This document shows positions 1 through 64,000 of a stretch of 64,000 bases of DNA, piece by piece (position 1 is the first letter of the stretch; the number at the start of each line of letters is the position of its first letter). Position numbers and translations under genes: made by a program. Source of the DNA: Candidatus Omnitrophota bacterium (lineage in GTDB: Bacteria; Omnitrophota; Gorgyraeia; Duberdicusellales; 4484-171). The stretch covers positions 44,773-108,772 of the forward strand of contig PMCS01000018.1 in assembly GCA_003154195.1 (NCBI GenBank), read 5' to 3'. The notes below the pieces were generated by a model. That model ran no database searches. It saw only the letters and a list, made by a program, of their open reading frames with translations, and had not been told where the DNA came from.

Positions 1-430
1 GGTCTTTAGGCAATTGGCCAGAGGCAAAAAGCTGTATCGAATCGAGGTACTTTTTTTCATCCCTTAACGCCGTCTGCTCATCCCTTAAGCCGCGTATTTC
101 ATCTCCCACTGCCGTGATCTCGGCTTCAACGCTGCGGATATTTTCGGCTGAAGCGGTGGTCAAATATTGGCTCTTTAACGTTGCCCCCATTATTTTTACG
201 TGATCATCCCCGGCGATGGCGCGGATTGAATTTTCTTCTACCTGCGACAGGATATTATCGAAGACTATCGTGTTATCCCCGGCTTCCAATTTCACCTGGG
301 CGACGCGGCTGACAAATGCCGAATCGTTATAAACGGTAACGGCATTGATACGCGACTCGGCTGTTTTATCCTGCGCGTAAACCCCCGCGGCCAAAAAAGA
401 CAAAACCAGAAAAGCTAAAAGTTTTCGCAT
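1..430 (-). CDS. Secreted DUF4139/DUF4140-like protein, C-terminal part truncated by window edge
   Basis: Minus-strand ORF starting ATG at 428-430 (MRKLLAFLVLSFLAAGVYAQ signal peptide) and running to position 1. Not in ORF track because it runs off the window. Domain assignment is from weak motif memory only. Confidence 0.4.
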   Translation of the reverse strand, partial: MRKLLAFLVLSFLAAGVYAQDKTAESRINAVTVYNDSAFVSRVAQVKLEAGDNTIVFDNILSQVEENSIRAIAGDDHVKIMGATLKSQYLTTASAENIRSVEAEITAVGDEIRGLRDEQTALRDEKKYLDSIQLFASGQLPKD

Positions 431-439
431 AAAACCTCC

Positions 440-871
440 TTATTCTTGACCCTTCTCTGCTGTAACGGTAATCGGCTCGCCGATTACCCCGGCGTAAAAC
501 ACAATAAGTTCAGTAACTTTATTCCCCTCATTTTTACCGTAGTGCCACTTGTTTACGACTTCAACAAGCGAATCGCCGGCCTTTAAATGCAGGGTCTCGT
601 TTTTTTCGGTGATGACCGTCAATTCACCCGCCAACACCACTCCGGCGTTGATCACGTTATGCTTGTGCAAAGCCAGTTGCGCCTTGGGTGGTATTCTTAT
701 TTTCAAAATCGTGACTTCCGGCGTTCCGGCGGGATAAGCGGGGAGCTTTTGGCCATCCCAGCTTAAACTACTTTTGGCTAACGGCGTTACCTCAATAGTT
801 TTTAAACTATTGTTAGCAGTGGCGCACGCCGACAATCCGGCCAGGTATAAAACAAAAAATAATTTTTTCAT
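440..871 (-). CDS. Cupin-fold lipoprotein/secreted protein
   Basis: N-terminal signal with lipobox-like LSAC; C-terminal cupin-like stretch (LHKHNVINAGVVLAGELTVITEKNETLHLKAGDSLVEV). Confidence 0.55.
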   Translation of the reverse strand: MKKLFFVLYLAGLSACATANNSLKTIEVTPLAKSSLSWDGQKLPAYPAGTPEVTILKIRIPPKAQLALHKHNVINAGVVLAGELTVITEKNETLHLKAGDSLVEVVNKWHYGKNEGNKVTELIVFYAGVIGEPITVTAEKGQE

Positions 872-1235
872 TAGAATATTCCGGCACTCCCTACGGGCGT
901 CAGCCCTTCAGTCGCGCTAACTTCTGGAAACTATTCTACTCCCGCAGGTAATTTTGGCAATGAAATTAACAGACTAAACACAAAACTCCTCGTTATCGTC
1001 TAAAACCCTGACATTCCTGAATAAATTCGGATATTTTTTAGCTTAAAAAGTATGTAGGGAAATAATTGTTTTGGGATTCAGGGCTTGAGCGGATTTTTTA
1101 ATGATTTGACCGCGCTTCCTTGTGTTGGCCGGCTACTCTTCTCCTAAAATAAAAATGTATTTAGTGGTAAATTTTAGGTTTTTACTCGGATTTTATGGTT
1201 TAGAACGGCAAAGCCGTCGCTCACATTAGCGAGCG

Positions 1236-1625
1236 TTAGGTTTTCCGTGGTGAATATTTTTCTGCTTCAGAATAAGACTTGTAAGTATGTACGGCTACCT
1301 GGTCAGAATAATGGAATAGGCTCATTATATTAAATCCTATATCCTTTTCTTGGTCGGGAATAATTCTTATAACCCTGGAAACTCCGCTCTTATTTAATAA
1401 ATCCATTACCTTTTCAATAAAAGAACTCGCGCTTATGTCCATCTGCTCCAAGGAAGATAAGTCGGTGAATACAATAAAACCTTTATTTAGCTTAGGGGCA
1501 ATCTCCTGAATTTGGGCATAGAATTGCTCTGCCTGTAAGAGATCATAAAAGCCTCCAAGGACGATATCTAATTTATTGCCCTTATCGCTTATTTTTAGGC
1601 TAAACATATTTTTCCCCTTAATCAA
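1236..1625 (-). CDS. Hypothetical protein
   Basis: 129-aa ORF with no recognisable motif; plausible coding composition. Confidence 0.35.
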   Translation of the reverse strand: MIKGKNMFSLKISDKGNKLDIVLGGFYDLLQAEQFYAQIQEIAPKLNKGFIVFTDLSSLEQMDISASSFIEKVMDLLNKSGVSRVIRIIPDQEKDIGFNIMSLFHYSDQVAVHTYKSYSEAEKYSPRKT

Positions 1626-1690
1626 TAAAAGCTTATTAGGAAATGAAACACAGGCGGCCCGTTTACATTCAGGCTGCGTTTTGAGTCAGC

Positions 1691-3202
1691 TCAGGAGAGC
1701 CCTTTGAAGGTGCGGGCCACGCGCTCAAGCACCGGAAGATGCTTTAAAAAAATATCTTTGGGGGCCGAGAAATGCATAACAAAAAAACCCTCTTTAGCCG
1801 GCAGGACATAGAACTTTTCCTTGAGTATTACGCTCTCGTCCGATTTGCTCTCAGGATGGAGATAGTGTTTTTCCTCGCGGTCAAACTCAAACGCTTTTCT
1901 TTTGTCCAGGGTTTTGGTCGTTACCGGGCTGTATTTGTCCGTCGCCGCGGCCATGTCATCTTGTGAATTGCTGTCCACATAGTCATTGTAATCCTTGAAA
2001 TATTTGTTGCCTTTGGAAAAGTACGAAACATATAAGGTCACCGGAACCTTTTCCGCGTCAGGGGCAATAAGTTCTATCTGAAAAACCCCCATCCTCTCCT
2101 GATCGGCCTTTTTCTCCAACCGCCAGTTCTCAGGCACTTCGCATGAAAAATAGCCGTCCCGAGAGAAGGCCTTGAAGCCTTCGCCTTCCGGTATCAAGGC
2201 TTTTACCTTACCATGATTCCCTCCCTCTACTGCGTTAGATAAAGGAGGAAGCGAAGGTTTTTCTTGTTGCGATGATTCATTTTTGCCGCTTCCCGATTTT
2301 TCCAGTAATTGAGAAATGTATTCAAGCCCATTTTTTTTAGCTAAAGATAAAGCAGTATCTCCATCTTTATCTTTTAAATCCGTCTTTGCGCCTTTTGCAA
2401 GAAGCGCCCGTACTATGGCTGCATCCCCATCGATAACAGCATCGATAAGCGGTGTTCTTCCAGTATTCAGCCACCCTTCATTTTGCGCATCCTCCTGCAC
2501 ATTCACATCAGCGCCTTTTTCAAGCAGGACATATATCGTTTTTGTCTTATCCCCTTCAGGGCCAAAGCGAGAGGAATAATGTTTACATGCTTCAAGCAAG
2601 GGGGTAACGCCGCCGCTTTTACCATTCACATCAGCGCCTTTTAAAATAAGGTATTTTACAACTTTAACATGCCCTTGGGCCGACGCCTCTATCAAGGGTG
2701 TTCTATCGCCGTCTTCTTTGCCGAAATCGATTTCTGCGCCATGTTCGATTAACAGCTTTACAATTTTAAGATTTCCATACATGGCGGCAGTGGATAACGG
2801 CGTTCCCGAGCGTCCCTTTTCGTTTATCTCATCTTCGTTGAGGCCTAAAAGAGCTGCCCTAAGGAATGCCTTTTTATATTTAGCATCACCTGGCTGCGCA
2901 GCAATTTTTGCCTTGAGGTCTTGGAATGCCTGGCTACTTTTATAAGCTTCCAGTGCCTTAAGAATTGATTTTACTTTTTTAATATCGCCCTTCTTAACAG
3001 CTTCCAACAAAGGAAAGTCGGGCGGAGGAAGAAAATCTATAATTGCGCCGCCATCCCTCTCGCCATATCTTACTGAATTGTTTTGTTCATCGTGGGGGAT
3101 CCGCCACTGTTCCCAGTCCATACCAAACGCTGGGTTTGAATAAAAAAAGACCGCAGAGCAGGCGCACGCAAGAAACATCGTCAAAATTTTTCTTTTCATC
3201 AT
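1691..3202 (-). CDS. Secreted ankyrin-repeat protein with C-terminal domain of the local paralog family
   Basis: Signal peptide MMKRKILTMFLACACSAVFFYSNPAFG. At least four ankyrin repeats (G-TPL-A---G---V--LL--GA--N pattern). C-terminal ~150 aa matches the domain in 3276-4454 and 5248-5889 (GYF..IP..W ... KFYVLP..GFFV..FSAP.D). Confidence 0.75.
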   Translation of the reverse strand: MMKRKILTMFLACACSAVFFYSNPAFGMDWEQWRIPHDEQNNSVRYGERDGGAIIDFLPPPDFPLLEAVKKGDIKKVKSILKALEAYKSSQAFQDLKAKIAAQPGDAKYKKAFLRAALLGLNEDEINEKGRSGTPLSTAAMYGNLKIVKLLIEHGAEIDFGKEDGDRTPLIEASAQGHVKVVKYLILKGADVNGKSGGVTPLLEACKHYSSRFGPEGDKTKTIYVLLEKGADVNVQEDAQNEGWLNTGRTPLIDAVIDGDAAIVRALLAKGAKTDLKDKDGDTALSLAKKNGLEYISQLLEKSGSGKNESSQQEKPSLPPLSNAVEGGNHGKVKALIPEGEGFKAFSRDGYFSCEVPENWRLEKKADQERMGVFQIELIAPDAEKVPVTLYVSYFSKGNKYFKDYNDYVDSNSQDDMAAATDKYSPVTTKTLDKRKAFEFDREEKHYLHPESKSDESVILKEKFYVLPAKEGFFVMHFSAPKDIFLKHLPVLERVARTFKGLS

Positions 3203-3275
3203 TATTTTTCCCCTATTCTTGCTTAATTTTCTGACATTACTTTGTATATTTTGTTCATGCGGCGCATCGCTGTCT

Positions 3276-4454
3276 TCATGTATTCGGCTTAAAAGACGCT
3301 ATAACCTGGTCGAAAATTTTCATCGATTCATCGGCTATGTCTTCAGGAGCTGAATACTCGAGAACATAGAAACCTTTGTTGCCTTTCAGGATAATGAGAC
3401 GTTTAAACATCGGGATTTTTACGGGATCGACTGCATAGGGAGGAATAAAGATAAATATTTTTTGGTCGAACTGGCTGGCAGCTCTTCCGGCAATGGTTAC
3501 GGTTTTGACCGGCCCGACCTTTTCTCCGGGCAAATTCATTCTTTCACGCGGATCGGCATTGAGCTTCAAAAACTTCTCCGCCGACGTGAAATAGCCATGG
3601 TCAGGGCCGTAATAGGTAATCGTTATGCTTGAAAATCCGCCGGCTTTATTCTTGGGCCCTTTCAGATTGACCCCATATTCTTTGGCTACCTCACCGCTGG
3701 CGATGCTCTCGTACTTTACCCAACTCTTCGGAATTTTTGCCATAAAATAATTTTTATAGCAGCAAAACTCAACTTCTTCAGGATTTTGCGGGATAATTGC
3801 TTTTTGAGCATCCTCGCTTATCTTGACCGCCTCATTGCCTGCAAAGGAGGCCAGCACGGATTCGTACTCTGCCAGCCCGGTTTCGGCCGCCGCCATTGAA
3901 GAGTAATAACTCAGGACATAAAATCCGTTCTTTACCGGGATGACGTGAAACTTTTCGTAGATGGGAATTTTTTTAGGCGAGATGGTCTCCGGCGGGACAA
4001 ACTCAAAAATCCTGCGCTCAAAAATTTTAGCGTAATACTTGCCCACCAGCCCGTTCTCCACGGGGCCGTACTTTTCGCCGTCCAGGGCGGCGCCCAACAC
4101 CGGCCGGGAGTGGGTTGCGATGAATTTTTCGGCTGTCTTGTGCAGCATATTGCCGGGGGCGTAATAGCGCACCGATATTTTTGAAACTATCCCGTCGGCG
4201 TCTTCCGGCCCCAGGAACTCCGCGCCATAGACTTTCTTTTCTTCCTGGGACAGCCCGAACGCGGCATCAGCCTTGTACCAGCCCGCCGGGATTTTCACCG
4301 TAAAATACCCATCCTCAGTATAAGCCGTCGCCGCCTCCTTTGCGCCGGCCTGGGCGGACGCGCCGGCGGGTAGAATTAAAACTGTTAATGCTAATATTTT
4401 GCTGATGTTTATAAAGACTGTCTTTAAAACCGCTAAATTATTTGTTCTGCTCAT
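3276..4454 (-). CDS. Secreted protein with two tandem copies of a ~170-aa paralog-family domain
   Basis: Signal peptide; internal duplication. Second copy is ~70% identical to 5248-5889. Shared C-terminus ESMKIFDQVIASFKPN(T/A). Confidence 0.6.
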   Translation of the reverse strand: MSRTNNLAVLKTVFINISKILALTVLILPAGASAQAGAKEAATAYTEDGYFTVKIPAGWYKADAAFGLSQEEKKVYGAEFLGPEDADGIVSKISVRYYAPGNMLHKTAEKFIATHSRPVLGAALDGEKYGPVENGLVGKYYAKIFERRIFEFVPPETISPKKIPIYEKFHVIPVKNGFYVLSYYSSMAAAETGLAEYESVLASFAGNEAVKISEDAQKAIIPQNPEEVEFCCYKNYFMAKIPKSWVKYESIASGEVAKEYGVNLKGPKNKAGGFSSITITYYGPDHGYFTSAEKFLKLNADPRERMNLPGEKVGPVKTVTIAGRAASQFDQKIFIFIPPYAVDPVKIPMFKRLIILKGNKGFYVLEYSAPEDIADESMKIFDQVIASFKPNT

Positions 4455-5255
4455 CTATTCCCTCCGCTATGATTTTTTTCCGTTTCGGCCAGTAAGGATC
4501 CCACTTCGGGGCTGCCTGCGCTCCTGGCCCAGTCGGCCGGGGTTTTTCCTTCGTTGTCTTTGGCGCCCCTGTTGGCCCCTTTACCCAGGAGATAACGAAC
4601 TATTTCAGGTTTCTTGCTTAGCGCGGCATAGTGAAGCGGCGTGACATCATTCGCATTCTTGTCGTTTATGTTGGCTGACTTTTCGCAAAGGAGCTGAACA
4701 ATCGGAAGATGGCCGCAATACGCCGCTGTGGCCAGCGGGTGTCGATCCTTGAAGTGTTCGCGCATTAACGTCTGCGCCATGGGCGATAAGATTGGATGCG
4801 ACATTCGTTAAACCCAGCTTGGCTGTCAGGTGCAGGGGGGTTGTGTTATCGACATCCCCGAGTTTTGTGTCTGCGCCGGCGGCAATAAGTTGCAGCGCGG
4901 CGTCTTGGCGTTCAAAGGCCACTGCCATATAAAGGGCGGTGCGTTTGAGTTTATCCTGCGAATTTAATGGGGCTTTGGCTTCTATGAGTATCCGGAGAGT
5001 ATTTGTATTGCCGGTCGCGGCGGCGTATGCCAGCACCATTATCCCATCTTCGGTAATGATGGCTTCAGGCAGCCTGGGATACCGGGCAATAAGAGCTTGG
5101 AGGCCATTTACATCACCGGCATCCAGAACAGCCGCAACATCTCTGGCCTGAAGCTCTTTTTCAGCGGCTGCTTTTGCCGCCGGCAAGCTTACCATGGACA
5201 ATGCTACGAGGAATATCGTCAAAATTTTTCTTTTCACCATCATAGCTTCATGCAT
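4451..5255 (-). CDS. Secreted ankyrin-repeat protein, apparently frameshifted (two overlapping ORFs 4647-5255 and 4451-4804)
   Basis: ORF 4647-5255 carries a signal peptide plus ankyrin repeats and then turns to non-ankyrin sequence. ORF 4451-4804 in another frame continues with clean ankyrin repeats (DVTPLHYAALSKKPEIVRYLLGKGAN). The overlap is around 4780-4804. Confidence 0.5.
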
Positions 5256-5889
5256 TCGGCTTAAAAGACGCGATAACCTGGTCGAAAATTTTCATCGACT
5301 CATCGACCATGTCTTCAGGAGCTGAGTACATGATAACATAGAAACCCTTATCGCCCTTCAGGATGATGAGGCGCTCAAACATCGGGATCTTTACGGGGTT
5401 GACGGCATCAGGAGGCATAAAAATAAATGCTTTTTTGTCTAACTGGTTGGCAGGTCTTCCGGCAATAGATACGGCTTTGGCGGTCCCGACCTTCTCTGCG
5501 GGTAAACTCCAGCTGCCGTCCGGACCGACATCGAATTTCAGAAAATCCTCCACCGACTTGAACCTTCTATGGTCGGGCCCATAATAGGTGATCTTTATGT
5601 ATGGAAATCCGCCGGCTTTATTCTTAGGCCCCTTCAGATCGACCCCATATTCCTTGTACACGTCAGCATCGCCGATCTCCTCATACTTGGCCCAACTCTT
5701 GGGAATTTTTGCCGTAAAATAATTGTTATAGCAGATGAACTTCTCGAAAACCTCTTTTTCCTTTGTGGACGACGCATTCGTTTCGGCGTAGCTTTGATCA
5801 ACAAAGCAAAAACCAATCATCGCAAAGATGACGGCAGCCAAACACATAAGCCTTGATCTTTTCACCGATATTATGGTTCGATTGTTCAT
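5248..5889 (-). CDS. Secreted single-domain member of the local paralog family
   Basis: Signal/TM anchor then the domain NYFTAKIPKSW...KITYYGPDH...FIFMPP...GFYV.MYSAPED...ESMKIFDQVIASFKPNA. 3' end and downstream DNA are near-identical to the 3276 region. Confidence 0.6.
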   Translation of the reverse strand: MNNRTIISVKRSRLMCLAAVIFAMIGFCFVDQSYAETNASSTKEKEVFEKFICYNNYFTAKIPKSWAKYEEIGDADVYKEYGVDLKGPKNKAGGFPYIKITYYGPDHRRFKSVEDFLKFDVGPDGSWSLPAEKVGTAKAVSIAGRPANQLDKKAFIFMPPDAVNPVKIPMFERLIILKGDKGFYVIMYSAPEDMVDESMKIFDQVIASFKPNA

Positions 5890-5902
5890 CTGTTCTTCCT
5901 GC

Positions 5903-7081
5903 TTATTTGGACATGTCCATGGGGGTAATAATAAAGTAATCCGAGCTATAAACGTCGGCCGGGCTAAAGGTAATACCCAGGAGTCTCTTTACCGGGGAAC
6001 TATTTTCCGGGATCTTGCGGCCGGCCTTGGCCAGAACCCATTGGCCCGCCTCCGAGCAGACCAGATTGTCATCGCCGTAAAGGCCATAGTTGGTATTGTC
6101 GATCCAGTTATATCTCTTTTCCGGCTCGCTGGCCAGCTCCTTGATTTCCAGTTCCTTGGCCGCGGCCAAGAGCTTGTTGGCTTCCTTATCGTTCAGCGGC
6201 TGCGCAACCGCGGCCGCGTAAACCGTGCGGGAACCATACCTCGTCTGTAACTCATCTTCGGTAATAATATGCGGGCCTTCGCCTCCCTTATTGTCCAAAA
6301 AGAACTTCTTGCCGTCAACCGTCTTGAGGTAGATCACTGCATGGGAAGCCGGCGATTTCCATTCCCAGGAGCCAAGCCGGTCGCCAAAACGGATCAGCTT
6401 ACTTTTTACGTCATCCGGCTCAAAAAGCAGCATGTCGCCGGACTTAAGTTGCGCAACCTGCTTATAAGGCAAGGGCGGGGCTTTCGTCTTTAAAGACGCG
6501 CAAATCGCGCTGCAATATTGGTTTGGTTCTTTGGTCCGCTGCTGAACAAGTTTCTTCTGGTTTTGCGACCAGGCGGCGGGATCATTCTCCAACTGCTTTT
6601 GCTGCGCTTCTACCATGGCTTTCTGCTTGAGGGAATCTTTCGCCAGCTTCAGATTCTGCTGTATGACCTTGTCGCCGGGGTTCAGCTTCAGCGCTTTCTG
6701 GTAACAGTCGATAGCGGCATTCCAGTCGCTATTCTGATAAGCGGCATTGCCTTTTTCATTCAGGGCATATACATCAGCCCTGCGTTTTTCTTCTTTCTGC
6801 CTTTCCTGTTCAGCCTTTAATGCTTTCTGCTTTTCCTGCGCCGCTCTCTGTTCGGCCATCTGCGCAGCCCTCTGTTTAGCCGTCTCTTCAGCCTGTTCAG
6901 TCCTCCACTCCGCCGCTCGTTGCAGCCGATCAGCTCTATCTTCATCTCTCCCTGAATTGTCTTGTCCGTCGCGGGGGATCCGCCACTGTTCCCAGTCCAT
7001 GCCAAACGCTGGGTTTGAATAAAAAAATACCGCAGAGCAGGCGCACGCAAGAAACATCGTCAAAATTTTTCTTTTCATCAT
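5903..7081 (-). CDS. Secreted coiled-coil/TPR-like protein with C-terminal permuted papain-like (NlpC/P60 superfamily, YiiX-like) domain
   Basis: Signal peptide identical to that of 1691-3202; charged coiled-coil region (AEQRAAQEKQKALKAEQERQKEEKRR); TPR-like YQKALKLNPGDK. C-terminal part has His-before-Cys arrangement (SHAVIYLK ... LVCSEAGQWV). Domain call is tentative. Confidence 0.45.
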   Translation of the reverse strand: MMKRKILTMFLACACSAVFFYSNPAFGMDWEQWRIPRDGQDNSGRDEDRADRLQRAAEWRTEQAEETAKQRAAQMAEQRAAQEKQKALKAEQERQKEEKRRADVYALNEKGNAAYQNSDWNAAIDCYQKALKLNPGDKVIQQNLKLAKDSLKQKAMVEAQQKQLENDPAAWSQNQKKLVQQRTKEPNQYCSAICASLKTKAPPLPYKQVAQLKSGDMLLFEPDDVKSKLIRFGDRLGSWEWKSPASHAVIYLKTVDGKKFFLDNKGGEGPHIITEDELQTRYGSRTVYAAAVAQPLNDKEANKLLAAAKELEIKELASEPEKRYNWIDNTNYGLYGDDNLVCSEAGQWVLAKAGRKIPENSSPVKRLLGITFSPADVYSSDYFIITPMDMSK

Positions 7082-7248
7082 TCTATTTTACTCCGATATA
7101 CCGAAAAGTTAAATCATTTGTTTTTCATATTCCCCGGCATTCTTTTTCACATTCCTCTTTTGTTTCAAATGGAAGATTTGCTTCCAGGTTACCCTTTTTG
7201 TCTGGCCGCTTATTATATTAAGGCTATCGTCAGATAGACAGATGATAG

Positions 7249-7974
7249 TTACTCTAAACTTAATTTGCCCTCATCGGCGAAGCTGTAGTATCGGTTGTTG
7301 CCGATGATCAAATGGTCGAGCATATTTATCTGGAGAGCTTTAGCCGCCCGGCACAATTCTCTGGTAAACTCGATATCTTCCCGGCTGGGCGAGGGGTCGC
7401 CGGAAGGATGGTTGTGCACGCAGATGACCGAGGCCGCGAAATTCTGCAGGGCTTTATGAAAAATCTCCCGGATCACGGGGTGGGCGTTGTTCACCGTTCC
7501 TTCGACGATTTCCACGGTATCGATGATCTTATTTTTTGAATTAAGCAGTAAAATTTTAAAAACTTCTTTTTTAAAGTCTCTCATCCTCGGTAAAAAAATT
7601 TCCGCGGCGTTTTTTGATGATGTTATTTTAAAATTATTTTCTTTGGCTTCTTCTTCGGTGAATCTCCGGCCGATTTCTACCGCAGCTTTGATCTGGGCTA
7701 TTTTTGCCGTTCCCAGGCCTTTGACTTCTTTCCAGCGCGCCGGATCGATACATGACAGGCCGCGGAATGTTTTAAATTTTTTTAATATTGTTCTCGCCAG
7801 GTCGACGGCGCTGCATCCTTTTGTCCCGGTGCGCAGAAGGATGGCCAGCAATTCGGAGTTGCTTAGGGTGTGCTCCCCGTGGCGCATCATTTTTTCTCTC
7901 GGCCGGTCTTCTTCGGGCCATTGTTTAATGCCTGTTCTGTGATTGGTGTTTTTTTTGGCTTTGTCTTTGCTCAT
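7249..7974 (-). CDS. radC: RadC-family JAB-domain protein (UPF0758)
   Basis: HhH region LLAILLRTGTKG; JAMM motif HNHPSGDPSPSREDIEFT. Confidence 0.85.
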   Translation of the reverse strand: MSKDKAKKNTNHRTGIKQWPEEDRPREKMMRHGEHTLSNSELLAILLRTGTKGCSAVDLARTILKKFKTFRGLSCIDPARWKEVKGLGTAKIAQIKAAVEIGRRFTEEEAKENNFKITSSKNAAEIFLPRMRDFKKEVFKILLLNSKNKIIDTVEIVEGTVNNAHPVIREIFHKALQNFAASVICVHNHPSGDPSPSREDIEFTRELCRAAKALQINMLDHLIIGNNRYYSFADEGKLSLE

Positions 7975-8255
7975 TGTAGTTTAGCCACCGATTGATAACC
8001 ACCCGCAAACGTTGGCGGGCATTAATGCTAAGCGATTATTAAAAAAATATAAATATTTAATTTACCGTAAAAAACTTTTTTAGCCACGGATTGTCACTGG
8101 TAAAACACTGATTTGAATAAAAAAATACTAGAAAATTTAAAAAAACATGGTTAGTTTTAAAATTTTTTATTCAAAAAATTCGACAAATATATTGCTTATC
8201 TGTGGCAATCAGTGTTAATCCGTGGCTAAAATAAACTGGATTGCCGTGTTTTCGA
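7975..8255. repeat. AT-rich gap with inverted arms ttagccacggatt ... aatccgtggctaa
   Basis: Arms at 7981-7995, 8084-8098 and 8216-8232. Similar arms occur at 41886-41916 and 61446-61543. Confidence 0.45.
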
Positions 8256-8627
8256 TTAACCGCCGGAGCGCTTTACGGTAAATCCCCTTCGGGTCAATTC
8301 TGCCAATAAAACATTTCGATGGTCGCCCTGGAGTTCGATTGTACCGTTTTTTATGACGCCGCCGGCGCCCAGTTTCCGTTTAAGTTCTTTTGCCAGTTCC
8401 GCCAGCCCGGTGTGATTTAAAGGTATGCCGGTTACGAGAGTAACTCCCTTTCCCTTGCGGCCTTTGGTTTCTCTTGAGACCCTGACAATTCCGTCATTTT
8501 TTATAATTGTGTTTTTTGTAAACTTAGGGAAGGCGTGGTTTTTACCTGTTGTCCTGCAATCGTGGGAGATATCGCCGCATTCCGTTGAATATACAAGGCG
8601 AGAATCAGGGTTATCGGGAGCGCTCAT
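8256..8627 (-). CDS. yciH: Translation initiation factor SUI1/YciH family
   Basis: DGIVRVSRETKGRKGKGVTLVTG...LKRKLGAGG is typical of the eIF1/SUI1 fold. Confidence 0.8.
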   Translation of the reverse strand: MSAPDNPDSRLVYSTECGDISHDCRTTGKNHAFPKFTKNTIIKNDGIVRVSRETKGRKGKGVTLVTGIPLNHTGLAELAKELKRKLGAGGVIKNGTIELQGDHRNVLLAELTRRGFTVKRSGG

Positions 8628-9898
8628 CTGAATCTATTCGGTTTTTGCCCGGAAGGCCTTCTTGGCCGCCATCCCCTGAACTGTTGCCGGGGATGGTCGC
8701 TGTATTGTTCGGAGGCGATTTCGGGATATTTGGAAACCGGCAGGGTCGCTTTGATGATTTTTTCGATATTCTCCACATCCTGTTTCTGGTCGGGTGTGGC
8801 AAAAGAAATCGCGTGTCCTTTGTTTCCGGCTCGCGCCGTGCGGCCGATGCGATGGACGTAATTTTCGGAGTCCTGCGGGATGTCGTAATTTATTACCACT
8901 TCGATTCCGGTGACATCGATTCCCCTGGCGGCAATATCGGTGGCGACGAGTATCTTGTACCGGCCGGACTTGAAGCCTTCGAGGGCCTGGCAGCGCTGGC
9001 TTAATGACCGGTCGGAATGGATTTCCGCCGCGCGGTGCCCCATGTCTTTGAGGGCTGCGGTGATTTTTCGCGCTTCATGTTTGGTGCGGGAAAATAAAAG
9101 AACGGCTCCGCGGTATTGGTTAAGTAATTTTCCCAGCAGTTTTAATTTCGCGTCGCGCCGGACGATAAATAATTCCTGAGTGATATTTTCCGCGGTAGTG
9201 CCGGACGGCGCGATTTCCACGGAAATAGGAAGTTTCATATGCTGGGACGCGATCGCCATGATTTCTTTAGGCATCGTCGCGGAAAAAAGCATGGTCTGGC
9301 GTTCCCGGGGCATTAATTTCAGTATTTGCTCGATTTGCGGGGCAAACCCCATATCCAGCATCCGGTCGGCTTCATCGAGTACGAGGATGAGCACGTCATC
9401 GGTGGCGATATTTCCTTGCCAGATGTGGTCGATAAATCTTCCCGGCGTGGAGATGATTACGCGCGGGCGTTTGCGCAACGCTTGTATCTGCGGGTTCATC
9501 AGCGCGCCGCCGATCAGACAGGCCGTATGCATCCCAAACGCATGAGTTAATCCCCTGAAGGCTTCGTCGATTTGCATGGCCAGCTCTCGGGTGGGAGCAA
9601 AGATCAGTGCTTTGCCATTTTCCACGGCCAGGCGTTGCACGATGGGGATGGCGAAAGCGTGGGTTTTTCCGGTGCCGGTCTGCGCGATACCGACAACGTC
9701 TTTGCCGGTAAGCGCTAAGGGGATAGCTTTAAGCTGAATTGGCGTGGGGATTTTAAATTTTATCCGTTCCAGGATTTCGAGGATTTTCGGCGCAATGCCT
9801 AAACCGTAAAAACTTGCTCCGGTTTCTTTGTTCTCGCGCGGAATATTTTGGGGATTATTTATTCGATGCGGCATTTTTGTATTATACACCTTAAGCAA
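8624..9898 (-). CDS. DEAD-box ATP-dependent RNA helicase
   Basis: Q motif; AQTGTGKT, PTRELA, DEAD, SAT, HRIGRTARAG motifs; basic C-terminal tail. Confidence 0.9.
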   Translation of the reverse strand: MLKVYNTKMPHRINNPQNIPRENKETGASFYGLGIAPKILEILERIKFKIPTPIQLKAIPLALTGKDVVGIAQTGTGKTHAFAIPIVQRLAVENGKALIFAPTRELAMQIDEAFRGLTHAFGMHTACLIGGALMNPQIQALRKRPRVIISTPGRFIDHIWQGNIATDDVLILVLDEADRMLDMGFAPQIEQILKLMPRERQTMLFSATMPKEIMAIASQHMKLPISVEIAPSGTTAENITQELFIVRRDAKLKLLGKLLNQYRGAVLLFSRTKHEARKITAALKDMGHRAAEIHSDRSLSQRCQALEGFKSGRYKILVATDIAARGIDVTGIEVVINYDIPQDSENYVHRIGRTARAGNKGHAISFATPDQKQDVENIEKIIKATLPVSKYPEIASEQYSDHPRQQFRGWRPRRPSGQKPNRFR

Positions 9899-9978
9899 AA
9901 AAATAAAAGCAATTTATGGGATAATATCAAATTTTTTTGTTATAAAATTTTTGACCGCGTCATGATTTGGAAGTTTTT

Positions 9979-10566
9979 TTATCTTTTTGGTTCCGGCTCG
10001 TTCCGGTTGGGGTCGGATTTTATCAGCCTGAATGTTTTGAGGGAATCCTCGAATTGCGGATTCATTTTGCTATAGAATTCCGGCGATGCGGCAAAAAATA
10101 TTGCATAATAGTTGTGGGTGTAAATAAATATAATTTCATGAGTCCTTTTGATTCCGCCCAGCGCTGTGGTAAGCCCCTCTATGTCCCAGGCTTCCACACC
10201 TCCGATTTTGCGTATTGTTTGCGACAATATTTTATCGCCGATTTTATTTTTGTGCGCGATAACCATTTTTTTTCCTTCTTCCCATGCTCCCGATAGGTTA
10301 GTCGGCATGGTCACGATTTGCATCATTGCCCGCGAGGGATCGCCTTTATCTTTAAAAGGAGAAAATGTATTGGAAATGATTTTTTCCCAGCCTCCGGGGA
10401 TATCAAGGCAAAACATTCCATAGGGGTCGAGGTAGGCATAATTATTGCGTTTCCTCAAGCACCCGTTGAACAGCAGGGCGGTTATCAGGCAAAACAAAAC
10501 GAGGTATGCAATCGGATTTTTACCGGTCGTTGCTCGGCGTTTTCCCGCCAATATTCTTTCTTTCAT
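9979..10566 (-). CDS. Membrane-anchored hypothetical protein
   Basis: N-terminal TM helix then soluble domain with no recognised motifs. Confidence 0.4.
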   Translation of the reverse strand: MKERILAGKRRATTGKNPIAYLVLFCLITALLFNGCLRKRNNYAYLDPYGMFCLDIPGGWEKIISNTFSPFKDKGDPSRAMMQIVTMPTNLSGAWEEGKKMVIAHKNKIGDKILSQTIRKIGGVEAWDIEGLTTALGGIKRTHEIIFIYTHNYYAIFFAASPEFYSKMNPQFEDSLKTFRLIKSDPNRNEPEPKR

Positions 10567-10569
10567 TTT

Positions 10570-11379
10570 TTACCTTCCGTTTTTTAAACTCTCTAAAAAT
10601 GATTTTATTGCCGCCAGGTATTTTTCTTTAGAATCCAGGAAGGCGTCGTTATGCCTGCCGTTTATTTCGGTAAATTCTTTCGGCGCGGCCGCCGCCTGAT
10701 AAAGCTTGAGCGCCATTGCCGGCGGTATTATCTCGTCGTCGCGGCTGGCGATAAATAATTTAGGAACGGTTACCCGTTTCACTTTATCGAGAGAATTAAA
10801 CCGGTCGGCGATAAAGAATCCCGGCACGATAGGAAAGATTTTTTTTGCCATATCCCGGGCGCTGGTAAAGGTTACCTCGGTTATTACGCCCGCCGTTTTT
10901 ACTTTTGCGGCTAAATCGATTGCTACCGCTCCGCCGAGGGATTCCCCGTAAAGGATGATATCTTCCGGGTTTATTTTTCGTTCGGCGGTCAGGTAGGTAT
11001 AGGCAGTTTCCGCGTCGGCATAGATACCTTTTTCGTAAGGTTTTCCCTGCGATTTGCCGTAACCCCGGTAATCGATGATTAATATATTTAGCCCCAGCGA
11101 TTGGAGCATCGCTATTTTATCCAAACGATGCGATAGATTTCCGGCATTGCCGTGAAAAAATAACAAGGTAAATTTAGCGCTACTGTGCGGTATAAACCAG
11201 GCGTTTATTTTAATTTTATCCGGGGTGATGAGGCCGATATCTTCAAAGGCCAGGTTTATCAGATTTGGCGTTGCTTCTATTCTTTTTGACGGGAAGAATA
11301 CGCCGTTGTATTCAATATATTTCACGTAAATAAAAAATAGTGCGAATATTCCCAGTGCATAAACTGCTATTTTAAACAT
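10570..11379 (-). CDS. Alpha/beta hydrolase (membrane-anchored)
   Basis: TM anchor; HGNAGN oxyanion region; nucleophile elbow GESLGG; DYRGYG. Confidence 0.8.
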   Translation of the reverse strand: MFKIAVYALGIFALFFIYVKYIEYNGVFFPSKRIEATPNLINLAFEDIGLITPDKIKINAWFIPHSSAKFTLLFFHGNAGNLSHRLDKIAMLQSLGLNILIIDYRGYGKSQGKPYEKGIYADAETAYTYLTAERKINPEDIILYGESLGGAVAIDLAAKVKTAGVITEVTFTSARDMAKKIFPIVPGFFIADRFNSLDKVKRVTVPKLFIASRDDEIIPPAMALKLYQAAAAPKEFTEINGRHNDAFLDSKEKYLAAIKSFLESLKNGR

Positions 11380-11384
11380 AAATA

Positions 11385-11560
11385 CTTTACAGGTTAGGGC
11401 TAAGGTTAAGAAGCCGGTAACAAATCGGCTAAGGTTAAGGTTAGGATGACGGTTTGGGCTATGGTAATGGTTAGGGCTGATATGAATTTACAGCCTTAAC
11501 CCTAACCCTGACCTATACTGGCATCCTTACCTTTACCCTAACCAAGTTTTATTACCCTAC
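11385..11560. repeat. Long imperfect palindrome built from ggttaggg/taagg units
   Basis: ggttagggctaaggttaag ... ttagggctgatatgaatttacagccttaaccctaaccc ... ccttacctttaccctaacc. Confidence 0.55.
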
Positions 11561-11955
11561 CCGTTTTTAATTATTAACGTATCCCCTTCTTTTATCCCTT
11601 TCGCTGCTGATAGTCCCGCGGCGCATTCGATGGTATAGAACGATTTGCGGCAAAACACTATTCGCATCGGCGGGACATTTTCGCGTAGTTTGATTACCTC
11701 CATGCTTTTGTCCAGGAAAATGATGTCAATCGGCATCAGCATAAAAAAAGTGTGGATTTCGCCCGCGCGATAAAAAATTAAAGCCTGATTATCCGGGATA
11801 CTTTTTCGAAACATTAATCCGATGAGGCGTTTGAGGCGTGAGTCGGCCATCCTTGCGTCATCAAAAAGGATTTTATTTCCGGCGTTGAGTATCTGCGGCA
11901 TATAATTTAAGTAGCTAGTAGAAAGTAGCCAGTAAACGGAAAAGCAAGAAGACAT
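11557..11955 (-). CDS. DUF192-domain protein
   Basis: ALIFYRAGEIHTFFMLMPIDIIFLD...YTIECAAG pattern of DUF192/COG1430. Start uncertain; an internal ATG lies near 11901. Confidence 0.55.
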   Translation of the reverse strand: MSSCFSVYWLLSTSYLNYMPQILNAGNKILFDDARMADSRLKRLIGLMFRKSIPDNQALIFYRAGEIHTFFMLMPIDIIFLDKSMEVIKLRENVPPMRIVFCRKSFYTIECAAGLSAAKGIKEGDTLIIKNG

Positions 11956-11976
11956 ATTTCTTTTTCTATTTACTTT

Positions 11977-12399
11977 CTACTTTGTGTTTTCTGCCGTTAA
12001 GGCGGCGCGAATGTCGTCGGGAATAACCATTGGCTTAAAGCCGTCGTTTACGCATACCAGGACTACCGTTGACCGGGCGATCAAAGCATCCCCGCGGTAG
12101 ATATTTTGCATAAATACCATTGACGCCGATTTTATTTTTTCAATTTCCGTAACGATTTGTAAAGTATCTTGATATTGCGCCGGCAGTTTATAGTCGATCT
12201 CAAGTTTGGCTACGACAAACCATATCCCCTTGTCGCCGAGGCCTTTCAGGTCAAGGCCTTTGTCGATAAGGTATTGCGTCCGGCCTTCTTCCAGATATTT
12301 CAGGTAATTGGCGTAATAAACTACTTCGCCGGCGTCGGTATCGTGGTAGTAAATTTTTTTTTCTATAATATTTTTATTGTCCATTATTATTATTCCCGC
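11977..12399 (-). CDS. Acyl-CoA thioesterase, hotdog fold (YbgC/4HBT-like)
   Basis: YHDTDAGEVVYYANYLKYLEEGRTQYL, the typical YbgC N-terminus. Start moved to an internal Met to avoid overlap with rmuC. Confidence 0.75.
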   Translation of the reverse strand, partial: AGIIIMDNKNIIEKKIYYHDTDAGEVVYYANYLKYLEEGRTQYLIDKGLDLKGLGDKGIWFVVAKLEIDYKLPAQYQDTLQIVTEIEKIKSASMVFMQNIYRGDALIARSTVVLVCVNDGFKPMVIPDDIRAALTAENTK

Positions 12400-13717
12400 C
12401 ATTTTGTCCGGCGGTATCAATCAGTTTATGCTCGTCAGGCGCGTTCACCGGCAGTTCCTGCACATTTTTTAATTTTCTTTCGATGGTGTGCGACTTTTTT
12501 GAGGCGTCTTCAACGATATTGGCCGCTTCCTGTAATTTTTTTTGTGTGCGTTCCAGGATTTCGTTAAATTTACCGAATTCTGTTTTTACCGCCCCCAGGA
12601 GCTGCCATACTTCACTGGCGCGTTTTTCTATTGCCAGGGTCCGGAATCCCATTTGCAGGCTGTTTAAAATCGCCGAGATTGTCGTCGGCCCGGCCAGTGA
12701 AACGCGGTAGTCTTTGCGCAGGGTATCGGATAACCCGGGCTTACGTAATACTTCGGCGTAGAGGCCTTCGACCGGCAGGAATAGTATGCCGAAATCAGTA
12801 GTGTTGGGCGGGTCGATATATTTTTCCTTAATATCTTTTGCTTCGGATTTTATCCTTGTTTCCAGCGCCTTTGCCGCTGTTTCAATTGATTCGATGTCGC
12901 CTTTTTCCTGCGCTTCGACGAGCTTTTGGTAGTCTTCGAGAGGAAATTTAGCGTCAATCGGCAGCCATGTCGCGGTACCGTCTTTGCCGGGGAGTTTTAT
13001 CGCGAACTCCACCCGTTCATTGCTCCCGATTTTTGTAACGACGTTTTTCGCGTATTGTTCGCGGGTTAAAATCTCTTCAAGGAGATTTTCCAATTGGACT
13101 TCTCCCCACATCCCCCTGGTTTTTACGTTGGTGAGTACTTTTTTTAGATCGCCGACTCCATTGGCAAGGCTTTGCATTTCGCCCAGGCCTTTGGATACCA
13201 GTTCCAACCTTTCGCTTACCAATTTGAACGATTCCCCCAGCCTTTTTTCCAGGGTATTGTGCAGTTTTTCGTCGACCGTGGCGCGCATTTGTTCAAGTTT
13301 CGTATTATTGTCATCCTGAAGATTTTTTAGTTTTTCTTCGACCGTGGCCCTCATTGCTTCCAGCTTCTGCTCATTCATCCGCGTAAGCGACGTTAATTGT
13401 CCGGAAAATACATCAAGCTGGTTTTTTTGCAGGTTCGCGATGTTGCTCATGGCGGCAAGAAGCGAGTCGTTGAAAGATTTTAAATTAGCGCTCATCTCCT
13501 GGCGGTTATCTTTCGCGGTCGCGTTGGTCTCCTGGCGGGTTTTTCCCGACTCATCTTTTATCGCGTTCTCTAACCGGGCAAGGCTTTGCTCCGCGTAGTC
13601 TAACTTTTCCCGGAACTTTATAATTTCGCCGGCAGGATTTCGTTTAAGCGAAACAAATAAAAATACCAGGTTTATTGCGCTAAGCGCGAGTAAGATTATT
13701 AAAAAGGCGGTAGTCAT
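12374..13717 (-). CDS. rmuC: DNA recombination protein RmuC
   Basis: N-terminal TM, long coiled coil, C-terminal RmuC domain (GMWGEVQLENLLE ... LPIDAKFPLEDY). Confidence 0.85.
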   Translation of the reverse strand: MTTAFLIILLALSAINLVFLFVSLKRNPAGEIIKFREKLDYAEQSLARLENAIKDESGKTRQETNATAKDNRQEMSANLKSFNDSLLAAMSNIANLQKNQLDVFSGQLTSLTRMNEQKLEAMRATVEEKLKNLQDDNNTKLEQMRATVDEKLHNTLEKRLGESFKLVSERLELVSKGLGEMQSLANGVGDLKKVLTNVKTRGMWGEVQLENLLEEILTREQYAKNVVTKIGSNERVEFAIKLPGKDGTATWLPIDAKFPLEDYQKLVEAQEKGDIESIETAAKALETRIKSEAKDIKEKYIDPPNTTDFGILFLPVEGLYAEVLRKPGLSDTLRKDYRVSLAGPTTISAILNSLQMGFRTLAIEKRASEVWQLLGAVKTEFGKFNEILERTQKKLQEAANIVEDASKKSHTIERKLKNVQELPVNAPDEHKLIDTAGQNGGNNNNGQ

Positions 13718-13734
13718 GAGAGTTATTTTAACTT

Positions 13735-13905
13735 ACACGGCCTTGGCGGTCAAGGAGGGAATTTGACGTCAGATAGACAGATGTCAGATAATCAGATATC
13801 AGATAATCGGATAACAGGTATCCGCCATCTGTCGTTCTGCTTATCGGGCATCTGCCTATCTATTTATCTGACACCTGTTTATCTGATACTGGTTTTATAT
13901 CAAAA
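13735..13905. repeat. Imperfect palindrome built from cagata units
   Basis: gacgtcagatagacagatgtcagataatcagatatcagataatcggataacagg ... cctgtttatctgatactgg. Confidence 0.5.
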
Positions 13906-14846
13906 ATAGTTATCTCCGGACGGGCGAAAAATCTTATTTTTGGCGCCGGCATCATGTCCATTCCCAGGCCTCGATTGACATAAAGAATCGTGCTGCCGAT
14001 ATGGTAGATCCCGGATTCGTATTTTTTTCCATATTTGGAAAGAGTGATTATCGCTCCGTAGAACGGCAAGCTGACCTGTCCTCCATGAGTATGGCCGCTG
14101 AGGTATAAATCGACGTTGTTCCTGGCGTATTCGATCAGGGCTGACGAATGATAAAGAAATATTTTAAAGTTTTTACCGGCGGAGTTTTGTAACATTGCCG
14201 GATTTATTTTTTGATAAGTGTAATTCATGCCGTAGAGGAAGATCGTTTCGCCGTTTTTTACTACGGCGGCGCGTTTATTGTTGAGTTCTTTGAAGCCGGA
14301 GTTTTTAAATAAATTTATTTTTGGCCAGTATCTTGCGTCTACATTACCGCGCACCGCGTATTTTATCCCGGCGTTTATGCGTTTAAGCGTATCCTGGAAA
14401 ACCGGCAAAGCCAGGCTGGTGTTAAGCGCATCGCCGGTAAAAACTACGATATCCGGTTTAAGTTTGTTAATGATGTCAGGGATGCGTTTTTCGTTTACGC
14501 TACCCCGGTCGCAGTGCAAGTCGGAGATCTGAGCGATGCGAAAGCTCGTCTTATTTAGTTTGGGAGTGGCGATTTCTATTATTTTTGTTTCCACCCAGTA
14601 GGGTTCGATAAAAAAACCGTAGGCAAGGCATAAAACGCTGGCAAGGGTCAGGGCGTGCAGGATAACGATAGGTTTAGCCGGTTTTTTCCGTGGTTTTTTG
14701 CGCAGCAAACTAACGAGAAATTTTATTAATAAGACTGATTCAGCAAAGTATAGCGCGGCCAGGAAAGCGAAGAGAATAATAAGGCCGGTTAATTCGCCGA
14801 AGCGTAATTCTTTGATAATTGATTTGAGGGATAGACTAGGCTCCAT
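13860..14846 (-). CDS. Membrane-anchored calcineurin-like metallophosphoesterase
   Basis: Two N-terminal TM helices; ISDLHCD, GDALN, GNVD, GHTHGGQ metallophosphatase motifs. Confidence 0.8.
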   Translation of the reverse strand: MEPSLSLKSIIKELRFGELTGLIILFAFLAALYFAESVLLIKFLVSLLRKKPRKKPAKPIVILHALTLASVLCLAYGFFIEPYWVETKIIEIATPKLNKTSFRIAQISDLHCDRGSVNEKRIPDIINKLKPDIVVFTGDALNTSLALPVFQDTLKRINAGIKYAVRGNVDARYWPKINLFKNSGFKELNNKRAAVVKNGETIFLYGMNYTYQKINPAMLQNSAGKNFKIFLYHSSALIEYARNNVDLYLSGHTHGGQVSLPFYGAIITLSKYGKKYESGIYHIGSTILYVNRGLGMDMMPAPKIRFFARPEITIFDIKPVSDKQVSDK

Positions 14847-16424
14847 TTAAAAGGGAATATTTCGGTTGGGCTCTTTTTTCTTAAGCGCGTACGTTTGTAC
14901 TTGGTCTTTTTCGCATATCCCGGCCGGCGCGAACTCATTTTTACTGCGTATTTTCTGGTAAGTGCTTTCCGAAATCAGTATTTCTCCGGGGTTGGCCATT
15001 TTCTGGAGATGTCCGGCGATGTCCAGCGCGGCGCTGAAGATTTCGCTGTTTTTCTGAGAGGTATCCGCCACAATTTTTCCCGTATTGATGCCCTGCCGGA
15101 CACGAAATCCCGATTTTAACGTATTGATCGATTTATTGAACCGGTCGATTTCTTTAAGTATTTCCTGGGCGGTTATTACCGCCTGGTCGGCGCTTTCGAA
15201 AATATAGATCGCGCCGTCTCCCGAGCGGGTCAAGATTTTTCCCCGGCGTCTCTGAATGGCGTCATCAACTATTTTCCAATACTTACGAAACGCCAGGAGT
15301 ACATTTTCCGCTTGTTCTTCCGATTTTAATTTAGCGCTGTCGGCGACGTCGATATCCAGCGCCGTTATCTCACGGACAAATTTTCGATTAATGTATTCTT
15401 GAAGTTTTTTCTGCATCTGAAGCGATTCTTCAAGGGTCAGCCCCTGGATCACGGCGATTTTTTCCCTGTCCGGCGGCGTCGGAGGGGTATCATCCGCGTT
15501 TTCCGATTCTCGCGGATTTTCCGTATCGTCCGCGGCGATTTTTCCGGCGGCGGCCCGCTTCGTTTCCCATATAACTAGCGCGATCAGCATGGCAATCGCG
15601 GCGCGCAGAGTGAAATCCGTCAGGCTAAAAGGAATTTTTTCCTGGTAAAGCGTCAGCACAATAAATTGCAATACGGTAATCATCGCGATGCCGATAACGG
15701 CGGCAAGTAAGTCGAGCGGCCATTTTTTTTTCGCGATTAAAAAGTGCAAGAGGGAGCTGGTTACTCCCCAGGCGACGACTTGCAGAAAGACCAGGGGCTG
15801 GTAGAGCATGAATTTTAACAGCTTAACCGCAGTGACCAGCGCGCCGCTCAGGTCGAAGGCTGAAAAAGCTTCTTTCAGCCAGGAAAGATTATAGAAAGGC
15901 GACTGGGGTTTAGAATTCAGGGCAATAAATTTATAGAGCGGTATCCCGATAACCAGGTTGCCCATAAGCTCTTGCTGTCCGATTATCCCCGCGATACAGC
16001 AGGCAAGGCAGGCGATGCTTGCTATAGTGCCGGCGGCCAATTGGGTTTCCGCCAACAGCGGCGCCAGAAAGATTATCAAAAATTCAATGGGCAAAGGCCG
16101 GCCAAAAATATTTAAAGCGGCCAGAAAAGGCGCGGCAACGATAAGCAGGAAGATTCTAGGGAAAGGCTGTGTTCTAACGGAAAATATTACCGCGATCACG
16201 GCGGCAAGCAGGTACAGGGTAAAAAGTTCCGGGGATTGATACAAAAGACTTATGCCGAAAACCGCCATCGCGGCGAAAATAGCGGTTTTGATAAACCAGT
16301 ATGCCGAAAGAGTTATCAGCAGAACAAAGGCCAACGTCCACCATTGAGGGAAATAGGGAAATACCCCGAGGGATAAATAGGTTAAAGCTCCGGCGGTTAA
16401 CGCCTGGAAAATTCTACCGAGCAT
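14847..16424 (-). CDS. Integral-membrane class III adenylate/guanylate cyclase
   Basis: About 8 TM helices then a cyclase homology domain (LDIDVADSAKL ... RSGDGAIYIFE ... RVRQGINTGKIV ... ISESTYQ). Confidence 0.7.
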   Translation of the reverse strand: MLGRIFQALTAGALTYLSLGVFPYFPQWWTLAFVLLITLSAYWFIKTAIFAAMAVFGISLLYQSPELFTLYLLAAVIAVIFSVRTQPFPRIFLLIVAAPFLAALNIFGRPLPIEFLIIFLAPLLAETQLAAGTIASIACLACCIAGIIGQQELMGNLVIGIPLYKFIALNSKPQSPFYNLSWLKEAFSAFDLSGALVTAVKLLKFMLYQPLVFLQVVAWGVTSSLLHFLIAKKKWPLDLLAAVIGIAMITVLQFIVLTLYQEKIPFSLTDFTLRAAIAMLIALVIWETKRAAAGKIAADDTENPRESENADDTPPTPPDREKIAVIQGLTLEESLQMQKKLQEYINRKFVREITALDIDVADSAKLKSEEQAENVLLAFRKYWKIVDDAIQRRRGKILTRSGDGAIYIFESADQAVITAQEILKEIDRFNKSINTLKSGFRVRQGINTGKIVADTSQKNSEIFSAALDIAGHLQKMANPGEILISESTYQKIRSKNEFAPAGICEKDQVQTYALKKKEPNRNIPF

Positions 16425-16464
16425 GTATTATATTTATATTAGAAATACAATGTTGTCAATAGGA

Positions 16465-16590
16465 AAATTTAAGGGGATCGGGGGGTCGGGGAATTGGGGT
16501 TTGGGAATCAGGATATTGGGTGATTGGGTAGTGCCTGATTCCCAGTTTCCCAGTCCCCAAATCCCGATGTCCTGATTTCCTGCTACCCTT
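16465..16590. repeat. Imperfect palindrome built from gggaat/ttgggg units
   Basis: ggggatcggggggtcggggaattggggtttgggaatcaggatattggg ... cccagtttcccagtccccaaatcccgatgtcctgatttcc. Confidence 0.55.
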
Positions 16591-16621
16591 ATTTATGCGC
16601 TTGTTTTTTCTTCGCTGCCGG

Positions 16622-17185
16622 TTACCTTTTAATGCCCGGCGATGATTTTCCCAGGTAAGCGTTGACGCGTTCTTCGATGATGAGCCGGGGGTTGGCTTTT
16701 ATTTTTTTCAGGTGTTCGAGCTGAGCTCCCAGCAAATTTATCTGGGCATCGATATTTTTGCCGTAATTATTCACATCGATGCTTGCTTCGACCAGGGAGG
16801 TAAGCTGCTGCCGCGCGTCTTGTTCCGGCAGCTTTCCGCTGTGGTACGCCGCGACAATCGCGGATATTTTTTTGCCTAGTTCTTTTTTTTCCAGGTACTT
16901 TTGATAAGCGGCCGGGTCTTTTTCTTTCATCTGCTGCATCATCCGTTCTTCCATCGCGTTTTGATTGCTAAGGTTGGATGGTTGGCGCATCGCCGAAGAC
17001 GGCATTGTCCGGAAAACGCTGGTAGTTGTCGACGTTTTAGTTTGTGTCGTTGTCGTTGACGCCGCAGGTGTTGTGCTGCTGGTCACTTTTTTACCGCTTG
17101 ATTTAATGACTACGTTCTCACCGTAGGCAAGAGATACGCCGATTGCGCTTACCGCTACGAATACTGATAACACAAATAGTCTCAT
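16622..17185 (-). CDS. Secreted Ser/Thr-rich hypothetical protein
   Basis: Signal peptide, poly-Thr/Ser linker, helical C-terminal domain. Confidence 0.4.
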   Translation of the reverse strand: MRLFVLSVFVAVSAIGVSLAYGENVVIKSSGKKVTSSTTPAASTTTTQTKTSTTTSVFRTMPSSAMRQPSNLSNQNAMEERMMQQMKEKDPAAYQKYLEKKELGKKISAIVAAYHSGKLPEQDARQQLTSLVEASIDVNNYGKNIDAQINLLGAQLEHLKKIKANPRLIIEERVNAYLGKSSPGIKR

Positions 17186-17342
17186 AAAAATTACCTCCTT
17201 ATTTTTTTGCTGGCAAAAAAATAATCACTCTTCCGTTTTTACCAACAAAATTATACCAACCAATTCAGTGAAATACTTTTTTCATAATGTATGATTATCT
17301 TTGGGTTAAATAGACCGTCTTCTTAATCTTTTTTTCGTCAAC

Positions 17343-17376
17343 TTATAATTCAAAAAATGCGTTTTCCAACGCATTT
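17343..17376 (-). terminator. Rho-independent terminator downstream of 17383-19299
   Basis: Perfect inverted repeat ttcaaaaaatgcgtt..aacgcattttttgaa with flanking T run. Confidence 0.6.
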
Positions 17377-17382
17377 TTTGAA

Positions 17383-19299
17383 TTATCCGCTCGTATAAAC
17401 CGCGGCGATCAGGTAGGCTTTATATTTTTTACCCTGGTACTCCACAGTATCGGTAACTTTATTCCAATCGACGTTTTCCGTGGCCTTGCCCAGGGTATAA
17501 TTATGCACCAAGTCGTCGTTTTGCTTCTGGCCGTAACCGGCGGCATAAGAAGTCGTGATGTAGTCGCCGGCTTCGATTGGGCCGTTAATGTCGCATACCC
17601 ACACCCGGCCTTCGCCTACCGCATTGACAAAGCCTTTTTGCTCTTTACCTTTGTACCAGTGGCTGTCTAAATCGAATTTTTTCACAAAAACGCCGAGGAT
17701 CGTTTTATCATTAGGCGAATTCGCCAGCTTTACCGTGGGCAAAGTATAGGACAAAGATATTTCGTCCCTACTGTCCTTGCGCAAGCGCGTCTCTCCGGTA
17801 ACGCAGACGATCACCCCCGGTTTAAATGCCGAATAATCTTTGGGTAGTAAACAATCGTGCGCGCCGGTAAAAGTGGCATACTTGACGCCTGGCCCCTGCG
17901 CTAGAAAGTTAGTCCCGTCTCCATTAGATAAAAATGAAACAAGGGTGGTGCCATTGCTTACTACGCCGATTGCCCCTTGAAAAACTCCACCATAATTAAG
18001 TCCCGTACCGGCCACGCCGGTATAGGGATAAATATTATGATCAACTGTGGACCCGCTAGCCTCGCCATAAATACCAAAGCCGGAGTCGGACCGGCCGTCA
18101 ACGCCTTTACCGTTCGAGTTATATCCTAAAATGCCGTCGCCAAGGTCGGTGAAACTCCAACCATAGATACCTTCGTGAGTCTCGCTATAGCCTTTAACTC
18201 CGACACCGTTAGTGCTGCTGCCATAAACACCAAGGGCGTTGGTGCTGTCACCCCAAACACCGCCGCTGAAACCGCCGTCTCCCTTTACACCGTAATCATT
18301 ATTGTCAATACTAGTGCTATGACCATAAACGCCGATCGTCCCCATGCCATATACGCCGTTACCGGTACCTTCGCCATAACCGCTCACGCCATACGATGTT
18401 CCGCGGCCGCATACGCCATCCCCGGATGTTGCAAAGCCAAATACGCCATACGCCCCCCCATTGCCAACCACGCCGGTGTCGCTTAAACCATCGATAATCA
18501 TACCGGCCGCCGCAGTGATACCATACACCCCGGGCCCTCCGTTACCGACTATGCCACTGCCGCTCACATCATAGCCAATAGGGCTTGCCCCAGCAGCCTC
18601 ACCACACATGCCGATTGGCCCCGTGCCATACACGCCATATGTCGCTGTTCCATCGCCATACACACCGGTCGGTCCACTGCCATACACGCCATATGTCGCT
18701 CCTGCGCCGGCCACACCACTGCTGGCGGGCAGAATATCGGGCGCCCCGCCGCCCCGGCCCATTACACCATATGTAGTTCCATAAGCATATACACCATAGG
18801 GGTTTCCGTTGCCATACACGCCCATGGTGTTTGTGGTTGTGCCATACCCCATTACACCGGATGAGGAATCTGCTGTTCCATATCCTTTTACACCGGCGTA
18901 TGTACTAGTGCCATATACGCCAGCCGATGGCCCAGAGCCATACACGCCGTACCCGTTCAGCCCGGTAGCCGTACCATGAATCGCATCGCCGTCCGTGCTT
19001 CTTGATGTATCAAGCGGATAGGCGGGAGTTACCGTCCCGATTCCCACGTTACCTTCAACTATCAAATCGGCGTTGGCGTCTATTGGTGTTCCTGCACCGC
19101 CTGACCAGGTATACAGGGAAGGATTATAATAATTATCGCCGATTGCTATTTTCTTCGCGCGGAGTTCATTATAAACTCCGAACGGCGCGGGATAGTAGGT
19201 GGTAATCGTGATGGTTTCCTGGGCATAAGCGATCAGGGAAAAAATAGCAAGAAGAAAACAAAAAGCGGATAACCTGATTAATCTGGTGGTTATAGTCAT
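17383..19299 (-). CDS. Secreted Gly/Tyr-rich repeat surface protein (tail-fibre-like)
   Basis: Signal peptide. N-terminal TTYYPAPFGVY and GNVGIGTVTP motifs. ~350 aa of YGVYG/GVSGYG repeats; the DNA shows direct repeats such as ccatacacgccatatgtcgct x2. Globular C-terminal ~170 aa. Confidence 0.7.
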   Translation of the reverse strand: MTITTRLIRLSAFCFLLAIFSLIAYAQETITITTYYPAPFGVYNELRAKKIAIGDNYYNPSLYTWSGGAGTPIDANADLIVEGNVGIGTVTPAYPLDTSRSTDGDAIHGTATGLNGYGVYGSGPSAGVYGTSTYAGVKGYGTADSSSGVMGYGTTTNTMGVYGNGNPYGVYAYGTTYGVMGRGGGAPDILPASSGVAGAGATYGVYGSGPTGVYGDGTATYGVYGTGPIGMCGEAAGASPIGYDVSGSGIVGNGGPGVYGITAAAGMIIDGLSDTGVVGNGGAYGVFGFATSGDGVCGRGTSYGVSGYGEGTGNGVYGMGTIGVYGHSTSIDNNDYGVKGDGGFSGGVWGDSTNALGVYGSSTNGVGVKGYSETHEGIYGWSFTDLGDGILGYNSNGKGVDGRSDSGFGIYGEASGSTVDHNIYPYTGVAGTGLNYGGVFQGAIGVVSNGTTLVSFLSNGDGTNFLAQGPGVKYATFTGAHDCLLPKDYSAFKPGVIVCVTGETRLRKDSRDEISLSYTLPTVKLANSPNDKTILGVFVKKFDLDSHWYKGKEQKGFVNAVGEGRVWVCDINGPIEAGDYITTSYAAGYGQKQNDDLVHNYTLGKATENVDWNKVTDTVEYQGKKYKAYLIAAVYTSG

Positions 19300-19522
19300 A
19301 GCCTACCCCCTTCGTAAATTGCAATTATTATCCCCTTAGGTCGTTGTCGCAAAACCGAGCTCACTTAAAGTATAACCTATAAATCGTAAAAATTCAAGGG
19401 ATACCCAAAATTTCAACCTCAGCGGAGTCTTGTTAACAAACTGTCCTGCTGCCGGTAAAAACTTCTGTCGCCTGACCTGTTTTTTGGGGAATGAAAAATA
19501 AACAGTCAGGAATTAAATAAAT

Positions 19523-19569
19523 TATGTATACTTTTTATATCGCTATAGCAATATAAAAAGTATACAAAC
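19523..19569. promoter_or_regulatory. Near-perfect 47-bp palindrome (candidate operator), copy 1
   Basis: tgtatactttttatatcgctatagcaatataaaaagtataca. The 30-bp core is repeated at 20661-20693. Confidence 0.5.
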
Positions 19570-19735
19570 TTGTGGAATAGAAATGCTTGCTTGTTAGAGT
19601 TTTACCAAGAATATTGTCCGCCGAGGATGATTAGACCTGGTTATGTTTGTCAAAACGTAACCCTAGGCGAAAATGAGGTGTTCCCCAATGTGGCGGAATT
19701 TTATATCGGCGGTATGCGGATTAAGCAGGGAAATA

Positions 19736-20566
19736 TCACAATCTTATATTGCAGGTAGAAAACAGTTTTTGGGGGAGCCGGGCAATCAAGCGCTCTGCCT
19801 CTACGCGTTTTCGCCAGAGGCCGGAAAAGTCTTTGGGTAAAAACGGATCTTTTACCAATAATTGATTGAATTCATGAAACAATTCCCCGCCTTTGAGGTA
19901 GTACTCTTTAAAATTGACTTCGTTTGTTTCTATAATACGGGTGTAGTCATTACAGCTTTCTATTAGTTTGTCGTAACGGCTATCGAGATTTTGTAAATTC
20001 CATGCCCGGTCAGCAATCTCATCGATATTTTTTCCGGCAAAAAAATTACCTTCGTATATGCAAAGATATTTCAGTAATCCATATTCCCGGCATCGATGGT
20101 TGATTTGATGCGTATAGTCGTAGCAGGAAGCCCAGCAGCTGTCCTGAATCATCCCGAATCCCAGCGCCTGCAGGTTATGCCGTAACCACTCCCGGTGTTT
20201 TTTGCTTCGCTCGGGGATATCGTAAATAACGAGGCGCCATTTTTTATCCCATTTTTTTTGAAACTGTTGCGCTTTTATGTCTATGGCATCCGACAGAAAA
20301 CTGTATCGCCGGTCTTTATTAAAAGAAAACTGAAGTTTTTTTGCCTTAATTTTACGGATATAGCCTTTTCGGCATAACGATGCGGTTCTATTGTGTAATC
20401 TTTGCCGCGAATACAATTCGAATAATTGCGAACCGTGCAGGGCTTTCGGCCAAAAAGGCGGGGTGGAAAAAAAGAGGCAAAAATATAACATTTCCAAACT
20501 TTCTCTTAATAAAAAATCCGTCGCGTCGTTCATGCCGTATTTAACTCTGTTTAATGTTTTATTCAT
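19736..20566 (-). CDS. PaaX-like domain regulator (putative)
   Basis: WDKKWRLVIYDIPERSKKHREWLRHNLQALGFGMIQDSCWAS resembles the PaaX C-terminal domain WDGxWxLVxxxIPE..R..LR..L...GFG.L...VW. Confidence 0.45.
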   Translation of the reverse strand: MNKTLNRVKYGMNDATDFLLRESLEMLYFCLFFSTPPFWPKALHGSQLFELYSRQRLHNRTASLCRKGYIRKIKAKKLQFSFNKDRRYSFLSDAIDIKAQQFQKKWDKKWRLVIYDIPERSKKHREWLRHNLQALGFGMIQDSCWASCYDYTHQINHRCREYGLLKYLCIYEGNFFAGKNIDEIADRAWNLQNLDSRYDKLIESCNDYTRIIETNEVNFKEYYLKGGELFHEFNQLLVKDPFLPKDFSGLWRKRVEAERLIARLPQKLFSTCNIRL

Positions 20567-20654
20567 GTTTTTGTGCCAAGGTTATGTGTTGTTGCGATAG
20601 CGCTGGAAAATATGAAATATTTACGCCATAGGAACTGTTTTTTTAGGAGTATAT

Positions 20655-20698
20655 TAAAAATATTGCTATAGCAATATAAAAAGTATACAAAAATTAAG
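20655..20698. promoter_or_regulatory. Palindromic candidate operator, copy 2
   Basis: atattgctatagcaatataaaaagtatacaaaa, immediately upstream of the PaaX-like gene. Confidence 0.5.
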
Positions 20699-20718
20699 TA
20701 AAAAAACAAGTGTATTTT

Positions 20719-21324
20719 TTAAACGGCAATCTTGTATTTTTTTAATTCTTGCGTGGCTTGTTTTAAATTTCTGAACTGGACGCAATTGAGGGAAAGTTTC
20801 CGGGCGGGGGTAATCAGATCCGGACGGTCGTCGATGTAAACGATTTGGGAATATTTGCATCCTGCCATTTTTTTCAGTTCGGCGTATATCTTTTTTTCCG
20901 GCTTGACCGATTTTACCTTATAGGAAAGAACGAGTTTGTTAAAAATATCAAAAACTGCGGGATATTTTGCGTAAAGATAATTGAAATGCCATTCGTTGAT
21001 GTTGGAAATCATATATAGCGGGTAATGCTGTGAAAGTTTTGCGGCAAAGTCGATTACTTCCGGCATGGGGAAGAATATTTCGTTCCAGATGACGATGAAT
21101 TCGTCATGGCCGATGTCAACGCCGAATTTATTTTTAAATTTTTCATAAAATTTTCTGCCGGAAACTAAACCTTTTTCAAACTCAAGGGCGAAATTCTTAT
21201 AGAATAATTCTTCGATCACCTGAGCATGGGGCGCGTTAATCCTCCCTTTTAACCGGCGCAGGGCGATTGCGTAGTCAAAATCAAATAATACTCTGCCTAA
21301 ATCAAAGGCAATAGCTTCAATCAT
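20719..21324 (-). CDS. HAD-superfamily hydrolase
   Basis: Motif I AFDLGRVLF; HAD-like motif YIDDR. Confidence 0.75.
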   Translation of the reverse strand: MIEAIAFDLGRVLFDFDYAIALRRLKGRINAPHAQVIEELFYKNFALEFEKGLVSGRKFYEKFKNKFGVDIGHDEFIVIWNEIFFPMPEVIDFAAKLSQHYPLYMISNINEWHFNYLYAKYPAVFDIFNKLVLSYKVKSVKPEKKIYAELKKMAGCKYSQIVYIDDRPDLITPARKLSLNCVQFRNLKQATQELKKYKIAV

Positions 21325-21445
21325 ATAAAATAAAAACCAAAAGATTTACCACCAAGGCACTAAGCCACAAAAAAGCGACATTAGATGAGGAAAGAATTAT
21401 TTTTTAATCTTAGTGTCTTGGTGTCTTTCTGGCAAAGTTTTTGGT

Positions 21446-22942
21446 TCAGAAATAGAGATCTCGTTCACCTTTTTTAATCTTTTCGTAATACTCGATCAAC
21501 TTCGGATAAATTTTGGGCATTTTTTCTTTTATTTCCGCCAGTTCACGGTTGATGACTTTTTCTCCGATTTTTTTCGTCGCCGGCCCGGCGAAATCGTCGA
21601 GCCACTCTCGGAAGGTGAGGATCGCGTTGAGTTTGCAGAATTTTCCTTCCTGTCCGGTTTTTAAAAGGTCCATAATACATTCTCCTGTCCGGCCGCAGCG
21701 GTAGCCGGCGGTGCAAAAAGAAGTGATATAACCCATGCGGCAGAATTCCGCGATTAATTCCTCGAGGCTGCGGGTATCGCCCAGCAAAAATTGCTGGCGT
21801 TTGGTTTCTTGTTTACCGCTGCTTCCGCTATAGGCGCCGATGCCGATACGCGTCGAGGCGTCGGTCTGGGTAACGCCTAATTGTATCGAGCGGCGGCGCA
21901 TCTGGGGCGTTTCCCGCGCGGTGATGATCATACCGGTATAAGGGACGCTTAAGCGGATTACCGTGATGAGCTTTTCAAAATTACGGTCAGATACTTTATG
22001 GCGTGAATCTATCGTATACGGCGCGTTGGCCGCCGGCTCAAGGCGCGGGAAAGAAATCGTGTGCGGCCCGATGCCGAATTGTTTTTCCAGTTCCCGGGCG
22101 TGGGCGACCAGGCCCATTACTTCGAATTTCCAGTCGTATAAACCAAAAAGCGCGCCGATGCCTACGTCGTCGATTCCTGCTTCGAGAGCGCGGTGCATCG
22201 TGTAAAGCCGCCATCGGTAGTCTGATTTTAATGTTCCCCGGGGATGCAGAGTGGCATAGGTATCGTGATGGTAAGTTTCCTGAAACACCTGGTAGGTGCC
22301 CAGCCCCGCCCGTTTTAAAATTTTTAATTCGTTAACGGGCATCGGCGCGGCATTGACGTTTACCCGGCGTATCCGGCTAAAGCCGTGTTTTGTTTTGGCC
22401 TTAACCTTGTAGATTTCTTTTATCGTTTTGACCATGTATCTCACATCAGCCCGGGGGTGTTCGCCGTAAACGACAATCAGGCGTTTGTGGCCGATTTTTC
22501 CCGCGAGGACTTCGGTTTCTTTCCGCACTTCTTCGAGGCTTAATATTTTTCGCTTTGCTTCCTTGTTGCCTTGCCGGAATCCGCAATAAAGGCAGTCATT
22601 CAGGCAAAGATTGCTCAGGTAAAGCGGGGCGAAAGTGACAATTCGGTTATCATAAACTTTTTTCTTGATCTGTAGGGCGGTTTTTTCCATTTCCCGCAGG
22701 AGGCCGGTATCGGTGACGTTTAATAGCGCTGCCGTTTCGTCGAGGGTTAAGGTTTCAATCGCGAGGGATTTCGCTAAGATGTTTTTTATTTTTTCCGGGC
22801 CGGGATGATTATTTGCTTTAAGAGTTTTAATTATTTCATTATCATCGATAAAATCCTTGCCGTTAACCAGGTATTTTTCAAACTCGTTTTTTTTGATTCG
22901 ATTCTTCGCCCAGTTTTTCACGTCGATTGATTTTTTTATCAT
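21446..22942 (-). CDS. hydG: HydG-like radical SAM enzyme (ThiH/HydG tyrosine-lyase family)
   Basis: NRIVTFAPLYLSNLCLNDCLYCGF radical-SAM CX3CX2C site. C-terminal FCTAGYRCGRTGECIM...KFCKLNAILTFREWL resembles the HydG auxiliary-cluster region. Start set at MIKKS because the longer ORF N-terminus overlaps an intergenic hairpin. Confidence 0.75.
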   Translation of the reverse strand: MIKKSIDVKNWAKNRIKKNEFEKYLVNGKDFIDDNEIIKTLKANNHPGPEKIKNILAKSLAIETLTLDETAALLNVTDTGLLREMEKTALQIKKKVYDNRIVTFAPLYLSNLCLNDCLYCGFRQGNKEAKRKILSLEEVRKETEVLAGKIGHKRLIVVYGEHPRADVRYMVKTIKEIYKVKAKTKHGFSRIRRVNVNAAPMPVNELKILKRAGLGTYQVFQETYHHDTYATLHPRGTLKSDYRWRLYTMHRALEAGIDDVGIGALFGLYDWKFEVMGLVAHARELEKQFGIGPHTISFPRLEPAANAPYTIDSRHKVSDRNFEKLITVIRLSVPYTGMIITARETPQMRRRSIQLGVTQTDASTRIGIGAYSGSSGKQETKRQQFLLGDTRSLEELIAEFCRMGYITSFCTAGYRCGRTGECIMDLLKTGQEGKFCKLNAILTFREWLDDFAGPATKKIGEKVINRELAEIKEKMPKIYPKLIEYYEKIKKGERDLYF

Positions 22943-23091
22943 AAGTTCTCGGCTGTAGAATTTGAATAAAAACCTAAAACCTACCACCAAGACACCAAGG
23001 CATAAAGAAAAGGTGAATTTTCTTGGTGGCTTGGTGTCTTGGTGGTAAATCTTTTGGTTTTATTTTATCTGCGATCATCAGCATTTTCTAA

Positions 23092-24411
23092 TCAGTGATC
23101 CTCTGCGTTTTCTCTGATTCCCAAATCTGTTGGCGCCCTTCCCAGGGATTTTAGGAGCGAGACGGTCGTTTCTATTTGTGAAGATATGCTATCGCCGGAG
23201 TGCGCTTTATTGGGATAAATCTCGTAGTGCCGGCGGTACTTAAGCGGCGTAACATTAAGCATAACTGTATTGCCGCCGCTTAGCAACCCTTGCCGCATCC
23301 CGGAAGGATCAACCGTCTCCAGGGCCGTGGTTACGGCGATCTTCGCGTTGGCGGCGTCAACCAGCCGGGCTAAAGCCATGACTTTCAGGACATCCGTGGA
23401 TTGTCCCGGCGGGCATGCTGCCAGCGGCGTACCGGGATGTGGTAAGAACGGGCCGAAAGAATACATTTCCGGCCGCAGTTTTTTTGCCAGCTTGATATCG
23501 TCAAGAATATCGGCTACGGTTTGCCCGGGGATGCCGATTAAAGAACCGGTCATGATGATGTAGCCTAATTCGTAAGCCCGGCGGATATGAGCCAGGCGTG
23601 TGTCGAGTGCGCGCCCGGGATGAAGCTTGGCGTAAAGCTCAGGGTTGGAAGTCTCAAAGCGCATCAGCATTGCCCGGCTGCCGGCGTCATATAGTTCCTC
23701 CAATCCTTCCATGCCGAGTTCGCCGAAGCTTACGCAAATCAAAACTGCCGCCTTTTTCTTTATTCCTTTGATAATCCCGGATAATTGTTTTGCGGTGAAG
23801 CCGGGGTCTTCCCCGCTTTGTAAGACTAACGCCTGGAATCCGTATTCTTCGCAGGCTTCGACTGCCGCGGCGATGATTTCTTCCGGCGTCATGCGATAGC
23901 GGGTAATATTTTTATTGTGGCGGGATATGCCGCAATATTGGCAGGCGCTTGCGCAGTGATTGGATATTTCGATGATGCCGTGCACGCAGCAGGAATTTTT
24001 ATGGTACTTTTGGCGCAGGAAATTAGCTGTCTTGAAAAGTAATTCTATTTCCTGGGGGGCGGCGAGACGGAATAAATATTCAAGGTCGTCTTTTTTAAGG
24101 GTTAATCCTTCCATCGCCCGGTCTAAAATCGTGCCGGTTTTCTTATTAATATTTTTTTTATCGAGATCCAGCCGGGAAAGGCGCAGATCGGTGTCCTGAA
24201 GCTGGAAAAAAATCTCACGCCAGGCTTCGATGATCTCCCCCGCTTCTTTTTCCGGCACTTTTTTTATTATAAAACCGCCCTGGGCGCAGACATAATCGCC
24301 GATTTTCAAGTCGTAGAATTCGTTCCGGGCTTTTTTCTCTTCGCCGAAGTAGTCGACAACGACGGTTTTTTCGTTGATCGCTTTAATTTTTCCGGGTATC
24401 GCGTAGCACAT
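23092..24411 (-). CDS. HypC-like domain fused to HydE/BioB/PylB-family radical SAM enzyme
   Basis: N-terminal ~65 aa MCYAIPGKIKAINEKTVVVDYFGEE...GDYVCAQGGFII matches HypC/HupF (Met-Cys start). Followed by IEISNHCASACQYCGISRHNKNITRYRMTPEEI, a HydE-like CX3CX2C radical SAM core. Confidence 0.7.
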   Translation of the reverse strand: MCYAIPGKIKAINEKTVVVDYFGEEKKARNEFYDLKIGDYVCAQGGFIIKKVPEKEAGEIIEAWREIFFQLQDTDLRLSRLDLDKKNINKKTGTILDRAMEGLTLKKDDLEYLFRLAAPQEIELLFKTANFLRQKYHKNSCCVHGIIEISNHCASACQYCGISRHNKNITRYRMTPEEIIAAAVEACEEYGFQALVLQSGEDPGFTAKQLSGIIKGIKKKAAVLICVSFGELGMEGLEELYDAGSRAMLMRFETSNPELYAKLHPGRALDTRLAHIRRAYELGYIIMTGSLIGIPGQTVADILDDIKLAKKLRPEMYSFGPFLPHPGTPLAACPPGQSTDVLKVMALARLVDAANAKIAVTTALETVDPSGMRQGLLSGGNTVMLNVTPLKYRRHYEIYPNKAHSGDSISSQIETTVSLLKSLGRAPTDLGIRENAEDH

Positions 24412-25171
24412 TGTTTAAACCTCAAAAATAAAACCAAAAACTTACCACCAAGGCACTAAGATTTTTATCACCAAGACACCAAGAAGAAAAAACTTTCTAC
24501 TACCCGCTCGCTTTGTTCGCTGAAGGACACGAAGCTCACGAAAGAAAACAAAAAATAATTTTCAGCCACAGGTTAACACAGATGGACACAGATAAATATA
24601 AAAAAATGTTTCCCGCAAAGTTCGCGAAGAAAATAAAAATCTTTACCGCAGGCACAAAGGATACAAGAAAGCTTCAAGGTATTTCCCGCAAAGGCGCAAA
24701 GTGCGCAAAGAAAAACAAAACTAAAATTTCGCCTGATTGGGCGAGTTCACAGAGAAAAAATATATCTGCCCCGTTTTGCACTATTTTTATTAAACCAATT
24801 TTTTATTCTTTTTCTCTATTTTTAAAAAAATGTTTGTATCTTCCGATTCCACATATTCTGGAGATAGGCAACTTATTTTATCGCCTTTTCTTATTTGTGC
24901 AATTTGCGTGATTCGTTGTTAAAATTTTCCCCTAGTTTTCTTATTTTTTATTTATCTTTTCTTTTTCTTAATCTGCGTAATCTGTGGACAAAAAATTTTT
25001 GTTTTTATTTTTTCTTCGTGAGCTTCGTGCTCTTCAGCGAGTACTCAAGCGGGTGGTGAAAATTATTTTCCCAATTTTTTATCCTGTCCATCCGTGTTCA
25101 TCTGTGGCCAATAATTCTAGGTCTTATTTTTTTGTGTCTTTGTGCCTTCGTGGTAAATCTTTTGGTTCTGT
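24412..25171. repeat. Nested inverted-repeat element in a 760-bp non-coding gap
   Basis: Outer arms accaccaaggcactaag (24447-) and gtgccttcgtggtaaatcttttgg (25143-). Inner arms cccgctcgctttgttcgctgaaggacacgaagctcacgaa (24503-) and ttcgtgagcttcgtgctcttcagcgagtactcaagcgggtgg (25017-). Internal cacagat / atctgtggac motifs. Confidence 0.6.
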
Positions 25172-25414
25172 TTATTCTATATCAAACGAAACCACGTCCA
25201 CCCTCTCCGCCATGAAACAGGTAATCTCTAATTCCACCCCTTCCAGGATCGTGCCTTTAGCTAAAACGCTGAATGTTTCCCGAAACGAAGTTTCCTTTAT
25301 GCCGGTTAATTCACCGATTTTCAGGCGTATTTTGGTTACGCGCCGGCCGCCTTCCTGTTTCGCGTGTTCGACGATACCTTTGATTATCGGTTCGATGATG
25401 TGCGTTTCGTGCAT
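25172..25414 (-). CDS. hypA: HypA-like nickel metallochaperone N-terminal domain (no zinc-finger domain)
   Basis: Starts MHE (Ni-binding N-terminus). Aligns to HypA through ...RVTKIRLKIGELTGIKETSFRETFSVLAKGTILEGVELEI. Ends at 80 aa without CxxC...CxxC. Confidence 0.6.
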   Translation of the reverse strand: MHETHIIEPIIKGIVEHAKQEGGRRVTKIRLKIGELTGIKETSFRETFSVLAKGTILEGVELEITCFMAERVDVVSFDIE

Positions 25415-25504
25415 AGAATATAGAAAAAATATAGATATAGAAAACCATAAAGATTCACCACGAAGGTCACGAAGGTCACGAAGAAATTTTTTATAAATGC
25501 CTGA

Positions 25505-26011
25505 TTAGTGTTTTTGTGCCTTAGTGTCTTGGTGGTAAGTTTTTGGTTTTTCTTTAGTCGCTTCGATTATCAATCTTGAAACTTCACCGACGGCTTTTTT
25601 AACCGGCTCCGACAATTCTTCCCCGAAAGAAATATTTTCCGGCTGTATCGCCAACAGATATATATCGGCCTTGATCCGGCTTTGTAAATATTCGATAAAA
25701 AGTTTCGGCGAAATATTATGCGTGGTGAATCCCGAGTTGGCGATTTCCTCGTTTTTCAGGATCCGGTATTGCCCAGTCTCTAAACCCAAGTGCGCCGCGT
25801 CGATGAGTATTACCGTATCGGGTTTTTCTTTGATTATCTTGCCGCTGTGGTTTTCCGGGGCGCTTCCCGCGTCGATGCATACTGCGGCGGTATGATTTTT
25901 TAATCTTTCGATAATTGCCGGACCCAATCCATCGTCCGAGCGTAAAGTATTGCCTATCCCGACAAAAACAATTTTGCCCTTTAGTATATCCTGAAATATA
26001 TTTTTTGCCAT
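25505..26011 (-). CDS. [NiFe] hydrogenase maturation endopeptidase (HycI/HybD family)
   Basis: KIVFVGIGNTLRSDDGLGPAII ... DAG ... VILIDAAH, the typical protease family pattern. Confidence 0.8.
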   Translation of the reverse strand: MAKNIFQDILKGKIVFVGIGNTLRSDDGLGPAIIERLKNHTAAVCIDAGSAPENHSGKIIKEKPDTVILIDAAHLGLETGQYRILKNEEIANSGFTTHNISPKLFIEYLQSRIKADIYLLAIQPENISFGEELSEPVKKAVGEVSRLIIEATKEKPKTYHQDTKAQKH

Positions 26012-26135
26012 ATTAAAGTTTGACCAAAGACCTTTGATGTATTTTCAAAATTTTCTGAAAGAAAATTTTGGTCTTTAGTCTTTGGTCTGTTGTCTTTAGT
26101 CTAATCTTAGTGCTTGGTGGCAGATGTTTTGCTTT

Positions 26136-26747
26136 TTATTCTTTCGTCGTCAAGGTAGTTTCCCGGCGGCAGCGGCTGCAGAGGATTTTTACCCGGTCGG
26201 AACGGCCGAAGTCTTTTAACGCGGAAGTGATATTTTCGTCGATTATACCCAGGCCTTTCAGCTTTGACAGGTAAAGGGTGGGGTTAGAAAAGCTAAGTTC
26301 CCCGATTCTTTCGGCGATCCATTTCAGGTGGTCTTTGCAAGCAATGACCGCGCCGCAAATTTCGCATAACTGTAATTCTTTTTCAATCTCTTCCTGGGAA
26401 AGTTTGCGGTCAAAAAACGACAATTCCCAGTCGTTGGATAATTTAATCCCCTCTTTATCGGCAAGGCAGCCGGCTTCGCACTGGCCGCAAAAAATACAGG
26501 TGTCGGTATAGTGGATCATTTTACGCCGTGGCGATTTGTCATCGATGATATCGACTGATTTTATCGCGCGGACCGGGCAGACCTGTTCGCAGGCGGTGCA
26601 GCCGACACATTTAGCTTCGTTGAACTTAGGTTGCCCCCGGAAACTGGGATAAGGCCTATGCGTTTCGTAAGGGAATTTTGAAGTATACGGCCCTTTCCAC
26701 AACGCTTTTATCGCTTCGATTAATTCTCTCAGTTTAGGCAATCTCAT
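26136..26747 (-). CDS. 2x[4Fe-4S] ferredoxin subunit (NuoI/EchF/MbhN-like) with C-terminal extension
   Basis: CVGCTACEQVCP and CIFCGQCEAGC motifs. Confidence 0.75.
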   Translation of the reverse strand: MRLPKLRELIEAIKALWKGPYTSKFPYETHRPYPSFRGQPKFNEAKCVGCTACEQVCPVRAIKSVDIIDDKSPRRKMIHYTDTCIFCGQCEAGCLADKEGIKLSNDWELSFFDRKLSQEEIEKELQLCEICGAVIACKDHLKWIAERIGELSFSNPTLYLSKLKGLGIIDENITSALKDFGRSDRVKILCSRCRRETTLTTKE

Positions 26748-27046
26748 TTATCCCCGTTTTTTTTAAACGGCTCTATTCCGTTCTTGAGGGCCGCCCGGCT
26801 TATTGCGTGGGCCGCCGTCGGAGTCGTCAATAATATAAAAATCATGCAGATGATGATTTTCGCACCGGCGGCGTTAAGGCCGGTTACCAGAAAGGTCCCG
26901 AATAATATGCCGCATGTCCCGGCAGTGACGCATTTGGTCGCGGCTTGCATGCGGTTATAAACGTCGGGCAGCCTGATGATGCCGATACAGCCGATCACAT
27001 TAAATGCCAGCCCAATACTTATAAATATAAAACCTGCGATAACCAT
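26744..27046 (-). CDS. mrpG: Mrp antiporter-module subunit G (MnhG/MbhB-like)
   Basis: IIRLPDVYNRMQAATKCVTAGTCGILFG, the MnhG signature; 3 TM helices. Confidence 0.85.
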   Translation of the reverse strand: MVIAGFIFISIGLAFNVIGCIGIIRLPDVYNRMQAATKCVTAGTCGILFGTFLVTGLNAAGAKIIICMIFILLTTPTAAHAISRAALKNGIEPFKKNGDK

Positions 27047-27209
27047 AGTTTATATTCCAGTTTTTTTCTTGTGGTTTTGCCACAAGGTATTTTCTCGAAG
27101 GGAAGGTTTGCTCGCCAAAAGTTTCCAACTTTTGGCGGAGTCTCGCTCTTGACGGAGAAACCGCAGGTTTCCAAATATATAAATCAATTCCTGCTTCGCA
27201 GGAATTGAT
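27047..27209 (-). ncRNA. Structured intergenic region (three stem-loops) between mrpF and mrpG
   Basis: Hairpins cttgtggttttgccacaag; gccaaaagtttccaacttttggc; aaatcaattcctgcttcgcaggaattgattt. Confidence 0.3.
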
Positions 27210-27579
27210 TTATTCGTCGAAGCCCTTTCCTTCCAGGTATTTTGCCAGGGCCAGCGTGCTGATAAAGCTTTGCAGCGTCCAGGCAATCGCGATGTCAATA
27301 TACCATGACCGTCCGGTGGGGATGGTAAGGATCGCGCATAGCCCCACGAGCATAACGCCTAAAATATCCAGAACGACGATCCGGTCGGCTCCCGTCGGGC
27401 CTTTAATCAGGCGCCAGAGCAGCAGCAAACAGCAAAGCAAAAGGATAAACAGCGCCCGGCCGAAAAAAGCGACATGAGGCAAGTCGTGATAAAAAAGAAA
27501 CGGCAGAGGTTTTATAATGATCAACCCGATTGCCGACATTAAAGCTATTGCTCCGATAAACCACTTCAATCTTTTCATG
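27210..27579 (-). CDS. mrpF: Mrp antiporter-module subunit F
   Basis: RLIKGPTGADRIVVLDILG, the MnhF signature. Start set at MKRLKW, which is directly preceded by the recurrent start-proximal palindrome. Confidence 0.8.
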
Positions 27580-27645
27580 TTATTCCCCTTATTTTTTTGC
27601 TTAGCAAAAAAATAATTATATAAAAAAATTCCGGAGGGAATTTTT

Positions 27646-28143
27646 TTATTCAAAAATCTTTTTCAACAGCGGTTCGAACTTACCCGCAATCAGCCGTGTC
27701 GCGGTTTCGCTGTCTTCGGCCTTAACGTTAATCCAGTGAATATATAAAATACCTTTATCTTTATCGATATTGACGCACATCGTTCCCGGAATAAGGGTAA
27801 TTGAATTGGCTAAAAAAGTAAGCCCGATATCGCTGGTCAACGATGTTTTTATCTGAACGATCCCCGGGTTAATCGGCAGGTCAGGATGCAGAATACGCCA
27901 GGCAGCGTCAATATTGGCTTTGAGGCACTGCCAGGCAAATAATGGTAAGTAGCCGATTAAAAAATACCCCCAGCGAGAAGGGCGCGTGAACAATCGCGTT
28001 CCGTCGATAAATAAATCGCCGCAGAGTAAAGCCGTCAAGCCGGCCGCGGCAATGCCCGCTAAAAGATGCTGGCTGTCCGGCGGCCAGGATAAAAGCATCC
28101 AAATCGCTAAAGCGGCGATGAATAAAGCTAACCTGCGCCTCAC
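27646..28143 (-). CDS. mrpE: Mrp antiporter-module subunit E
   Basis: SITLIPGTMCVNID, MnhE-like. Confidence 0.8.
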   Translation of the reverse strand: MRRRLALFIAALAIWMLLSWPPDSQHLLAGIAAAGLTALLCGDLFIDGTRLFTRPSRWGYFLIGYLPLFAWQCLKANIDAAWRILHPDLPINPGIVQIKTSLTSDIGLTFLANSITLIPGTMCVNIDKDKGILYIHWINVKAEDSETATRLIAGKFEPLLKKIFE

Positions 28144-29645
28144 TTTATTCCTCCCAGAATCATTAAGCTATGGTTTATTCCTTCCTGCAGGACTCCGCCG
28201 GCTTTGCCCAGAAAAATTTCACGAGCGCCGGCAAAGCCCAGTATTCCGCCGATGACGCAGATGGCCGCCAGGATGGTCATGGACAAGCGCATCAGCCCCG
28301 GCACTTCTTTAATGTCGCCTAAATTTGTGTTGAATTCGCCACCAAAAGCATATTTCATGACCTTGGCGAATGAGGCTAAGGTCATGATGCTGACTAAAAC
28401 CGCCAGGAAGGCGTAACCGAACCGGCCGGCATCGACTAACGCTACGATAATGATTAGTTTGCTCCAGAAACCGTTGAGCGGCGGGATCCCGGCGATGGAC
28501 ATCGACGCGACCAAAGCCGTGGCGCCGGTTACGGGCATCTTTTGCGCCAAACCGCCCATCTTTCTTAAATCGCGTGTTTTCGCGGCATATTCGACTGCGC
28601 CGGAATTTAGAAAGAGCAGAGATTTAAATACCGAGTGGTTAAAAAGATGGAACAGGCCACCGAGGATGCCCAGGGGCGTCCCCAGTCCGATACCTAAAAA
28701 AACATAGCCGATCTGGCTTATCGAATGATAAGCTAACAGGCGTTTAAAATCCCACTGGCCGATCGCCGAGAATACTCCTACTGTCATCGATAACGCGCCT
28801 AAAAACATCAGGACAGCGGAAAACTTCGCGTCCATCCCCAGCACATTAAAAAATAAGCGGCATAATGTATATACGCCTAAGGATTTTATGAGTACGCCGG
28901 AAAGCATCGCGGAAATGGGCGCCGGGGCAGAAGGGTGTGCGTCGGGAAGCCAGCCGTGAAAAGGTACCAGCGCCGCCTTAAGTCCGAATCCCATTATAAA
29001 CATGACGGCTACCATCAACGAGATGTTGCTTTTGCCTTTTTGCAGCAGAGCGCAGGCGATATCCGCCATATTGAGCGTTGAGGTAAAACTGTATAATAGC
29101 CCGATGCCGAGAAGAATGAATAACGACCCGACTGCGCTCATCAGGGTATATTTAAAGGAAGCTTCCAATTCATGACGTCCTGTCCCGAAGGCGACTAACG
29201 CAAAACTTGCGATTGAAGCAATTTCTAAAAAGACGAACAGGTTGAAAATATCGCCGGTGATCACAACACCGTTCATTCCTGCGACCATCAATAAGAATAA
29301 AGCGAAAAATTTTCCTTTTGAGGTGTATCGTTCCATGTACGGCCCGCTGTAAATTGCGATTAAAAAGGCGATTAAATTTACCGTGACCAGCATAAACGCC
29401 GAAAATCCGTCAATCACCAAAGTTATGCCCAGCGGCGGTTTCCAGCTGCCCACGTTATAGATTAAAATCCGGTAAAGACCGACTGCTTTAACCGCGGCCA
29501 GGGACAATATCAGCAGCATTCCCGTAACAATCAGCCCCATCGCGTAAGGAAAATGTTTCATCCTTTTCTCTAAAAGAGAGATCAGGAAAGCTCCCCCTAA
29601 GGAGATGACGATAAAAAGCGGAGCGATATTCGCGGCAGCAATCAT
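28140..29645 (-). CDS. mrpD: Mrp subunit D / NuoN-M-like proton-translocating subunit
   Basis: 14-TM antiporter-like fold; conserved WLPDAH and GIPPLNGF motifs. Confidence 0.85.
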   Translation of the reverse strand: MIAAANIAPLFIVISLGGAFLISLLEKRMKHFPYAMGLIVTGMLLILSLAAVKAVGLYRILIYNVGSWKPPLGITLVIDGFSAFMLVTVNLIAFLIAIYSGPYMERYTSKGKFFALFLLMVAGMNGVVITGDIFNLFVFLEIASIASFALVAFGTGRHELEASFKYTLMSAVGSLFILLGIGLLYSFTSTLNMADIACALLQKGKSNISLMVAVMFIMGFGLKAALVPFHGWLPDAHPSAPAPISAMLSGVLIKSLGVYTLCRLFFNVLGMDAKFSAVLMFLGALSMTVGVFSAIGQWDFKRLLAYHSISQIGYVFLGIGLGTPLGILGGLFHLFNHSVFKSLLFLNSGAVEYAAKTRDLRKMGGLAQKMPVTGATALVASMSIAGIPPLNGFWSKLIIIVALVDAGRFGYAFLAVLVSIMTLASFAKVMKYAFGGEFNTNLGDIKEVPGLMRLSMTILAAICVIGGILGFAGAREIFLGKAGGVLQEGINHSLMILGGIK

Positions 29646-29977
29646 CCTTGCAGCTCCTTGATTTTCGTAACGTCGAATGTTTTATATTTCTCGTAGATTC
29701 GCAAAGCCAGGGCGATAAGTATCGAGGTAAACGCCAGGCCGATGATAATTGAGGTTAAGGCCAGGGCCTGGGGAAGCATATCGACCATGTTTTCGATACG
29801 CGCGTTCGGCGAAAGAATCGCGGAGCGCCCTTCCCGGCGGTAGCCCAGGATTATGAAAAATAGGTTGACCGCGTATTGCGCGATGATCGTCCCGATGATT
29901 ATTTTGATGATATTGCGCTTGCGCACGATACAATAGATGCCCAGACAGAAAAGAATAAGGCACAATAGATAAATCAT
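29642..29977 (-). CDS. mrpC: Mrp subunit C (NuoK-like)
   Basis: IIKIIIGTIIAQYAVNLFFI...LPQALALTSIIIGLAFTSILIALAL. Confidence 0.85.
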   Translation of the reverse strand: MIYLLCLILFCLGIYCIVRKRNIIKIIIGTIIAQYAVNLFFIILGYRREGRSAILSPNARIENMVDMLPQALALTSIIIGLAFTSILIALALRIYEKYKTFDVTKIKELQG

Positions 29978-30429
29978 TACCGGTCATCCTCCCGATTTAT
30001 ACGTAAAAGTATCAGGGCGATAAAAATAGCAAAAAGCCCTGCTCCTACCTTGACGCCGATGGCGATATTATATAAAGGCATAATCCCCGCGCTGAACAAT
30101 CGGAATGGTTCGCCTTTACCGATGAAATTCAGTAAAAAATAACCGCCGGTAAAGCCCAGGCCGGCAAGGGCTAAAAACATCAACGCGCCTAGATTTTCAA
30201 TGAATGATGCCGCCGCCCGGGGTAATTTTTTAAAGGCTGATTCTTTACCGTAAGCGAGCATCAACTGGATAAACGCAAGGGCGATAATCACGCCGCCCAC
30301 GAATCCTCCTCCCGGAGAAACGTGGCCGTGGGAAAGGATGTATATGCCGTATAAGAAAATCGGGCCGGCGGTAAGCCGGGTTACGGTTTTTACGATTAAA
30401 GACATCCCTTTATCTTTTTCGTTATTCAT
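29977..30429 (-). CDS. mrpB: Mrp subunit B
   Basis: GHVSPGGGFVGGVI, the MnhB signature. Confidence 0.85.
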   Translation of the reverse strand: MNNEKDKGMSLIVKTVTRLTAGPIFLYGIYILSHGHVSPGGGFVGGVIIALAFIQLMLAYGKESAFKKLPRAAASFIENLGALMFLALAGLGFTGGYFLLNFIGKGEPFRLFSAGIMPLYNIAIGVKVGAGLFAIFIALILLRINREDDR

Positions 30430-30964
30430 TGTCCAGCCCTGTTTCTTCGTTTTTTCTTCCCTTTCGCCGTAAAATAGTTAATACGCCGATTACTGCCGTA
30501 AAAAGAACTGCTGCTTCGCCCAGAGTGTCGTAAGCCCTGAAATCAAGGATTACCGCGGATACCAGGTTGGTTGCCCCGGTATCTTTTAATCCTTCTTTTA
30601 AATATGCCGATGAGGTTTTTATCGTCGGGTAGCCGAATTGCGGCAGCTCTTTGAAACATTTAACCGCGGTGAAAATAAAAACAAAGATAAAACAAACGGT
30701 AATGACGGTATTTACCAACCACCGGCCGCTGGTGGAAAAAGGCAAGTCTTCTTTCATCGTGGCCCGGATTAATATTATCAGGCTTAATATTTCCACAATC
30801 AACTGGGTGATTGCCACATCGGGAGCTTTAAGGACAAGGAAGGTTAACGAAAGCCCCAGCCCGGTTGCGCCCAGCGCGATTACCGAGGAAAGTAGATCTT
30901 TCGTTTCGACGGCGATCGCCGCGGCGACGATGATGAAAATCAATAAGATGTATAAATCCAGCAT
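30422..30964 (-). CDS. MrpA C-terminal-domain / MnhB-like subunit (DUF4040-type, MbhD/E-like)
   Basis: AITQLIVEILSLI ... NLVSAVILDFRAYDTLGEAAVLFTAVIG. Confidence 0.65.
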   Translation of the reverse strand: MLDLYILLIFIIVAAAIAVETKDLLSSVIALGATGLGLSLTFLVLKAPDVAITQLIVEILSLIILIRATMKEDLPFSTSGRWLVNTVITVCFIFVFIFTAVKCFKELPQFGYPTIKTSSAYLKEGLKDTGATNLVSAVILDFRAYDTLGEAAVLFTAVIGVLTILRRKGRKNEETGLDNE

Positions 30965-31093
30965 AAGCGCCCCTTTATTCTCCTTCGCCGAATACCCTGT
31001 GGCTTGCCACAGGGATGAAGGCTTCTGGTATTTGGCTTCGGAGAAATGAAGATAGATACCCCGCGGGCTTGCCGCGGGGAGTACATTTGTGCT

Positions 31094-32749
31094 TCATTTA
31101 ATGCTCAGCGCGTAAAACAATATAATCATCCCTAGAAGGCACCAGGCCAAATAATTGGAGATTATACCGTTGTGCATACGGTTTAGTATTCCATTAAGCC
31201 AAAAAACAATTTTTTTGCCTGATTCGTACAAGTCAAAGTTTTTCTCTTCCGCTAACCGGTAAATATTTTTAAAAGGCGGCGCATCGCTTATTGTGTTATA
31301 GAATTCGGTCCCGGATACGCGCATTTGAGGATGGTCTTCCAGGATCTCGCCGCCGATAAAGTTCCGGGTTTCCCTCGGTTTTTTGTTTACGCCCAGCCAA
31401 TAAAATAATAAGCCGATAATAATCGCCGACAATAATAAAATCGTCGCAAGCGGAGAATTCCAAACCCCCGGAAAAACTAATCCGGGACCGACGCTGGGGA
31501 TGATATAATTTTTTAACGGCAGTTGGTAGGCGAAGACGCCGAATAATACGCATAGCGCCGCTAAGACGATTCCGACCGCAAGCATCGGCAATGGGGCTTC
31601 TCCCTGCTTTATGCTCGCGTTGGTTTTATCCGCAGGTTGGCCTAAAAACACCGCGTTAATCAATTTCATGAAGCTGGCTAAAGTCAGGGCGCTGCCGAAC
31701 ATTGCCGCCGCGAGGTATATCATCCACAGGGTATTTCCGGTTTTGGCGGAATCCACGATTGCCTGGTAAATCATCCATTTGGAAGCGAAGCCGTTAAAAG
31801 GCGGAATGCCCGAGATGGCCAGCGAAGCGATTAAAAAAGTTATAAAAGTAACCGGCATAAATTTAGCGTAACCGCCGAGTTTATCCAGATCGGTCGTGCC
31901 GGCTTTTTGTTCCACGTTGCCGGCGGAAAAAAAGAGGCATGATTTATAGATGGCATGGTTGAGCATGTGAAACAAACCGGCGGCGATTCCCAAAGCGGTT
32001 CCCGTACCGATACCTAAGACCATGTAACCGACCTGGCTTACGGCATGGTATCCCAGCAGGCGTTTCAGGTCATGCTGGACCAGCGCCATCATTACTGCGG
32101 CTACGATAGTGATGCTCCCCATAACCATTAGCAGGGTGTTCATCGCCGGGTTCATTATAAATAGATTTAACGACAGGCGGCAGAGCAGATAAATACCCAG
32201 AAGTTTGTCTAAAGATGCCGGCAAATACGCCGTTACCGGAGCCGGCGCGTCCTGGGCGGTATCGGGGATCCAGGTATGGAACGGCATTAATCCGGCTTTG
32301 GCGAAAGCGCCGCAGGCTAAGCACAGGTAAGCGGCGATTGCCGTATTCGAATCTAACGCTATCTTAATCTTAGAGATTTCCAGGGTACCGGTGATTTTCC
32401 AGACCATTGCCAGGCCCAATAACATTATCGCGTCGGAACCGCCGATGATAATCAAAGCTTTCTTGGCAGTGGCCGGAGTATTTTTATTTTCTCCAAAACT
32501 GATAAGAAGATATAAAAGCAGGCCTAAAAATCCCCAGAACACTATTAACACCAGAAGATTGCTTGAAAATATAACACCTAAAGATGCGATAAGGGTCAAT
32601 AAAATATAAAGGTAGTAGGGAAAAATATTTTTTCTTCCCCGCATAAAATCAAAAGAGTAAACCGCAGTCAATAGGGTAAACAAAACCGCGAATAGCCCTA
32701 TAAAAATTGAAAGATTGTCCAGTAATAATAATTGCCAGAAATTGTCCAT
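31094..32749 (-). CDS. mrpA: MrpA/NuoL-like antiporter subunit (MbhH-like)
   Basis: Multi-TM; WIPDTAQDAPAPVTAY and GIPPFNGFASKW motifs. Confidence 0.85.
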   Translation of the reverse strand: MDNFWQLLLLDNLSIFIGLFAVLFTLLTAVYSFDFMRGRKNIFPYYLYILLTLIASLGVIFSSNLLVLIVFWGFLGLLLYLLISFGENKNTPATAKKALIIIGGSDAIMLLGLAMVWKITGTLEISKIKIALDSNTAIAAYLCLACGAFAKAGLMPFHTWIPDTAQDAPAPVTAYLPASLDKLLGIYLLCRLSLNLFIMNPAMNTLLMVMGSITIVAAVMMALVQHDLKRLLGYHAVSQVGYMVLGIGTGTALGIAAGLFHMLNHAIYKSCLFFSAGNVEQKAGTTDLDKLGGYAKFMPVTFITFLIASLAISGIPPFNGFASKWMIYQAIVDSAKTGNTLWMIYLAAAMFGSALTLASFMKLINAVFLGQPADKTNASIKQGEAPLPMLAVGIVLAALCVLFGVFAYQLPLKNYIIPSVGPGLVFPGVWNSPLATILLLSAIIIGLLFYWLGVNKKPRETRNFIGGEILEDHPQMRVSGTEFYNTISDAPPFKNIYRLAEEKNFDLYESGKKIVFWLNGILNRMHNGIISNYLAWCLLGMIILFYALSIK

Positions 32750-32751
32750 AA

Positions 32752-33939
32752 TTACTTTTGGCCGTATTTTTTTCTGATTCTCTCGGTTTTTTCCTGAGAA
32801 AGCTTGACCAGATTTTGGCCGTTATAAAGATGTTTTCCTTTTATGTCGCGCACTGCCAGTCGTTCCGTGCAACAATAGCAAGGGTCAATCGCGGCGAGGA
32901 TTATCGTCGCGTCCGAAATGGTTTCGCCTACCACGGTCGCTTTATAGGTGGGGAGATTCATAAAAGTGGGCGCCCTGACTTTATGCCGGACCGGCCGGTT
33001 GGTGCCGTCGCTGCGAACGTAGTGAAAACATTCGCCCCGGGGAGCTTCGATGCGGCCGATGCCTTCACCCGACGGTATATTTTTTATGCCGGCGTCGATT
33101 TCCCCCTGAGGAAGCGCCGTCAAACAGGCTTTTAATATTTTTATCGATTCAAATGCTTCCAGCACGCGGAGCAAAAGTTTGTCGAATACATCGCCGTTGG
33201 GAGTAACGATTATTTGCCAATCTACTTTATCATACGCGGCATAGGGTGAATTTTTTCTTACGTCTTTAGCGACGCCGCTTGCCCTTGCGACTGGGCCCAG
33301 CGCCGAATAATCTATCGCTTCTTCTTTGGTCAGTATTCCTACGCCTTTGGTGCGCGCGTGCAATACCGGGTCGTCAGCTATGGCTTTTTTAAGCATTTCC
33401 AGCGTAGGTATGATTGAATCGATTTTTTTAAGGACAACCGGTATATCCTCGGATTTAATATCGCGGCGTACTCCTCCGGGCTTGAACATCGCGTAGTTAT
33501 TGCGGTTTCCCGAAAGGATTTCCATGACGTCTAAAATTTCTTCTCTTAATTTCCAGGCCCACATGTAGACAGTGTTGTATCCTAAAAAGTGCCCGGCCAG
33601 CCCCAGCCATAAGAGATGGGAATGTATTCGTTCGCCTTCGGCGATGATCGTGCGGATATACTGCGCGCGTAAGGGTATTTCTATTCCGGAGATATCTTCG
33701 ACGGCTTCGACCAGCGCGAAGGGGTGGCTGGTCGAACATATGCCGCAAATACGTTCGACTAAAAATGTAGATTGGTCGAAAGTCTTGGATTCCGAAAGTT
33801 TTTCGATGCCGCGATGGTTGTAGCCTATCCGGACGTCGATATCCACGACGCGCTCGCCTTCCACGGTAAGCGTGAAGAATTCCGGTTCTTCCTGTAAGGG
33901 ATGATACGGCCCGATTGGTACTATAGTTTTTTTTGACAT
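32752..33939 (-). CDS. Group 4 [NiFe] hydrogenase large subunit (EchE/MbhL, NuoD-like)
   Basis: N-terminal RICGICSTSH (RxCGxCxxxH) and C-terminal DPCYCCTER (DPCxxCxxR) Ni-Fe ligand motifs, followed by a ~35-aa C-terminal extension. Confidence 0.85.
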   Translation of the reverse strand: MSKKTIVPIGPYHPLQEEPEFFTLTVEGERVVDIDVRIGYNHRGIEKLSESKTFDQSTFLVERICGICSTSHPFALVEAVEDISGIEIPLRAQYIRTIIAEGERIHSHLLWLGLAGHFLGYNTVYMWAWKLREEILDVMEILSGNRNNYAMFKPGGVRRDIKSEDIPVVLKKIDSIIPTLEMLKKAIADDPVLHARTKGVGILTKEEAIDYSALGPVARASGVAKDVRKNSPYAAYDKVDWQIIVTPNGDVFDKLLLRVLEAFESIKILKACLTALPQGEIDAGIKNIPSGEGIGRIEAPRGECFHYVRSDGTNRPVRHKVRAPTFMNLPTYKATVVGETISDATIILAAIDPCYCCTERLAVRDIKGKHLYNGQNLVKLSQEKTERIRKKYGQK

Positions 33940-33944
33940 ATGTT

Positions 33945-34040
33945 CTAGATGATGATCGCTGATAAAAATAAAGGCAATTGATAATTATTTTTTATCTGTG
34001 GTCATCTGCTTCCTTTGACCTGTGATCATCTGCGCTTACA
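33945..34040. repeat. Intra-operon direct repeats tgtgRtcatctgc x2
   Basis: atctgtggtcatctgcttcctttgacctgtgatcatctgcgc between the large-subunit and NuoC-like genes. Confidence 0.4.
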
Positions 34041-34044
34041 GAAT

Positions 34045-34518
34045 TTATACTCCCCTGTCCCTTATCGCGTCTTTATCCCATTCCTTATAATCGTAGCGTA
34101 AGGGGTAAGAACCATCCGGCCAGTTTTCCGGTAAAAGCAGTTTTCGCAAATCCGGATGCCCGGTGAAATCGATGCCGAGCAATTCGTGCATTTCCCGTTC
34201 AATCCAATTTGCCGCTTCGAAAGTTTTAGCCAGGGAATCGATTCGTGGTGTATCCCGGGAAAGTATTACCCGCAGCGAAACGGTCAGGTTTATATCGTCA
34301 AAAGTGAAATGGTAAAGTATTTCGATATGCCGGCGGCAGTCTATCCCGGAAGCGATATTGAATCTTGCCCCCAGGTCTTTAAACACATAGGTAGAGATTT
34401 TGACTAACGCCTCCGGTTTTATCCCGACATATAACCGCCGGGGCGATTTATCGAAAAAATCAATAATATCGTCTTTAAACCGTTGTTTTAAATTGTCGAG
34501 AATTTCTTGTTTTTGCAT
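34045..34518 (-). CDS. NuoC-like 30-kDa subunit (EchD/MbhK)
   Basis: HFTFDDINLTVSLRV...ANWIEREMHELLGIDFTGHPD. Confidence 0.8.
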   Translation of the reverse strand: MQKQEILDNLKQRFKDDIIDFFDKSPRRLYVGIKPEALVKISTYVFKDLGARFNIASGIDCRRHIEILYHFTFDDINLTVSLRVILSRDTPRIDSLAKTFEAANWIEREMHELLGIDFTGHPDLRKLLLPENWPDGSYPLRYDYKEWDKDAIRDRGV

Positions 34519-34544
34519 AAATAGTACGAATAAATTTTTAAATC

Positions 34545-34660
34545 ATTATAGAATATTGTAGGGGCGGATCCGTGTATCCGCCCGTTACGATTTATTTTAT
34601 TATCATTGAATATTTTATTATTTTGTAACGGGCCGACACATAGGTCGGCCCCTACGATAT
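34545..34660. repeat. gtaggggc...gcccctac palindrome, copy 1
   Basis: tgtaggggcggatccgtgtatccgcccgttacgat...gtaacgggccgacacataggtcggcccctacgat. Confidence 0.6.
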
Positions 34661-35095
34661 TTATTTTTTCGCCGCGCCCTGTTTTACTTTTTCGATTAAT
34701 TTAACTACCCCCGCGATAATCGCTTCCGGCTTAGGCGGACAGCCCGGTATATAAATATCCACGGGAATTACCTTATCGATCGGCAGCGGGCAATTATAAC
34801 TATCAATAAACATACCCCGGGATAGCGAGCATTCTCCGATGGCTACGACGAAACACGGTTTGGGCGCCTGCTCGTAAACGAGCTTTACGCGTTCCATGGC
34901 TTGCCGGTTTCCCGATCCGGTGACTACCAGAATGTCCGCGTGGCGGATGCTTCCGACAAGTTGTATCCCAAAACGCTCGACATCGAAGCGCGGCGTCAGG
35001 CAGTCCAACAACTCGATGTCACAATTGTTGCAGCTGCCGGTCGATAAATGAAAAATCCAAGGAGACTTTAACAACGCTTTTGTTTTTATGTTCAT
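34661..35095 (-). CDS. Group 4 [NiFe] hydrogenase small subunit (NuoB-like, EchC/MbhJ)
   Basis: GSCNNCDIELLDC, DILVVTGS, GECS, GCPPKP, the NuoB-type [4Fe-4S] ligands. Confidence 0.85.
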   Translation of the reverse strand: MNIKTKALLKSPWIFHLSTGSCNNCDIELLDCLTPRFDVERFGIQLVGSIRHADILVVTGSGNRQAMERVKLVYEQAPKPCFVVAIGECSLSRGMFIDSYNCPLPIDKVIPVDIYIPGCPPKPEAIIAGVVKLIEKVKQGAAKK

Positions 35096-35099
35096 ATAT

Positions 35100-35215
35100 G
35101 TACCAAAATTTATATTGTAGGGGCGGATTCGTGTATCCGCCCGCTAGGATCTATTTTATGATTATCGGATATTTTGTAACGGGTCGATACATGGATCGAC
35201 CCCTACAATCAAAAT
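35100..35215. repeat. gtaggggc...gcccctac palindrome, copy 2
   Basis: attgtaggggcggattcgtgtatccgcccgctaggat...gtaacgggtcgatacatggatcgacccctacaat. Confidence 0.6.
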
Positions 35216-35216
35216 A

Positions 35217-36140
35217 TTACAATCCCATCATCGCTAACGCCACCGCGATTATCGCGATAGCCGTCACCGGCCCCCAGAAGAATCTCAGCGCCTGATCGAT
35301 CCGCACACGGGGGTTGGTATTGCGGATGACGGTTATCAGGACGACGACGGCAAGATATTTTAAAAAACCTAACGCAATTCCCGCGGCGCTTTGTGTTTGC
35401 CAGCCGCCCATAAACATCAATACCAGAAAAAACGGCAGTATAAAAAAAAGGATACTTTTGGTTAATTTAAAAGCGGCTAAGGTTTTTCCTGAGCATTCGA
35501 TTAGCGGGCCGCCGATGATCTCCGTTTCCGCTTCCGCGATATCGAAAGGCGCCAGTCCCAGTTTTGCCTGGACGCATAGCAGGGCTGCCAAAAATGCCAA
35601 CAGCCCCGAAATGCCGGATATAAACATCCCGTGGTGCCGTATCGTTAATATCTCCCCCAGTTTCAGGGAATAGCCGCTTTTTATTATCGGCACAAATATC
35701 GCCAGTATAAAGGGAAGTTCATAACCTAAAATAAGTTTCATTTCCCGCGATGAGCCTAAACTTGCCAGGGGATTCCCTGAGGCAAATCCGGTAACGATAA
35801 TAGCGAGCGACGGTATCGTCAAAAGATATAGCGTAACGATTAAATCGCCCAAAAACGTTTGCTGAGGGTTAATAGTGTTTATCCAGAGAATAGTTGCCGT
35901 CACCATGACGCTCGCCAGGCCGATCAGCGGCGCGCCCAGAAATATCGCGCGCGAAGCACTTTCGGGGATAAGAGTTTCTTTACCCAGAAGTTTCACGATA
36001 TCGGTCAGCGGCTGCAGTAACGGCGGCCCGACGCGGTATTGCAGCCGCGCCGTAACCTTGCGGTCAACCCAGCTGGCGAATAGTCCAATTCCCGCGCTTA
36101 ATATAAAACCATAAATGAATAAATATATTAGGTAAACCAT
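35217..36140 (-). CDS. NuoH/HycD-like membrane subunit (EchB/MbhM)
   Basis: WVDRKVTARLQYRVGPP, the NuoH signature; 8 TM helices. Confidence 0.85.
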   Translation of the reverse strand: MVYLIYLFIYGFILSAGIGLFASWVDRKVTARLQYRVGPPLLQPLTDIVKLLGKETLIPESASRAIFLGAPLIGLASVMVTATILWINTINPQQTFLGDLIVTLYLLTIPSLAIIVTGFASGNPLASLGSSREMKLILGYELPFILAIFVPIIKSGYSLKLGEILTIRHHGMFISGISGLLAFLAALLCVQAKLGLAPFDIAEAETEIIGGPLIECSGKTLAAFKLTKSILFFILPFFLVLMFMGGWQTQSAAGIALGFLKYLAVVVLITVIRNTNPRVRIDQALRFFWGPVTAIAIIAVALAMMGL

Positions 36141-36144
36141 AAGA

Positions 36145-36262
36145 ACCTACTCGGCTTCGGTAACCGTTAATCGGTTGCGTAGCTCGTTACGGTTATCGTC
36201 TATCGTGTTTTGCCGATAGCCGAATAACGATTAACGATTCGAGTTACGCAACCCTTTAACGC
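36145..36262. repeat. Imperfect palindrome built from taacg/ttacg units
   Basis: cggtaaccgttaatcggttgcgtagctcgttacgg ... ccgaataacgattaacgattcgagttacgcaacc. Confidence 0.5.
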
Positions 36263-36263
36263 T

Positions 36264-36830
36264 TTACGCTTTATCTCTATCCCAGTGTATCGAATGAACG
36301 ATCAAGTTATCGCCCGCTAAAAATGTATTTTTATCCAACTCGCTATCGGCCTTAACTAGTTTTACCGCGCTATAGGGACAAGTCTTTATGCACAGCGGTT
36401 CGTCTTTTTCATTTCTCCGGTCAAGACAAAAGTCGCAGGCGTGGATTAAAAACGGGACACTCTCCGGATAAATCGTGCCGTAGGGGCAGGCGTGCGAACA
36501 TGATTTACAGCTGACGCAGCGCATATTATGGCGAATCAGTAATTTGTTTTTATCTTTTTGCTGTTCAAGAGCTTCCCGGGGGCACGCCGCGACGCAGTGC
36601 GGTTCTTCGCAGCGGCGGCAAACCAGAAAATACGTTGCCAGCTCTCTGATAGAAGTAATGCCGTTATTGCCCTGGTTTTGACGGTGATATAAATAACTGC
36701 ATTTTATCACGCATTCTTTACAGAGGCTGCCGGAACAGATATCGAGATCGACATAGAGCCGCACGTCGTTTCCTTTCTGCGGGGTTACGTTGGTTTTTCC
36801 TTCGTGTATTTGCTGCGCGCTATTATCCAT
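36264..36830 (-). CDS. Polyferredoxin-type Fe-S protein
   Basis: Multiple Cys clusters: CKECVIKC, CRRCEEPHCVAACP, CVSCKSCSHACP, CDFCLD...CIKTCP. Confidence 0.7.
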   Translation of the reverse strand: MDNSAQQIHEGKTNVTPQKGNDVRLYVDLDICSGSLCKECVIKCSYLYHRQNQGNNGITSIRELATYFLVCRRCEEPHCVAACPREALEQQKDKNKLLIRHNMRCVSCKSCSHACPYGTIYPESVPFLIHACDFCLDRRNEKDEPLCIKTCPYSAVKLVKADSELDKNTFLAGDNLIVHSIHWDRDKA

Positions 36831-36928
36831 AATTTTTTGCTCCGCAAAAAATTATCCGCATCCCCTTAGGGATGAGGAGAGACATTAAAATTGTTATTGA
36901 ACTTTTTTTCAGTTTTCGTTTTCTGCAA

Positions 36929-36984
36929 ATCCGCTCGTAGGCGGATTTATTTCTAAAATGATTATGCGGTTTACCGCATAATCA
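36929..36984 (-). terminator. Tandem stem-loops downstream of 36987-37874
   Basis: aaatccgctcgtaggcggattt and aaaatgattatgcggtttaccgcataatcatttt. Confidence 0.5.
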
Positions 36985-36986
36985 TT

Positions 36987-37814
36987 TTAGTCCCAGAGCT
37001 CATGAAAATTCTTTATCTGGTTATAGGTAAACACCGGTCCGTCTTTGCAGCAATAGTATGTTCCCAGGCGGCAGTGGCCGCATTTGCCGATGCCGCAGGA
37101 CATATTTTTTTCCATCGAAAGATAAAGATTATCTTCCTTAAAACCGAGCCCCAGTAATTTCAGGGTTACAAATTTCATCATGATCGGCGGCCCGCAAACA
37201 ATAGCTATGCCGCCTGGGCAATCCATTTCCAAATTTTCTAAAATTGTCGTAACCAGGCCGACATTGCCCTGCCATCCTTCTTCGCTTTTATCGACCGTAA
37301 TTTTAAAATCCAGCGCGTGCTGTTTCGGCCATTCGCTGATCTCATTCTTATATACCAGTTCTCTGGGATTTTTACAGCCGCCGCGAAAAATAAGATTTTT
37401 CAATTCGCCGCGCATTTCAAAAAGAGTATACATCAGGCTTCGGATCGGGGCAAAACCGCAGCCGCCGCCTACGACCAGGACTTCCCGGTTTTTGAATTTA
37501 TCGGTAGGATAACCGTTGCCCAGGGGGCCGCGCACTCCGATAATATCGCCGGGTTTCAGCAAGTGGATTTTCGATGTTACCTTACCGACTTTCATCACCG
37601 TCACTTCCATGATTTCTTTTACCGACGGCCGCGAGGACGGCGTAAAAAACGCTTCTCCGGACCCGGGAATAGTAATCGCGACAAATTGGCCGGTGCGAAA
37701 TTCCATTAGTTCCTTAGGCCGGAAACGAATGGTTATAATCGTAGGCGTTTCCGGGATAACTTCAAGCACCTGCGCTTCGATCGGCCGATAAGGATTCTCT
37801 TCTTTGCTGGGCAT
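36987..37814 (-). CDS. FAD/NAD(P)-binding [2Fe-2S] oxidoreductase subunit (PyrK/AsrB/sulfhydrogenase-gamma-like)
   Basis: Ferredoxin-reductase fold (RFRP...GQFV; GPLGNG; VVGGGCGFAP). C-terminal CGIGKCGHCRLG...C [2Fe-2S] motif. Start set at MPSKEEN. Confidence 0.75.
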   Translation of the reverse strand: MPSKEENPYRPIEAQVLEVIPETPTIITIRFRPKELMEFRTGQFVAITIPGSGEAFFTPSSRPSVKEIMEVTVMKVGKVTSKIHLLKPGDIIGVRGPLGNGYPTDKFKNREVLVVGGGCGFAPIRSLMYTLFEMRGELKNLIFRGGCKNPRELVYKNEISEWPKQHALDFKITVDKSEEGWQGNVGLVTTILENLEMDCPGGIAIVCGPPIMMKFVTLKLLGLGFKEDNLYLSMEKNMSCGIGKCGHCRLGTYYCCKDGPVFTYNQIKNFHELWD

Positions 37815-37874
37815 CAGCGTTACTCCATCAAAACATTTTAAATTTAAGAATAAAAAAAGGTAATCAGAAACCAA

Positions 37875-37995
37875 AACTTTTGTCCACAGATTTCACTGAT
37901 TTTCACAGAAACTATGGATCAAGGTAATGTTAAAAAGCGAAATTAAAAAATTAATCTGTAAAATCTGGGCAATCTGTGGACAGGGTTTATTGCTT
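37875..37995. repeat. Inverted-repeat element gtccacagattt...aatctgtggac inside the operon
   Basis: tgtccacagatttcactgattttcacagaa ... aatctgtaaaatctgggcaatctgtggacag. A second copy is at 43935-44080. Confidence 0.55.
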
Positions 37996-38000
37996 TAACG

Positions 38001-39029
38001 TTATACTGTTAAATCCACCAGTTTCCTTAATATTCTACGTATATCTATTTTCGCCGGGCAGGCCGAAATACAGCGGCCGCAGCCGGTGCAGGCGTAAACG
38101 CCGGCAACCTTGGGAAAATAATCAAACTTTTTCTCAAACCGGTTGCGCAGCCGCATCCATAACTTTTTACGCGGGTTAGCGCCGCCGGCGACCCGGGCAA
38201 AGTCCTTTATCAGGCATGAATCCCAGATGCGTAAACGATCCATATTCTTTTCGTCTTTCTGGTCGTAAAGCAAAAAACAGTGGCAAGTCGGGCAAATCGT
38301 ATTGCAGGCGCCGCATTCGACGCAGGTCTTCGCTTCATCCTGCCATAACGAAGCGTCATAGTTTTTATCGATGATTTGTTTATACCGCGTTTGATCGGGT
38401 ATGCTGTTTTCTTCGATATTTTTTTCCACTTGTTTTATCATATTGCTTCTCAAGGTTTCTTTTTCTTTTAACAAGCTATCGCCGGCTTGGGATACCAGCG
38501 CGGAAAATTTATCCACGACGCCCTGTCCTTTCGTTGAACCGATTTCTAAAATAAAACCACCGGCAATCGGAGAAAGATTTAAATCATAATCTTCCTGGGG
38601 GTACGGTTTTATGCCTAACGCTAGACAGAAGCAGGTATCGATGGCGCAGGTGCAATCGCAGGATAATATCAGATTATCGCGCCGCGCTTTAAGATAAAAC
38701 GGGTCGGGATAATCATGGTTGCGGAAAACATGGTCTTGAACTTTGAAGCCTTTTAAATCGCAGGCTTTTACGCCGACGATGCAAAAAGGTTTTTTCCCAT
38801 CCTCGGGCATTTCCGGACGAAAATCGCGCGCGATGGTTTCCCGGGCGCGGGAAAAAAATGCCTTCATCGGTTCGAACGGCCGGACTTCGCCCAGGGTTAT
38901 ATTTTTATCTAAACTGCGATAAGGCTGGTAATAACGCTGGCGGCCTTTTTTTACGGGGGCATAAACTAAAAAATCGTCCCCCAGTTTATCGAGCATTTTG
39001 TATAAATTATTCGTAGCTATATATAGCAC
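38001..39029 (-). CDS. Fe-S subunit, AsrA/sulfhydrogenase-beta-like (4Fe-4S dicluster)
   Basis: CVECGACNTICPTCHC and CTGCGRCISACP motifs. Pairs with the PyrK-like gene as in AsrAB/HydBG. Confidence 0.7.
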   Translation of the reverse strand: MLYIATNNLYKMLDKLGDDFLVYAPVKKGRQRYYQPYRSLDKNITLGEVRPFEPMKAFFSRARETIARDFRPEMPEDGKKPFCIVGVKACDLKGFKVQDHVFRNHDYPDPFYLKARRDNLILSCDCTCAIDTCFCLALGIKPYPQEDYDLNLSPIAGGFILEIGSTKGQGVVDKFSALVSQAGDSLLKEKETLRSNMIKQVEKNIEENSIPDQTRYKQIIDKNYDASLWQDEAKTCVECGACNTICPTCHCFLLYDQKDEKNMDRLRIWDSCLIKDFARVAGGANPRKKLWMRLRNRFEKKFDYFPKVAGVYACTGCGRCISACPAKIDIRRILRKLVDLTV

Positions 39030-39040
39030 GATTTTCCTGT

Positions 39041-39709
39041 TTATACCCCGTCAGGTTGCGCGGAGGCGGTTAATTGTCCGACGACTCCGGTTTTGATCAC
39101 CGCGTTGGCAAAATAAATCGTATTTTCCAATTCCAATACCAGGTTTACGTTATTGATTACGACATTCTCGGGGCCATGCAAACGCATGGGCGCGAAATTT
39201 AATATTCCCTTTACACCGGCTTGGATCATGGTATCGGCAATTTGCTGGGCGGCAAAGTCGGGAACCGCGATGACCCCGATTTTAATCTGGTTCTGGCGGA
39301 TGAAATTTTCCATTTCGGCGATGGGAAAAACCGGTATTTCTCCGGCCGCGTTTTGCTTTACGGTATTGATGTCAAATCCCGCGATAATTTTAATACTTTC
39401 TTTTTCGAAACCTTTATAATTCAGCAGAGCGGTTCCGATATTACCGATGCCGGCTACAACGACTTTATGGATTTCATCTTTTCCTAATAGCCTATTTAGA
39501 TTATTGATAAGGTCGTCGATTTGATAGCCGCCCTTGCGGGTTCCGGAAATGCCGAATTGAGAAAAGTCTTTACGTACCTGTGTCGCGGTAACCCCCACGG
39601 CATCGGCTAAATTATCGGAAAAGATTTTAACAAATCCCAAAGATTTAAGCCGGTATAGAGCATTTTTGTACCGCGATAGGCGAATTACACAATTTTTGTT
39701 GGTTTTCAT
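39041..39709 (-). CDS. rex: Redox-sensing transcriptional repressor Rex
   Basis: Winged-helix N-terminus (IRLSRYKNALYRLKSLGF..ISGTRKGGY). Rossmann NADH site VVAGIGNIGTAL. Confidence 0.85.
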   Translation of the reverse strand: MKTNKNCVIRLSRYKNALYRLKSLGFVKIFSDNLADAVGVTATQVRKDFSQFGISGTRKGGYQIDDLINNLNRLLGKDEIHKVVVAGIGNIGTALLNYKGFEKESIKIIAGFDINTVKQNAAGEIPVFPIAEMENFIRQNQIKIGVIAVPDFAAQQIADTMIQAGVKGILNFAPMRLHGPENVVINNVNLVLELENTIYFANAVIKTGVVGQLTASAQPDGV

Positions 39710-39796
39710 TGTGGGTATTATATGTTCTTTTTTTCACAACATTGGATAAAGTATACTACATGATTATGCGTAGTCAAGCATTTTTTGTGATTTTTA

Positions 39797-40903
39797 TCAC
39801 ATCGAAACTAGTATTTCCTGTGCTTTTTTGAAAACTTCCTGGGGGGTAATCGCGCTCAGGCAGAGAAATTCTTTTACGCAGTTGTGGGCGAGGCAATTCC
39901 GGCAGCCGACATCTTTATGGAGATAAAACGACCGTATGCCGACTGGTTTCCAGCGGGTCGGCGAAATCCCCGGGTTCTTACGGCTGAAAATAGCGATTAC
40001 CGGAGTTTCCATCGCCGCGGCGATATGCGCCGGGCCTGAGTCGTTAGAAATTAAAAGAGCGCCGCGTTTCATCAGGGCGCCGGTTTCCGCCAGGCTTAAG
40101 CGGCCGCGCAAGTCAATCACGCCACACTCGCTTACTAAACGTTCAGCCAAATTTTTATCTTCCGCCGCGCTGATAACCGCTATTTTGTATTTAGTATCTT
40201 TTTGTAACAATCTGATTAATTGTAAAAAATAGTTTTGCGGCCAACGTCGCGAGGGACAAGAAGCGCAAGGATGGATGATGATTATTTTTTCTTGAGGCGC
40301 GACGCCTTTTTCTTCCAGTACGGCATTTACCTTATTAATTGAATCTTCCCTGATGGGGAAAAAAATATTTTTGTCTTTGATGGGTATGTTTAAGGCCCGT
40401 AATAAATCCAGCGTGTATTCGATTTCGTGTTTTACCCCTTCCTGTTTTAGGTGAGGGATTTTTTTTGTAAGGAGCCAGCCGTTTTTTTTATCCCAACCGA
40501 TCCGCTGAGGTATGCCGGCCAGGAAGGAGATGATATGAACGCGGTTGGTAGGATGCAGGATGATCACCCAATCGAATTTCTTTTTGCGTAAATAAAACGA
40601 GAATAAAAAGGAATGGAATAAACTATTTTGTTTTTTATCTTTGTCGTAGAGCACTACTTCATTTAAATCGGGATTAGCCTCAAAGATATCTTTAGCATAA
40701 GGCCGGCACATAAATGCGACATACGCTTTTGGATAGGCCAGGCGTATATTTTTGATAACCGGCGTGGAAAGAATCGCGTCGCCGATCCGGTCGGTGCGGA
40801 CGATCAGGATACGTTTGGGGTCTTTTTTTGGGTTTATTTTAAAATTATCATTTAGCATTGGACATTTATCATTTTTTAAAAATTTAAAATGTGTAATGGT
40901 CAA
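39797..40903 (-). CDS. ADP-heptose:LPS heptosyltransferase (GT9)
   Basis: ILIVRTDRIGDAILSTPVI; C-terminal NDSGPAHIAAAMETP. Confidence 0.8.
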   Translation of the reverse strand: MTITHFKFLKNDKCPMLNDNFKINPKKDPKRILIVRTDRIGDAILSTPVIKNIRLAYPKAYVAFMCRPYAKDIFEANPDLNEVVLYDKDKKQNSLFHSFLFSFYLRKKKFDWVIILHPTNRVHIISFLAGIPQRIGWDKKNGWLLTKKIPHLKQEGVKHEIEYTLDLLRALNIPIKDKNIFFPIREDSINKVNAVLEEKGVAPQEKIIIIHPCASCPSRRWPQNYFLQLIRLLQKDTKYKIAVISAAEDKNLAERLVSECGVIDLRGRLSLAETGALMKRGALLISNDSGPAHIAAAMETPVIAIFSRKNPGISPTRWKPVGIRSFYLHKDVGCRNCLAHNCVKEFLCLSAITPQEVFKKAQEILVSM

Positions 40904-40922
40904 TGAACAATTTAAAATGAAA

Positions 40923-41849
40923 TTACATTAAAATGTTTTCCACGGCGGTGGCAACAAGTTCGGCGTCTATTTTCATGCAGACATTATTATAACCGCAGGA
41001 CATCATATCGCACGGCGCGATGGGGCAATCGCGATTGGTCAAAACTACCGATTTATCTGAGCTGGGACGGCTTCGTTCCGGCGGGGTCGGGCCAAATAAC
41101 GCTACGCAGGACGTGCCCAGGTAAGACGCCAGGTGCAAAATGCCGGAGTCAACCCCTACCAGGGCCATTGCGTATCGCGAAATGAGATGGGGTAATTCCC
41201 ACATCTGCGTTTTACCTACTAAATCGATAACGTTACCTATCGAAAGAATATCTTTATAGAAATCCCGCTCGCTATTTTTCCCTAATATGACAAGGGGATA
41301 TTTTTTATTCATCCGGCTGACCAGCGCTTTTATCGATTCGTAAGGATATTGTTTTAACGACGAAAGCGATGTGCCGGCGATAAAGATTGCTTGCGGTAAT
41401 TTTAATGCGTCGAGCCTGCTCTCTTCTTCTTTTGTAAGGATGAATTTACCAGGCAAAGAGCTTTGCCGGCCGGGGACACATTCCTGGGCAAGTTTTAAAT
41501 ATTTATCTTTCAGGTGCATATTTTTCGGGTACTTATTACGCCGGAAAGGCGTCCGGTTTTTACAATTGATCAGCGCCGGAATCGCCGTATTCTTAAAATC
41601 GACGGCGACCTCATATTTTCCCCATAATGACAGGACAAATTTAATTTTTTTTCCGATGCCGGCGCGCTTATCGAATAGAATTGTTTTGTCTACATGGCTA
41701 TGGCGGGAAAGCATATCCTTTGTCGCCTGGGACGCAATCGCCGTTATTTTATCACCGGGGCAATTCACCTTAATAAAATCGAGCGCCGGCAGCGCCATAA
41801 ACACATCGCCGAGGTTAGTGGGAAAATTGATCAAAATTCTTTTATCCAT
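40923..41849 (-). CDS. Heptosyltransferase family protein (GT9)
   Basis: NFPTNLGDVFMALPALDFIK; VDSGILHLASYLGTSCVALFGPT. Confidence 0.75.
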   Translation of the reverse strand: MDKRILINFPTNLGDVFMALPALDFIKVNCPGDKITAIASQATKDMLSRHSHVDKTILFDKRAGIGKKIKFVLSLWGKYEVAVDFKNTAIPALINCKNRTPFRRNKYPKNMHLKDKYLKLAQECVPGRQSSLPGKFILTKEEESRLDALKLPQAIFIAGTSLSSLKQYPYESIKALVSRMNKKYPLVILGKNSERDFYKDILSIGNVIDLVGKTQMWELPHLISRYAMALVGVDSGILHLASYLGTSCVALFGPTPPERSRPSSDKSVVLTNRDCPIAPCDMMSCGYNNVCMKIDAELVATAVENILM

Positions 41850-41928
41850 AAATTCGGCCTAAATAACATTTCGGCGCGTGGCCGAATTTATCCGTGATAA
41901 TCAGTGTTAATCAGTGGCTGAAACACTT

Positions 41929-42954
41929 TTATTGTTGCGGTGATTTTTTCGCCGCCAATATTTTTTTTGTTTCCGCCAGCACTTCCTCCACCGTAATTTT
42001 TTTCATGCATAGGTTATCCGCGCAATTTGTTTTATAGCACGGGATTTTGCAGCCAACGCTCGAGTTTATTATTTTTACCGCTTGGCCCCGGGGGCCGGTT
42101 AATTCTTTCGCAGTAGGCCCGAATAAGACAAGGGTATTAATACCCATGGCAGCAGCTAAATGGGCCGGTCCGGAATCATTAGAGATAAAAATGTCGCAGC
42201 CGCTGATTATAGCGGCTAAGTCTCTTAAAGTTGTCTTACCGCATAAATCATAGGGTTTCATGCGTATACCGGACTTGACTTCCTCGATGAGTTTGCGTTC
42301 TTTTTCCTCGCCGATGAGGACAATCCCGCAATTTGTTTCCTTCACAAGAGTATCGGCTAATTTTGAAAAGTTTTCCGCCGGCCAGCGTTTTAAATCCCAA
42401 TTGGCTGAAGGGTTGAGCCCTACGATAAAAGCATTGCGCTTACGCGTTTCGCCAAAAAAATCAGCGTATTTTTTTTGCTCGTCGGCAGTGATAAAAACTT
42501 CGCCGGATTTATCCGTTACAGGTATGCCGTATTTTTCAAAAAGGCCAAGGTAGTAATCTTGCCGGTGAATATTTTCTGCCGGCGGATCGATCCGGTTGGT
42601 CAGCAGCAAGAAGTTTTTGCTCCGGTTGTAGCCGACGCGCGTTTTTATCTCGGCGAGAAAACAAAGAAAAGCACGGGTCCATGAGCGATGGATTAAAAAT
42701 ACGGTATCGAATTTCTTTTTCTTAAGGGTAAGGATTAATTTTATCTTAGCGAACAGACTCCGGCCGTTATCTCGCTCGTCAAAAGTAATTATATCATCGA
42801 TAAAGGGGTTATTCTGGAAAACTTCCCGCGTGCGTTCCGGAGTCATCACCGCTGCATAAGAATCCGGATATTTATTTTTAAGCGCGCGAAACGCCGGGGT
42901 GGCCATAACGCAATCCCCCAGCCAATTGGGCGTGACGACTAATATTCTGTTCAT
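41929..42954 (-). CDS. ADP-heptose:LPS heptosyltransferase (GT9, WaaF/WaaC-like)
   Basis: ILVVTPNWLGDCVMATPAFRALK; NDSGPAHLAAAMGINTLVLFGPT. Confidence 0.8.
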   Translation of the reverse strand: MNRILVVTPNWLGDCVMATPAFRALKNKYPDSYAAVMTPERTREVFQNNPFIDDIITFDERDNGRSLFAKIKLILTLKKKKFDTVFLIHRSWTRAFLCFLAEIKTRVGYNRSKNFLLLTNRIDPPAENIHRQDYYLGLFEKYGIPVTDKSGEVFITADEQKKYADFFGETRKRNAFIVGLNPSANWDLKRWPAENFSKLADTLVKETNCGIVLIGEEKERKLIEEVKSGIRMKPYDLCGKTTLRDLAAIISGCDIFISNDSGPAHLAAAMGINTLVLFGPTAKELTGPRGQAVKIINSSVGCKIPCYKTNCADNLCMKKITVEEVLAETKKILAAKKSPQQ

Positions 42955-43047
42955 TTTTATTTAGGGTAACTGGGCTGCCTCAGGGTGAAGCTCCAAGGGA
43001 GCGGAACCCTGAATAACAAGAGGCCAGCGCCGTTAGGCGGTGGAGCT

Positions 43048-43233
43048 TCACCAACCGATTTTTTTTAACCGCTGCCATATTGCTTTATTTTGCGCCGGCA
43101 CGGCTTTTACAAAAAAAGCGTTAAGCCGCTCCAAAGAATTGAGTTTTTCCTTGGCCGGCAGAGCCATATAATTCTTTAAATCATCAAGATTATAATAATC
43201 ATCTGCGTTTTTTTCTTTCTTTTTCGCTTTCAT
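43048..43233 (-). CDS. Small ORF overlapping the NTase 3' end via an A-run (possible frameshift extension rather than a separate gene)
   Basis: Overlap lies in gaaagcgaaaaagaaagaaaaaaacgcagatga. Product is a basic 61-aa peptide. Confidence 0.25.
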   Translation of the reverse strand: MKAKKKEKNADDYYNLDDLKNYMALPAKEKLNSLERLNAFFVKAVPAQNKAIWQRLKKIGW

Positions 43234-43720
43234 TCTTTAGCTCCCGTATTTTCATTAAAGCTTTAATGTCAATCTTGTCTCTTTCCCGGCCGGCTTTTTT
43301 CTTTAAAACAATTAAATCATTTATTGAGATAAGCGGTATTTTTATCTTGTCGGCGCAGACTTCTTGCCGCCGCTTATAGGCTTGATCGAAGTCAATATAT
43401 TTAACTACCATAATATCAATGTGTTCTATCGGATCGGCGGGATTGTAAAGCGAAAATACCTTCATGTGTTTTTCTTTTACCCACTTTTGCCTTTTGGCGA
43501 CATCGGCTAATTCTTCAATTTTAACAGGCACCCCGGGCTTTAAGCCCAAGGCTTTTGCCATTGTTATGAATTTATTCAGGTTGGTTTTATTAAAAAAAAG
43601 TATAATATCTAAATCGCCGGTTGCTCGATAAAATCCATGAAGGTTTACCGCAACCCCGCCGATAACGAGATATTTAATTTTTTTATTTGCCAATTCTCTG
43701 AATATCCGCTCAAAAATCAT
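43199..43720 (-). CDS. Nucleotidyltransferase-fold protein (putative toxin-antitoxin/abortive-infection-type NTase)
   Basis: KYLVIGGVAVNLHGFYRATGDLDIIL, the minimal NTase motif (G-x-a-x(n)-h-G-x(n)-D-h-D). Confidence 0.5.
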   Translation of the reverse strand: MIFERIFRELANKKIKYLVIGGVAVNLHGFYRATGDLDIILFFNKTNLNKFITMAKALGLKPGVPVKIEELADVAKRQKWVKEKHMKVFSLYNPADPIEHIDIMVVKYIDFDQAYKRRQEVCADKIKIPLISINDLIVLKKKAGRERDKIDIKALMKIRELKNESEKERKKRR

Positions 43721-43734
43721 ATTTATATTTTACC

Positions 43735-44143
43735 ACGAATGACACCGTGTTTCACGAAGAAAAATTGAACCTAAAAGTGTAGGGAAAAATTGGGCGCAGA
43801 TTTGTTGGATCGGCGAAGGTAAAACTAAAAAATTTCACCACCCGCTCGCCTTGCTCGCTCGAGAACACCGAGCGCACAGAGAAAATACTTTTATTCAGCC
43901 ACCGACTGTTATGGATAAAACTGGTTCTAAAAGATAATATAGTCCACAGATTTCTCAGATTACTCTGATTAAAAGAATAAGACGATTAAAAAATAAAAAA
44001 TTTGATGTTCATGTTTTAAAATATTCTAAATAAATTTTTTTCTTATAATCTGTAAAATCTGAGCAATCTGTGGACAAAAGTAGTTTGATTTATTTCTGTT
44101 GTGATTTTTGGTCTGTAGCCTGCGGTCTGACGCCTGAAGTCTA
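43735..44143. repeat. Repeat-dense non-coding gap with copies of the cacccgctcgc and gtccacagat/atctgtggac elements
   Basis: ttcaccacccgctcgccttgctcgctcgagaacaccgagcgcacag...ttcagccaccgactg...tagtccacagatttctcagatt...aatctgtaaaatctgagcaatctgtggacaaaag. Matches 24503-24600 and 37875-37995. Confidence 0.6.
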
Positions 44144-44923
44144 CTAGTAGGGTTTTTTTGGTTTCTTAAAAAAATTATAAATCCCGCTCAGCTTTACCCA
44201 TAAACTGACACCCCGGTCGTCATTGGTTATTTTAATCCTCCGGAGGGCAAAGCGGTCGATATTTTCCGAGAATCCGCGGTTGGTGGTACAGGCGCATAGG
44301 TAATCGGCGCTCCTCACTTCCTTCAGCGTATGTTCGTTAAAACCGCCCACAGGATAGGAGATAGTTTCAACAGGCGTTTTGAATAGTTCCTCCAGGCTTT
44401 TTTTGGAATCGAAAATTTCCCGGCGCAGGATAGTGCTGTTTAAATCAGGTAAATACGCGTGCGTCAGGGTATGGGAGCCGACGGTTACTTTCGTATTTTT
44501 CAGGAGCCAATTAATGTTGTTTTTGGTTAAGTAATTGGGAGAGCCGATTTCGTCGACCACTACAAATATTGTAGCGGGATAATCGAATTTTTTTAAAATC
44601 TCTATGGCTTTTAGGTTATCGCGGTAACCGTCGTCGAAGGTTATAATCGCGATATTTTTCGGTATCGGTTTTTTGTCTTTGAGCATCCGGCAGTAATCGT
44701 CGAGGGGTATAACTTTGTAATTTTTATCTTTCAGGAACTTCATTTGTTTATAAAATACCTGCGGTTTTACCGCGGCGTAATTGGTTACCATATTTTCATC
44801 CAGCGAATGATACATTAATATGGGAGGAGCATATGTCGAGTGCAGGTGAAAATAAAAATAACCAAACCAGACGACGAAAAGTATTAACGCTGATTTTATA
44901 AAGTTTTTTATAATTTTTTTCAT
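44144..44923 (-). CDS. Polysaccharide deacetylase (NodB homology domain), membrane-anchored
   Basis: TM anchor; ITFDDGYRDN; HTLTH. Confidence 0.8.
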   Translation of the reverse strand: MKKIIKNFIKSALILFVVWFGYFYFHLHSTYAPPILMYHSLDENMVTNYAAVKPQVFYKQMKFLKDKNYKVIPLDDYCRMLKDKKPIPKNIAIITFDDGYRDNLKAIEILKKFDYPATIFVVVDEIGSPNYLTKNNINWLLKNTKVTVGSHTLTHAYLPDLNSTILRREIFDSKKSLEELFKTPVETISYPVGGFNEHTLKEVRSADYLCACTTNRGFSENIDRFALRRIKITNDDRGVSLWVKLSGIYNFFKKPKKPY

Positions 44924-44988
44924 AATGAAACTTCACCGAGCTCAAGCCCAGGGGGCGTAGAGCGAGGTGGTAGTTGAATTACCCAGCA

Positions 44989-46071
44989 CTAGCGAAGTGG
45001 TTCGAGAATCTCCTTATATACATTTTCCGCGCCGCGCGCCATTGCTTCAAGGGAAAACTTAAACGCGTCTTGATATCCCTGACGGGTCAGACCTTCGCGT
45101 AAATCTCTGTTCGCGATGAGTTCCTCTACCGCGTTTTTTAACGCGGGGGCCGTATATTCGTAAAACAGGAGGCCGTTTACCCGGTTTTTAATTATTTCCG
45201 CTATTCCGCCGACGTTAAATCCCACCACCGGGACTTTTTTAAAAAATGCTTCGACCACGGCATAGCCAAAGCCCTCTTTCCGGGAAGGCATTATCAATAC
45301 ATCAATTATATCTAAAAAATCGCCGGCGTCCAAGCAATAAAATGTTACAAAATCACGGCAATTTATTTTTTCGATAAATTTTTTCAGATTTTTTTCCAGC
45401 CGGCCCCTGCCGGCGACGATGAGATGGATATTAGGGTGTTCTACGGATAATTCTTTTATCGCGTCGAGCGCGAGGAAATGCCCTTTTTCTTCGGAAATAC
45501 GCCCCAGGATTCCGATGAGAAAATCGTTATCGCTGAACCCATAATCGGCCTTACGTTTATTTTTTACCGAGAAGTATTTTTCGTCGACGCCGTTGTAAAC
45601 AACGCGTATGTTTTCCGGGTCGAATTTCAAATCATTAACCAGATAGTTTTTTACCGCTTTGCTTACGGCGATCGAACGATTCCCGGCTAATTTAAACAAT
45701 TTTCGCGTCAGGCCGGGCTTAAAAAATCCATGGAACGCGCTTACGTAAGGAGTTTTATATATTTTGAAAATAAGCCAGGCGAGAAATTGCGTAACCCTGG
45801 TATTGGCGTGAACAATCTGAATTTTTTCTTGCTTCAGGAATCCCGCCAGGTAAAAAAATGATAAAAATACTTTAGGGCTTAAGATTGCTTTGGTTTTTAT
45901 CGGGATGAATTTATAACCGATGCCGTTTTTAGCTAATTCATCTAGCCATTCGCCCTTGTCGCTGCCGATCCAGACGGTATGCCCCAGAGATTTAAGTCCG
46001 CGCGCTAAATTAATTACATAGCGCGAGATTCCCCCCGTATTCAGATGAGTGGTCAGGATAAGAATGTTCAT
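44989..46071 (-). CDS. Glycosyltransferase family 4
   Basis: MNILILTTHLNTGGISRYV; EGFGYAVVEAFFKKVPVVGFNVGG (EX7E-like). Confidence 0.8.
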   Translation of the reverse strand: MNILILTTHLNTGGISRYVINLARGLKSLGHTVWIGSDKGEWLDELAKNGIGYKFIPIKTKAILSPKVFLSFFYLAGFLKQEKIQIVHANTRVTQFLAWLIFKIYKTPYVSAFHGFFKPGLTRKLFKLAGNRSIAVSKAVKNYLVNDLKFDPENIRVVYNGVDEKYFSVKNKRKADYGFSDNDFLIGILGRISEEKGHFLALDAIKELSVEHPNIHLIVAGRGRLEKNLKKFIEKINCRDFVTFYCLDAGDFLDIIDVLIMPSRKEGFGYAVVEAFFKKVPVVGFNVGGIAEIIKNRVNGLLFYEYTAPALKNAVEELIANRDLREGLTRQGYQDAFKFSLEAMARGAENVYKEILEPLR

Positions 46072-46074
46072 TAG

Positions 46075-46215
46075 TTCTTCATAAATAAGGCTATCGGGAT
46101 ATCGGGGTATCAGGATTTGGATATTAGGGGACTGGGATATTAGGTATTTCCTAATACCCTAATCGCCTAATTCCCAAATCCTAATTTCCCGATTTACCAA
46201 TCCCCTTCTTTTAGA
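46075..46215. repeat. Imperfect palindrome built from gggatattagg/cctaat units
   Basis: ggatattaggggactgggatattaggtatttcctaataccctaatcgcctaattcccaaatcc. Confidence 0.55.
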
Positions 46216-46217
46216 GC

Positions 46218-48290
46218 TTAGTCAGACATATTCGCCAATATTTCTTTCAGAATATGAAAAACTTCAGAGGGTGTTATGTGTTCCATGCAGGCGTTGTGCT
46301 CTTTTTGTTGCCGACATTCGGGTTGATAGCAAAATAAACACGGCGTATCTTTTTTAAAACATACGCGTAGATTGTCGGATTGAATGGTGTGGCGTCGGGG
46401 ATCCGTAGGGCCAAAAAGGGCAATCACCGGAATATTTAAAGCGCAGGCCAGGTGCAGAGTTGCCGTATCCGGGGTAATAAACGCTTTTAATTTTTTTATT
46501 ACTCCCGGGAGTTCCGATAGCGATATTTTACCGCACAGGTTTATGACTCTGTTCGATATGTTCGCTTCGATGTTTTCGGCAGTTTTTTCTGTTGTCTTGT
46601 CGCCGATCAGGACAATTTTAAACAAGGGGAAATTTTTTTCTGCCATATCGATAAAATGGGTAATGTTGTCTACCGGCCAATTTTTCGATTCCCAGCGCGA
46701 AGAGGCGCATACGGCAATGCCGATGTAGCTGCCGTCGGGTAATAATGGTTTTGTTTCTTGTTTTTGTTCCCAGAAGACAAGTTTTTTTTGTTTTAGCGTA
46801 ATGCCTAATAATTTTAATATTTTTTCCTGTGAGTTTAAGGGGTTATCTTTAGTATCGTAAGGTACTTTTTTTGTAAGCAGCCCTCCCCAGCGCAGCTTGA
46901 AACCGAAGGAAAAAGACGGTAAGCTTAAAAAAGAAATAAGATGAGAGGCGCGGCTATTCTGTAGATCAATGATGTAATCAAAAGATCTACGGCGTAAATT
47001 TTTGGATAATTCCAGGATATTCTTGAGTTTTTTATAATCGTCGCCGACGGTGATTATTTCATCGACATAGGGGCAGCCGTAAAAGAAGGGAGAATATTTC
47101 TTTGAAGTCAGGAGGTTTACCTTACTGTCGGGAAAATTTTCTTTTATTGCTTTCAATGAGGGCAGAGAAAGAATAATATCTCCCAGCGACGATATCTTAA
47201 CCGCGAGAATCCTTTTAAAGCTGATTGTTTTTTTATAAACATCGCGCGTTTGCTCCAGGCATTTATCCATGCTGTATAGATTTTCCGCTTTCTTTCTTCC
47301 GTTCAGGACGAGACCATTGGCGAGAGCGTCATCTTTAATAACGCTCAGGATACTATCGGTTAGCGCGTTGCTGTCTTTAGGGTCAACGAGGATACCGTCA
47401 ACTTTATCTTCGATTACCTCGTTGAATCCGCCGACGCGTGTGGCGATAACCGGCACGCCGCAGGCAAATGCTTCCACAATGACCCTGCCGAAAGATTCGT
47501 CTTCGATCGATGAAGCGATAAGCATGCGGGCGTCTTTCAGGACATTTTCAACATCTTCGCGAAATCCTGAAAATTGAACATTGTATTCCAGGGAAAAACG
47601 CTTCGTAAGTGTTTTTAGGTAATTATAGTAATTCATCTTGGTTTTATCCGGGGCGCCGACGATTTTTAATATTAAATAGGGATTGGTGCGTACCAATTTT
47701 TTAAAACTTTCAATTAAGTACTCATACCCTTTTGCCGGCGCGATGCGGCCGATGCTGACGATAGTATTGTTGTTGAGGCGGTGCCGGTAATCGGTAAATT
47801 TAAATTTATTCAAATCCACCCAGCGGTTGATAATAACTATTTTTTCCTGCGCTACGCCGAAATTTTCCTTCATGTGGCGGGCGACAATTTTAGAGGGGCA
47901 GATTACAAATTTTCCCCAAGCCATCGGTTCGCTCCAGAACCGATTACTGTAAACTCCGTGCGCGGTGGTAATAAAGGAAGCGTTGGTCGCGCGCGAGGCG
48001 AAAAATCCTATCCAGGCGGGGACGCGGGAGCGGGCGTGAAGTATATCGATATTTTCTTTTTCGATTATTTTTCTTAAAGGATTTATTAAAAGCAGCGAAA
48101 ACGGCGATTTTTTATATATCCCGAGGCAGTAATGGTTTACTTTTTCCTTTTGTATTTCTTTTGCCAGCGTTCCGCCGCCGGAAATGACAATATTCTCGAT
48201 ATCGCTGCCCTTGAAGTAGCGTACCAGGTCTACGACTCCCCTCTCTACTCCGCCTACGTTCAGGAATGGGATGGCCTGTAAGACACGCAT
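46218..48290 (-). CDS. Bifunctional glycosyltransferase: N-terminal GT4 fused to C-terminal GT9 heptosyltransferase
   Basis: N-half GT4 (FPYLILKIVG...ESFGRVIVEAFACGVPVIATRVGG). C-half GT9 (ILAVKISSLGDIILSLPSLKAIKENFP...PDTATLHLACALNIPVIALFGPT). Confidence 0.75.
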   Translation of the reverse strand: MRVLQAIPFLNVGGVERGVVDLVRYFKGSDIENIVISGGGTLAKEIQKEKVNHYCLGIYKKSPFSLLLINPLRKIIEKENIDILHARSRVPAWIGFFASRATNASFITTAHGVYSNRFWSEPMAWGKFVICPSKIVARHMKENFGVAQEKIVIINRWVDLNKFKFTDYRHRLNNNTIVSIGRIAPAKGYEYLIESFKKLVRTNPYLILKIVGAPDKTKMNYYNYLKTLTKRFSLEYNVQFSGFREDVENVLKDARMLIASSIEDESFGRVIVEAFACGVPVIATRVGGFNEVIEDKVDGILVDPKDSNALTDSILSVIKDDALANGLVLNGRKKAENLYSMDKCLEQTRDVYKKTISFKRILAVKISSLGDIILSLPSLKAIKENFPDSKVNLLTSKKYSPFFYGCPYVDEIITVGDDYKKLKNILELSKNLRRRSFDYIIDLQNSRASHLISFLSLPSFSFGFKLRWGGLLTKKVPYDTKDNPLNSQEKILKLLGITLKQKKLVFWEQKQETKPLLPDGSYIGIAVCASSRWESKNWPVDNITHFIDMAEKNFPLFKIVLIGDKTTEKTAENIEANISNRVINLCGKISLSELPGVIKKLKAFITPDTATLHLACALNIPVIALFGPTDPRRHTIQSDNLRVCFKKDTPCLFCYQPECRQQKEHNACMEHITPSEVFHILKEILANMSD

Positions 48291-48299
48291 TTAGTTATG

Positions 48300-48448
48300 T
48301 CCTCTTTGATGATTTTGAATGTCGGTAAAGGTTATGGTAACGATGCCAGTATGGGTTATGGCTACGGTTAAGGCTGCAAATTCGTATTAGCCTTAACCAT
48401 TACCTTTACCTAAACGGGCTTCGTAACCTTAGCCTTAACCTAGCAGTA
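48300..48448. repeat. ~100-bp ggttatgg/ggttaagg palindromic repeat, copy A
   Basis: atgccagtatgggttatggctacggttaaggctgcaaattcgtattagccttaaccattacctttacctaaacgggcttcgtaaccttagcc is near-identical to 50320-50420. Confidence 0.65.
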
Positions 48449-50254
48449 TTACAATATCTTTTTAATCGCCGCCTTAACCGCTTCCCGGTTGTCTTCAAAG
48501 ATAGTCGAGGTTTTCAATTTTATGCCCCTGATACTATAAGGGTGATATAAAAAGTCCACGTCTTTTTCTATTGATTGCAAAAAAACCTTATGCTTGTCTA
48601 CATGTTTTTCCAGCAAGACGCAAACGCACGGTTTTTTTAACGATAATGTTTCGGAAATCATGGAAATACTTTCGCTGGTGACAAAAACGGCGTCGGACAT
48701 TCCCACGAAACCTTCGAAAACGAAATCGTAATTTTCCCGGTTGGCGTAAACAATCTTTTCCACAACTCCGGAGGCGGCCAGCTCTTTGTTGATGATCGCT
48801 TCTGCCGCTTCCGGCGTGCGGCGGGAAGTGCTGGCGAGAATTTTATAGTTATTCAGTTCGGCAAATTTTTTTAATTGGCCGAGAAATATCCCCAGGTTGT
48901 CGACAAATTCTTTTCGATCGCTGCGCGGGCCACCCAGAAAAAGAGAAATTTTTTTCCCGTCGGCAATATTGAATTGCTTTTTACATTCGAGTATCTTTTC
49001 GCTGAAGTTGGCCGGATAGGACAACGCGCCTCTCACTTTGACTTCGTTATCCGACCATGTCCGGTCATGCTCCGGGATAAGGCATAGGTCGAACCGCCTT
49101 AAGGGGATATTCGAACGCAGTATCGTTATCGCTTTCGCGCCCAGGCTGGAAGCGATTATCCTATTGACCGGCGAAACGAAGCTGCCGGTACTTATCACGA
49201 CATCGGCGTAAGTGCGTTCTAATTGTTCAAATGTGTTTTGAGTCAAAAGGTATTTAAGGCAGCGGCCGCAGCCGAGGCAGCCCCGGGAAGAAAGAAGCGC
49301 GCATATTTCGCAAAGATTTCTGGTTAGTTTATTCTTATACTTCACTTCGATGATTTTGCTGCGCATGGCCAAACCTTCTTCTTTCAGGAATGACAGCAAC
49401 GCCTGCGATTGCTTAAGGTGGCCTAGTTTGCCGTCGCTTAAAATAAGAATATCACGGTCGTTCTTATATTTGAAGCGTTTATGCTGCCAGAGGTAATTTG
49501 CCGGGTACTGCGTTAAATGGTCTTCATACATTTTGTTGATTTCCCGCAGCAATTCATTATCGTTTTTATTGGTCACATCCAGCGGCCCTTTCAGTTCGGA
49601 AACATGATTGAAGAATTTGGTACGGCGTGTGAATCCGACAAAAATATTTTTGTTAAATTTTCTGGCGATATGGATCGCTCCGGTAGGCATCGGCACGCTG
49701 TGGCCAAAAAAGTCTACCGGGGGGGCGTTATCCTCTGCTCCATGGTCGGCCATTAACCCGACAAGCCAGCCCTGATGCAGAAATTTTATTATATCTTTCA
49801 GGGAAAAGCATACCTGTAGTTTGTTCTGTTGCCTTAATTCATTTAAAAATTTATCAAGTTTTTCATTCTTTTGTTTTTTTACCAGGATCGCATAGGGTAT
49901 TTTTTGCGCCAAGGCAAAATTAAAAAACTCCCAATTTCCGGTATGTATACCTACGATAACGCCGCCTTCTTTCCCAAGCTTATCAAGGCCTTGCAAATGC
50001 GTGTATTTTAATAATTTGGGAGCAATTAGATTCTCGACGATGATCAACCCCAAATTGGAAAAACTTTTTCTGGCGATGCGTTTTATTTCTTTATTAGTTT
50101 TATCAGGGAATGATGATTTTATATTACGGAAAGCTATGGTTCGCTTGCGCGGGTTGGCATAAATGGCCAGTCCGATTGTTTTTCCGAAAAGAAAGGAAAA
50201 CCACAGCGGCATTTTCAGGAGAATTTTTTGAGCTAATTTTATAAAAGTATACAT
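48449..50254 (-). CDS. LpxL/HtrB-like lipid A acyltransferase fused to a C-terminal ELM1/DUF1022-like domain
   Basis: N-half ...GIHTGNWEF...GLMADH... is the lysophospholipid/lipid A acyltransferase pattern. C-half ~300 aa; domain call is tentative. Confidence 0.55.
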   Translation of the reverse strand: MYTFIKLAQKILLKMPLWFSFLFGKTIGLAIYANPRKRTIAFRNIKSSFPDKTNKEIKRIARKSFSNLGLIIVENLIAPKLLKYTHLQGLDKLGKEGGVIVGIHTGNWEFFNFALAQKIPYAILVKKQKNEKLDKFLNELRQQNKLQVCFSLKDIIKFLHQGWLVGLMADHGAEDNAPPVDFFGHSVPMPTGAIHIARKFNKNIFVGFTRRTKFFNHVSELKGPLDVTNKNDNELLREINKMYEDHLTQYPANYLWQHKRFKYKNDRDILILSDGKLGHLKQSQALLSFLKEEGLAMRSKIIEVKYKNKLTRNLCEICALLSSRGCLGCGRCLKYLLTQNTFEQLERTYADVVISTGSFVSPVNRIIASSLGAKAITILRSNIPLRRFDLCLIPEHDRTWSDNEVKVRGALSYPANFSEKILECKKQFNIADGKKISLFLGGPRSDRKEFVDNLGIFLGQLKKFAELNNYKILASTSRRTPEAAEAIINKELAASGVVEKIVYANRENYDFVFEGFVGMSDAVFVTSESISMISETLSLKKPCVCVLLEKHVDKHKVFLQSIEKDVDFLYHPYSIRGIKLKTSTIFEDNREAVKAAIKKIL

Positions 50255-50269
50255 ATTTTTAAAAAACGG

Positions 50270-50470
50270 TTAGGGCAAAGGCAATGATGCCGTTAAAACT
50301 TGGCTAGGGCAAAGGTAATGATGCCAGTATGGGTTATGGCTACGGTTAAGGCTGCAAATTCGTATTAGCCTTAACCATTACCTTTACCTAAACGGGCTTC
50401 GTAACCTTAGCCCTAGCCGGTTTTTTACCGGCATCCTAACCCTGGCCATAGCCCGGTATTTATCATACCG
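50270..50470. repeat. ~100-bp ggttatgg/ggttaagg palindromic repeat, copy B (plus partial extra units)
   Basis: See copy A; includes the flanking ggcaaaggcaatgatgcc units. Confidence 0.65.
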
Positions 50471-50496
50471 GCTTCGTTATCCTAGCTTTAGCCTAA

Positions 50497-51516
50497 TCAT
50501 TTTATTAAACAATTTTCTACTTCTCGTAAGAAATTTTCGCTGTCTTCGATTATCATCTCTATATCCATGACGATTACCCGTATTTTCCCCGGCGGTAAAC
50601 CGGGAAGATGGTATTTATCTTTGCGGGTTATTATTATATCGTTTATTCCTTCATCTGCCAGCTCATTCTGAATTTTCTCGAATTCCTTTTCGCTTAATTC
50701 ATAGTGATCGGGGTAAGTTATTTTTTTCGCCACTTTTACCCCTTCTTTGCTAAGCATCTGGAAAAAACCATCGGGGTATCCGATAGCGGTAAGCGCCGCT
50801 GTGGGGCGGCCGCTAAAATCCCCGGAGTTAACGATATTATCCCGCAAATCGCAAAATTTTTTTATTTTATACCCGGAGGTAAATATTTTTAAATGAGGGG
50901 ACTTCTTTTTTGTTTCGGACTTGAATTCATTGAGGCCGGCCGCTTGCTCAGCGTGGTTAATAACAAGTATATTCGCGCGCTTTAACGAAGACAGCGGTTC
51001 GCGAAAGATTTGCGCCGGAATCAACCGGCGGGGAAGTTTTAATTCTCGCGCGCCCATCACTACAATATCGCATTGCCGGGCGAGCTTGCGGTATTGGAAA
51101 CCGTCATCAAGAATAAAAACGCCGTACTTTTCCGATAATTTTCCGGCTAACGCCGCCCGGTTTTTATCCGCGTAGACTATCGCCCCACTTTGTTCGATTA
51201 ATTTATTTTCATCGTCGCCGTATCCGCGGCGCAATATCGCGATTTTATAGCGCGCGGATAATTTTTGGTATAAATATAACGTGAGAGTTGTTTTACCGGT
51301 TCCTCCCCACGAAAGATTCCCGACACTGATTATTTTTTTTGTCGAATAAAAAATAGGGGTTATTTTTTTATCGTAAGCGAAATTGCGGATACCGACAACC
51401 GCGCCGTAAATCCCGGATAAAAATATCAACAAAGCGCGGAATAATACCGCGGCAATGTTTTTGTCATCACCGGCGAGGAAATCCACATACCATTGTTTTA
51501 ATCCAGATTTAAGCAT
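50497..51516 (-). CDS. lpxK: Tetraacyldisaccharide 4'-kinase
   Basis: VGNLSWGGTGKTTLTLYL P-loop; LpxK length and topology. Confidence 0.85.
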   Translation of the reverse strand: MLKSGLKQWYVDFLAGDDKNIAAVLFRALLIFLSGIYGAVVGIRNFAYDKKITPIFYSTKKIISVGNLSWGGTGKTTLTLYLYQKLSARYKIAILRRGYGDDENKLIEQSGAIVYADKNRAALAGKLSEKYGVFILDDGFQYRKLARQCDIVVMGARELKLPRRLIPAQIFREPLSSLKRANILVINHAEQAAGLNEFKSETKKKSPHLKIFTSGYKIKKFCDLRDNIVNSGDFSGRPTAALTAIGYPDGFFQMLSKEGVKVAKKITYPDHYELSEKEFEKIQNELADEGINDIIITRKDKYHLPGLPPGKIRVIVMDIEMIIEDSENFLREVENCLIK

Positions 51517-52829
51517 GATATTATTAATTTAACGTTATTTTCCGTGGCGCCGGTTTGCTCACGAAACACCTTAGCGCAATTCTTTTGTAATTTTTCGCGT
51601 TCGTCTTTATCGTTGATCAATAATATTAGTTTTGATGTTAATTCTTCCGTATCTCTTACCTGAATCCCCGCTTTTTCCGCATGGACAATTTCGGCGATAT
51701 CGCTGAAATTGTCCATGAACGGTCCGAAAATCGTCGGCTTTCCTAACGATATCGGTTCTAAAATATTTTGCCCGCCATGCTTTACCAGGCTGCCGCCGAC
51801 AAAACAAATATCGCTCAGCGCATAAAAATAGAGTAATTCGCCGATAGTGTCGAGCAAAAATACGGTATCGTTATTAACTTCGTTTTTTTTTGCCGCGCTC
51901 AGGCGTAGGGGTTTTAACCCTTCCGCGATTATCAGTTTTTCGATTTCCGGCGTTCTTTCGATGTGACGCGGCGCGATAATCAGCTTAATATCGCTGCGCT
52001 TCTTCCGGATTTCCTTGTACGCTCGCAGTGCGTATTCTTCTTCCGGACAATGGGTGCTGGCTGCAATTAAAACGATATTCCCCGGCGGAGCGATAATCCC
52101 GGAATATTTTACTTTAACTTTGGTCAGCGTATTGTTATCGAGATTTATATTATCGAACTTCATGTTACCGGTAATTTTTATCTTACTTTCGGGACAACCT
52201 AAGTCAATAAAGCGTTGCCGGTATTCTTCATTTTGAACCGCGACTATGGCGCATTCTTTTAACGCGTATTGCACGATAAATTTAAAACGTTTATAGCGAT
52301 TGATAGCTTTATCGGAAATTCTTGCGTTAATAATCGCAATCGGTATGTTTTTCCGCGATAAGCGAAAAAACAGATTGGGCCATATTTCTGTTTCCACGGC
52401 GATGAAAATTTTTAAATTGAACGTTTTAATAACGTGCCTGATAGCAAACGAGATATCGAAAGGGAAAAAAATTATTTTCGCCCGGCCGGGATACCTTTTT
52501 TTAGCTAAGCGATTGCCGGTTAAAGTGGTGGCAGAAATTATAATCTCGTAATCGCCGTATTCTTTCAGTTGTTTCAGTAAACCGTCTAAAAGATTGACTT
52601 CGCCGACGCTTACCGCCTGAATCCAGATACATTTTTTTCCCGGCGGCGGCGCCGGTTTGGTATCGGTAAACCCCAATTTTTCCTTCAGGGCGGCGAAAGT
52701 TATTTTTTTGCGCCAGAAATAAACCGGGAGATATACGATTAGCCCGGCAAAAAAAATAATATCGTAAAAAAAGAAAACGATATTTTCGATAAAAGCTTGG
52801 GATTGATTTTTTTCGGTTATATCGGGCAT
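51498..52829 (-). CDS. waaA: 3-deoxy-D-manno-octulosonic acid (Kdo) transferase
   Basis: N-terminal TM; IWIQAVSVGEVN (HxxSxGE variant). Confidence 0.85.
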   Translation of the reverse strand: MPDITEKNQSQAFIENIVFFFYDIIFFAGLIVYLPVYFWRKKITFAALKEKLGFTDTKPAPPPGKKCIWIQAVSVGEVNLLDGLLKQLKEYGDYEIIISATTLTGNRLAKKRYPGRAKIIFFPFDISFAIRHVIKTFNLKIFIAVETEIWPNLFFRLSRKNIPIAIINARISDKAINRYKRFKFIVQYALKECAIVAVQNEEYRQRFIDLGCPESKIKITGNMKFDNINLDNNTLTKVKVKYSGIIAPPGNIVLIAASTHCPEEEYALRAYKEIRKKRSDIKLIIAPRHIERTPEIEKLIIAEGLKPLRLSAAKKNEVNNDTVFLLDTIGELLYFYALSDICFVGGSLVKHGGQNILEPISLGKPTIFGPFMDNFSDIAEIVHAEKAGIQVRDTEELTSKLILLINDKDEREKLQKNCAKVFREQTGATENNVKLIISCLNLD

Positions 52830-52936
52830 TGAATAATTATAATTTTAGAACATCAATCTACGCCTGCCTTGGTGAAAACTTTCTTTGCCTCTATTTTTTC
52901 TTTGCGTACTTTGCGCCTTTGCGGGAAAGGTTTCCT

Positions 52937-53812
52937 TTAAGCCCGCGGATGTGCCTTGTCATAAACTTTTTTCAACGTATCCATGGTTAAATGGGTATAG
53001 ATTTGCGTCGTCGCGATGCTGGAATGGCCTAATAGTTCCTGGACGCTGCGCAAATCCGCGCCGTGATTCAGCAGGTGCGTGGCGAATGAATGGCGAAAGG
53101 TATGCGGTGAAATACTCAAAGTGATTGACGTCTGGTGTATATATTTGTTAACAATATTTCGTACGCTACGGTCGGTCAGGCTTCCCAGCCGTTTGTTTAC
53201 TAATAAGGAAGGATTTTTATCATTTCGGCGGTCGATATATTTTTTTAACGCTATAATTGCCGGTTCCCCCAGGGGCAAAAGCCGTTCTTTTTTTCCCTTG
53301 CCGATAACCTTTGCGATTCCGCTGATTAAGTCAACATCGTTAATTTTTAGCGATACCAGCTCCGCGACTCGCGCGCCGGTAGAATAAAGCGTTTCCAGTA
53401 TCGCTTTATCTCTTAGCGTCATGATATCGTCGCCTTTGGGGGCGTTTAGAATCCGAGAGATATCTTCTTCGGTTAAAAACTTCGGCAAAGGTTTGTCGAG
53501 TTTAGGGTAAATTAAAGATACCGCCGGGTTATTTTTCATTTCCCCTTCTTTTACCATGAATTTAAAAAAACTTTTCAGGGTGGAAATTTTTCGCGATAAG
53601 GTCCGTTTATTGAATTTTTTTTCGCTCAACGAACTCAAAAACTTACGTAAAAGAAAATAATCGATATCTTTTATGTCTTTCCCGCCGGAAGATTGGAGAA
53701 AGGCATTGAATCCGCGAAGGTCGATCTCGTAGTTTATGATGGTATGGGATGAGTAATTTTTCTCGATATTGAGGTAATTGAGGAATTTGTCGGTGTAATA
53801 GGAGAAAGGTAT
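52937..53812 (-). CDS. Tyrosine site-specific recombinase XerC/XerD
   Basis: C-terminal HTFRHSFATHLLNHGADLRSVQELLGHSSIATTQIYTH. Start set at MIPFSYY because the start-proximal palindrome sits directly upstream of it; the ORF track gives a longer 53893 start. Confidence 0.8.
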   Translation of the reverse strand: MPFSYYTDKFLNYLNIEKNYSSHTIINYEIDLRGFNAFLQSSGGKDIKDIDYFLLRKFLSSLSEKKFNKRTLSRKISTLKSFFKFMVKEGEMKNNPAVSLIYPKLDKPLPKFLTEEDISRILNAPKGDDIMTLRDKAILETLYSTGARVAELVSLKINDVDLISGIAKVIGKGKKERLLPLGEPAIIALKKYIDRRNDKNPSLLVNKRLGSLTDRSVRNIVNKYIHQTSITLSISPHTFRHSFATHLLNHGADLRSVQELLGHSSIATTQIYTHLTMDTLKKVYDKAHPRA

Positions 53813-54036
53813 CATTTTTTTGCTCCGCAAAAAAATCTGTTCATCCGCTTCGCCCCGATACGCCTGAATATCGCGAAAATCTCTTTCAGACATTTTCGCG
53901 AAGCTTTCGGGACTCCGCTTATGCTTCGCGGATGAAAAGGCAGCCTATTTTGCTGGGGGATACCGGCGATATCAATATCGGTTATCGATAGAATAGGGCC
54001 TTTATCCCGTTAGTACGGTTAGTGAGGCGATTTATG

Positions 54037-56157
54037 TTAGTTAGACGGCGATTGCGCCGGCGTGTTACTTTCGTTGTTTTTTTCCGGCGTGGTTTCGGTT
54101 GTCGTCGGCGCATTGTCTATTGCAATCGGGGTTCCGGCTGCGGCGATCGGTGGCCCGGCTGTATCGGCAGACGTTCCGGCTTCCTCGGAAGGCGGCACTT
54201 TGGCTTCTGTGGAAGCCAAAGTGGGTAGATTCCGTGACGTGTAGCGGCAGGCGGGGAATTTACTGCACCCGTAAAACGCCTGGCCTCTTTTATTCCGGCG
54301 CTCGATGAGCATGCCTTCTTTGCACAGGGGGCATGCCGTATCGGTCAAGATGCTTTCCGCGTATTTGCATTTGGGAAAAGTGGAGCAGCTTAAAAACTTC
54401 CCCCGCCGCGACCATTTTATCACCATGGGGCTGTGGCATTGCGGGCATTCTTTATCATAGTAGACGACATCTTTTTTGGCGACTAACGCTACTTCATCCA
54501 CTTTAGCTTTAAAGGAAGGATAAAAATCTTCGATAATCTTTTGCCAGGTTATTTTGCCTTCCTCGACTTCGTCAAGCTTTTCTTCCATTGAGGCAGTAAA
54601 GTCTTCGTTCATAATCGTGGGAAAATGCTCAAAGATGAAATCGTTGACCTTCATGCCTAATTCTGTAGGCGTAAAGTATCCCTTTTCCCGGCGGATATAA
54701 TTTCGCCGTATCAAGGTCGAGAGGGTGGGCGCGTAGGTAGAAGGCCGGCCGATTCCTTTCTCTTCCATAATTTTTACCAGGGAGGCATCGTTAAAATGCG
54801 CCGGCGGCTTAGTTATGTGTTCGATAACTTCCATCCCCTCTACTCTAACAGTCTCATCTTTGCTCATAGATGGTAATGCGATTTCATTGTCTTCCCGGTC
54901 TAAGATTTTTAAAAATCCGTCAAAGATGAGCCGGCGTCCCGACGCTTCGAATTCCGCTGATTTAGAAGATAACGATACCTTTGTATTTTCATATACCGCT
55001 TCTTTCATGAAGGAGGCAAGAGTGCGCTTCCAGATTAATTCATAAAGTTTTAGCCCATCTTCGTCTAAATATTCTTGAATGTCGCCATATTTACGCTGGA
55101 TACTGGTCGGCCGGATAGCCTCATGGGCAAATTGAGCCCCCTTTTTTTCTTTATAGCGGTGTTCCTGAGCCGGCAAGTAATCATTCCCGTACTGGCTGAC
55201 GATGAAATCCTTGATTTCATGTTTTGCCTTGGGGCTGATATGGAAGGAATCGGTACGCATGTAGGTAATAAGTCCGGCTTGTGTTCCCCCGATATCGATA
55301 CCTTCATAGAGTTTTTGCGCGACCAACATTGTTTTCTGCGATGAAAAATGAAGGCTGTTAAAGCCGTCCTGCTGCAACAGCGACGTTATATAGGGCGAAG
55401 GCGGTTTTCGTCTGGTTTCTTTTTTTACGATATCGTTAACTCTGAAGCTTTCGGTTTTTATTTCTTCGATGCATTTTAGAGCTTCTTCCCGGGAGGCAAA
55501 AACTGCCTTATTCCCTTTATAATTCTGGAGTTCGGCTTCGAAAATATCCCCCCTTATGCTGAATTTTGCGTTTATCGAATAGGTTGTTTCCGGAATGAAA
55601 GCTTTTATTTCCCGTTCCCGGTCGACGATGAATTTTAACGCGACCGATTGGACTCTTCCCGCGGAAAGGCCCCTGACAATTTTCTTCCAGAGCAACGGCG
55701 AGAGAAAATAACCGACGATTCGATCGAGGACGCGCCGGGCAACCTGAGAATTTACCTTATTCATGTCGATTTGCGCCGGTTTCTTAAAAGCTTCACGCAG
55801 GGCGTCTTCGGTGATTTCATGAAATTCGACCCGGTAAAATGTTTTTTCTCCTTTTTCTTTGGATAGTTTTTGTTGTATGTGCCAGCCGATTGCCTCTCCT
55901 TCCCGGTCAGGGTCGGTAGCGATATAAATCGTCTTTAATTCATTCGCTTTTTTCTTCAATTGCGATATTATTTTTTCCTTACCCTTGATTACGTGATAGT
56001 CGGGGGCAAAGCCGTTTTCTACGTCAATCGAGAGTTTAGCTACGGGTAGATCGATGAGGTGGCCCATAGAAGGGATAACATCATAGTCTGGGCCTAATAT
56101 CGCGTGGATAGTTTTGGCCTTAGTCGGTGATTCGACGATTACTAAATATTTACTCAT
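54037..56157 (-). CDS. topA: DNA topoisomerase I
   Basis: Toprim (VIVESPTKAKTI), catalytic Tyr region, three C4 zinc ribbons (CPQCHS..C, CPLC..), low-complexity C-terminal tail. Confidence 0.9.
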   Translation of the reverse strand: MSKYLVIVESPTKAKTIHAILGPDYDVIPSMGHLIDLPVAKLSIDVENGFAPDYHVIKGKEKIISQLKKKANELKTIYIATDPDREGEAIGWHIQQKLSKEKGEKTFYRVEFHEITEDALREAFKKPAQIDMNKVNSQVARRVLDRIVGYFLSPLLWKKIVRGLSAGRVQSVALKFIVDREREIKAFIPETTYSINAKFSIRGDIFEAELQNYKGNKAVFASREEALKCIEEIKTESFRVNDIVKKETRRKPPSPYITSLLQQDGFNSLHFSSQKTMLVAQKLYEGIDIGGTQAGLITYMRTDSFHISPKAKHEIKDFIVSQYGNDYLPAQEHRYKEKKGAQFAHEAIRPTSIQRKYGDIQEYLDEDGLKLYELIWKRTLASFMKEAVYENTKVSLSSKSAEFEASGRRLIFDGFLKILDREDNEIALPSMSKDETVRVEGMEVIEHITKPPAHFNDASLVKIMEEKGIGRPSTYAPTLSTLIRRNYIRREKGYFTPTELGMKVNDFIFEHFPTIMNEDFTASMEEKLDEVEEGKITWQKIIEDFYPSFKAKVDEVALVAKKDVVYYDKECPQCHSPMVIKWSRRGKFLSCSTFPKCKYAESILTDTACPLCKEGMLIERRNKRGQAFYGCSKFPACRYTSRNLPTLASTEAKVPPSEEAGTSADTAGPPIAAAGTPIAIDNAPTTTETTPEKNNESNTPAQSPSN

Positions 56158-56284
56158 TCTCTTTTCTCATGCTCCCTTAATTGTAAATGCCGCTCTAATT
56201 TAAAACAAAAAATTTTTACTACAGAAGGCACGGAGAGGAAAATATTTAAGATAAATTTTTCAAACTGAATACGACAACAAAACC

Positions 56285-56500
56285 GTAAAGATTTTACCAC
56301 CAAGACACTAAAAATATTTTAAGATTTTATTTTTTCTTTAAAATTGTTTAAGATGATTTTCAGGAAACTTGTTGAAAACATACAACAAAACCAAAAGATT
56401 AACCACCAAGGCACCAAGAAATACTAAAATATAAATAACTATCTTTTTCTTTGTGCCTTTAGTGCCTTGGTGGTAAATTTTAGGTTTTTATCCATATTCT
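56285..56500. repeat. accaccaagRcac hairpin repeats, topA-dprA gap
   Basis: taccaccaagacactaaaa ... aaccaccaaggcaccaag ... ctttgtgcctttagtgccttggtggtaaattttagg. Confidence 0.55.
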
Positions 56501-56512
56501 GTAGTTTATATT

Positions 56513-57595
56513 TTATTCTCTGCCGACCGGCGTTTTGATAAAACGCGACGGCGCGGCTTCTTTTATTAATCCTTTCAACTGCAGGCCCAGAATGATCTTA
56601 TTTATCGTTGCCGGCGTTAGTTTAGTTTGACGCATGATCTCTTCGATATATGTCCCGCTGGAGCAAATTGTATCGAAAACTATTCTTTCATCCTTGTCGA
56701 TGTTTATTGTTTGCCCGCCATCTTCCTTTTTAAAATCAATATTAAGCTCTTCGATTATATCTTCTATGGAGTCGACTAATTTTGCCCCGTCTTTTATAAG
56801 GCTATGGCCGCCCTTGCTTAACGGCGAATCGGCGTTACCGGGAAGAGCGAAAACCTCCCGGTTTTGCTCCATGGCCAGGCGCGCGGTGATGAGCGCGCCG
56901 CTTTTGGCCGCTGCCTCCACGACTAAAACTCCATGCGACAGGCCGCTGACAATGCGGTTACGCCGGGGAAAATTTTCCTTTAACGGCGGCGTACCCAGGG
57001 GGAATTCGCTGATTAAGGCTCCCTGAGAGCATATTTGTCCGGCTAAGCGGATATTCTCTCGCGGATATATATTCAGTAATCCGCTGCCTAAAACCGCGAC
57101 GGTTTCACCGTTACGCAAAGCCGCTTTGTGGGCCGCGGTGTCAATCCCCCGCGCCAATCCCGAAACAACCGTAATGCCTAACGATGCTAATTTATAGGAG
57201 AATTCCTCGGCCATGGAAATCCCGTATAGCGTAGGAAGCCGCGTGCCGACGACCGCAAATAAAAATTTATTTAACGCCGCAATATTGCCTTTTACGTATA
57301 AAACAAGCGGCGGCCGGCTTATTTCTTTCAGGATGTTGGGATAATCCACGTCAAAAATATCAATAACGTTAATTTTTTCTTTTTCAATGAGCTTTAATTC
57401 TTTTTCCAGAGAACCGGAATCCCGTACCTGCAGGATTTTTTCGATATCTTTTTCATCGAGAGAGGCGATTGATTTGAATTCCGGCCCCTGGGCTTGGAGT
57501 ATTTTATCGGTATCGTCAAAAAACTTTATTATGTCTTCAGTTTTTTGAGGTGCTAAATCAACGAGATTTAAAAGTATCGAACCGGTCTTAGCCAT
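56513..57595 (-). CDS. dprA: DNA processing protein DprA (Smf)
   Basis: Rossmann-like DprA domain (VVSGLARGIDTAAH...); C-terminal winged-helix. Confidence 0.85.
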   Translation of the reverse strand: MAKTGSILLNLVDLAPQKTEDIIKFFDDTDKILQAQGPEFKSIASLDEKDIEKILQVRDSGSLEKELKLIEKEKINVIDIFDVDYPNILKEISRPPLVLYVKGNIAALNKFLFAVVGTRLPTLYGISMAEEFSYKLASLGITVVSGLARGIDTAAHKAALRNGETVAVLGSGLLNIYPRENIRLAGQICSQGALISEFPLGTPPLKENFPRRNRIVSGLSHGVLVVEAAAKSGALITARLAMEQNREVFALPGNADSPLSKGGHSLIKDGAKLVDSIEDIIEELNIDFKKEDGGQTINIDKDERIVFDTICSSGTYIEEIMRQTKLTPATINKIILGLQLKGLIKEAAPSRFIKTPVGRE

Positions 57596-58109
57596 TTTTA
57601 TTTTTTTCTCCGCAAAAAATAAAAATAATTTCGTTTGCGATTTTTTGCGGAGTTTTATTTTTTGTGTTTATAAAATAATGCGCTTTCCGGTAATAAGGTT
57701 TGCGGTATCTTAATAGTTGCTGTATCCGCTTCAACGGATTTGCGACATCAAGCAAGGGGCGTCTTTTTGTTTTTTTTATCCGTTCCCAGATAACCGATGC
57801 CGGAGCGGTAAGGTTAACGATTATTCCGGTATTGCGCATAATCTCGGCGTTTTCTTTATTGCAGATTACGCCGCCGCCGCAACTGATTACCAACTTGTTT
57901 TTCCGGGAAATTTTTTTGAGTAATTTATTTTCCAACTTACGGAAATAGGTTTCGCCTTTAGCCTTGAAAATATTTCTTATTGTCTGTTTTTCGTTTTTTT
58001 CGATTGTCCGGTCCATTTCGATAAACTCCCGGCGCATTTTTCGCGCAAGAAATTTACCCACGGTAGTCTTGCCCGTGCCCATGAAACCAACGAGATAGAT
58101 ATTGTTCAT
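57588..58109 (-). CDS. aroK: Shikimate kinase
   Basis: NIYLVGFMGTGKTTVGKFLA P-loop; SCGGG. Confidence 0.8.
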   Translation of the reverse strand: MNNIYLVGFMGTGKTTVGKFLARKMRREFIEMDRTIEKNEKQTIRNIFKAKGETYFRKLENKLLKKISRKNKLVISCGGGVICNKENAEIMRNTGIIVNLTAPASVIWERIKKTKRRPLLDVANPLKRIQQLLRYRKPYYRKAHYFINTKNKTPQKIANEIIFIFCGEKNKNG

Positions 58110-58124
58110 GAATTTTATATTTTG

Positions 58125-58270
58125 TCAAAATGCTGCCGTAGGGGCGAGGTAATAAAATTTGGTTTGCCGCAAAGCGGCAAAGCTTAATTTTATTACCTCG
58201 CCCTCTAATCTATGATTGATTTTGCAATTATTTTTTAGAGGGCCGGGCATGCCCGGCCCCTACAGGATTG
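58125..58270. repeat. gtaggggc...gcccctac palindrome, copy 3 (longer)
   Basis: gctgccgtaggggcgaggtaataaaatt...aattttattacctcgccctctaatc...agagggccgggcatgcccggcccctacagg. Confidence 0.55.
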
Positions 58271-58271
58271 T

Positions 58272-59438
58272 TTATTTTGTGTATTTTTTAATCAATTCCA
58301 ACGCGATGATGTTGCGCTGAATCTGGTTTGTCCCTTCATAAATCTGGGTGATTTTGGCGTCGCGCATAAATTTTTCTACCGGGTAATCGCGCGTGTAGCC
58401 GTAACCGCCAAAAATCTGCACGGCATCGGTGGTAACAGACATCGCCACATCCGAAGCATACATCTTGGCCATGGCGCTGGGGGCGGAAACATCTTTGCAC
58501 CCCCGGTCTACCATTCGCGCTACAGTGTAAATTAAACTGCGTGCCGTTTCGACCTTGGTGGCCATATCGGCAAGCATCCATTGTATTCCCTGGAATGAAC
58601 TTATGGGTTTACCAAATTGAACACGGGTATGAGCGTATTCGACCGCCGCTTCCATTGCCCCCTGAGCAATGCCTAAAGCCTGCGCGCCGACTCCCGGCCG
58701 GGAGTGATCAAAAGTTTTCATGGTAGCGATAAAACCAGCCCCTTCTTTACCGCCTAAAAGCTGGTCTTTATGCACTTTGCAGTCGGTGAAAATCAATTCG
58801 CGGGTGGAAGAAGCGCGAATCCCCAGCTTCGCCTCTTTTTTACCAAAACTGAATCCTTCCATCCCTTTTTCTAAAATAAACGCCGAGATACCGCGCGGGC
58901 CGCGGGCTTTATCGGTTACGGCAACCACGCTGTAGGTTTGCGCGTCGCCGCCATTGGTGATGAAGCACTTGGTACCGTTTAAGATATAGTAATCACCTTC
59001 TTTGCGGGCAATAGTTTTAATGCCGGAGGCATCCGAACCGGCTTCCGGTTCGGTCAAGGCGAACGCGGCCAGCTTATGGCCGCCGGCTAAATCCGGCAGG
59101 TATTTTTTCTTTTGCGCTGCGGTTCCGCCGATTAAAATCGGCAGGGTACCTAAAAATGACGCGGCATAAGCGGTCCCGACACCGCCGTCTACGCGGCAGA
59201 TTTCTTCGGTGGCGATGCATAGTTCCATAAGCCCTGAACCGGGCACACCGCCGTATTCTTCCGGGATGCACAGGCCGAATAAATCGGATTGGCCCAGGAT
59301 TTTCATAATTTCGGCGGGGAATTCTTCTTTTTCGTCGTATTCGCGCGACACTGGCTTGATCTTTTCTTCAGCGATTTTTCTCACCAGGTCTCTTAGCATC
59401 TGTTGCTCTTCGGTTAAATTATAATCGACCAGAAACAT
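58272..59438 (-). CDS. Acyl-CoA dehydrogenase (short/medium-chain type)
   Basis: Full ACAD fold; catalytic region [13 protein letters not shown]. Confidence 0.9.
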
Positions 59439-59537
59439 TCGGTCCCTCCTTTTAATAGCGCCATAGCGTCAAAGTGTCAGAGCATCAGAGCGTCAGATCA
59501 GAGAAGAGTTTAATTTCGATGTTGCTTTGACACTGTT

Positions 59538-59999
59538 TTATTGTTTTGCAAAACGAAAAATAACCGCCTTTTCGTTACAATTGGGAAACGAGACGCAGTT
59601 GATGCAGTCGCTCCATATTTTATGGGGCAAATCTTTCTTGTCGACTTCCGTAAACCCCTGTTTTTTAAAGAATCCGTCTACAAAAGTAAGGGCAAATATA
59701 TTTTTTAAACCGAGCTGCTTTGCTTCTTCCAGGCACTGCCGGACTAATTTTACTCCGATGCCGCGCTTTTGATAATTTTTAGCCACCGCCAACGACTTGA
59801 CTTCGGCTAAATCTTCCCAGCCGATGATGTGCAGGGCGCAGCAGCCGCAGACCTTGCCTTTATCAGTATACACCCAGAAATCGCGGATATGTTCATAAAT
59901 ATAATTTAGCGAACGCTCCAGCAGCTTTCCCTTTTTTGCCCAAAAGGCAAGAAGGTCGTAAATTCCCTTAGCATCGTCGATTGCAGCTTTTCTCAGCAT
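59538..59999 (-). CDS. GNAT-family N-acetyltransferase
   Basis: CALHIIGWEDLAEVKSLAVAKNYQKRGIGVKLV acetyl-CoA motif. Start set at MLRKAAIDD. Confidence 0.65.
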   Translation of the reverse strand: MLRKAAIDDAKGIYDLLAFWAKKGKLLERSLNYIYEHIRDFWVYTDKGKVCGCCALHIIGWEDLAEVKSLAVAKNYQKRGIGVKLVRQCLEEAKQLGLKNIFALTFVDGFFKKQGFTEVDKKDLPHKIWSDCINCVSFPNCNEKAVIFRFAKQ

Positions 60000-60120
60000 A
60001 ATCAAAGAATTGTAATCCGATTTAACCCTAATGTCAACCCGAAAAACGTAAATTTTCAGAAAACAAAGGGCTGGATACATTATCCAGCCCTTATAAATAT
60101 CGACGTTTGCCTGGTTGTCG

Positions 60121-61401
60121 TTACTTTTTCTTTGTTTCTTTCTTCGGTTTAGGCACGACTTTTTTATTCAAAGGCGTTCTAGGGAGCTTGGCGAAATAAT
60201 CCTTCAACGCGTAATACGCCGTTTTTGGCAGGCGCTTGTCGATATAGAACGTGCCCCAGGACACTTCTTTTTCTTCGCTGCTTAAGGCTGCGATACCAAA
60301 CCACTCCTCGTTCATATTTAAGTTATCCTTGGCGCGGACGTCGTTAAAGTATGAGCCGTTGGACCACCCCGCTTCTTTGTTATGGATGTTCCAGTCCGGC
60401 TGGTAGCCTTCGTTATGTTTCCACCATTCGTCGGTCCACTCAAAAATAGTCCCGCCCAGGCAGTTGCCGTCTTTCTGGCCGCTGAAAGTAGAGCTGTTGT
60501 AGATTTCATTCCATTGCGATAGGAGGTATTTAGCTTGCGTATCCTGGTCTTCGATATTTTTGAAAGCGTCGTAAGAGTCGCAGCCAAATTCCGAAAGAAA
60601 CAGCGGTTTATCAAAAAACGATTTAACTTTCCGGAACAAGCCGGCGAAAGTTTTGCCGCGGTAAGCGATAATCCCCAGGGCGTCGATGTCCGGGCAATTT
60701 TTAGCGGCGATATTAAGGTAGTTTTCTTCGCCGTTACTCATAACCACCGGATGGATTTTGTCGATTTTTTTGATTTCCTTCACCAGTTCATTGATAAATT
60801 TATAATAAATTTCTGCTTTGGCCATTACCCTTTGCGCTTCTTCCAGATTTTCTATTTCCGGAGACGTCCAGAAGCCGATTTTTCCGGAAAAAGTATAGTT
60901 ATTTTCGTTACCGAGAATCCACATCAAAAGGCCTTTTTCATCTTTCAGGGCGGCGATAATTTTGAGTATCCTTTCTTTGGTTTGTTTTTGAAATTCCGGG
61001 TCGGCATAATTAGCGCCGGGATAGCTCCAGAGGCCTAACCAGTCGCTGGCCAAGGTGTAAATGCCGTATTTATCATGCATCTCTTTGATAAACTGTTTGA
61101 CTTTTTCCAGGTCGCTGTCCACGGAGTAGATCCGGACGCAGTTGATGCCTGCTTCTTTCATCAGTTTTCCGTCAACCAGCCAAGGCTTTTTTTCGTCGAG
61201 AAAAAAATCTTCGTCATATCCGGCGCCGATCGGCCGCGGGCTGTAAATCACGCCCTTCATCAAAAACGGTTTGTTTTTGACATAGAGAGTATAGCCGCCT
61301 TCTTTGGAAGTTTTGATGATTGCTTCCTCGGCGTAAGCTAGGCCGCTGATTATGCTTGTTCCTATTGTCAGAATAGCAAAAATTTGCCGGATACGTTTCA
61401 T
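60121..61401 (-). CDS. Secreted clan GH-A (TIM-barrel) glycoside hydrolase-like protein
   Basis: Signal peptide; LGNENN (acid/base) and LSEFGCD (nucleophile) sequons. Paralog of 63034-64000. Confidence 0.6.
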   Translation of the reverse strand: MKRIRQIFAILTIGTSIISGLAYAEEAIIKTSKEGGYTLYVKNKPFLMKGVIYSPRPIGAGYDEDFFLDEKKPWLVDGKLMKEAGINCVRIYSVDSDLEKVKQFIKEMHDKYGIYTLASDWLGLWSYPGANYADPEFQKQTKERILKIIAALKDEKGLLMWILGNENNYTFSGKIGFWTSPEIENLEEAQRVMAKAEIYYKFINELVKEIKKIDKIHPVVMSNGEENYLNIAAKNCPDIDALGIIAYRGKTFAGLFRKVKSFFDKPLFLSEFGCDSYDAFKNIEDQDTQAKYLLSQWNEIYNSSTFSGQKDGNCLGGTIFEWTDEWWKHNEGYQPDWNIHNKEAGWSNGSYFNDVRAKDNLNMNEEWFGIAALSSEEKEVSWGTFYIDKRLPKTAYYALKDYFAKLPRTPLNKKVVPKPKKETKKK

Positions 61402-61564
61402 ATATGACTCCTATTCGTTCTAAGATGTCAGCTTCTTTAATGTTTTTTAGGCCACTGATTGACACGGATAAAGCACAGATTTCAATAACGAAAAATGTTA
61501 TATTTTTAATCCGTGTTCAATCCGTGTCCATCTGTGGCTAAAAATCTGGAAAATTTGTTGTGTT

Positions 61565-61622
61565 TATTTTCTTAAATCCGCCGCAGGCGGATAGGCTATA
61601 AAAATATTGCGGCATACCGCAA
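61565..61622 (-). terminator. Tandem stem-loops downstream of 61628-62899
   Basis: aatccgccgcaggcggat and aaaatattgcggcataccgcaatatttt. Same two-hairpin architecture as at 36929-36984. Confidence 0.5.
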
Positions 61623-61627
61623 TATTT

Positions 61628-62899
61628 TTATTCGTACTTAATTTCGTCTAAATAGAATACTATACCATTTCCGCCATTAACGTCGGTGTTGGTTGCCCAG
61701 CAAAAACCGCCGATTATGTAAGAAAGGTCGCGGCCGGTCAGGTCGATTTCGTATTGTTTCCATTCGGTCGTTAAGGTAATCGGCCCGATGCTGTTGCTGT
61801 CGGAGTCGATATAGTCGCCGCTGGAGATGCCGCCGATTTTGAATTCGTTGATGACTTCCCCGCCCTTATCGCCTCTTACCCAGAAGGTAAGTTTTTTCGC
61901 GCCGGTTAAATTAAAACCCGTCTTAGGAACTGTCCCCCAGTTATTGGCCGGTTGCTGCCAGAAAATTCCTGCCCAGCCGGTTCCCGACTTATTTTCATAT
62001 TCGACGCGGATACAGGTTTGGCCGCTAAAGGGAAGGTTTTTCCATTTAGGGTCGAACTTTAAGTCTTTGGCCGCCGTCGCCGGCATCCAGCCGCTGGGGA
62101 TATAGTGGTTGTCCAGCGAACCGGCGTCGGAATAGACATAAAACGGGAAATTTATCTTCTTTTCCGTTTTCTTTAAATCTTTTTCATAAACGTAACCGAT
62201 ATTGTCGAGGTAAATGGTTTGTTCTCCGCCGGCCTGGTCGGCATTAAAAACGAGACACAATCCGCCGTTTACGTAAGAAAGGTCTTCTCCCGCCAGGTTA
62301 AGGGAAAACTCCTGCCACTCTTTGGTTAATTTATAGGGGCCGTTTTCTACGCTCAGGGAGTCAGCGTAAGGAAGCGGTTCGTTGGTCGTCTGGTTTTTAG
62401 TAATGCCCCCGATTTTGGCGATAGTAATGACTTCGCCGCCGTTTTTCCCGCGCGCCTTAAATGTAAGTTTATTAAAACCGCTTAAGTCATAACCGGTATT
62501 TTTTGTTCCCCAGTTATTTTGGGCCGATTGCCAGTAGATACCCGCCCAGCCCTGTCCGGCTGATTTTTTTGCGCTATAAACAATCTTAAGACAGGTAGCG
62601 CCGCTGGCCGGATTATCGGTGGACTGATCGCTAAATTGTAAATCGTTGACATCGCCCATCCAACCGCTGGGGATAAAATGATTTCCCGTAGCGCTTTTTT
62701 CGGTGAAAATATCAAACTTTTCGCCGGTTACTTTTTTCGCTTTTTTCTCCGGCAGCGCGGGGGGGGTAACGGGAGCCGCCGCGGGAGCGGCTTCTGCCGC
62801 TATATTTCCTGTTTGCGTGGTTGTGTTTACGGCTTGCGCGAAAGCCACAAAGCTGAATAGCCCCAATCCTAAAAGTGTTAACCCAAGAATCTTATGCAT
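61628..62899 (-). CDS. Secreted protein with two tandem ~170-aa beta-sandwich (CBM-like) domains
   Basis: Signal peptide. Internal duplication (HFIPSGWMGD...GWAGIYWQ...NNWGT...LTFKARGKNGGEV vs HYIPSGWMPA...GWAGIFWQ...NNWGT...LTFWVRGDKGGEV). Confidence 0.5.
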   Translation of the reverse strand: MHKILGLTLLGLGLFSFVAFAQAVNTTTQTGNIAAEAAPAAAPVTPPALPEKKAKKVTGEKFDIFTEKSATGNHFIPSGWMGDVNDLQFSDQSTDNPASGATCLKIVYSAKKSAGQGWAGIYWQSAQNNWGTKNTGYDLSGFNKLTFKARGKNGGEVITIAKIGGITKNQTTNEPLPYADSLSVENGPYKLTKEWQEFSLNLAGEDLSYVNGGLCLVFNADQAGGEQTIYLDNIGYVYEKDLKKTEKKINFPFYVYSDAGSLDNHYIPSGWMPATAAKDLKFDPKWKNLPFSGQTCIRVEYENKSGTGWAGIFWQQPANNWGTVPKTGFNLTGAKKLTFWVRGDKGGEVINEFKIGGISSGDYIDSDSNSIGPITLTTEWKQYEIDLTGRDLSYIIGGFCWATNTDVNGGNGIVFYLDEIKYE

Positions 62900-62924
62900 T
62901 GTTTCCGACCTCCTTCTTTTTAAG

Positions 62925-63045
62925 GATATCCAGGTATTGGGTAATTAGGATTTGGTGATTAGCCTATTGGGATATTAGGCGATATCCCCAATTTCCTAAT
63001 CTCCAAATCTCCAAATCCTGATACCCTGATGTCCTAATATCCCTC
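62925..63045. repeat. Imperfect palindrome built from gggatattagg/cctaat units
   Basis: ggtaattaggatttggtgattagcctattgggatattaggcgatatccccaatttcctaatctccaaatcc...cctaatatccc. Confidence 0.55.
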
Positions 63046-64000
63046 GTTTTTACTTTTTGCCCATAACTCCTGATACGTAAAGTACGCTTTTTTAAGCTCG
63101 CGTAAATAGGGCGAGTTTTTGCCGTTTCCCTGGCCGCAGATACCCAGCCACTCCTCATGCATATAGCCGTCCAGAAACGGCCCGGACCATAATCCTTTTT
63201 TATCATGATAAAACGGTTCGTAGGCTTTCCACCATTCGTCGAGCCATTCAAAGGCGTATCCGCCGACGGCATTACCCGCGCCAAAGCCGCAGGAGTTATT
63301 TTTTATGTCCTGCCAGGCGTTACGATGGTATTGGGCCTGGAACCCTTCCGCTTCCGGCAGGGTATAATTCTTTGCGTAAGAAGCCGCGCCGTACTCGGTG
63401 ATCATCGCCGGCCGGTCAGCAGCGCGCTTCACCTCTTCCCAGAAGTCAAGAAAACCATATTTCCCCCGGTAGGAATTTGCTCCGTAGACGTCGACGTCGG
63501 GGCAGTTTGCGCCAAAGATATCCAAATCGAGCGTATCGCCGCCGGCGATACCAACGGGACGCTTTTGGGGGTCGAGCGATTTTATCAGCTTTGTCGCCTC
63601 GTTGACAAACTTAAAAAAGCTTTCCGGTTTTTTATTGGCGTTACAGCCATAACCATAAACATTTTCGTTGCCTAAAAGCCACATTAAAATAAAAGGTTCG
63701 TTTTTAAACTCCTCGACCATTGCTTTGACGCATTCCAGCATTTTCGCTTTTTGGACGGGATCGTCGTAGTCGGTTCCCTGTTCCCAGCTGGCGCCGCTGC
63801 CGATGGCATATTTGCCCAGAAAATCGCCCATTGCCGTATATATCCCGTAATTTTCGTAAAGTTTCCGCAGGAGTTCTTTATTATTCAGCAATGAAGGATT
63901 ATCCTTAAACGGTTTCTGATAAAGGCGGATGCAATTGACGCCCATTTCTTTCATCAATTGGAAATCGCCCGTGATTTTTTCATCGGGGTCACGGGTATTA
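63034..64000 (-). CDS. Second clan GH-A glycoside hydrolase-like paralog, N-terminus beyond window
   Basis: LLGNENV and ITEYGAAS sequons. Aligns to 60121-61401 from its residue ~70 onward, so the real start lies past 64000. Confidence 0.55.
   Translation of the reverse strand, partial: NTRDPDEKITGDFQLMKEMGVNCIRLYQKPFKDNPSLLNNKELLRKLYENYGIYTAMGDFLGKYAIGSGASWEQGTDYDDPVQKAKMLECVKAMVEEFKNEPFILMWLLGNENVYGYGCNANKKPESFFKFVNEATKLIKSLDPQKRPVGIAGGDTLDLDIFGANCPDVDVYGANSYRGKYGFLDFWEEVKRAADRPAMITEYGAASYAKNYTLPEAEGFQAQYHRNAWQDIKNNSCGFGAGNAVGGYAFEWLDEWWKAYEPFYHDKKGLWSGPFLDGYMHEEWLGICGQGNGKNSPYLRELKKAYFTYQELWAKSKNEGY

Follow-up and report, generated by a model that had tools for sequence, protein, structure and literature searches.

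Gene content of the locus

The window analyzed here, a 64-kb stretch of DNA from a Candidatus Omnitrophota MAG, carries on the minus strand, between positions 26136 and 39709, the hun operon (hunA-P) with rex and a candidate operator in front of it and maturation genes behind it (Table 1). By its gene content, the operon is predicted to encode a 16-subunit, Mrp-linked group 4 [NiFe] hydrogenase. The original prediction listed, in this order, rex, an AsrA-like gene, a gamma subunit, a polyferredoxin, NuoH/B/C/D-type genes, an Mrp module and a NuoI-like gene, and inspection of open reading frames combined with Pfam and NCBIfam searches recovers every one of them, with the order and limits unchanged. 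The 16-gene operon was named by Glass et al. (2021), who reported it in Omnitrophica among other phyla (bioRxiv 10.1101/536078, section 8; Environ Microbiol), and its architecture had been termed 'enigmatic' and 'Mbh-Mrp-oxidoreductase type' in two earlier papers (PMC6349859; 10.1101/765248). Because the locus shares with the published operon the 16 genes, their order, the CGIC...CYCC signature of HunG and the AsrAB-like pair without AsrC, with no structural difference between the two, the architecture is already known rather than new.

Table 1. Genes and sites of the hun locus, in the order of transcription of the minus strand (window coordinates).
Feature	Coordinates	Strand	Support
Candidate Rex operator, perfect palindrome TGTGATAAAAATCACA	39786..39801	.	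77 nt upstream of rex ATG
Sigma-70-like promoter TTGACT-16-TATACT upstream of rex	39750..39777	-	10/12 positions; consensus match only
rex, NADH/NAD+-sensing repressor	39041..39709	-	NF003996 228.6 bits (cut-off 138); Put_DNA-bind_N + CoA_binding
hunA, Fe-S beta subunit (AsrA/sulfhydrogenase beta-like)	38001..38996	-	Fer4_22 3e-31
hunB, FAD/NAD(P)-binding [2Fe-2S] gamma subunit (AsrB/sulfhydrogenase gamma-like)	36987..37814	-	FAD_binding_6, NAD_binding_1, DHODB_Fe-S_bind
hunC, four-cluster polyferredoxin (FdnH/DmsB/NrfC/HycB family)	36264..36830	-	Fer4_11 9e-16
hunD, NuoH/MbhM-type membrane subunit	35217..36140	-	NADHdh 2.6e-63
hunE, NuoB/MbhJ-type small subunit	34661..35095	-	Oxidored_q6 4.6e-29
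hunF, NuoC/MbhK-type subunit	34045..34518	-	Complex1_30kDa 2.6e-27
hunG, [NiFe] large subunit, CGIC...CYCC	32752..33939	-	Complex1_49kDa + NiFeSe_Hases domains
hunH, MrpA/NuoL-like antiporter subunit	31094..32749	-	Proton_antipo_M 2.7e-59
hunI, MbhD+MbhE (MrpA C-terminal part)	30422..30964	-	PF13244 1.6e-17, PF20501 4.7e-10
hunJ, MnhB	29977..30429	-	PF04039 4e-24
hunK, MnhC/NuoK-like	29642..29977	-	Oxidored_q2 4e-24
hunL, MrpD-like, second antiporter subunit	28140..29645	-	Proton_antipo_M 2e-67
hunM, MrpE	27646..28143	-	MNHE 4.7e-41
hunN, MrpF	about 27210..27578	-	MrpF_PhaF 1.6e-15; called gene 122 aa
hunO, MrpG	26744..27046	-	PhaG_MnhG_YufB 1e-23
hunP, NuoI/HycF/MbsN-like 2x[4Fe-4S] subunit	26136..26747	-	NCBIfam FHL iron-sulfur subunit 3.6e-23
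hycI-type large-subunit endopeptidase	25505..26011	-	HycI 7e-16
Short hypA, 80 aa, MHE start	25172..25414	-	HypA profile positions 1-66 of 112 only
HypC::HydE fusion	23092..24411	-	PF01455 6.7e-15 + Radical_SAM; N-terminus MCYAIPG
HydG-type radical SAM tyrosine lyase	21446..22990	-	TIGR03955 456.6 bits (cut-off 312)

The large subunit HunG contains the motifs RICGICSTSH (L1) and DPCYCCTER (L2), at least 98% conserved among 81 orthologues, followed by a 35-residue C-terminal tail, and its closest solved relatives are MbhL of Mbh (6cfw_L, E 2e-90) and Escherichia coli HycE (7z0s_E, 4e-82). The expected group 4 subunit with intact Ni-Fe cysteines is thereby borne out, and the motifs and matches, together with the tail and the presence of hycI, indicate that HunG is catalytically competent; in the literature, the HunG type is assigned to HydDB group 4g. 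HunP is most similar to MbsN (6u8y_N, 1.3e-14) and HycF (7z0s_F, 1.2e-13). HunH is missing about 70 N-terminal residues, with NCBIfam alignments starting near profile position 70. Expression of hun as a single transcript is putative in this genome because hairpin-rich spacers of 105-190 nt lie between the genes and a GC-rich hairpin with a T-rich tail (31059-31079) separates hunH from hunI.

The beta-gamma pair and the polyferredoxin

The three genes in front of the hydrogenase core encode cytoplasmic subunits. The top solved relatives of HunA and HunB are the beta (9nez_B, 3e-41) and gamma (9nez_C, 7.5e-53) subunits of Pyrococcus furiosus sulfhydrogenase I, whereas HunC matches FdnH, HycB3/4 of HDCR and E. 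coli HycB. The start of hunA is called at 38996, with the longest open reading frame beginning at 39029. The CxxCxxCxxxCP cysteine motifs of HunA are retained in 69 orthologues, and 72 orthologues of HunB show conservation of 98% or more for the GGGxGxAP, CGPP and FAD-associated FTPSS signatures and for the four cysteines of the [2Fe-2S] cluster.

The beta-gamma-polyferredoxin block directly precedes hunD-E-F-G in all 74 species loci with both ends readable, with median intergenic gaps of 12 and 16.5 nt. These loci come from more than 10 phyla and include Omnitrophota, Desulfosarcina variabilis, Fermentibacterota, Hydrogenedentota, Spirochaetota, Nitrospinota, Nitrospirota, Elusimicrobiota, Sumerlaeota, Acidobacteriota and Tritonobacter. 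In Spirochaetota, in which the Mrp genes have been moved or inverted, the pair stays with the catalytic genes. Pfam and NCBIfam domain searches of the 64-kb window detect neither an AsrC-like gene nor a siroheme protein, which, with the invariant position before the core, upholds the assignment of the pair to the hydrogenase rather than to sulfite reduction. Judging from this synteny, the pair that binds flavin and NAD(P) is a constant and integral part of the Hun enzyme, and HunABC would be physically attached to the core.

Regulation and maturation

The Rex operator consensus is TTGTGAANNNNTTCACAA, with an N4 spacer (PMC6391272), and a scan of the window for TGTGA-N6-TCACA with 0-1 mismatch gives a single site, the palindrome upstream of rex. 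At the N4 spacing, a candidate operator in the form of a perfect palindrome thus lies before the first gene, where the original prediction suggested looking for one; the TTGTGAA-N6-TTCACAA-like spacing proposed for it was incorrect and yields no significant site. Among related loci (1.24 Mb), 15 of the 16 exact Rex boxes fall in the 21 kb of sequence that lies just before rex or hunA, an approximately 875-fold enrichment upstream of the related operons. Adjacency of rex itself is restricted, across related hun loci, to Omnitrophota-like lineages and Tritonobacter. The promoter candidate in Table 1 is the top promoter-like match within 24-41 kb, and the -35 hexamer of a second candidate (39791-39763) falls within the Rex box. 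Rex would bind the box and repress rex-hun until the NADH/NAD+ ratio rises. The conserved box thus backs Rex control, the regulatory half of the redox-balancing role deduced earlier from the neighboring rex; it does not extend to NADH as the substrate, because in C. bescii the ferredoxin-dependent Ech [NiFe] hydrogenase is likewise under Rex repression (PMC6391272), so that adjacency of rex does not identify the electron donor.

The cluster continues past hunP with hycI, which occupies this position in most related loci, a short hypA, a HypC::HydE fusion and hydG. The short HypA lacks the zinc-finger half, and the 80-aa form recurs in loci L087 and L088. In the fusion, a HypC chaperone domain, which has Cys2, is joined to a radical SAM enzyme of the HydE type (TIGR03956 HydE, 254.3 bits, just below the cut-off of 254.6), and the C-terminal cluster motif of HydG is altered to FCTAGYRCGRTGEC in place of FCTACYR.GRTG. 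HypC::HydE and HydG fill the slot held by hypFCDE in sister loci.

Comparison with known systems

Among solved structures, Mbh of P. furiosus (group 4d, 6CFW) has the large subunit nearest to HunG, and the two systems share an Mrp-derived membrane arm (MbhA-H equivalents), a NuoB/C/D/H/I core and HycI-type processing. However, Mbh has 14 subunits, with one antiporter-like subunit and direct entry of ferredoxin electrons at MbhN, whereas Hun is set apart by a second MrpD-like subunit, a longer HycF-like NuoI and the three additional cytoplasmic subunits HunABC. Like Hun, formate hydrogenlyase (FHL; group 4a, 7Z0S) and the formate/CO-respiring Mrp-linked enzymes of Thermococcus (4b), the latter also with a full Mrp module, connect a soluble dehydrogenase module to the hydrogenase by way of a HycB/CooF-type polyferredoxin and a HycF-type NuoI, but in them a molybdopterin formate dehydrogenase or a CODH acts as donor module in place of the flavoprotein (FNR-type) and Fe-S protein of Hun. 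In group 3b enzymes such as sulfhydrogenase I (9NEZ), beta and gamma subunits homologous to HunA and HunB serve catalytic alpha and delta subunits that are cytoplasmic group 3 proteins, without a membrane or Mrp part, and HunG shares only about 21% identity with a 3b alpha subunit. Saganbacteria, Margulisbacteria and about 30 metagenome loci show the order rex-beta-gamma-[delta-alpha of group 3b]-hycI-hypA-hypC::hydE-hydG, in which a cytoplasmic hydrogenase stands where Hun loci have hunC-P. Respiratory complex I embodies the concept proposed here for Hun, a pyridine-nucleotide-oxidizing flavo-Fe-S module on a NuoB/C/D/H/I junction with antiporter-like pumps, but its NADH module, the FMN-containing NuoEFG, is unrelated to the FNR/PyrK-type FAD module of Hun, and the acceptor is H+ at the Ni-Fe site in Hun and quinone in complex I.

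Proposed electron path and alternatives

Coupling of Hun to NAD(P)(H) is, by homology, the best-supported reading, which we hold with moderate confidence: the nearest solved relatives of HunA and HunB belong to sulfhydrogenase I, the signatures of HunB are nearly invariant, and the rex-beta-gamma frame is common to group 3b hydrogenase loci. Against it, all characterized group 4 enzymes, to our knowledge, run on ferredoxin, formate, CO or F420-independent low-potential donors, and H2 production from NAD(P)H is uphill under standard conditions. Furthermore, the donor proposed for Hun via HunABC in the literature is ferredoxin (Glass et al., bioRxiv 10.1101/536078), as also assumed for the Omnitrophota enzyme by Williams et al. 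and implied by the HydDB label of group 4g, 'ferredoxin-coupled (putative)'. In such an enzyme, reduced ferredoxin would feed HunABC or HunP and, through them, the Ni-Fe site, with H2 release and H+/Na+ pumping as in Mbh, and HunB would act solely as an electron relay or regulatory site. The ferredoxin dependence of Mbh, which has the nearest solved relative of the large subunit, and the control of Ech by Rex fit this scheme, but an FNR-type FAD/NAD(P) domain is needless for single-electron Fe-S relay and yet its nucleotide-binding signatures are at least 98% conserved in 72 species; moreover, the nearest solved relative of HunB is the gamma subunit of sulfhydrogenase I, an enzyme that NCBIfam calls the NADPH-dependent hydrogenase, and group 3b enzymes are served by the same frame. 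On balance, ferredoxin as the sole partner appears rather unlikely.

An enzyme using both ferredoxin and NAD(P)(H), either confurcating or coupling electron transfer between ferredoxin and NAD(P)+ to ion movement, with the hydrogenase as a vent (Rnf and Ech roles in one enzyme), seems improbable. Electrons could enter at two points, the flavin of HunB and surface clusters on HunC, HunA and HunP, but Pfam and NCBIfam detect no second flavoprotein in the locus, and we know of no PyrK/AsrB-type flavin that serves as a bifurcation site; in NfnAB, the bifurcating FAD sits in NfnB. In some relatives, the gene for a molybdopterin protein is inserted after hunB and ahead of hunC, which shows that the module accepts extra partners, although this insertion occurs in none of the 74 loci examined. 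Most improbable of all is that HunABC reduces a non-pyridine substrate, such as polysulfide or S0, or that HunAB is the AsrAB pair of a sulfite reductase whose remaining part is encoded at another site, the hydrogenase being no more than a neighbor. NCBIfam does give matches to AsrA (126.7 bits) and AsrB (225.7 bits), and sulfhydrogenase I reduces sulfur in vitro (cited in PMC8542988), but both scores are below the cut-offs of 323 and 289 bits, the flanks show no recurrent sulfur-metabolism genes, and the lack of AsrC and siroheme proteins in the window and the tight joining of the pair to the core (gaps of about 12-17 nt) speak against it.

Under the favored NAD(P)(H) coupling, HunB, an FNR-type flavoprotein, would use its FAD to exchange hydride with NAD(P)(H), and single electrons would then pass through the HunB [2Fe-2S] and HunA [4Fe-4S] clusters to the HunC polyferredoxin, the HycF-like HunP, the proximal cluster of HunE and the Ni-Fe site of HunG. 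This wiring would be that of FHL with a sulfhydrogenase-type beta-gamma module replacing formate dehydrogenase, HunC belonging to the HycB/FdnH family and HunP resembling HycF. HunD and the full Mrp set (HunH-O), with its two antiporter-like subunits, would couple redox turnover to H+/Na+ movement. Since the NAD(P)H/H2 couple is near equilibrium at environmental H2 levels, Hun is probably reversible: it may produce H2 from NAD(P)H, spending the ion gradient when H2 accumulates, or oxidize H2 to NAD(P)H with ion pumping.

Beyond the published description of Hun, the present analysis contributes rex and its conserved candidate operator, the downstream HypC::HydE/HydG cassette, a broader range of hosts, among them the cultured Desulfosarcina variabilis, and an argument that the partner of the enzyme may be NAD(P)(H) rather than ferredoxin.

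The locus and its published counterparts

All genes originally predicted for the minus strand at 26136-39709 were found, in the predicted order (see the table), and the finding correctly re-discovers a published operon, Hun. Glass et al. (2021) named the 16-subunit Hun supercomplex (hunA-P), with Omnitrophica and Kosmotoga among its hosts, gave CGIC...CYCC as the signature of the large subunit HunG and proposed ferredoxin as the donor, via HunABC. Matheus Carnevali et al. (2019) described an ‘enigmatic’ cluster of a group 4 hydrogenase, Mrp, cooF, asrA and asrB with its nearest relatives in Zixibacteria and Omnitrophica, Méheust et al. (2020) assigned the same architecture to a ‘Mbh-Mrp-oxidoreductase type’ of unknown function, and Williams et al. 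(2021) listed for Omnitrophota a hydrogenase termed ‘Group 4g, Mrp-linked’, with ferredoxin assumed; the large subunits of Omnitrophota and of Hun are placed in HydDB group 4g in the literature, that of Hun by definition as a distant branch.

The window agrees with the definition of Glass et al. in every gene and motif, so that the architecture was already known. The 16 hunA-P genes are co-linear and in the defined order (26136-38996), the NuoB-, NuoC-, NuoH- and NuoI-like partners share the operon with the large subunit (Pfam, NCBIfam), the HycI-type endopeptidase gene hycI lies downstream, and the AsrAB-like pair stands without AsrC among the window ORFs. HunG is of the NuoD type with both CxxC pairs of Ni-Fe ligands: RICGICSTSH (L1, CGIC) and DPCYCCTER (L2, CYCC) are intact and at least 98% conserved among 81 orthologues, and DPCYCCTER is followed by a C-terminal extension of 35 residues. 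The best matches of HunG among solved structures are MbhL of Mbh (6cfw_L, 2e-90) and HycE of E. coli (7z0s_E, 4e-82), the match to the non-hydrogenase Mbs subunit being much weaker (4e-49). The Rex protein has both its winged-helix and its Rossmann domain (Pfam, NCBIfam). The identical locus is also found in GCA_003154645.1 and in several peat/wetland metagenomes, and HunG homologues at 81-85% identity carry the annotation Candidatus Omnitrophota. In the window, hunH follows directly on hunG and is missing the ~70 N-terminal residues of NuoL/MrpA; some related loci have extra sequence between the two genes (see the table).

Features of the window and of related loci (L007 to L088, mainly species loci; L090-L169, the 80 metagenome loci)
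Feature	Position in the window	Strand	Content or related loci
rex-hun operon, 5' to 3' (ORFs, Pfam, NCBIfam)	26136-39709	-	rex, AsrA/HydB-like Fe-S protein, AsrB/HydG-like FAD/NAD(P)/[2Fe-2S] protein, four-cluster polyferredoxin, NuoH, NuoB, NuoC, NuoD-type large subunit, MrpA-like, MbhD/E, MnhB, MnhC, MrpD, MrpE, MrpF, MrpG, NuoI/HycF-like ferredoxin
Extra ~620-670 nt between hunG and hunH			L007, L013, L017, L033, L049, L080, L086
Hairpin-laden hun spacers	33940-38000, 30965-31093, 27047-27209, 26012-26135		
~110-nt element in the hunD-hunE and hunE-hunF spacers	35096-35216, 34519-34660		GTAGGGG...CCCCTAC ends
hycI	25505-26011	-	HycI-type endopeptidase
Short hypA	25172-25414	-	L087 9756-9998, L088 9755-9997
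HypC::HydE + HydG next to [NiFe] operon	21446-24411	-	L010, L013, L014, L027, L029, L076, L087, L088, L090-L169
hypC::hydE-(rex)-hydG cassette in the slot after hycI-hypA	window		L010, L013, L014, L027, L029, L076
hypF-hypC-hypD-hypE cassette in the same slot			L007-L009, L015, L017, L020, L022, L025, L026, L035-L037, L084
hypF match of ~1.0 kb (~350 aa)			L007-L009, L015, L017, L020, L022, L025, L026, L035-L037, L049
hypF match of ~2.25 kb			L023, L024, L048
HydG, variant motif	21446-22990	-	L090, L091, L093, L094
HydG, canonical motif			L087, L146, L149, L169
ACCACCAAGGCACTAAG/CTTGGTGCCTTGGTGGT repeats	21315-21446, 22950-23071, 24411-24485, 25110-25551, 56263-56489		
Ankyrin/TPR array repeats D1, D3, D13	3052-3573, 5209-5545, 6931-7088		
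Lipopolysaccharide-core and lipid A block	39797-52829		three GT9 heptosyltransferases, GT4/GT9 fusions, LpxK, Kdo transferase

The beta-gamma pair as a probable part of the enzyme

When a single genome of each GTDB species was scanned, the large subunit had at least 578 relatives, of which the best 80 were examined; these 80 include Omnitrophota, the cultured Desulfosarcina variabilis Montpellier (complete genome; locus L040, NZ_CP159846.1, 6.085-6.106 Mb), Fermentibacterota/Aegiribacteria, Hydrogenedentota, Spirochaetota, Nitrospinota, Nitrospirota, Elusimicrobiota, Sumerlaeota, Acidobacteriota, Binatia and Tritonobacter. The genes for beta (hunA), gamma (hunB) and the polyferredoxin (hunC) are directly upstream of the core in all 74 loci that extend far enough, with median gaps of 12, 16.5 and 8.5 nt across the beta-gamma-polyferredoxin-core region. 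In Spirochaetota the Mrp genes lie elsewhere or in inverted orientation, yet beta-gamma-polyferredoxin-(H)-B-C-large subunit-NuoI are kept together. The molybdopterin insertion between hunB and hunC that is reported in some MAGs occurs in 0 of the 74 loci.

The original prediction attached the pair to the hydrogenase rather than to separate sulfite reduction, and this synteny, together with the absence of AsrC from the window, bears it out. Neither a siroheme protein nor an AsrC-like protein is present among the window ORFs scanned, which argues against a separately used sulfite-reduction pair, and an AsrABC sulfite reductase was also rejected on the profile scores (AsrA, 126.7 bits against a cut-off of 323; AsrB, 225.7 against 289).

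Mbh proper (group 4d, ferredoxin-coupled) consists of 14 subunits, MbhA-N, only one of them antiporter-like, and has no additional cytoplasmic module, whereas Hun has two antiporter-like subunits (hunH and hunL) and three extra subunits (hunABC), and its membership in Mbh proper fails on these features. HunA and HunB are homologous to the beta and gamma subunits HydB and HydG of the group 3b/sulfhydrogenase enzymes, with the NAD(P)/FAD site, but HunG is of the NuoD/Mbh type, with 21-22% identity to the 3b alpha subunits of L087 and L088, and assignment to group 3b was rejected given that Hun lacks catalytic alpha and delta subunits of the group 3 type. A formate- or CO-respiring Mrp-linked enzyme of group 4a/4b was rejected too, there being no molybdopterin or CODH gene in the locus and no insertion in any of the 74 related loci. 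In its predicted wiring Hun follows formate hydrogenlyase: HunC is a member of the HycB/FdnH family, HunP is similar to HycF, and the beta-gamma pair would stand where formate hydrogenlyase has its dehydrogenase.

The redox partner

The published Hun model has ferredoxin as the donor. On the comparative evidence, NAD(P)(H) is better supported and, with modest confidence, is proposed as the partner of Hun, as judged from this likeness to formate hydrogenlyase, the resemblance to sulfhydrogenase I, the conservation of the gamma motifs and a gene frame in common with group 3b. The closest solved chains are those of P. furiosus sulfhydrogenase I (9nez_B for beta, 3e-41; 9nez_C for gamma, 7.5e-53), and in the alignment of 72 gamma orthologues the GGGxGxAP, CGPP and flavin motifs and the four [2Fe-2S] cysteines are all at least 98% conserved, which points to a functional FNR-type NAD(P) site under strong selection. 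The frame is rex-beta-gamma-X-hycI-hypA-hypC::hydE-hydG, where X is the cytoplasmic group 3b delta-alpha in Saganbacteria (L087), Margulisbacteria (L088) and ~30 metagenome loci, and hunC-P in the window and its relatives. What weakens the case for NAD(P)H is that H2 formation from it is uphill under standard conditions, so that H2 evolution by Hun would need help from the ion gradient or low H2; the reverse direction, H2 oxidation, would conserve energy. With NAD(P)(H) as the partner, Hun would work as an NAD(P)H:H+ oxidoreductase that is reversible and translocates ions, a functional analogue of complex I in which a flavin module of the sulfhydrogenase type and a [NiFe] site are combined with a full Mrp antiporter.

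Control by Rex and continuity of the operon

With the consensus TTGTGAANNNNTTCACAA (N4 spacer; PMC6391272) taken as the Rex operator, the sole perfect palindrome in the window is TGTGATAAAAATCACA at 39786-39801, 77 nt upstream of rex and adjoining the best promoter-like site. Exact TGTGA-N6-TCACA sites in the 69 species loci (1.24 Mb) are concentrated in the 21 kb directly upstream of rex or, where rex is located elsewhere, of hunA (15 of 16 sites), an enrichment of ~875-fold upstream of the orthologous operons, and most other rex-adjacent loci have pairs of one-mismatch boxes 21 nt apart. The box originally proposed (TGTGAA-N6-TTCACA, up to three mismatches) gave no signal, with 15 matches against 22 expected. 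Rex control and autoregulation of rex-hun are predicted, with good support from the comparison. Redox control by Rex, as first proposed from gene adjacency, is upheld to the extent that a conserved box precedes rex, but adjacency does not identify the substrate: the ferredoxin-dependent Ech of C. bescii is likewise repressed by Rex (PMC6391272), so that Rex is silent on the substrate of Hun. The rex gene adjoins hun only in Omnitrophota-like lineages and Tritonobacter.

The spacers between many hun genes are 105-190 nt long, AT-rich and hairpin-laden, compared with ~9-17 nt in the 74 relatives, and two of them have a ~110-nt element in common. An Rfam search of the 20-44 kb region (E up to 0.1) returned nothing, the long intergenic spacers matching no known RNA family. 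Terminator-like sites inside the operon are not in excess (32, against 26 +/- 6 in shuffled sequence), and only one hairpin, GC-rich and located at 31059-31079, is a plausible terminator. Co-transcription of hun in this genome is likely.

The maturation cassette

The maturation cassette is a more unusual object than the hun locus. Downstream of hycI and hypA, one gene joins a HypC domain with its Cys2 intact (MCYAIPG) to a HydE-like radical SAM enzyme, and the next, hydG, scores 456.6 bits (cut-off, 312). The hypA gene encodes 80 aa that cover positions 1-66 of the 112 in the HypA profile, with the MHE nickel-binding start kept and the C-terminal zinc-finger half absent; the same short form is present in cassettes of other phyla. 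No hypB, hypD, hypE, hypF, hydF or [FeFe] hydrogenase gene was found within the window.

The slot after hycI-hypA in the species loci holds either hypF-hypC-hypD-hypE or hypC::hydE-(rex)-hydG, never both within the flank. In the 80 metagenome loci, which were retrieved with the HypC::HydE fusion as the query, the fusion is 3' of a [NiFe] operon, either group 3b or Hun, in every locus with upstream DNA; hycI is in the flank of 39 of them, hypD, hypE and hypF are in the flanks of none, and [FeFe] H-cluster motifs were found in one. HypC::HydE and HydG may provide [NiFe] hydrogenases with their Fe(CN)2CO unit by an alternative route, in which HydG would make CO and CN from tyrosine for the Ni-Fe cofactor and the fusion would handle the Fe(CN)2CO synthon, with radical SAM enzymes of the [FeFe] type replacing HypCDEF. 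This reading is drawn from the cassette being in the exact slot of hypF-hypC-hypD-hypE in sister loci, from the position of the fusion after [NiFe] operons and from the scarcity of [FeFe] motifs and lack of hypD, hypE and hypF in the metagenome flanks.

In the HydG of Omnitrophota, FCTAGYRCGRTG(K/E)C replaces the canonical C-terminal auxiliary-cluster motif FCTACYRxGRTG, with the spacing C-x6-C-x5-C where the canonical one is CxxC; the variant is found in twelve loci and the canonical motif in four. The lengths of the hypF matches (~1.0 versus ~2.25 kb) suggest that HypF is truncated where Omnitrophota loci have the canonical hyp cassette. The sole trace of a HypC-HydE fusion found in the literature is a passing mention in a 2026 preprint, a single sentence that calls a ‘HydE-HypC fusion’ unusual, and the supplements of PMC8542988 contain no occurrences of Hyp or Hyd genes.

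It is unlikely that both proposals hold jointly, i.e. that Hun is a reversible NAD(P)H:H+ ion pump and that, in this lineage, the Fe(CN)2CO of its Ni-Fe site is made by HydG and HypC::HydE, not by HypCDEF.

Other features of the window

The maturation genes are bordered by an intergenic repeat family with ACCACCAAGGCACTAAG / CTTGGTGCCTTGGTGGT-like units, which recurs near 56.3 kb, and a further family (TAATCTGTAAAATCTG.GCAATCTGTGGACA) is found at 24960, 37952 and 44046. An array of paralogous genes for ankyrin-repeat and TPR proteins at 1691-7081 has near-identical 5' and 3' ends. A 638-aa ORF at 17383-19299, with internal 48-nt repeats at 18320-18700, has zero Pfam or NCBIfam matches. The long block of lipopolysaccharide-core and lipid A genes upstream of rex contains a lipid A acyltransferase with a fused ELM1-like domain, and is followed by an integrase gene (52937-53893).

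Implications

HypC::HydE and HydG bear on the question of where the CO ligand of [NiFe] hydrogenases comes from in anaerobes. Large subunits of the Hun type are present in at least 578 species-level genomes from more than 10 phyla of anaerobes, and the carriers inhabit peat, sediments, aquifers and digesters. In published metabolic reconstructions Hun figures as one more ferredoxin-dependent Mbh; the enzyme is widespread and possibly mis-modelled. If Hun indeed couples NAD(P)H and H2 to an ion gradient, models of redox balance, syntrophy and H2 thresholds would need revision for Omnitrophota, Atribacterota, Fermentibacterota and others, and Hun would represent a second, independent case of a pyridine-nucleotide dehydrogenase linked with a pump of the complex I type, with a bearing on the origin of complex I.
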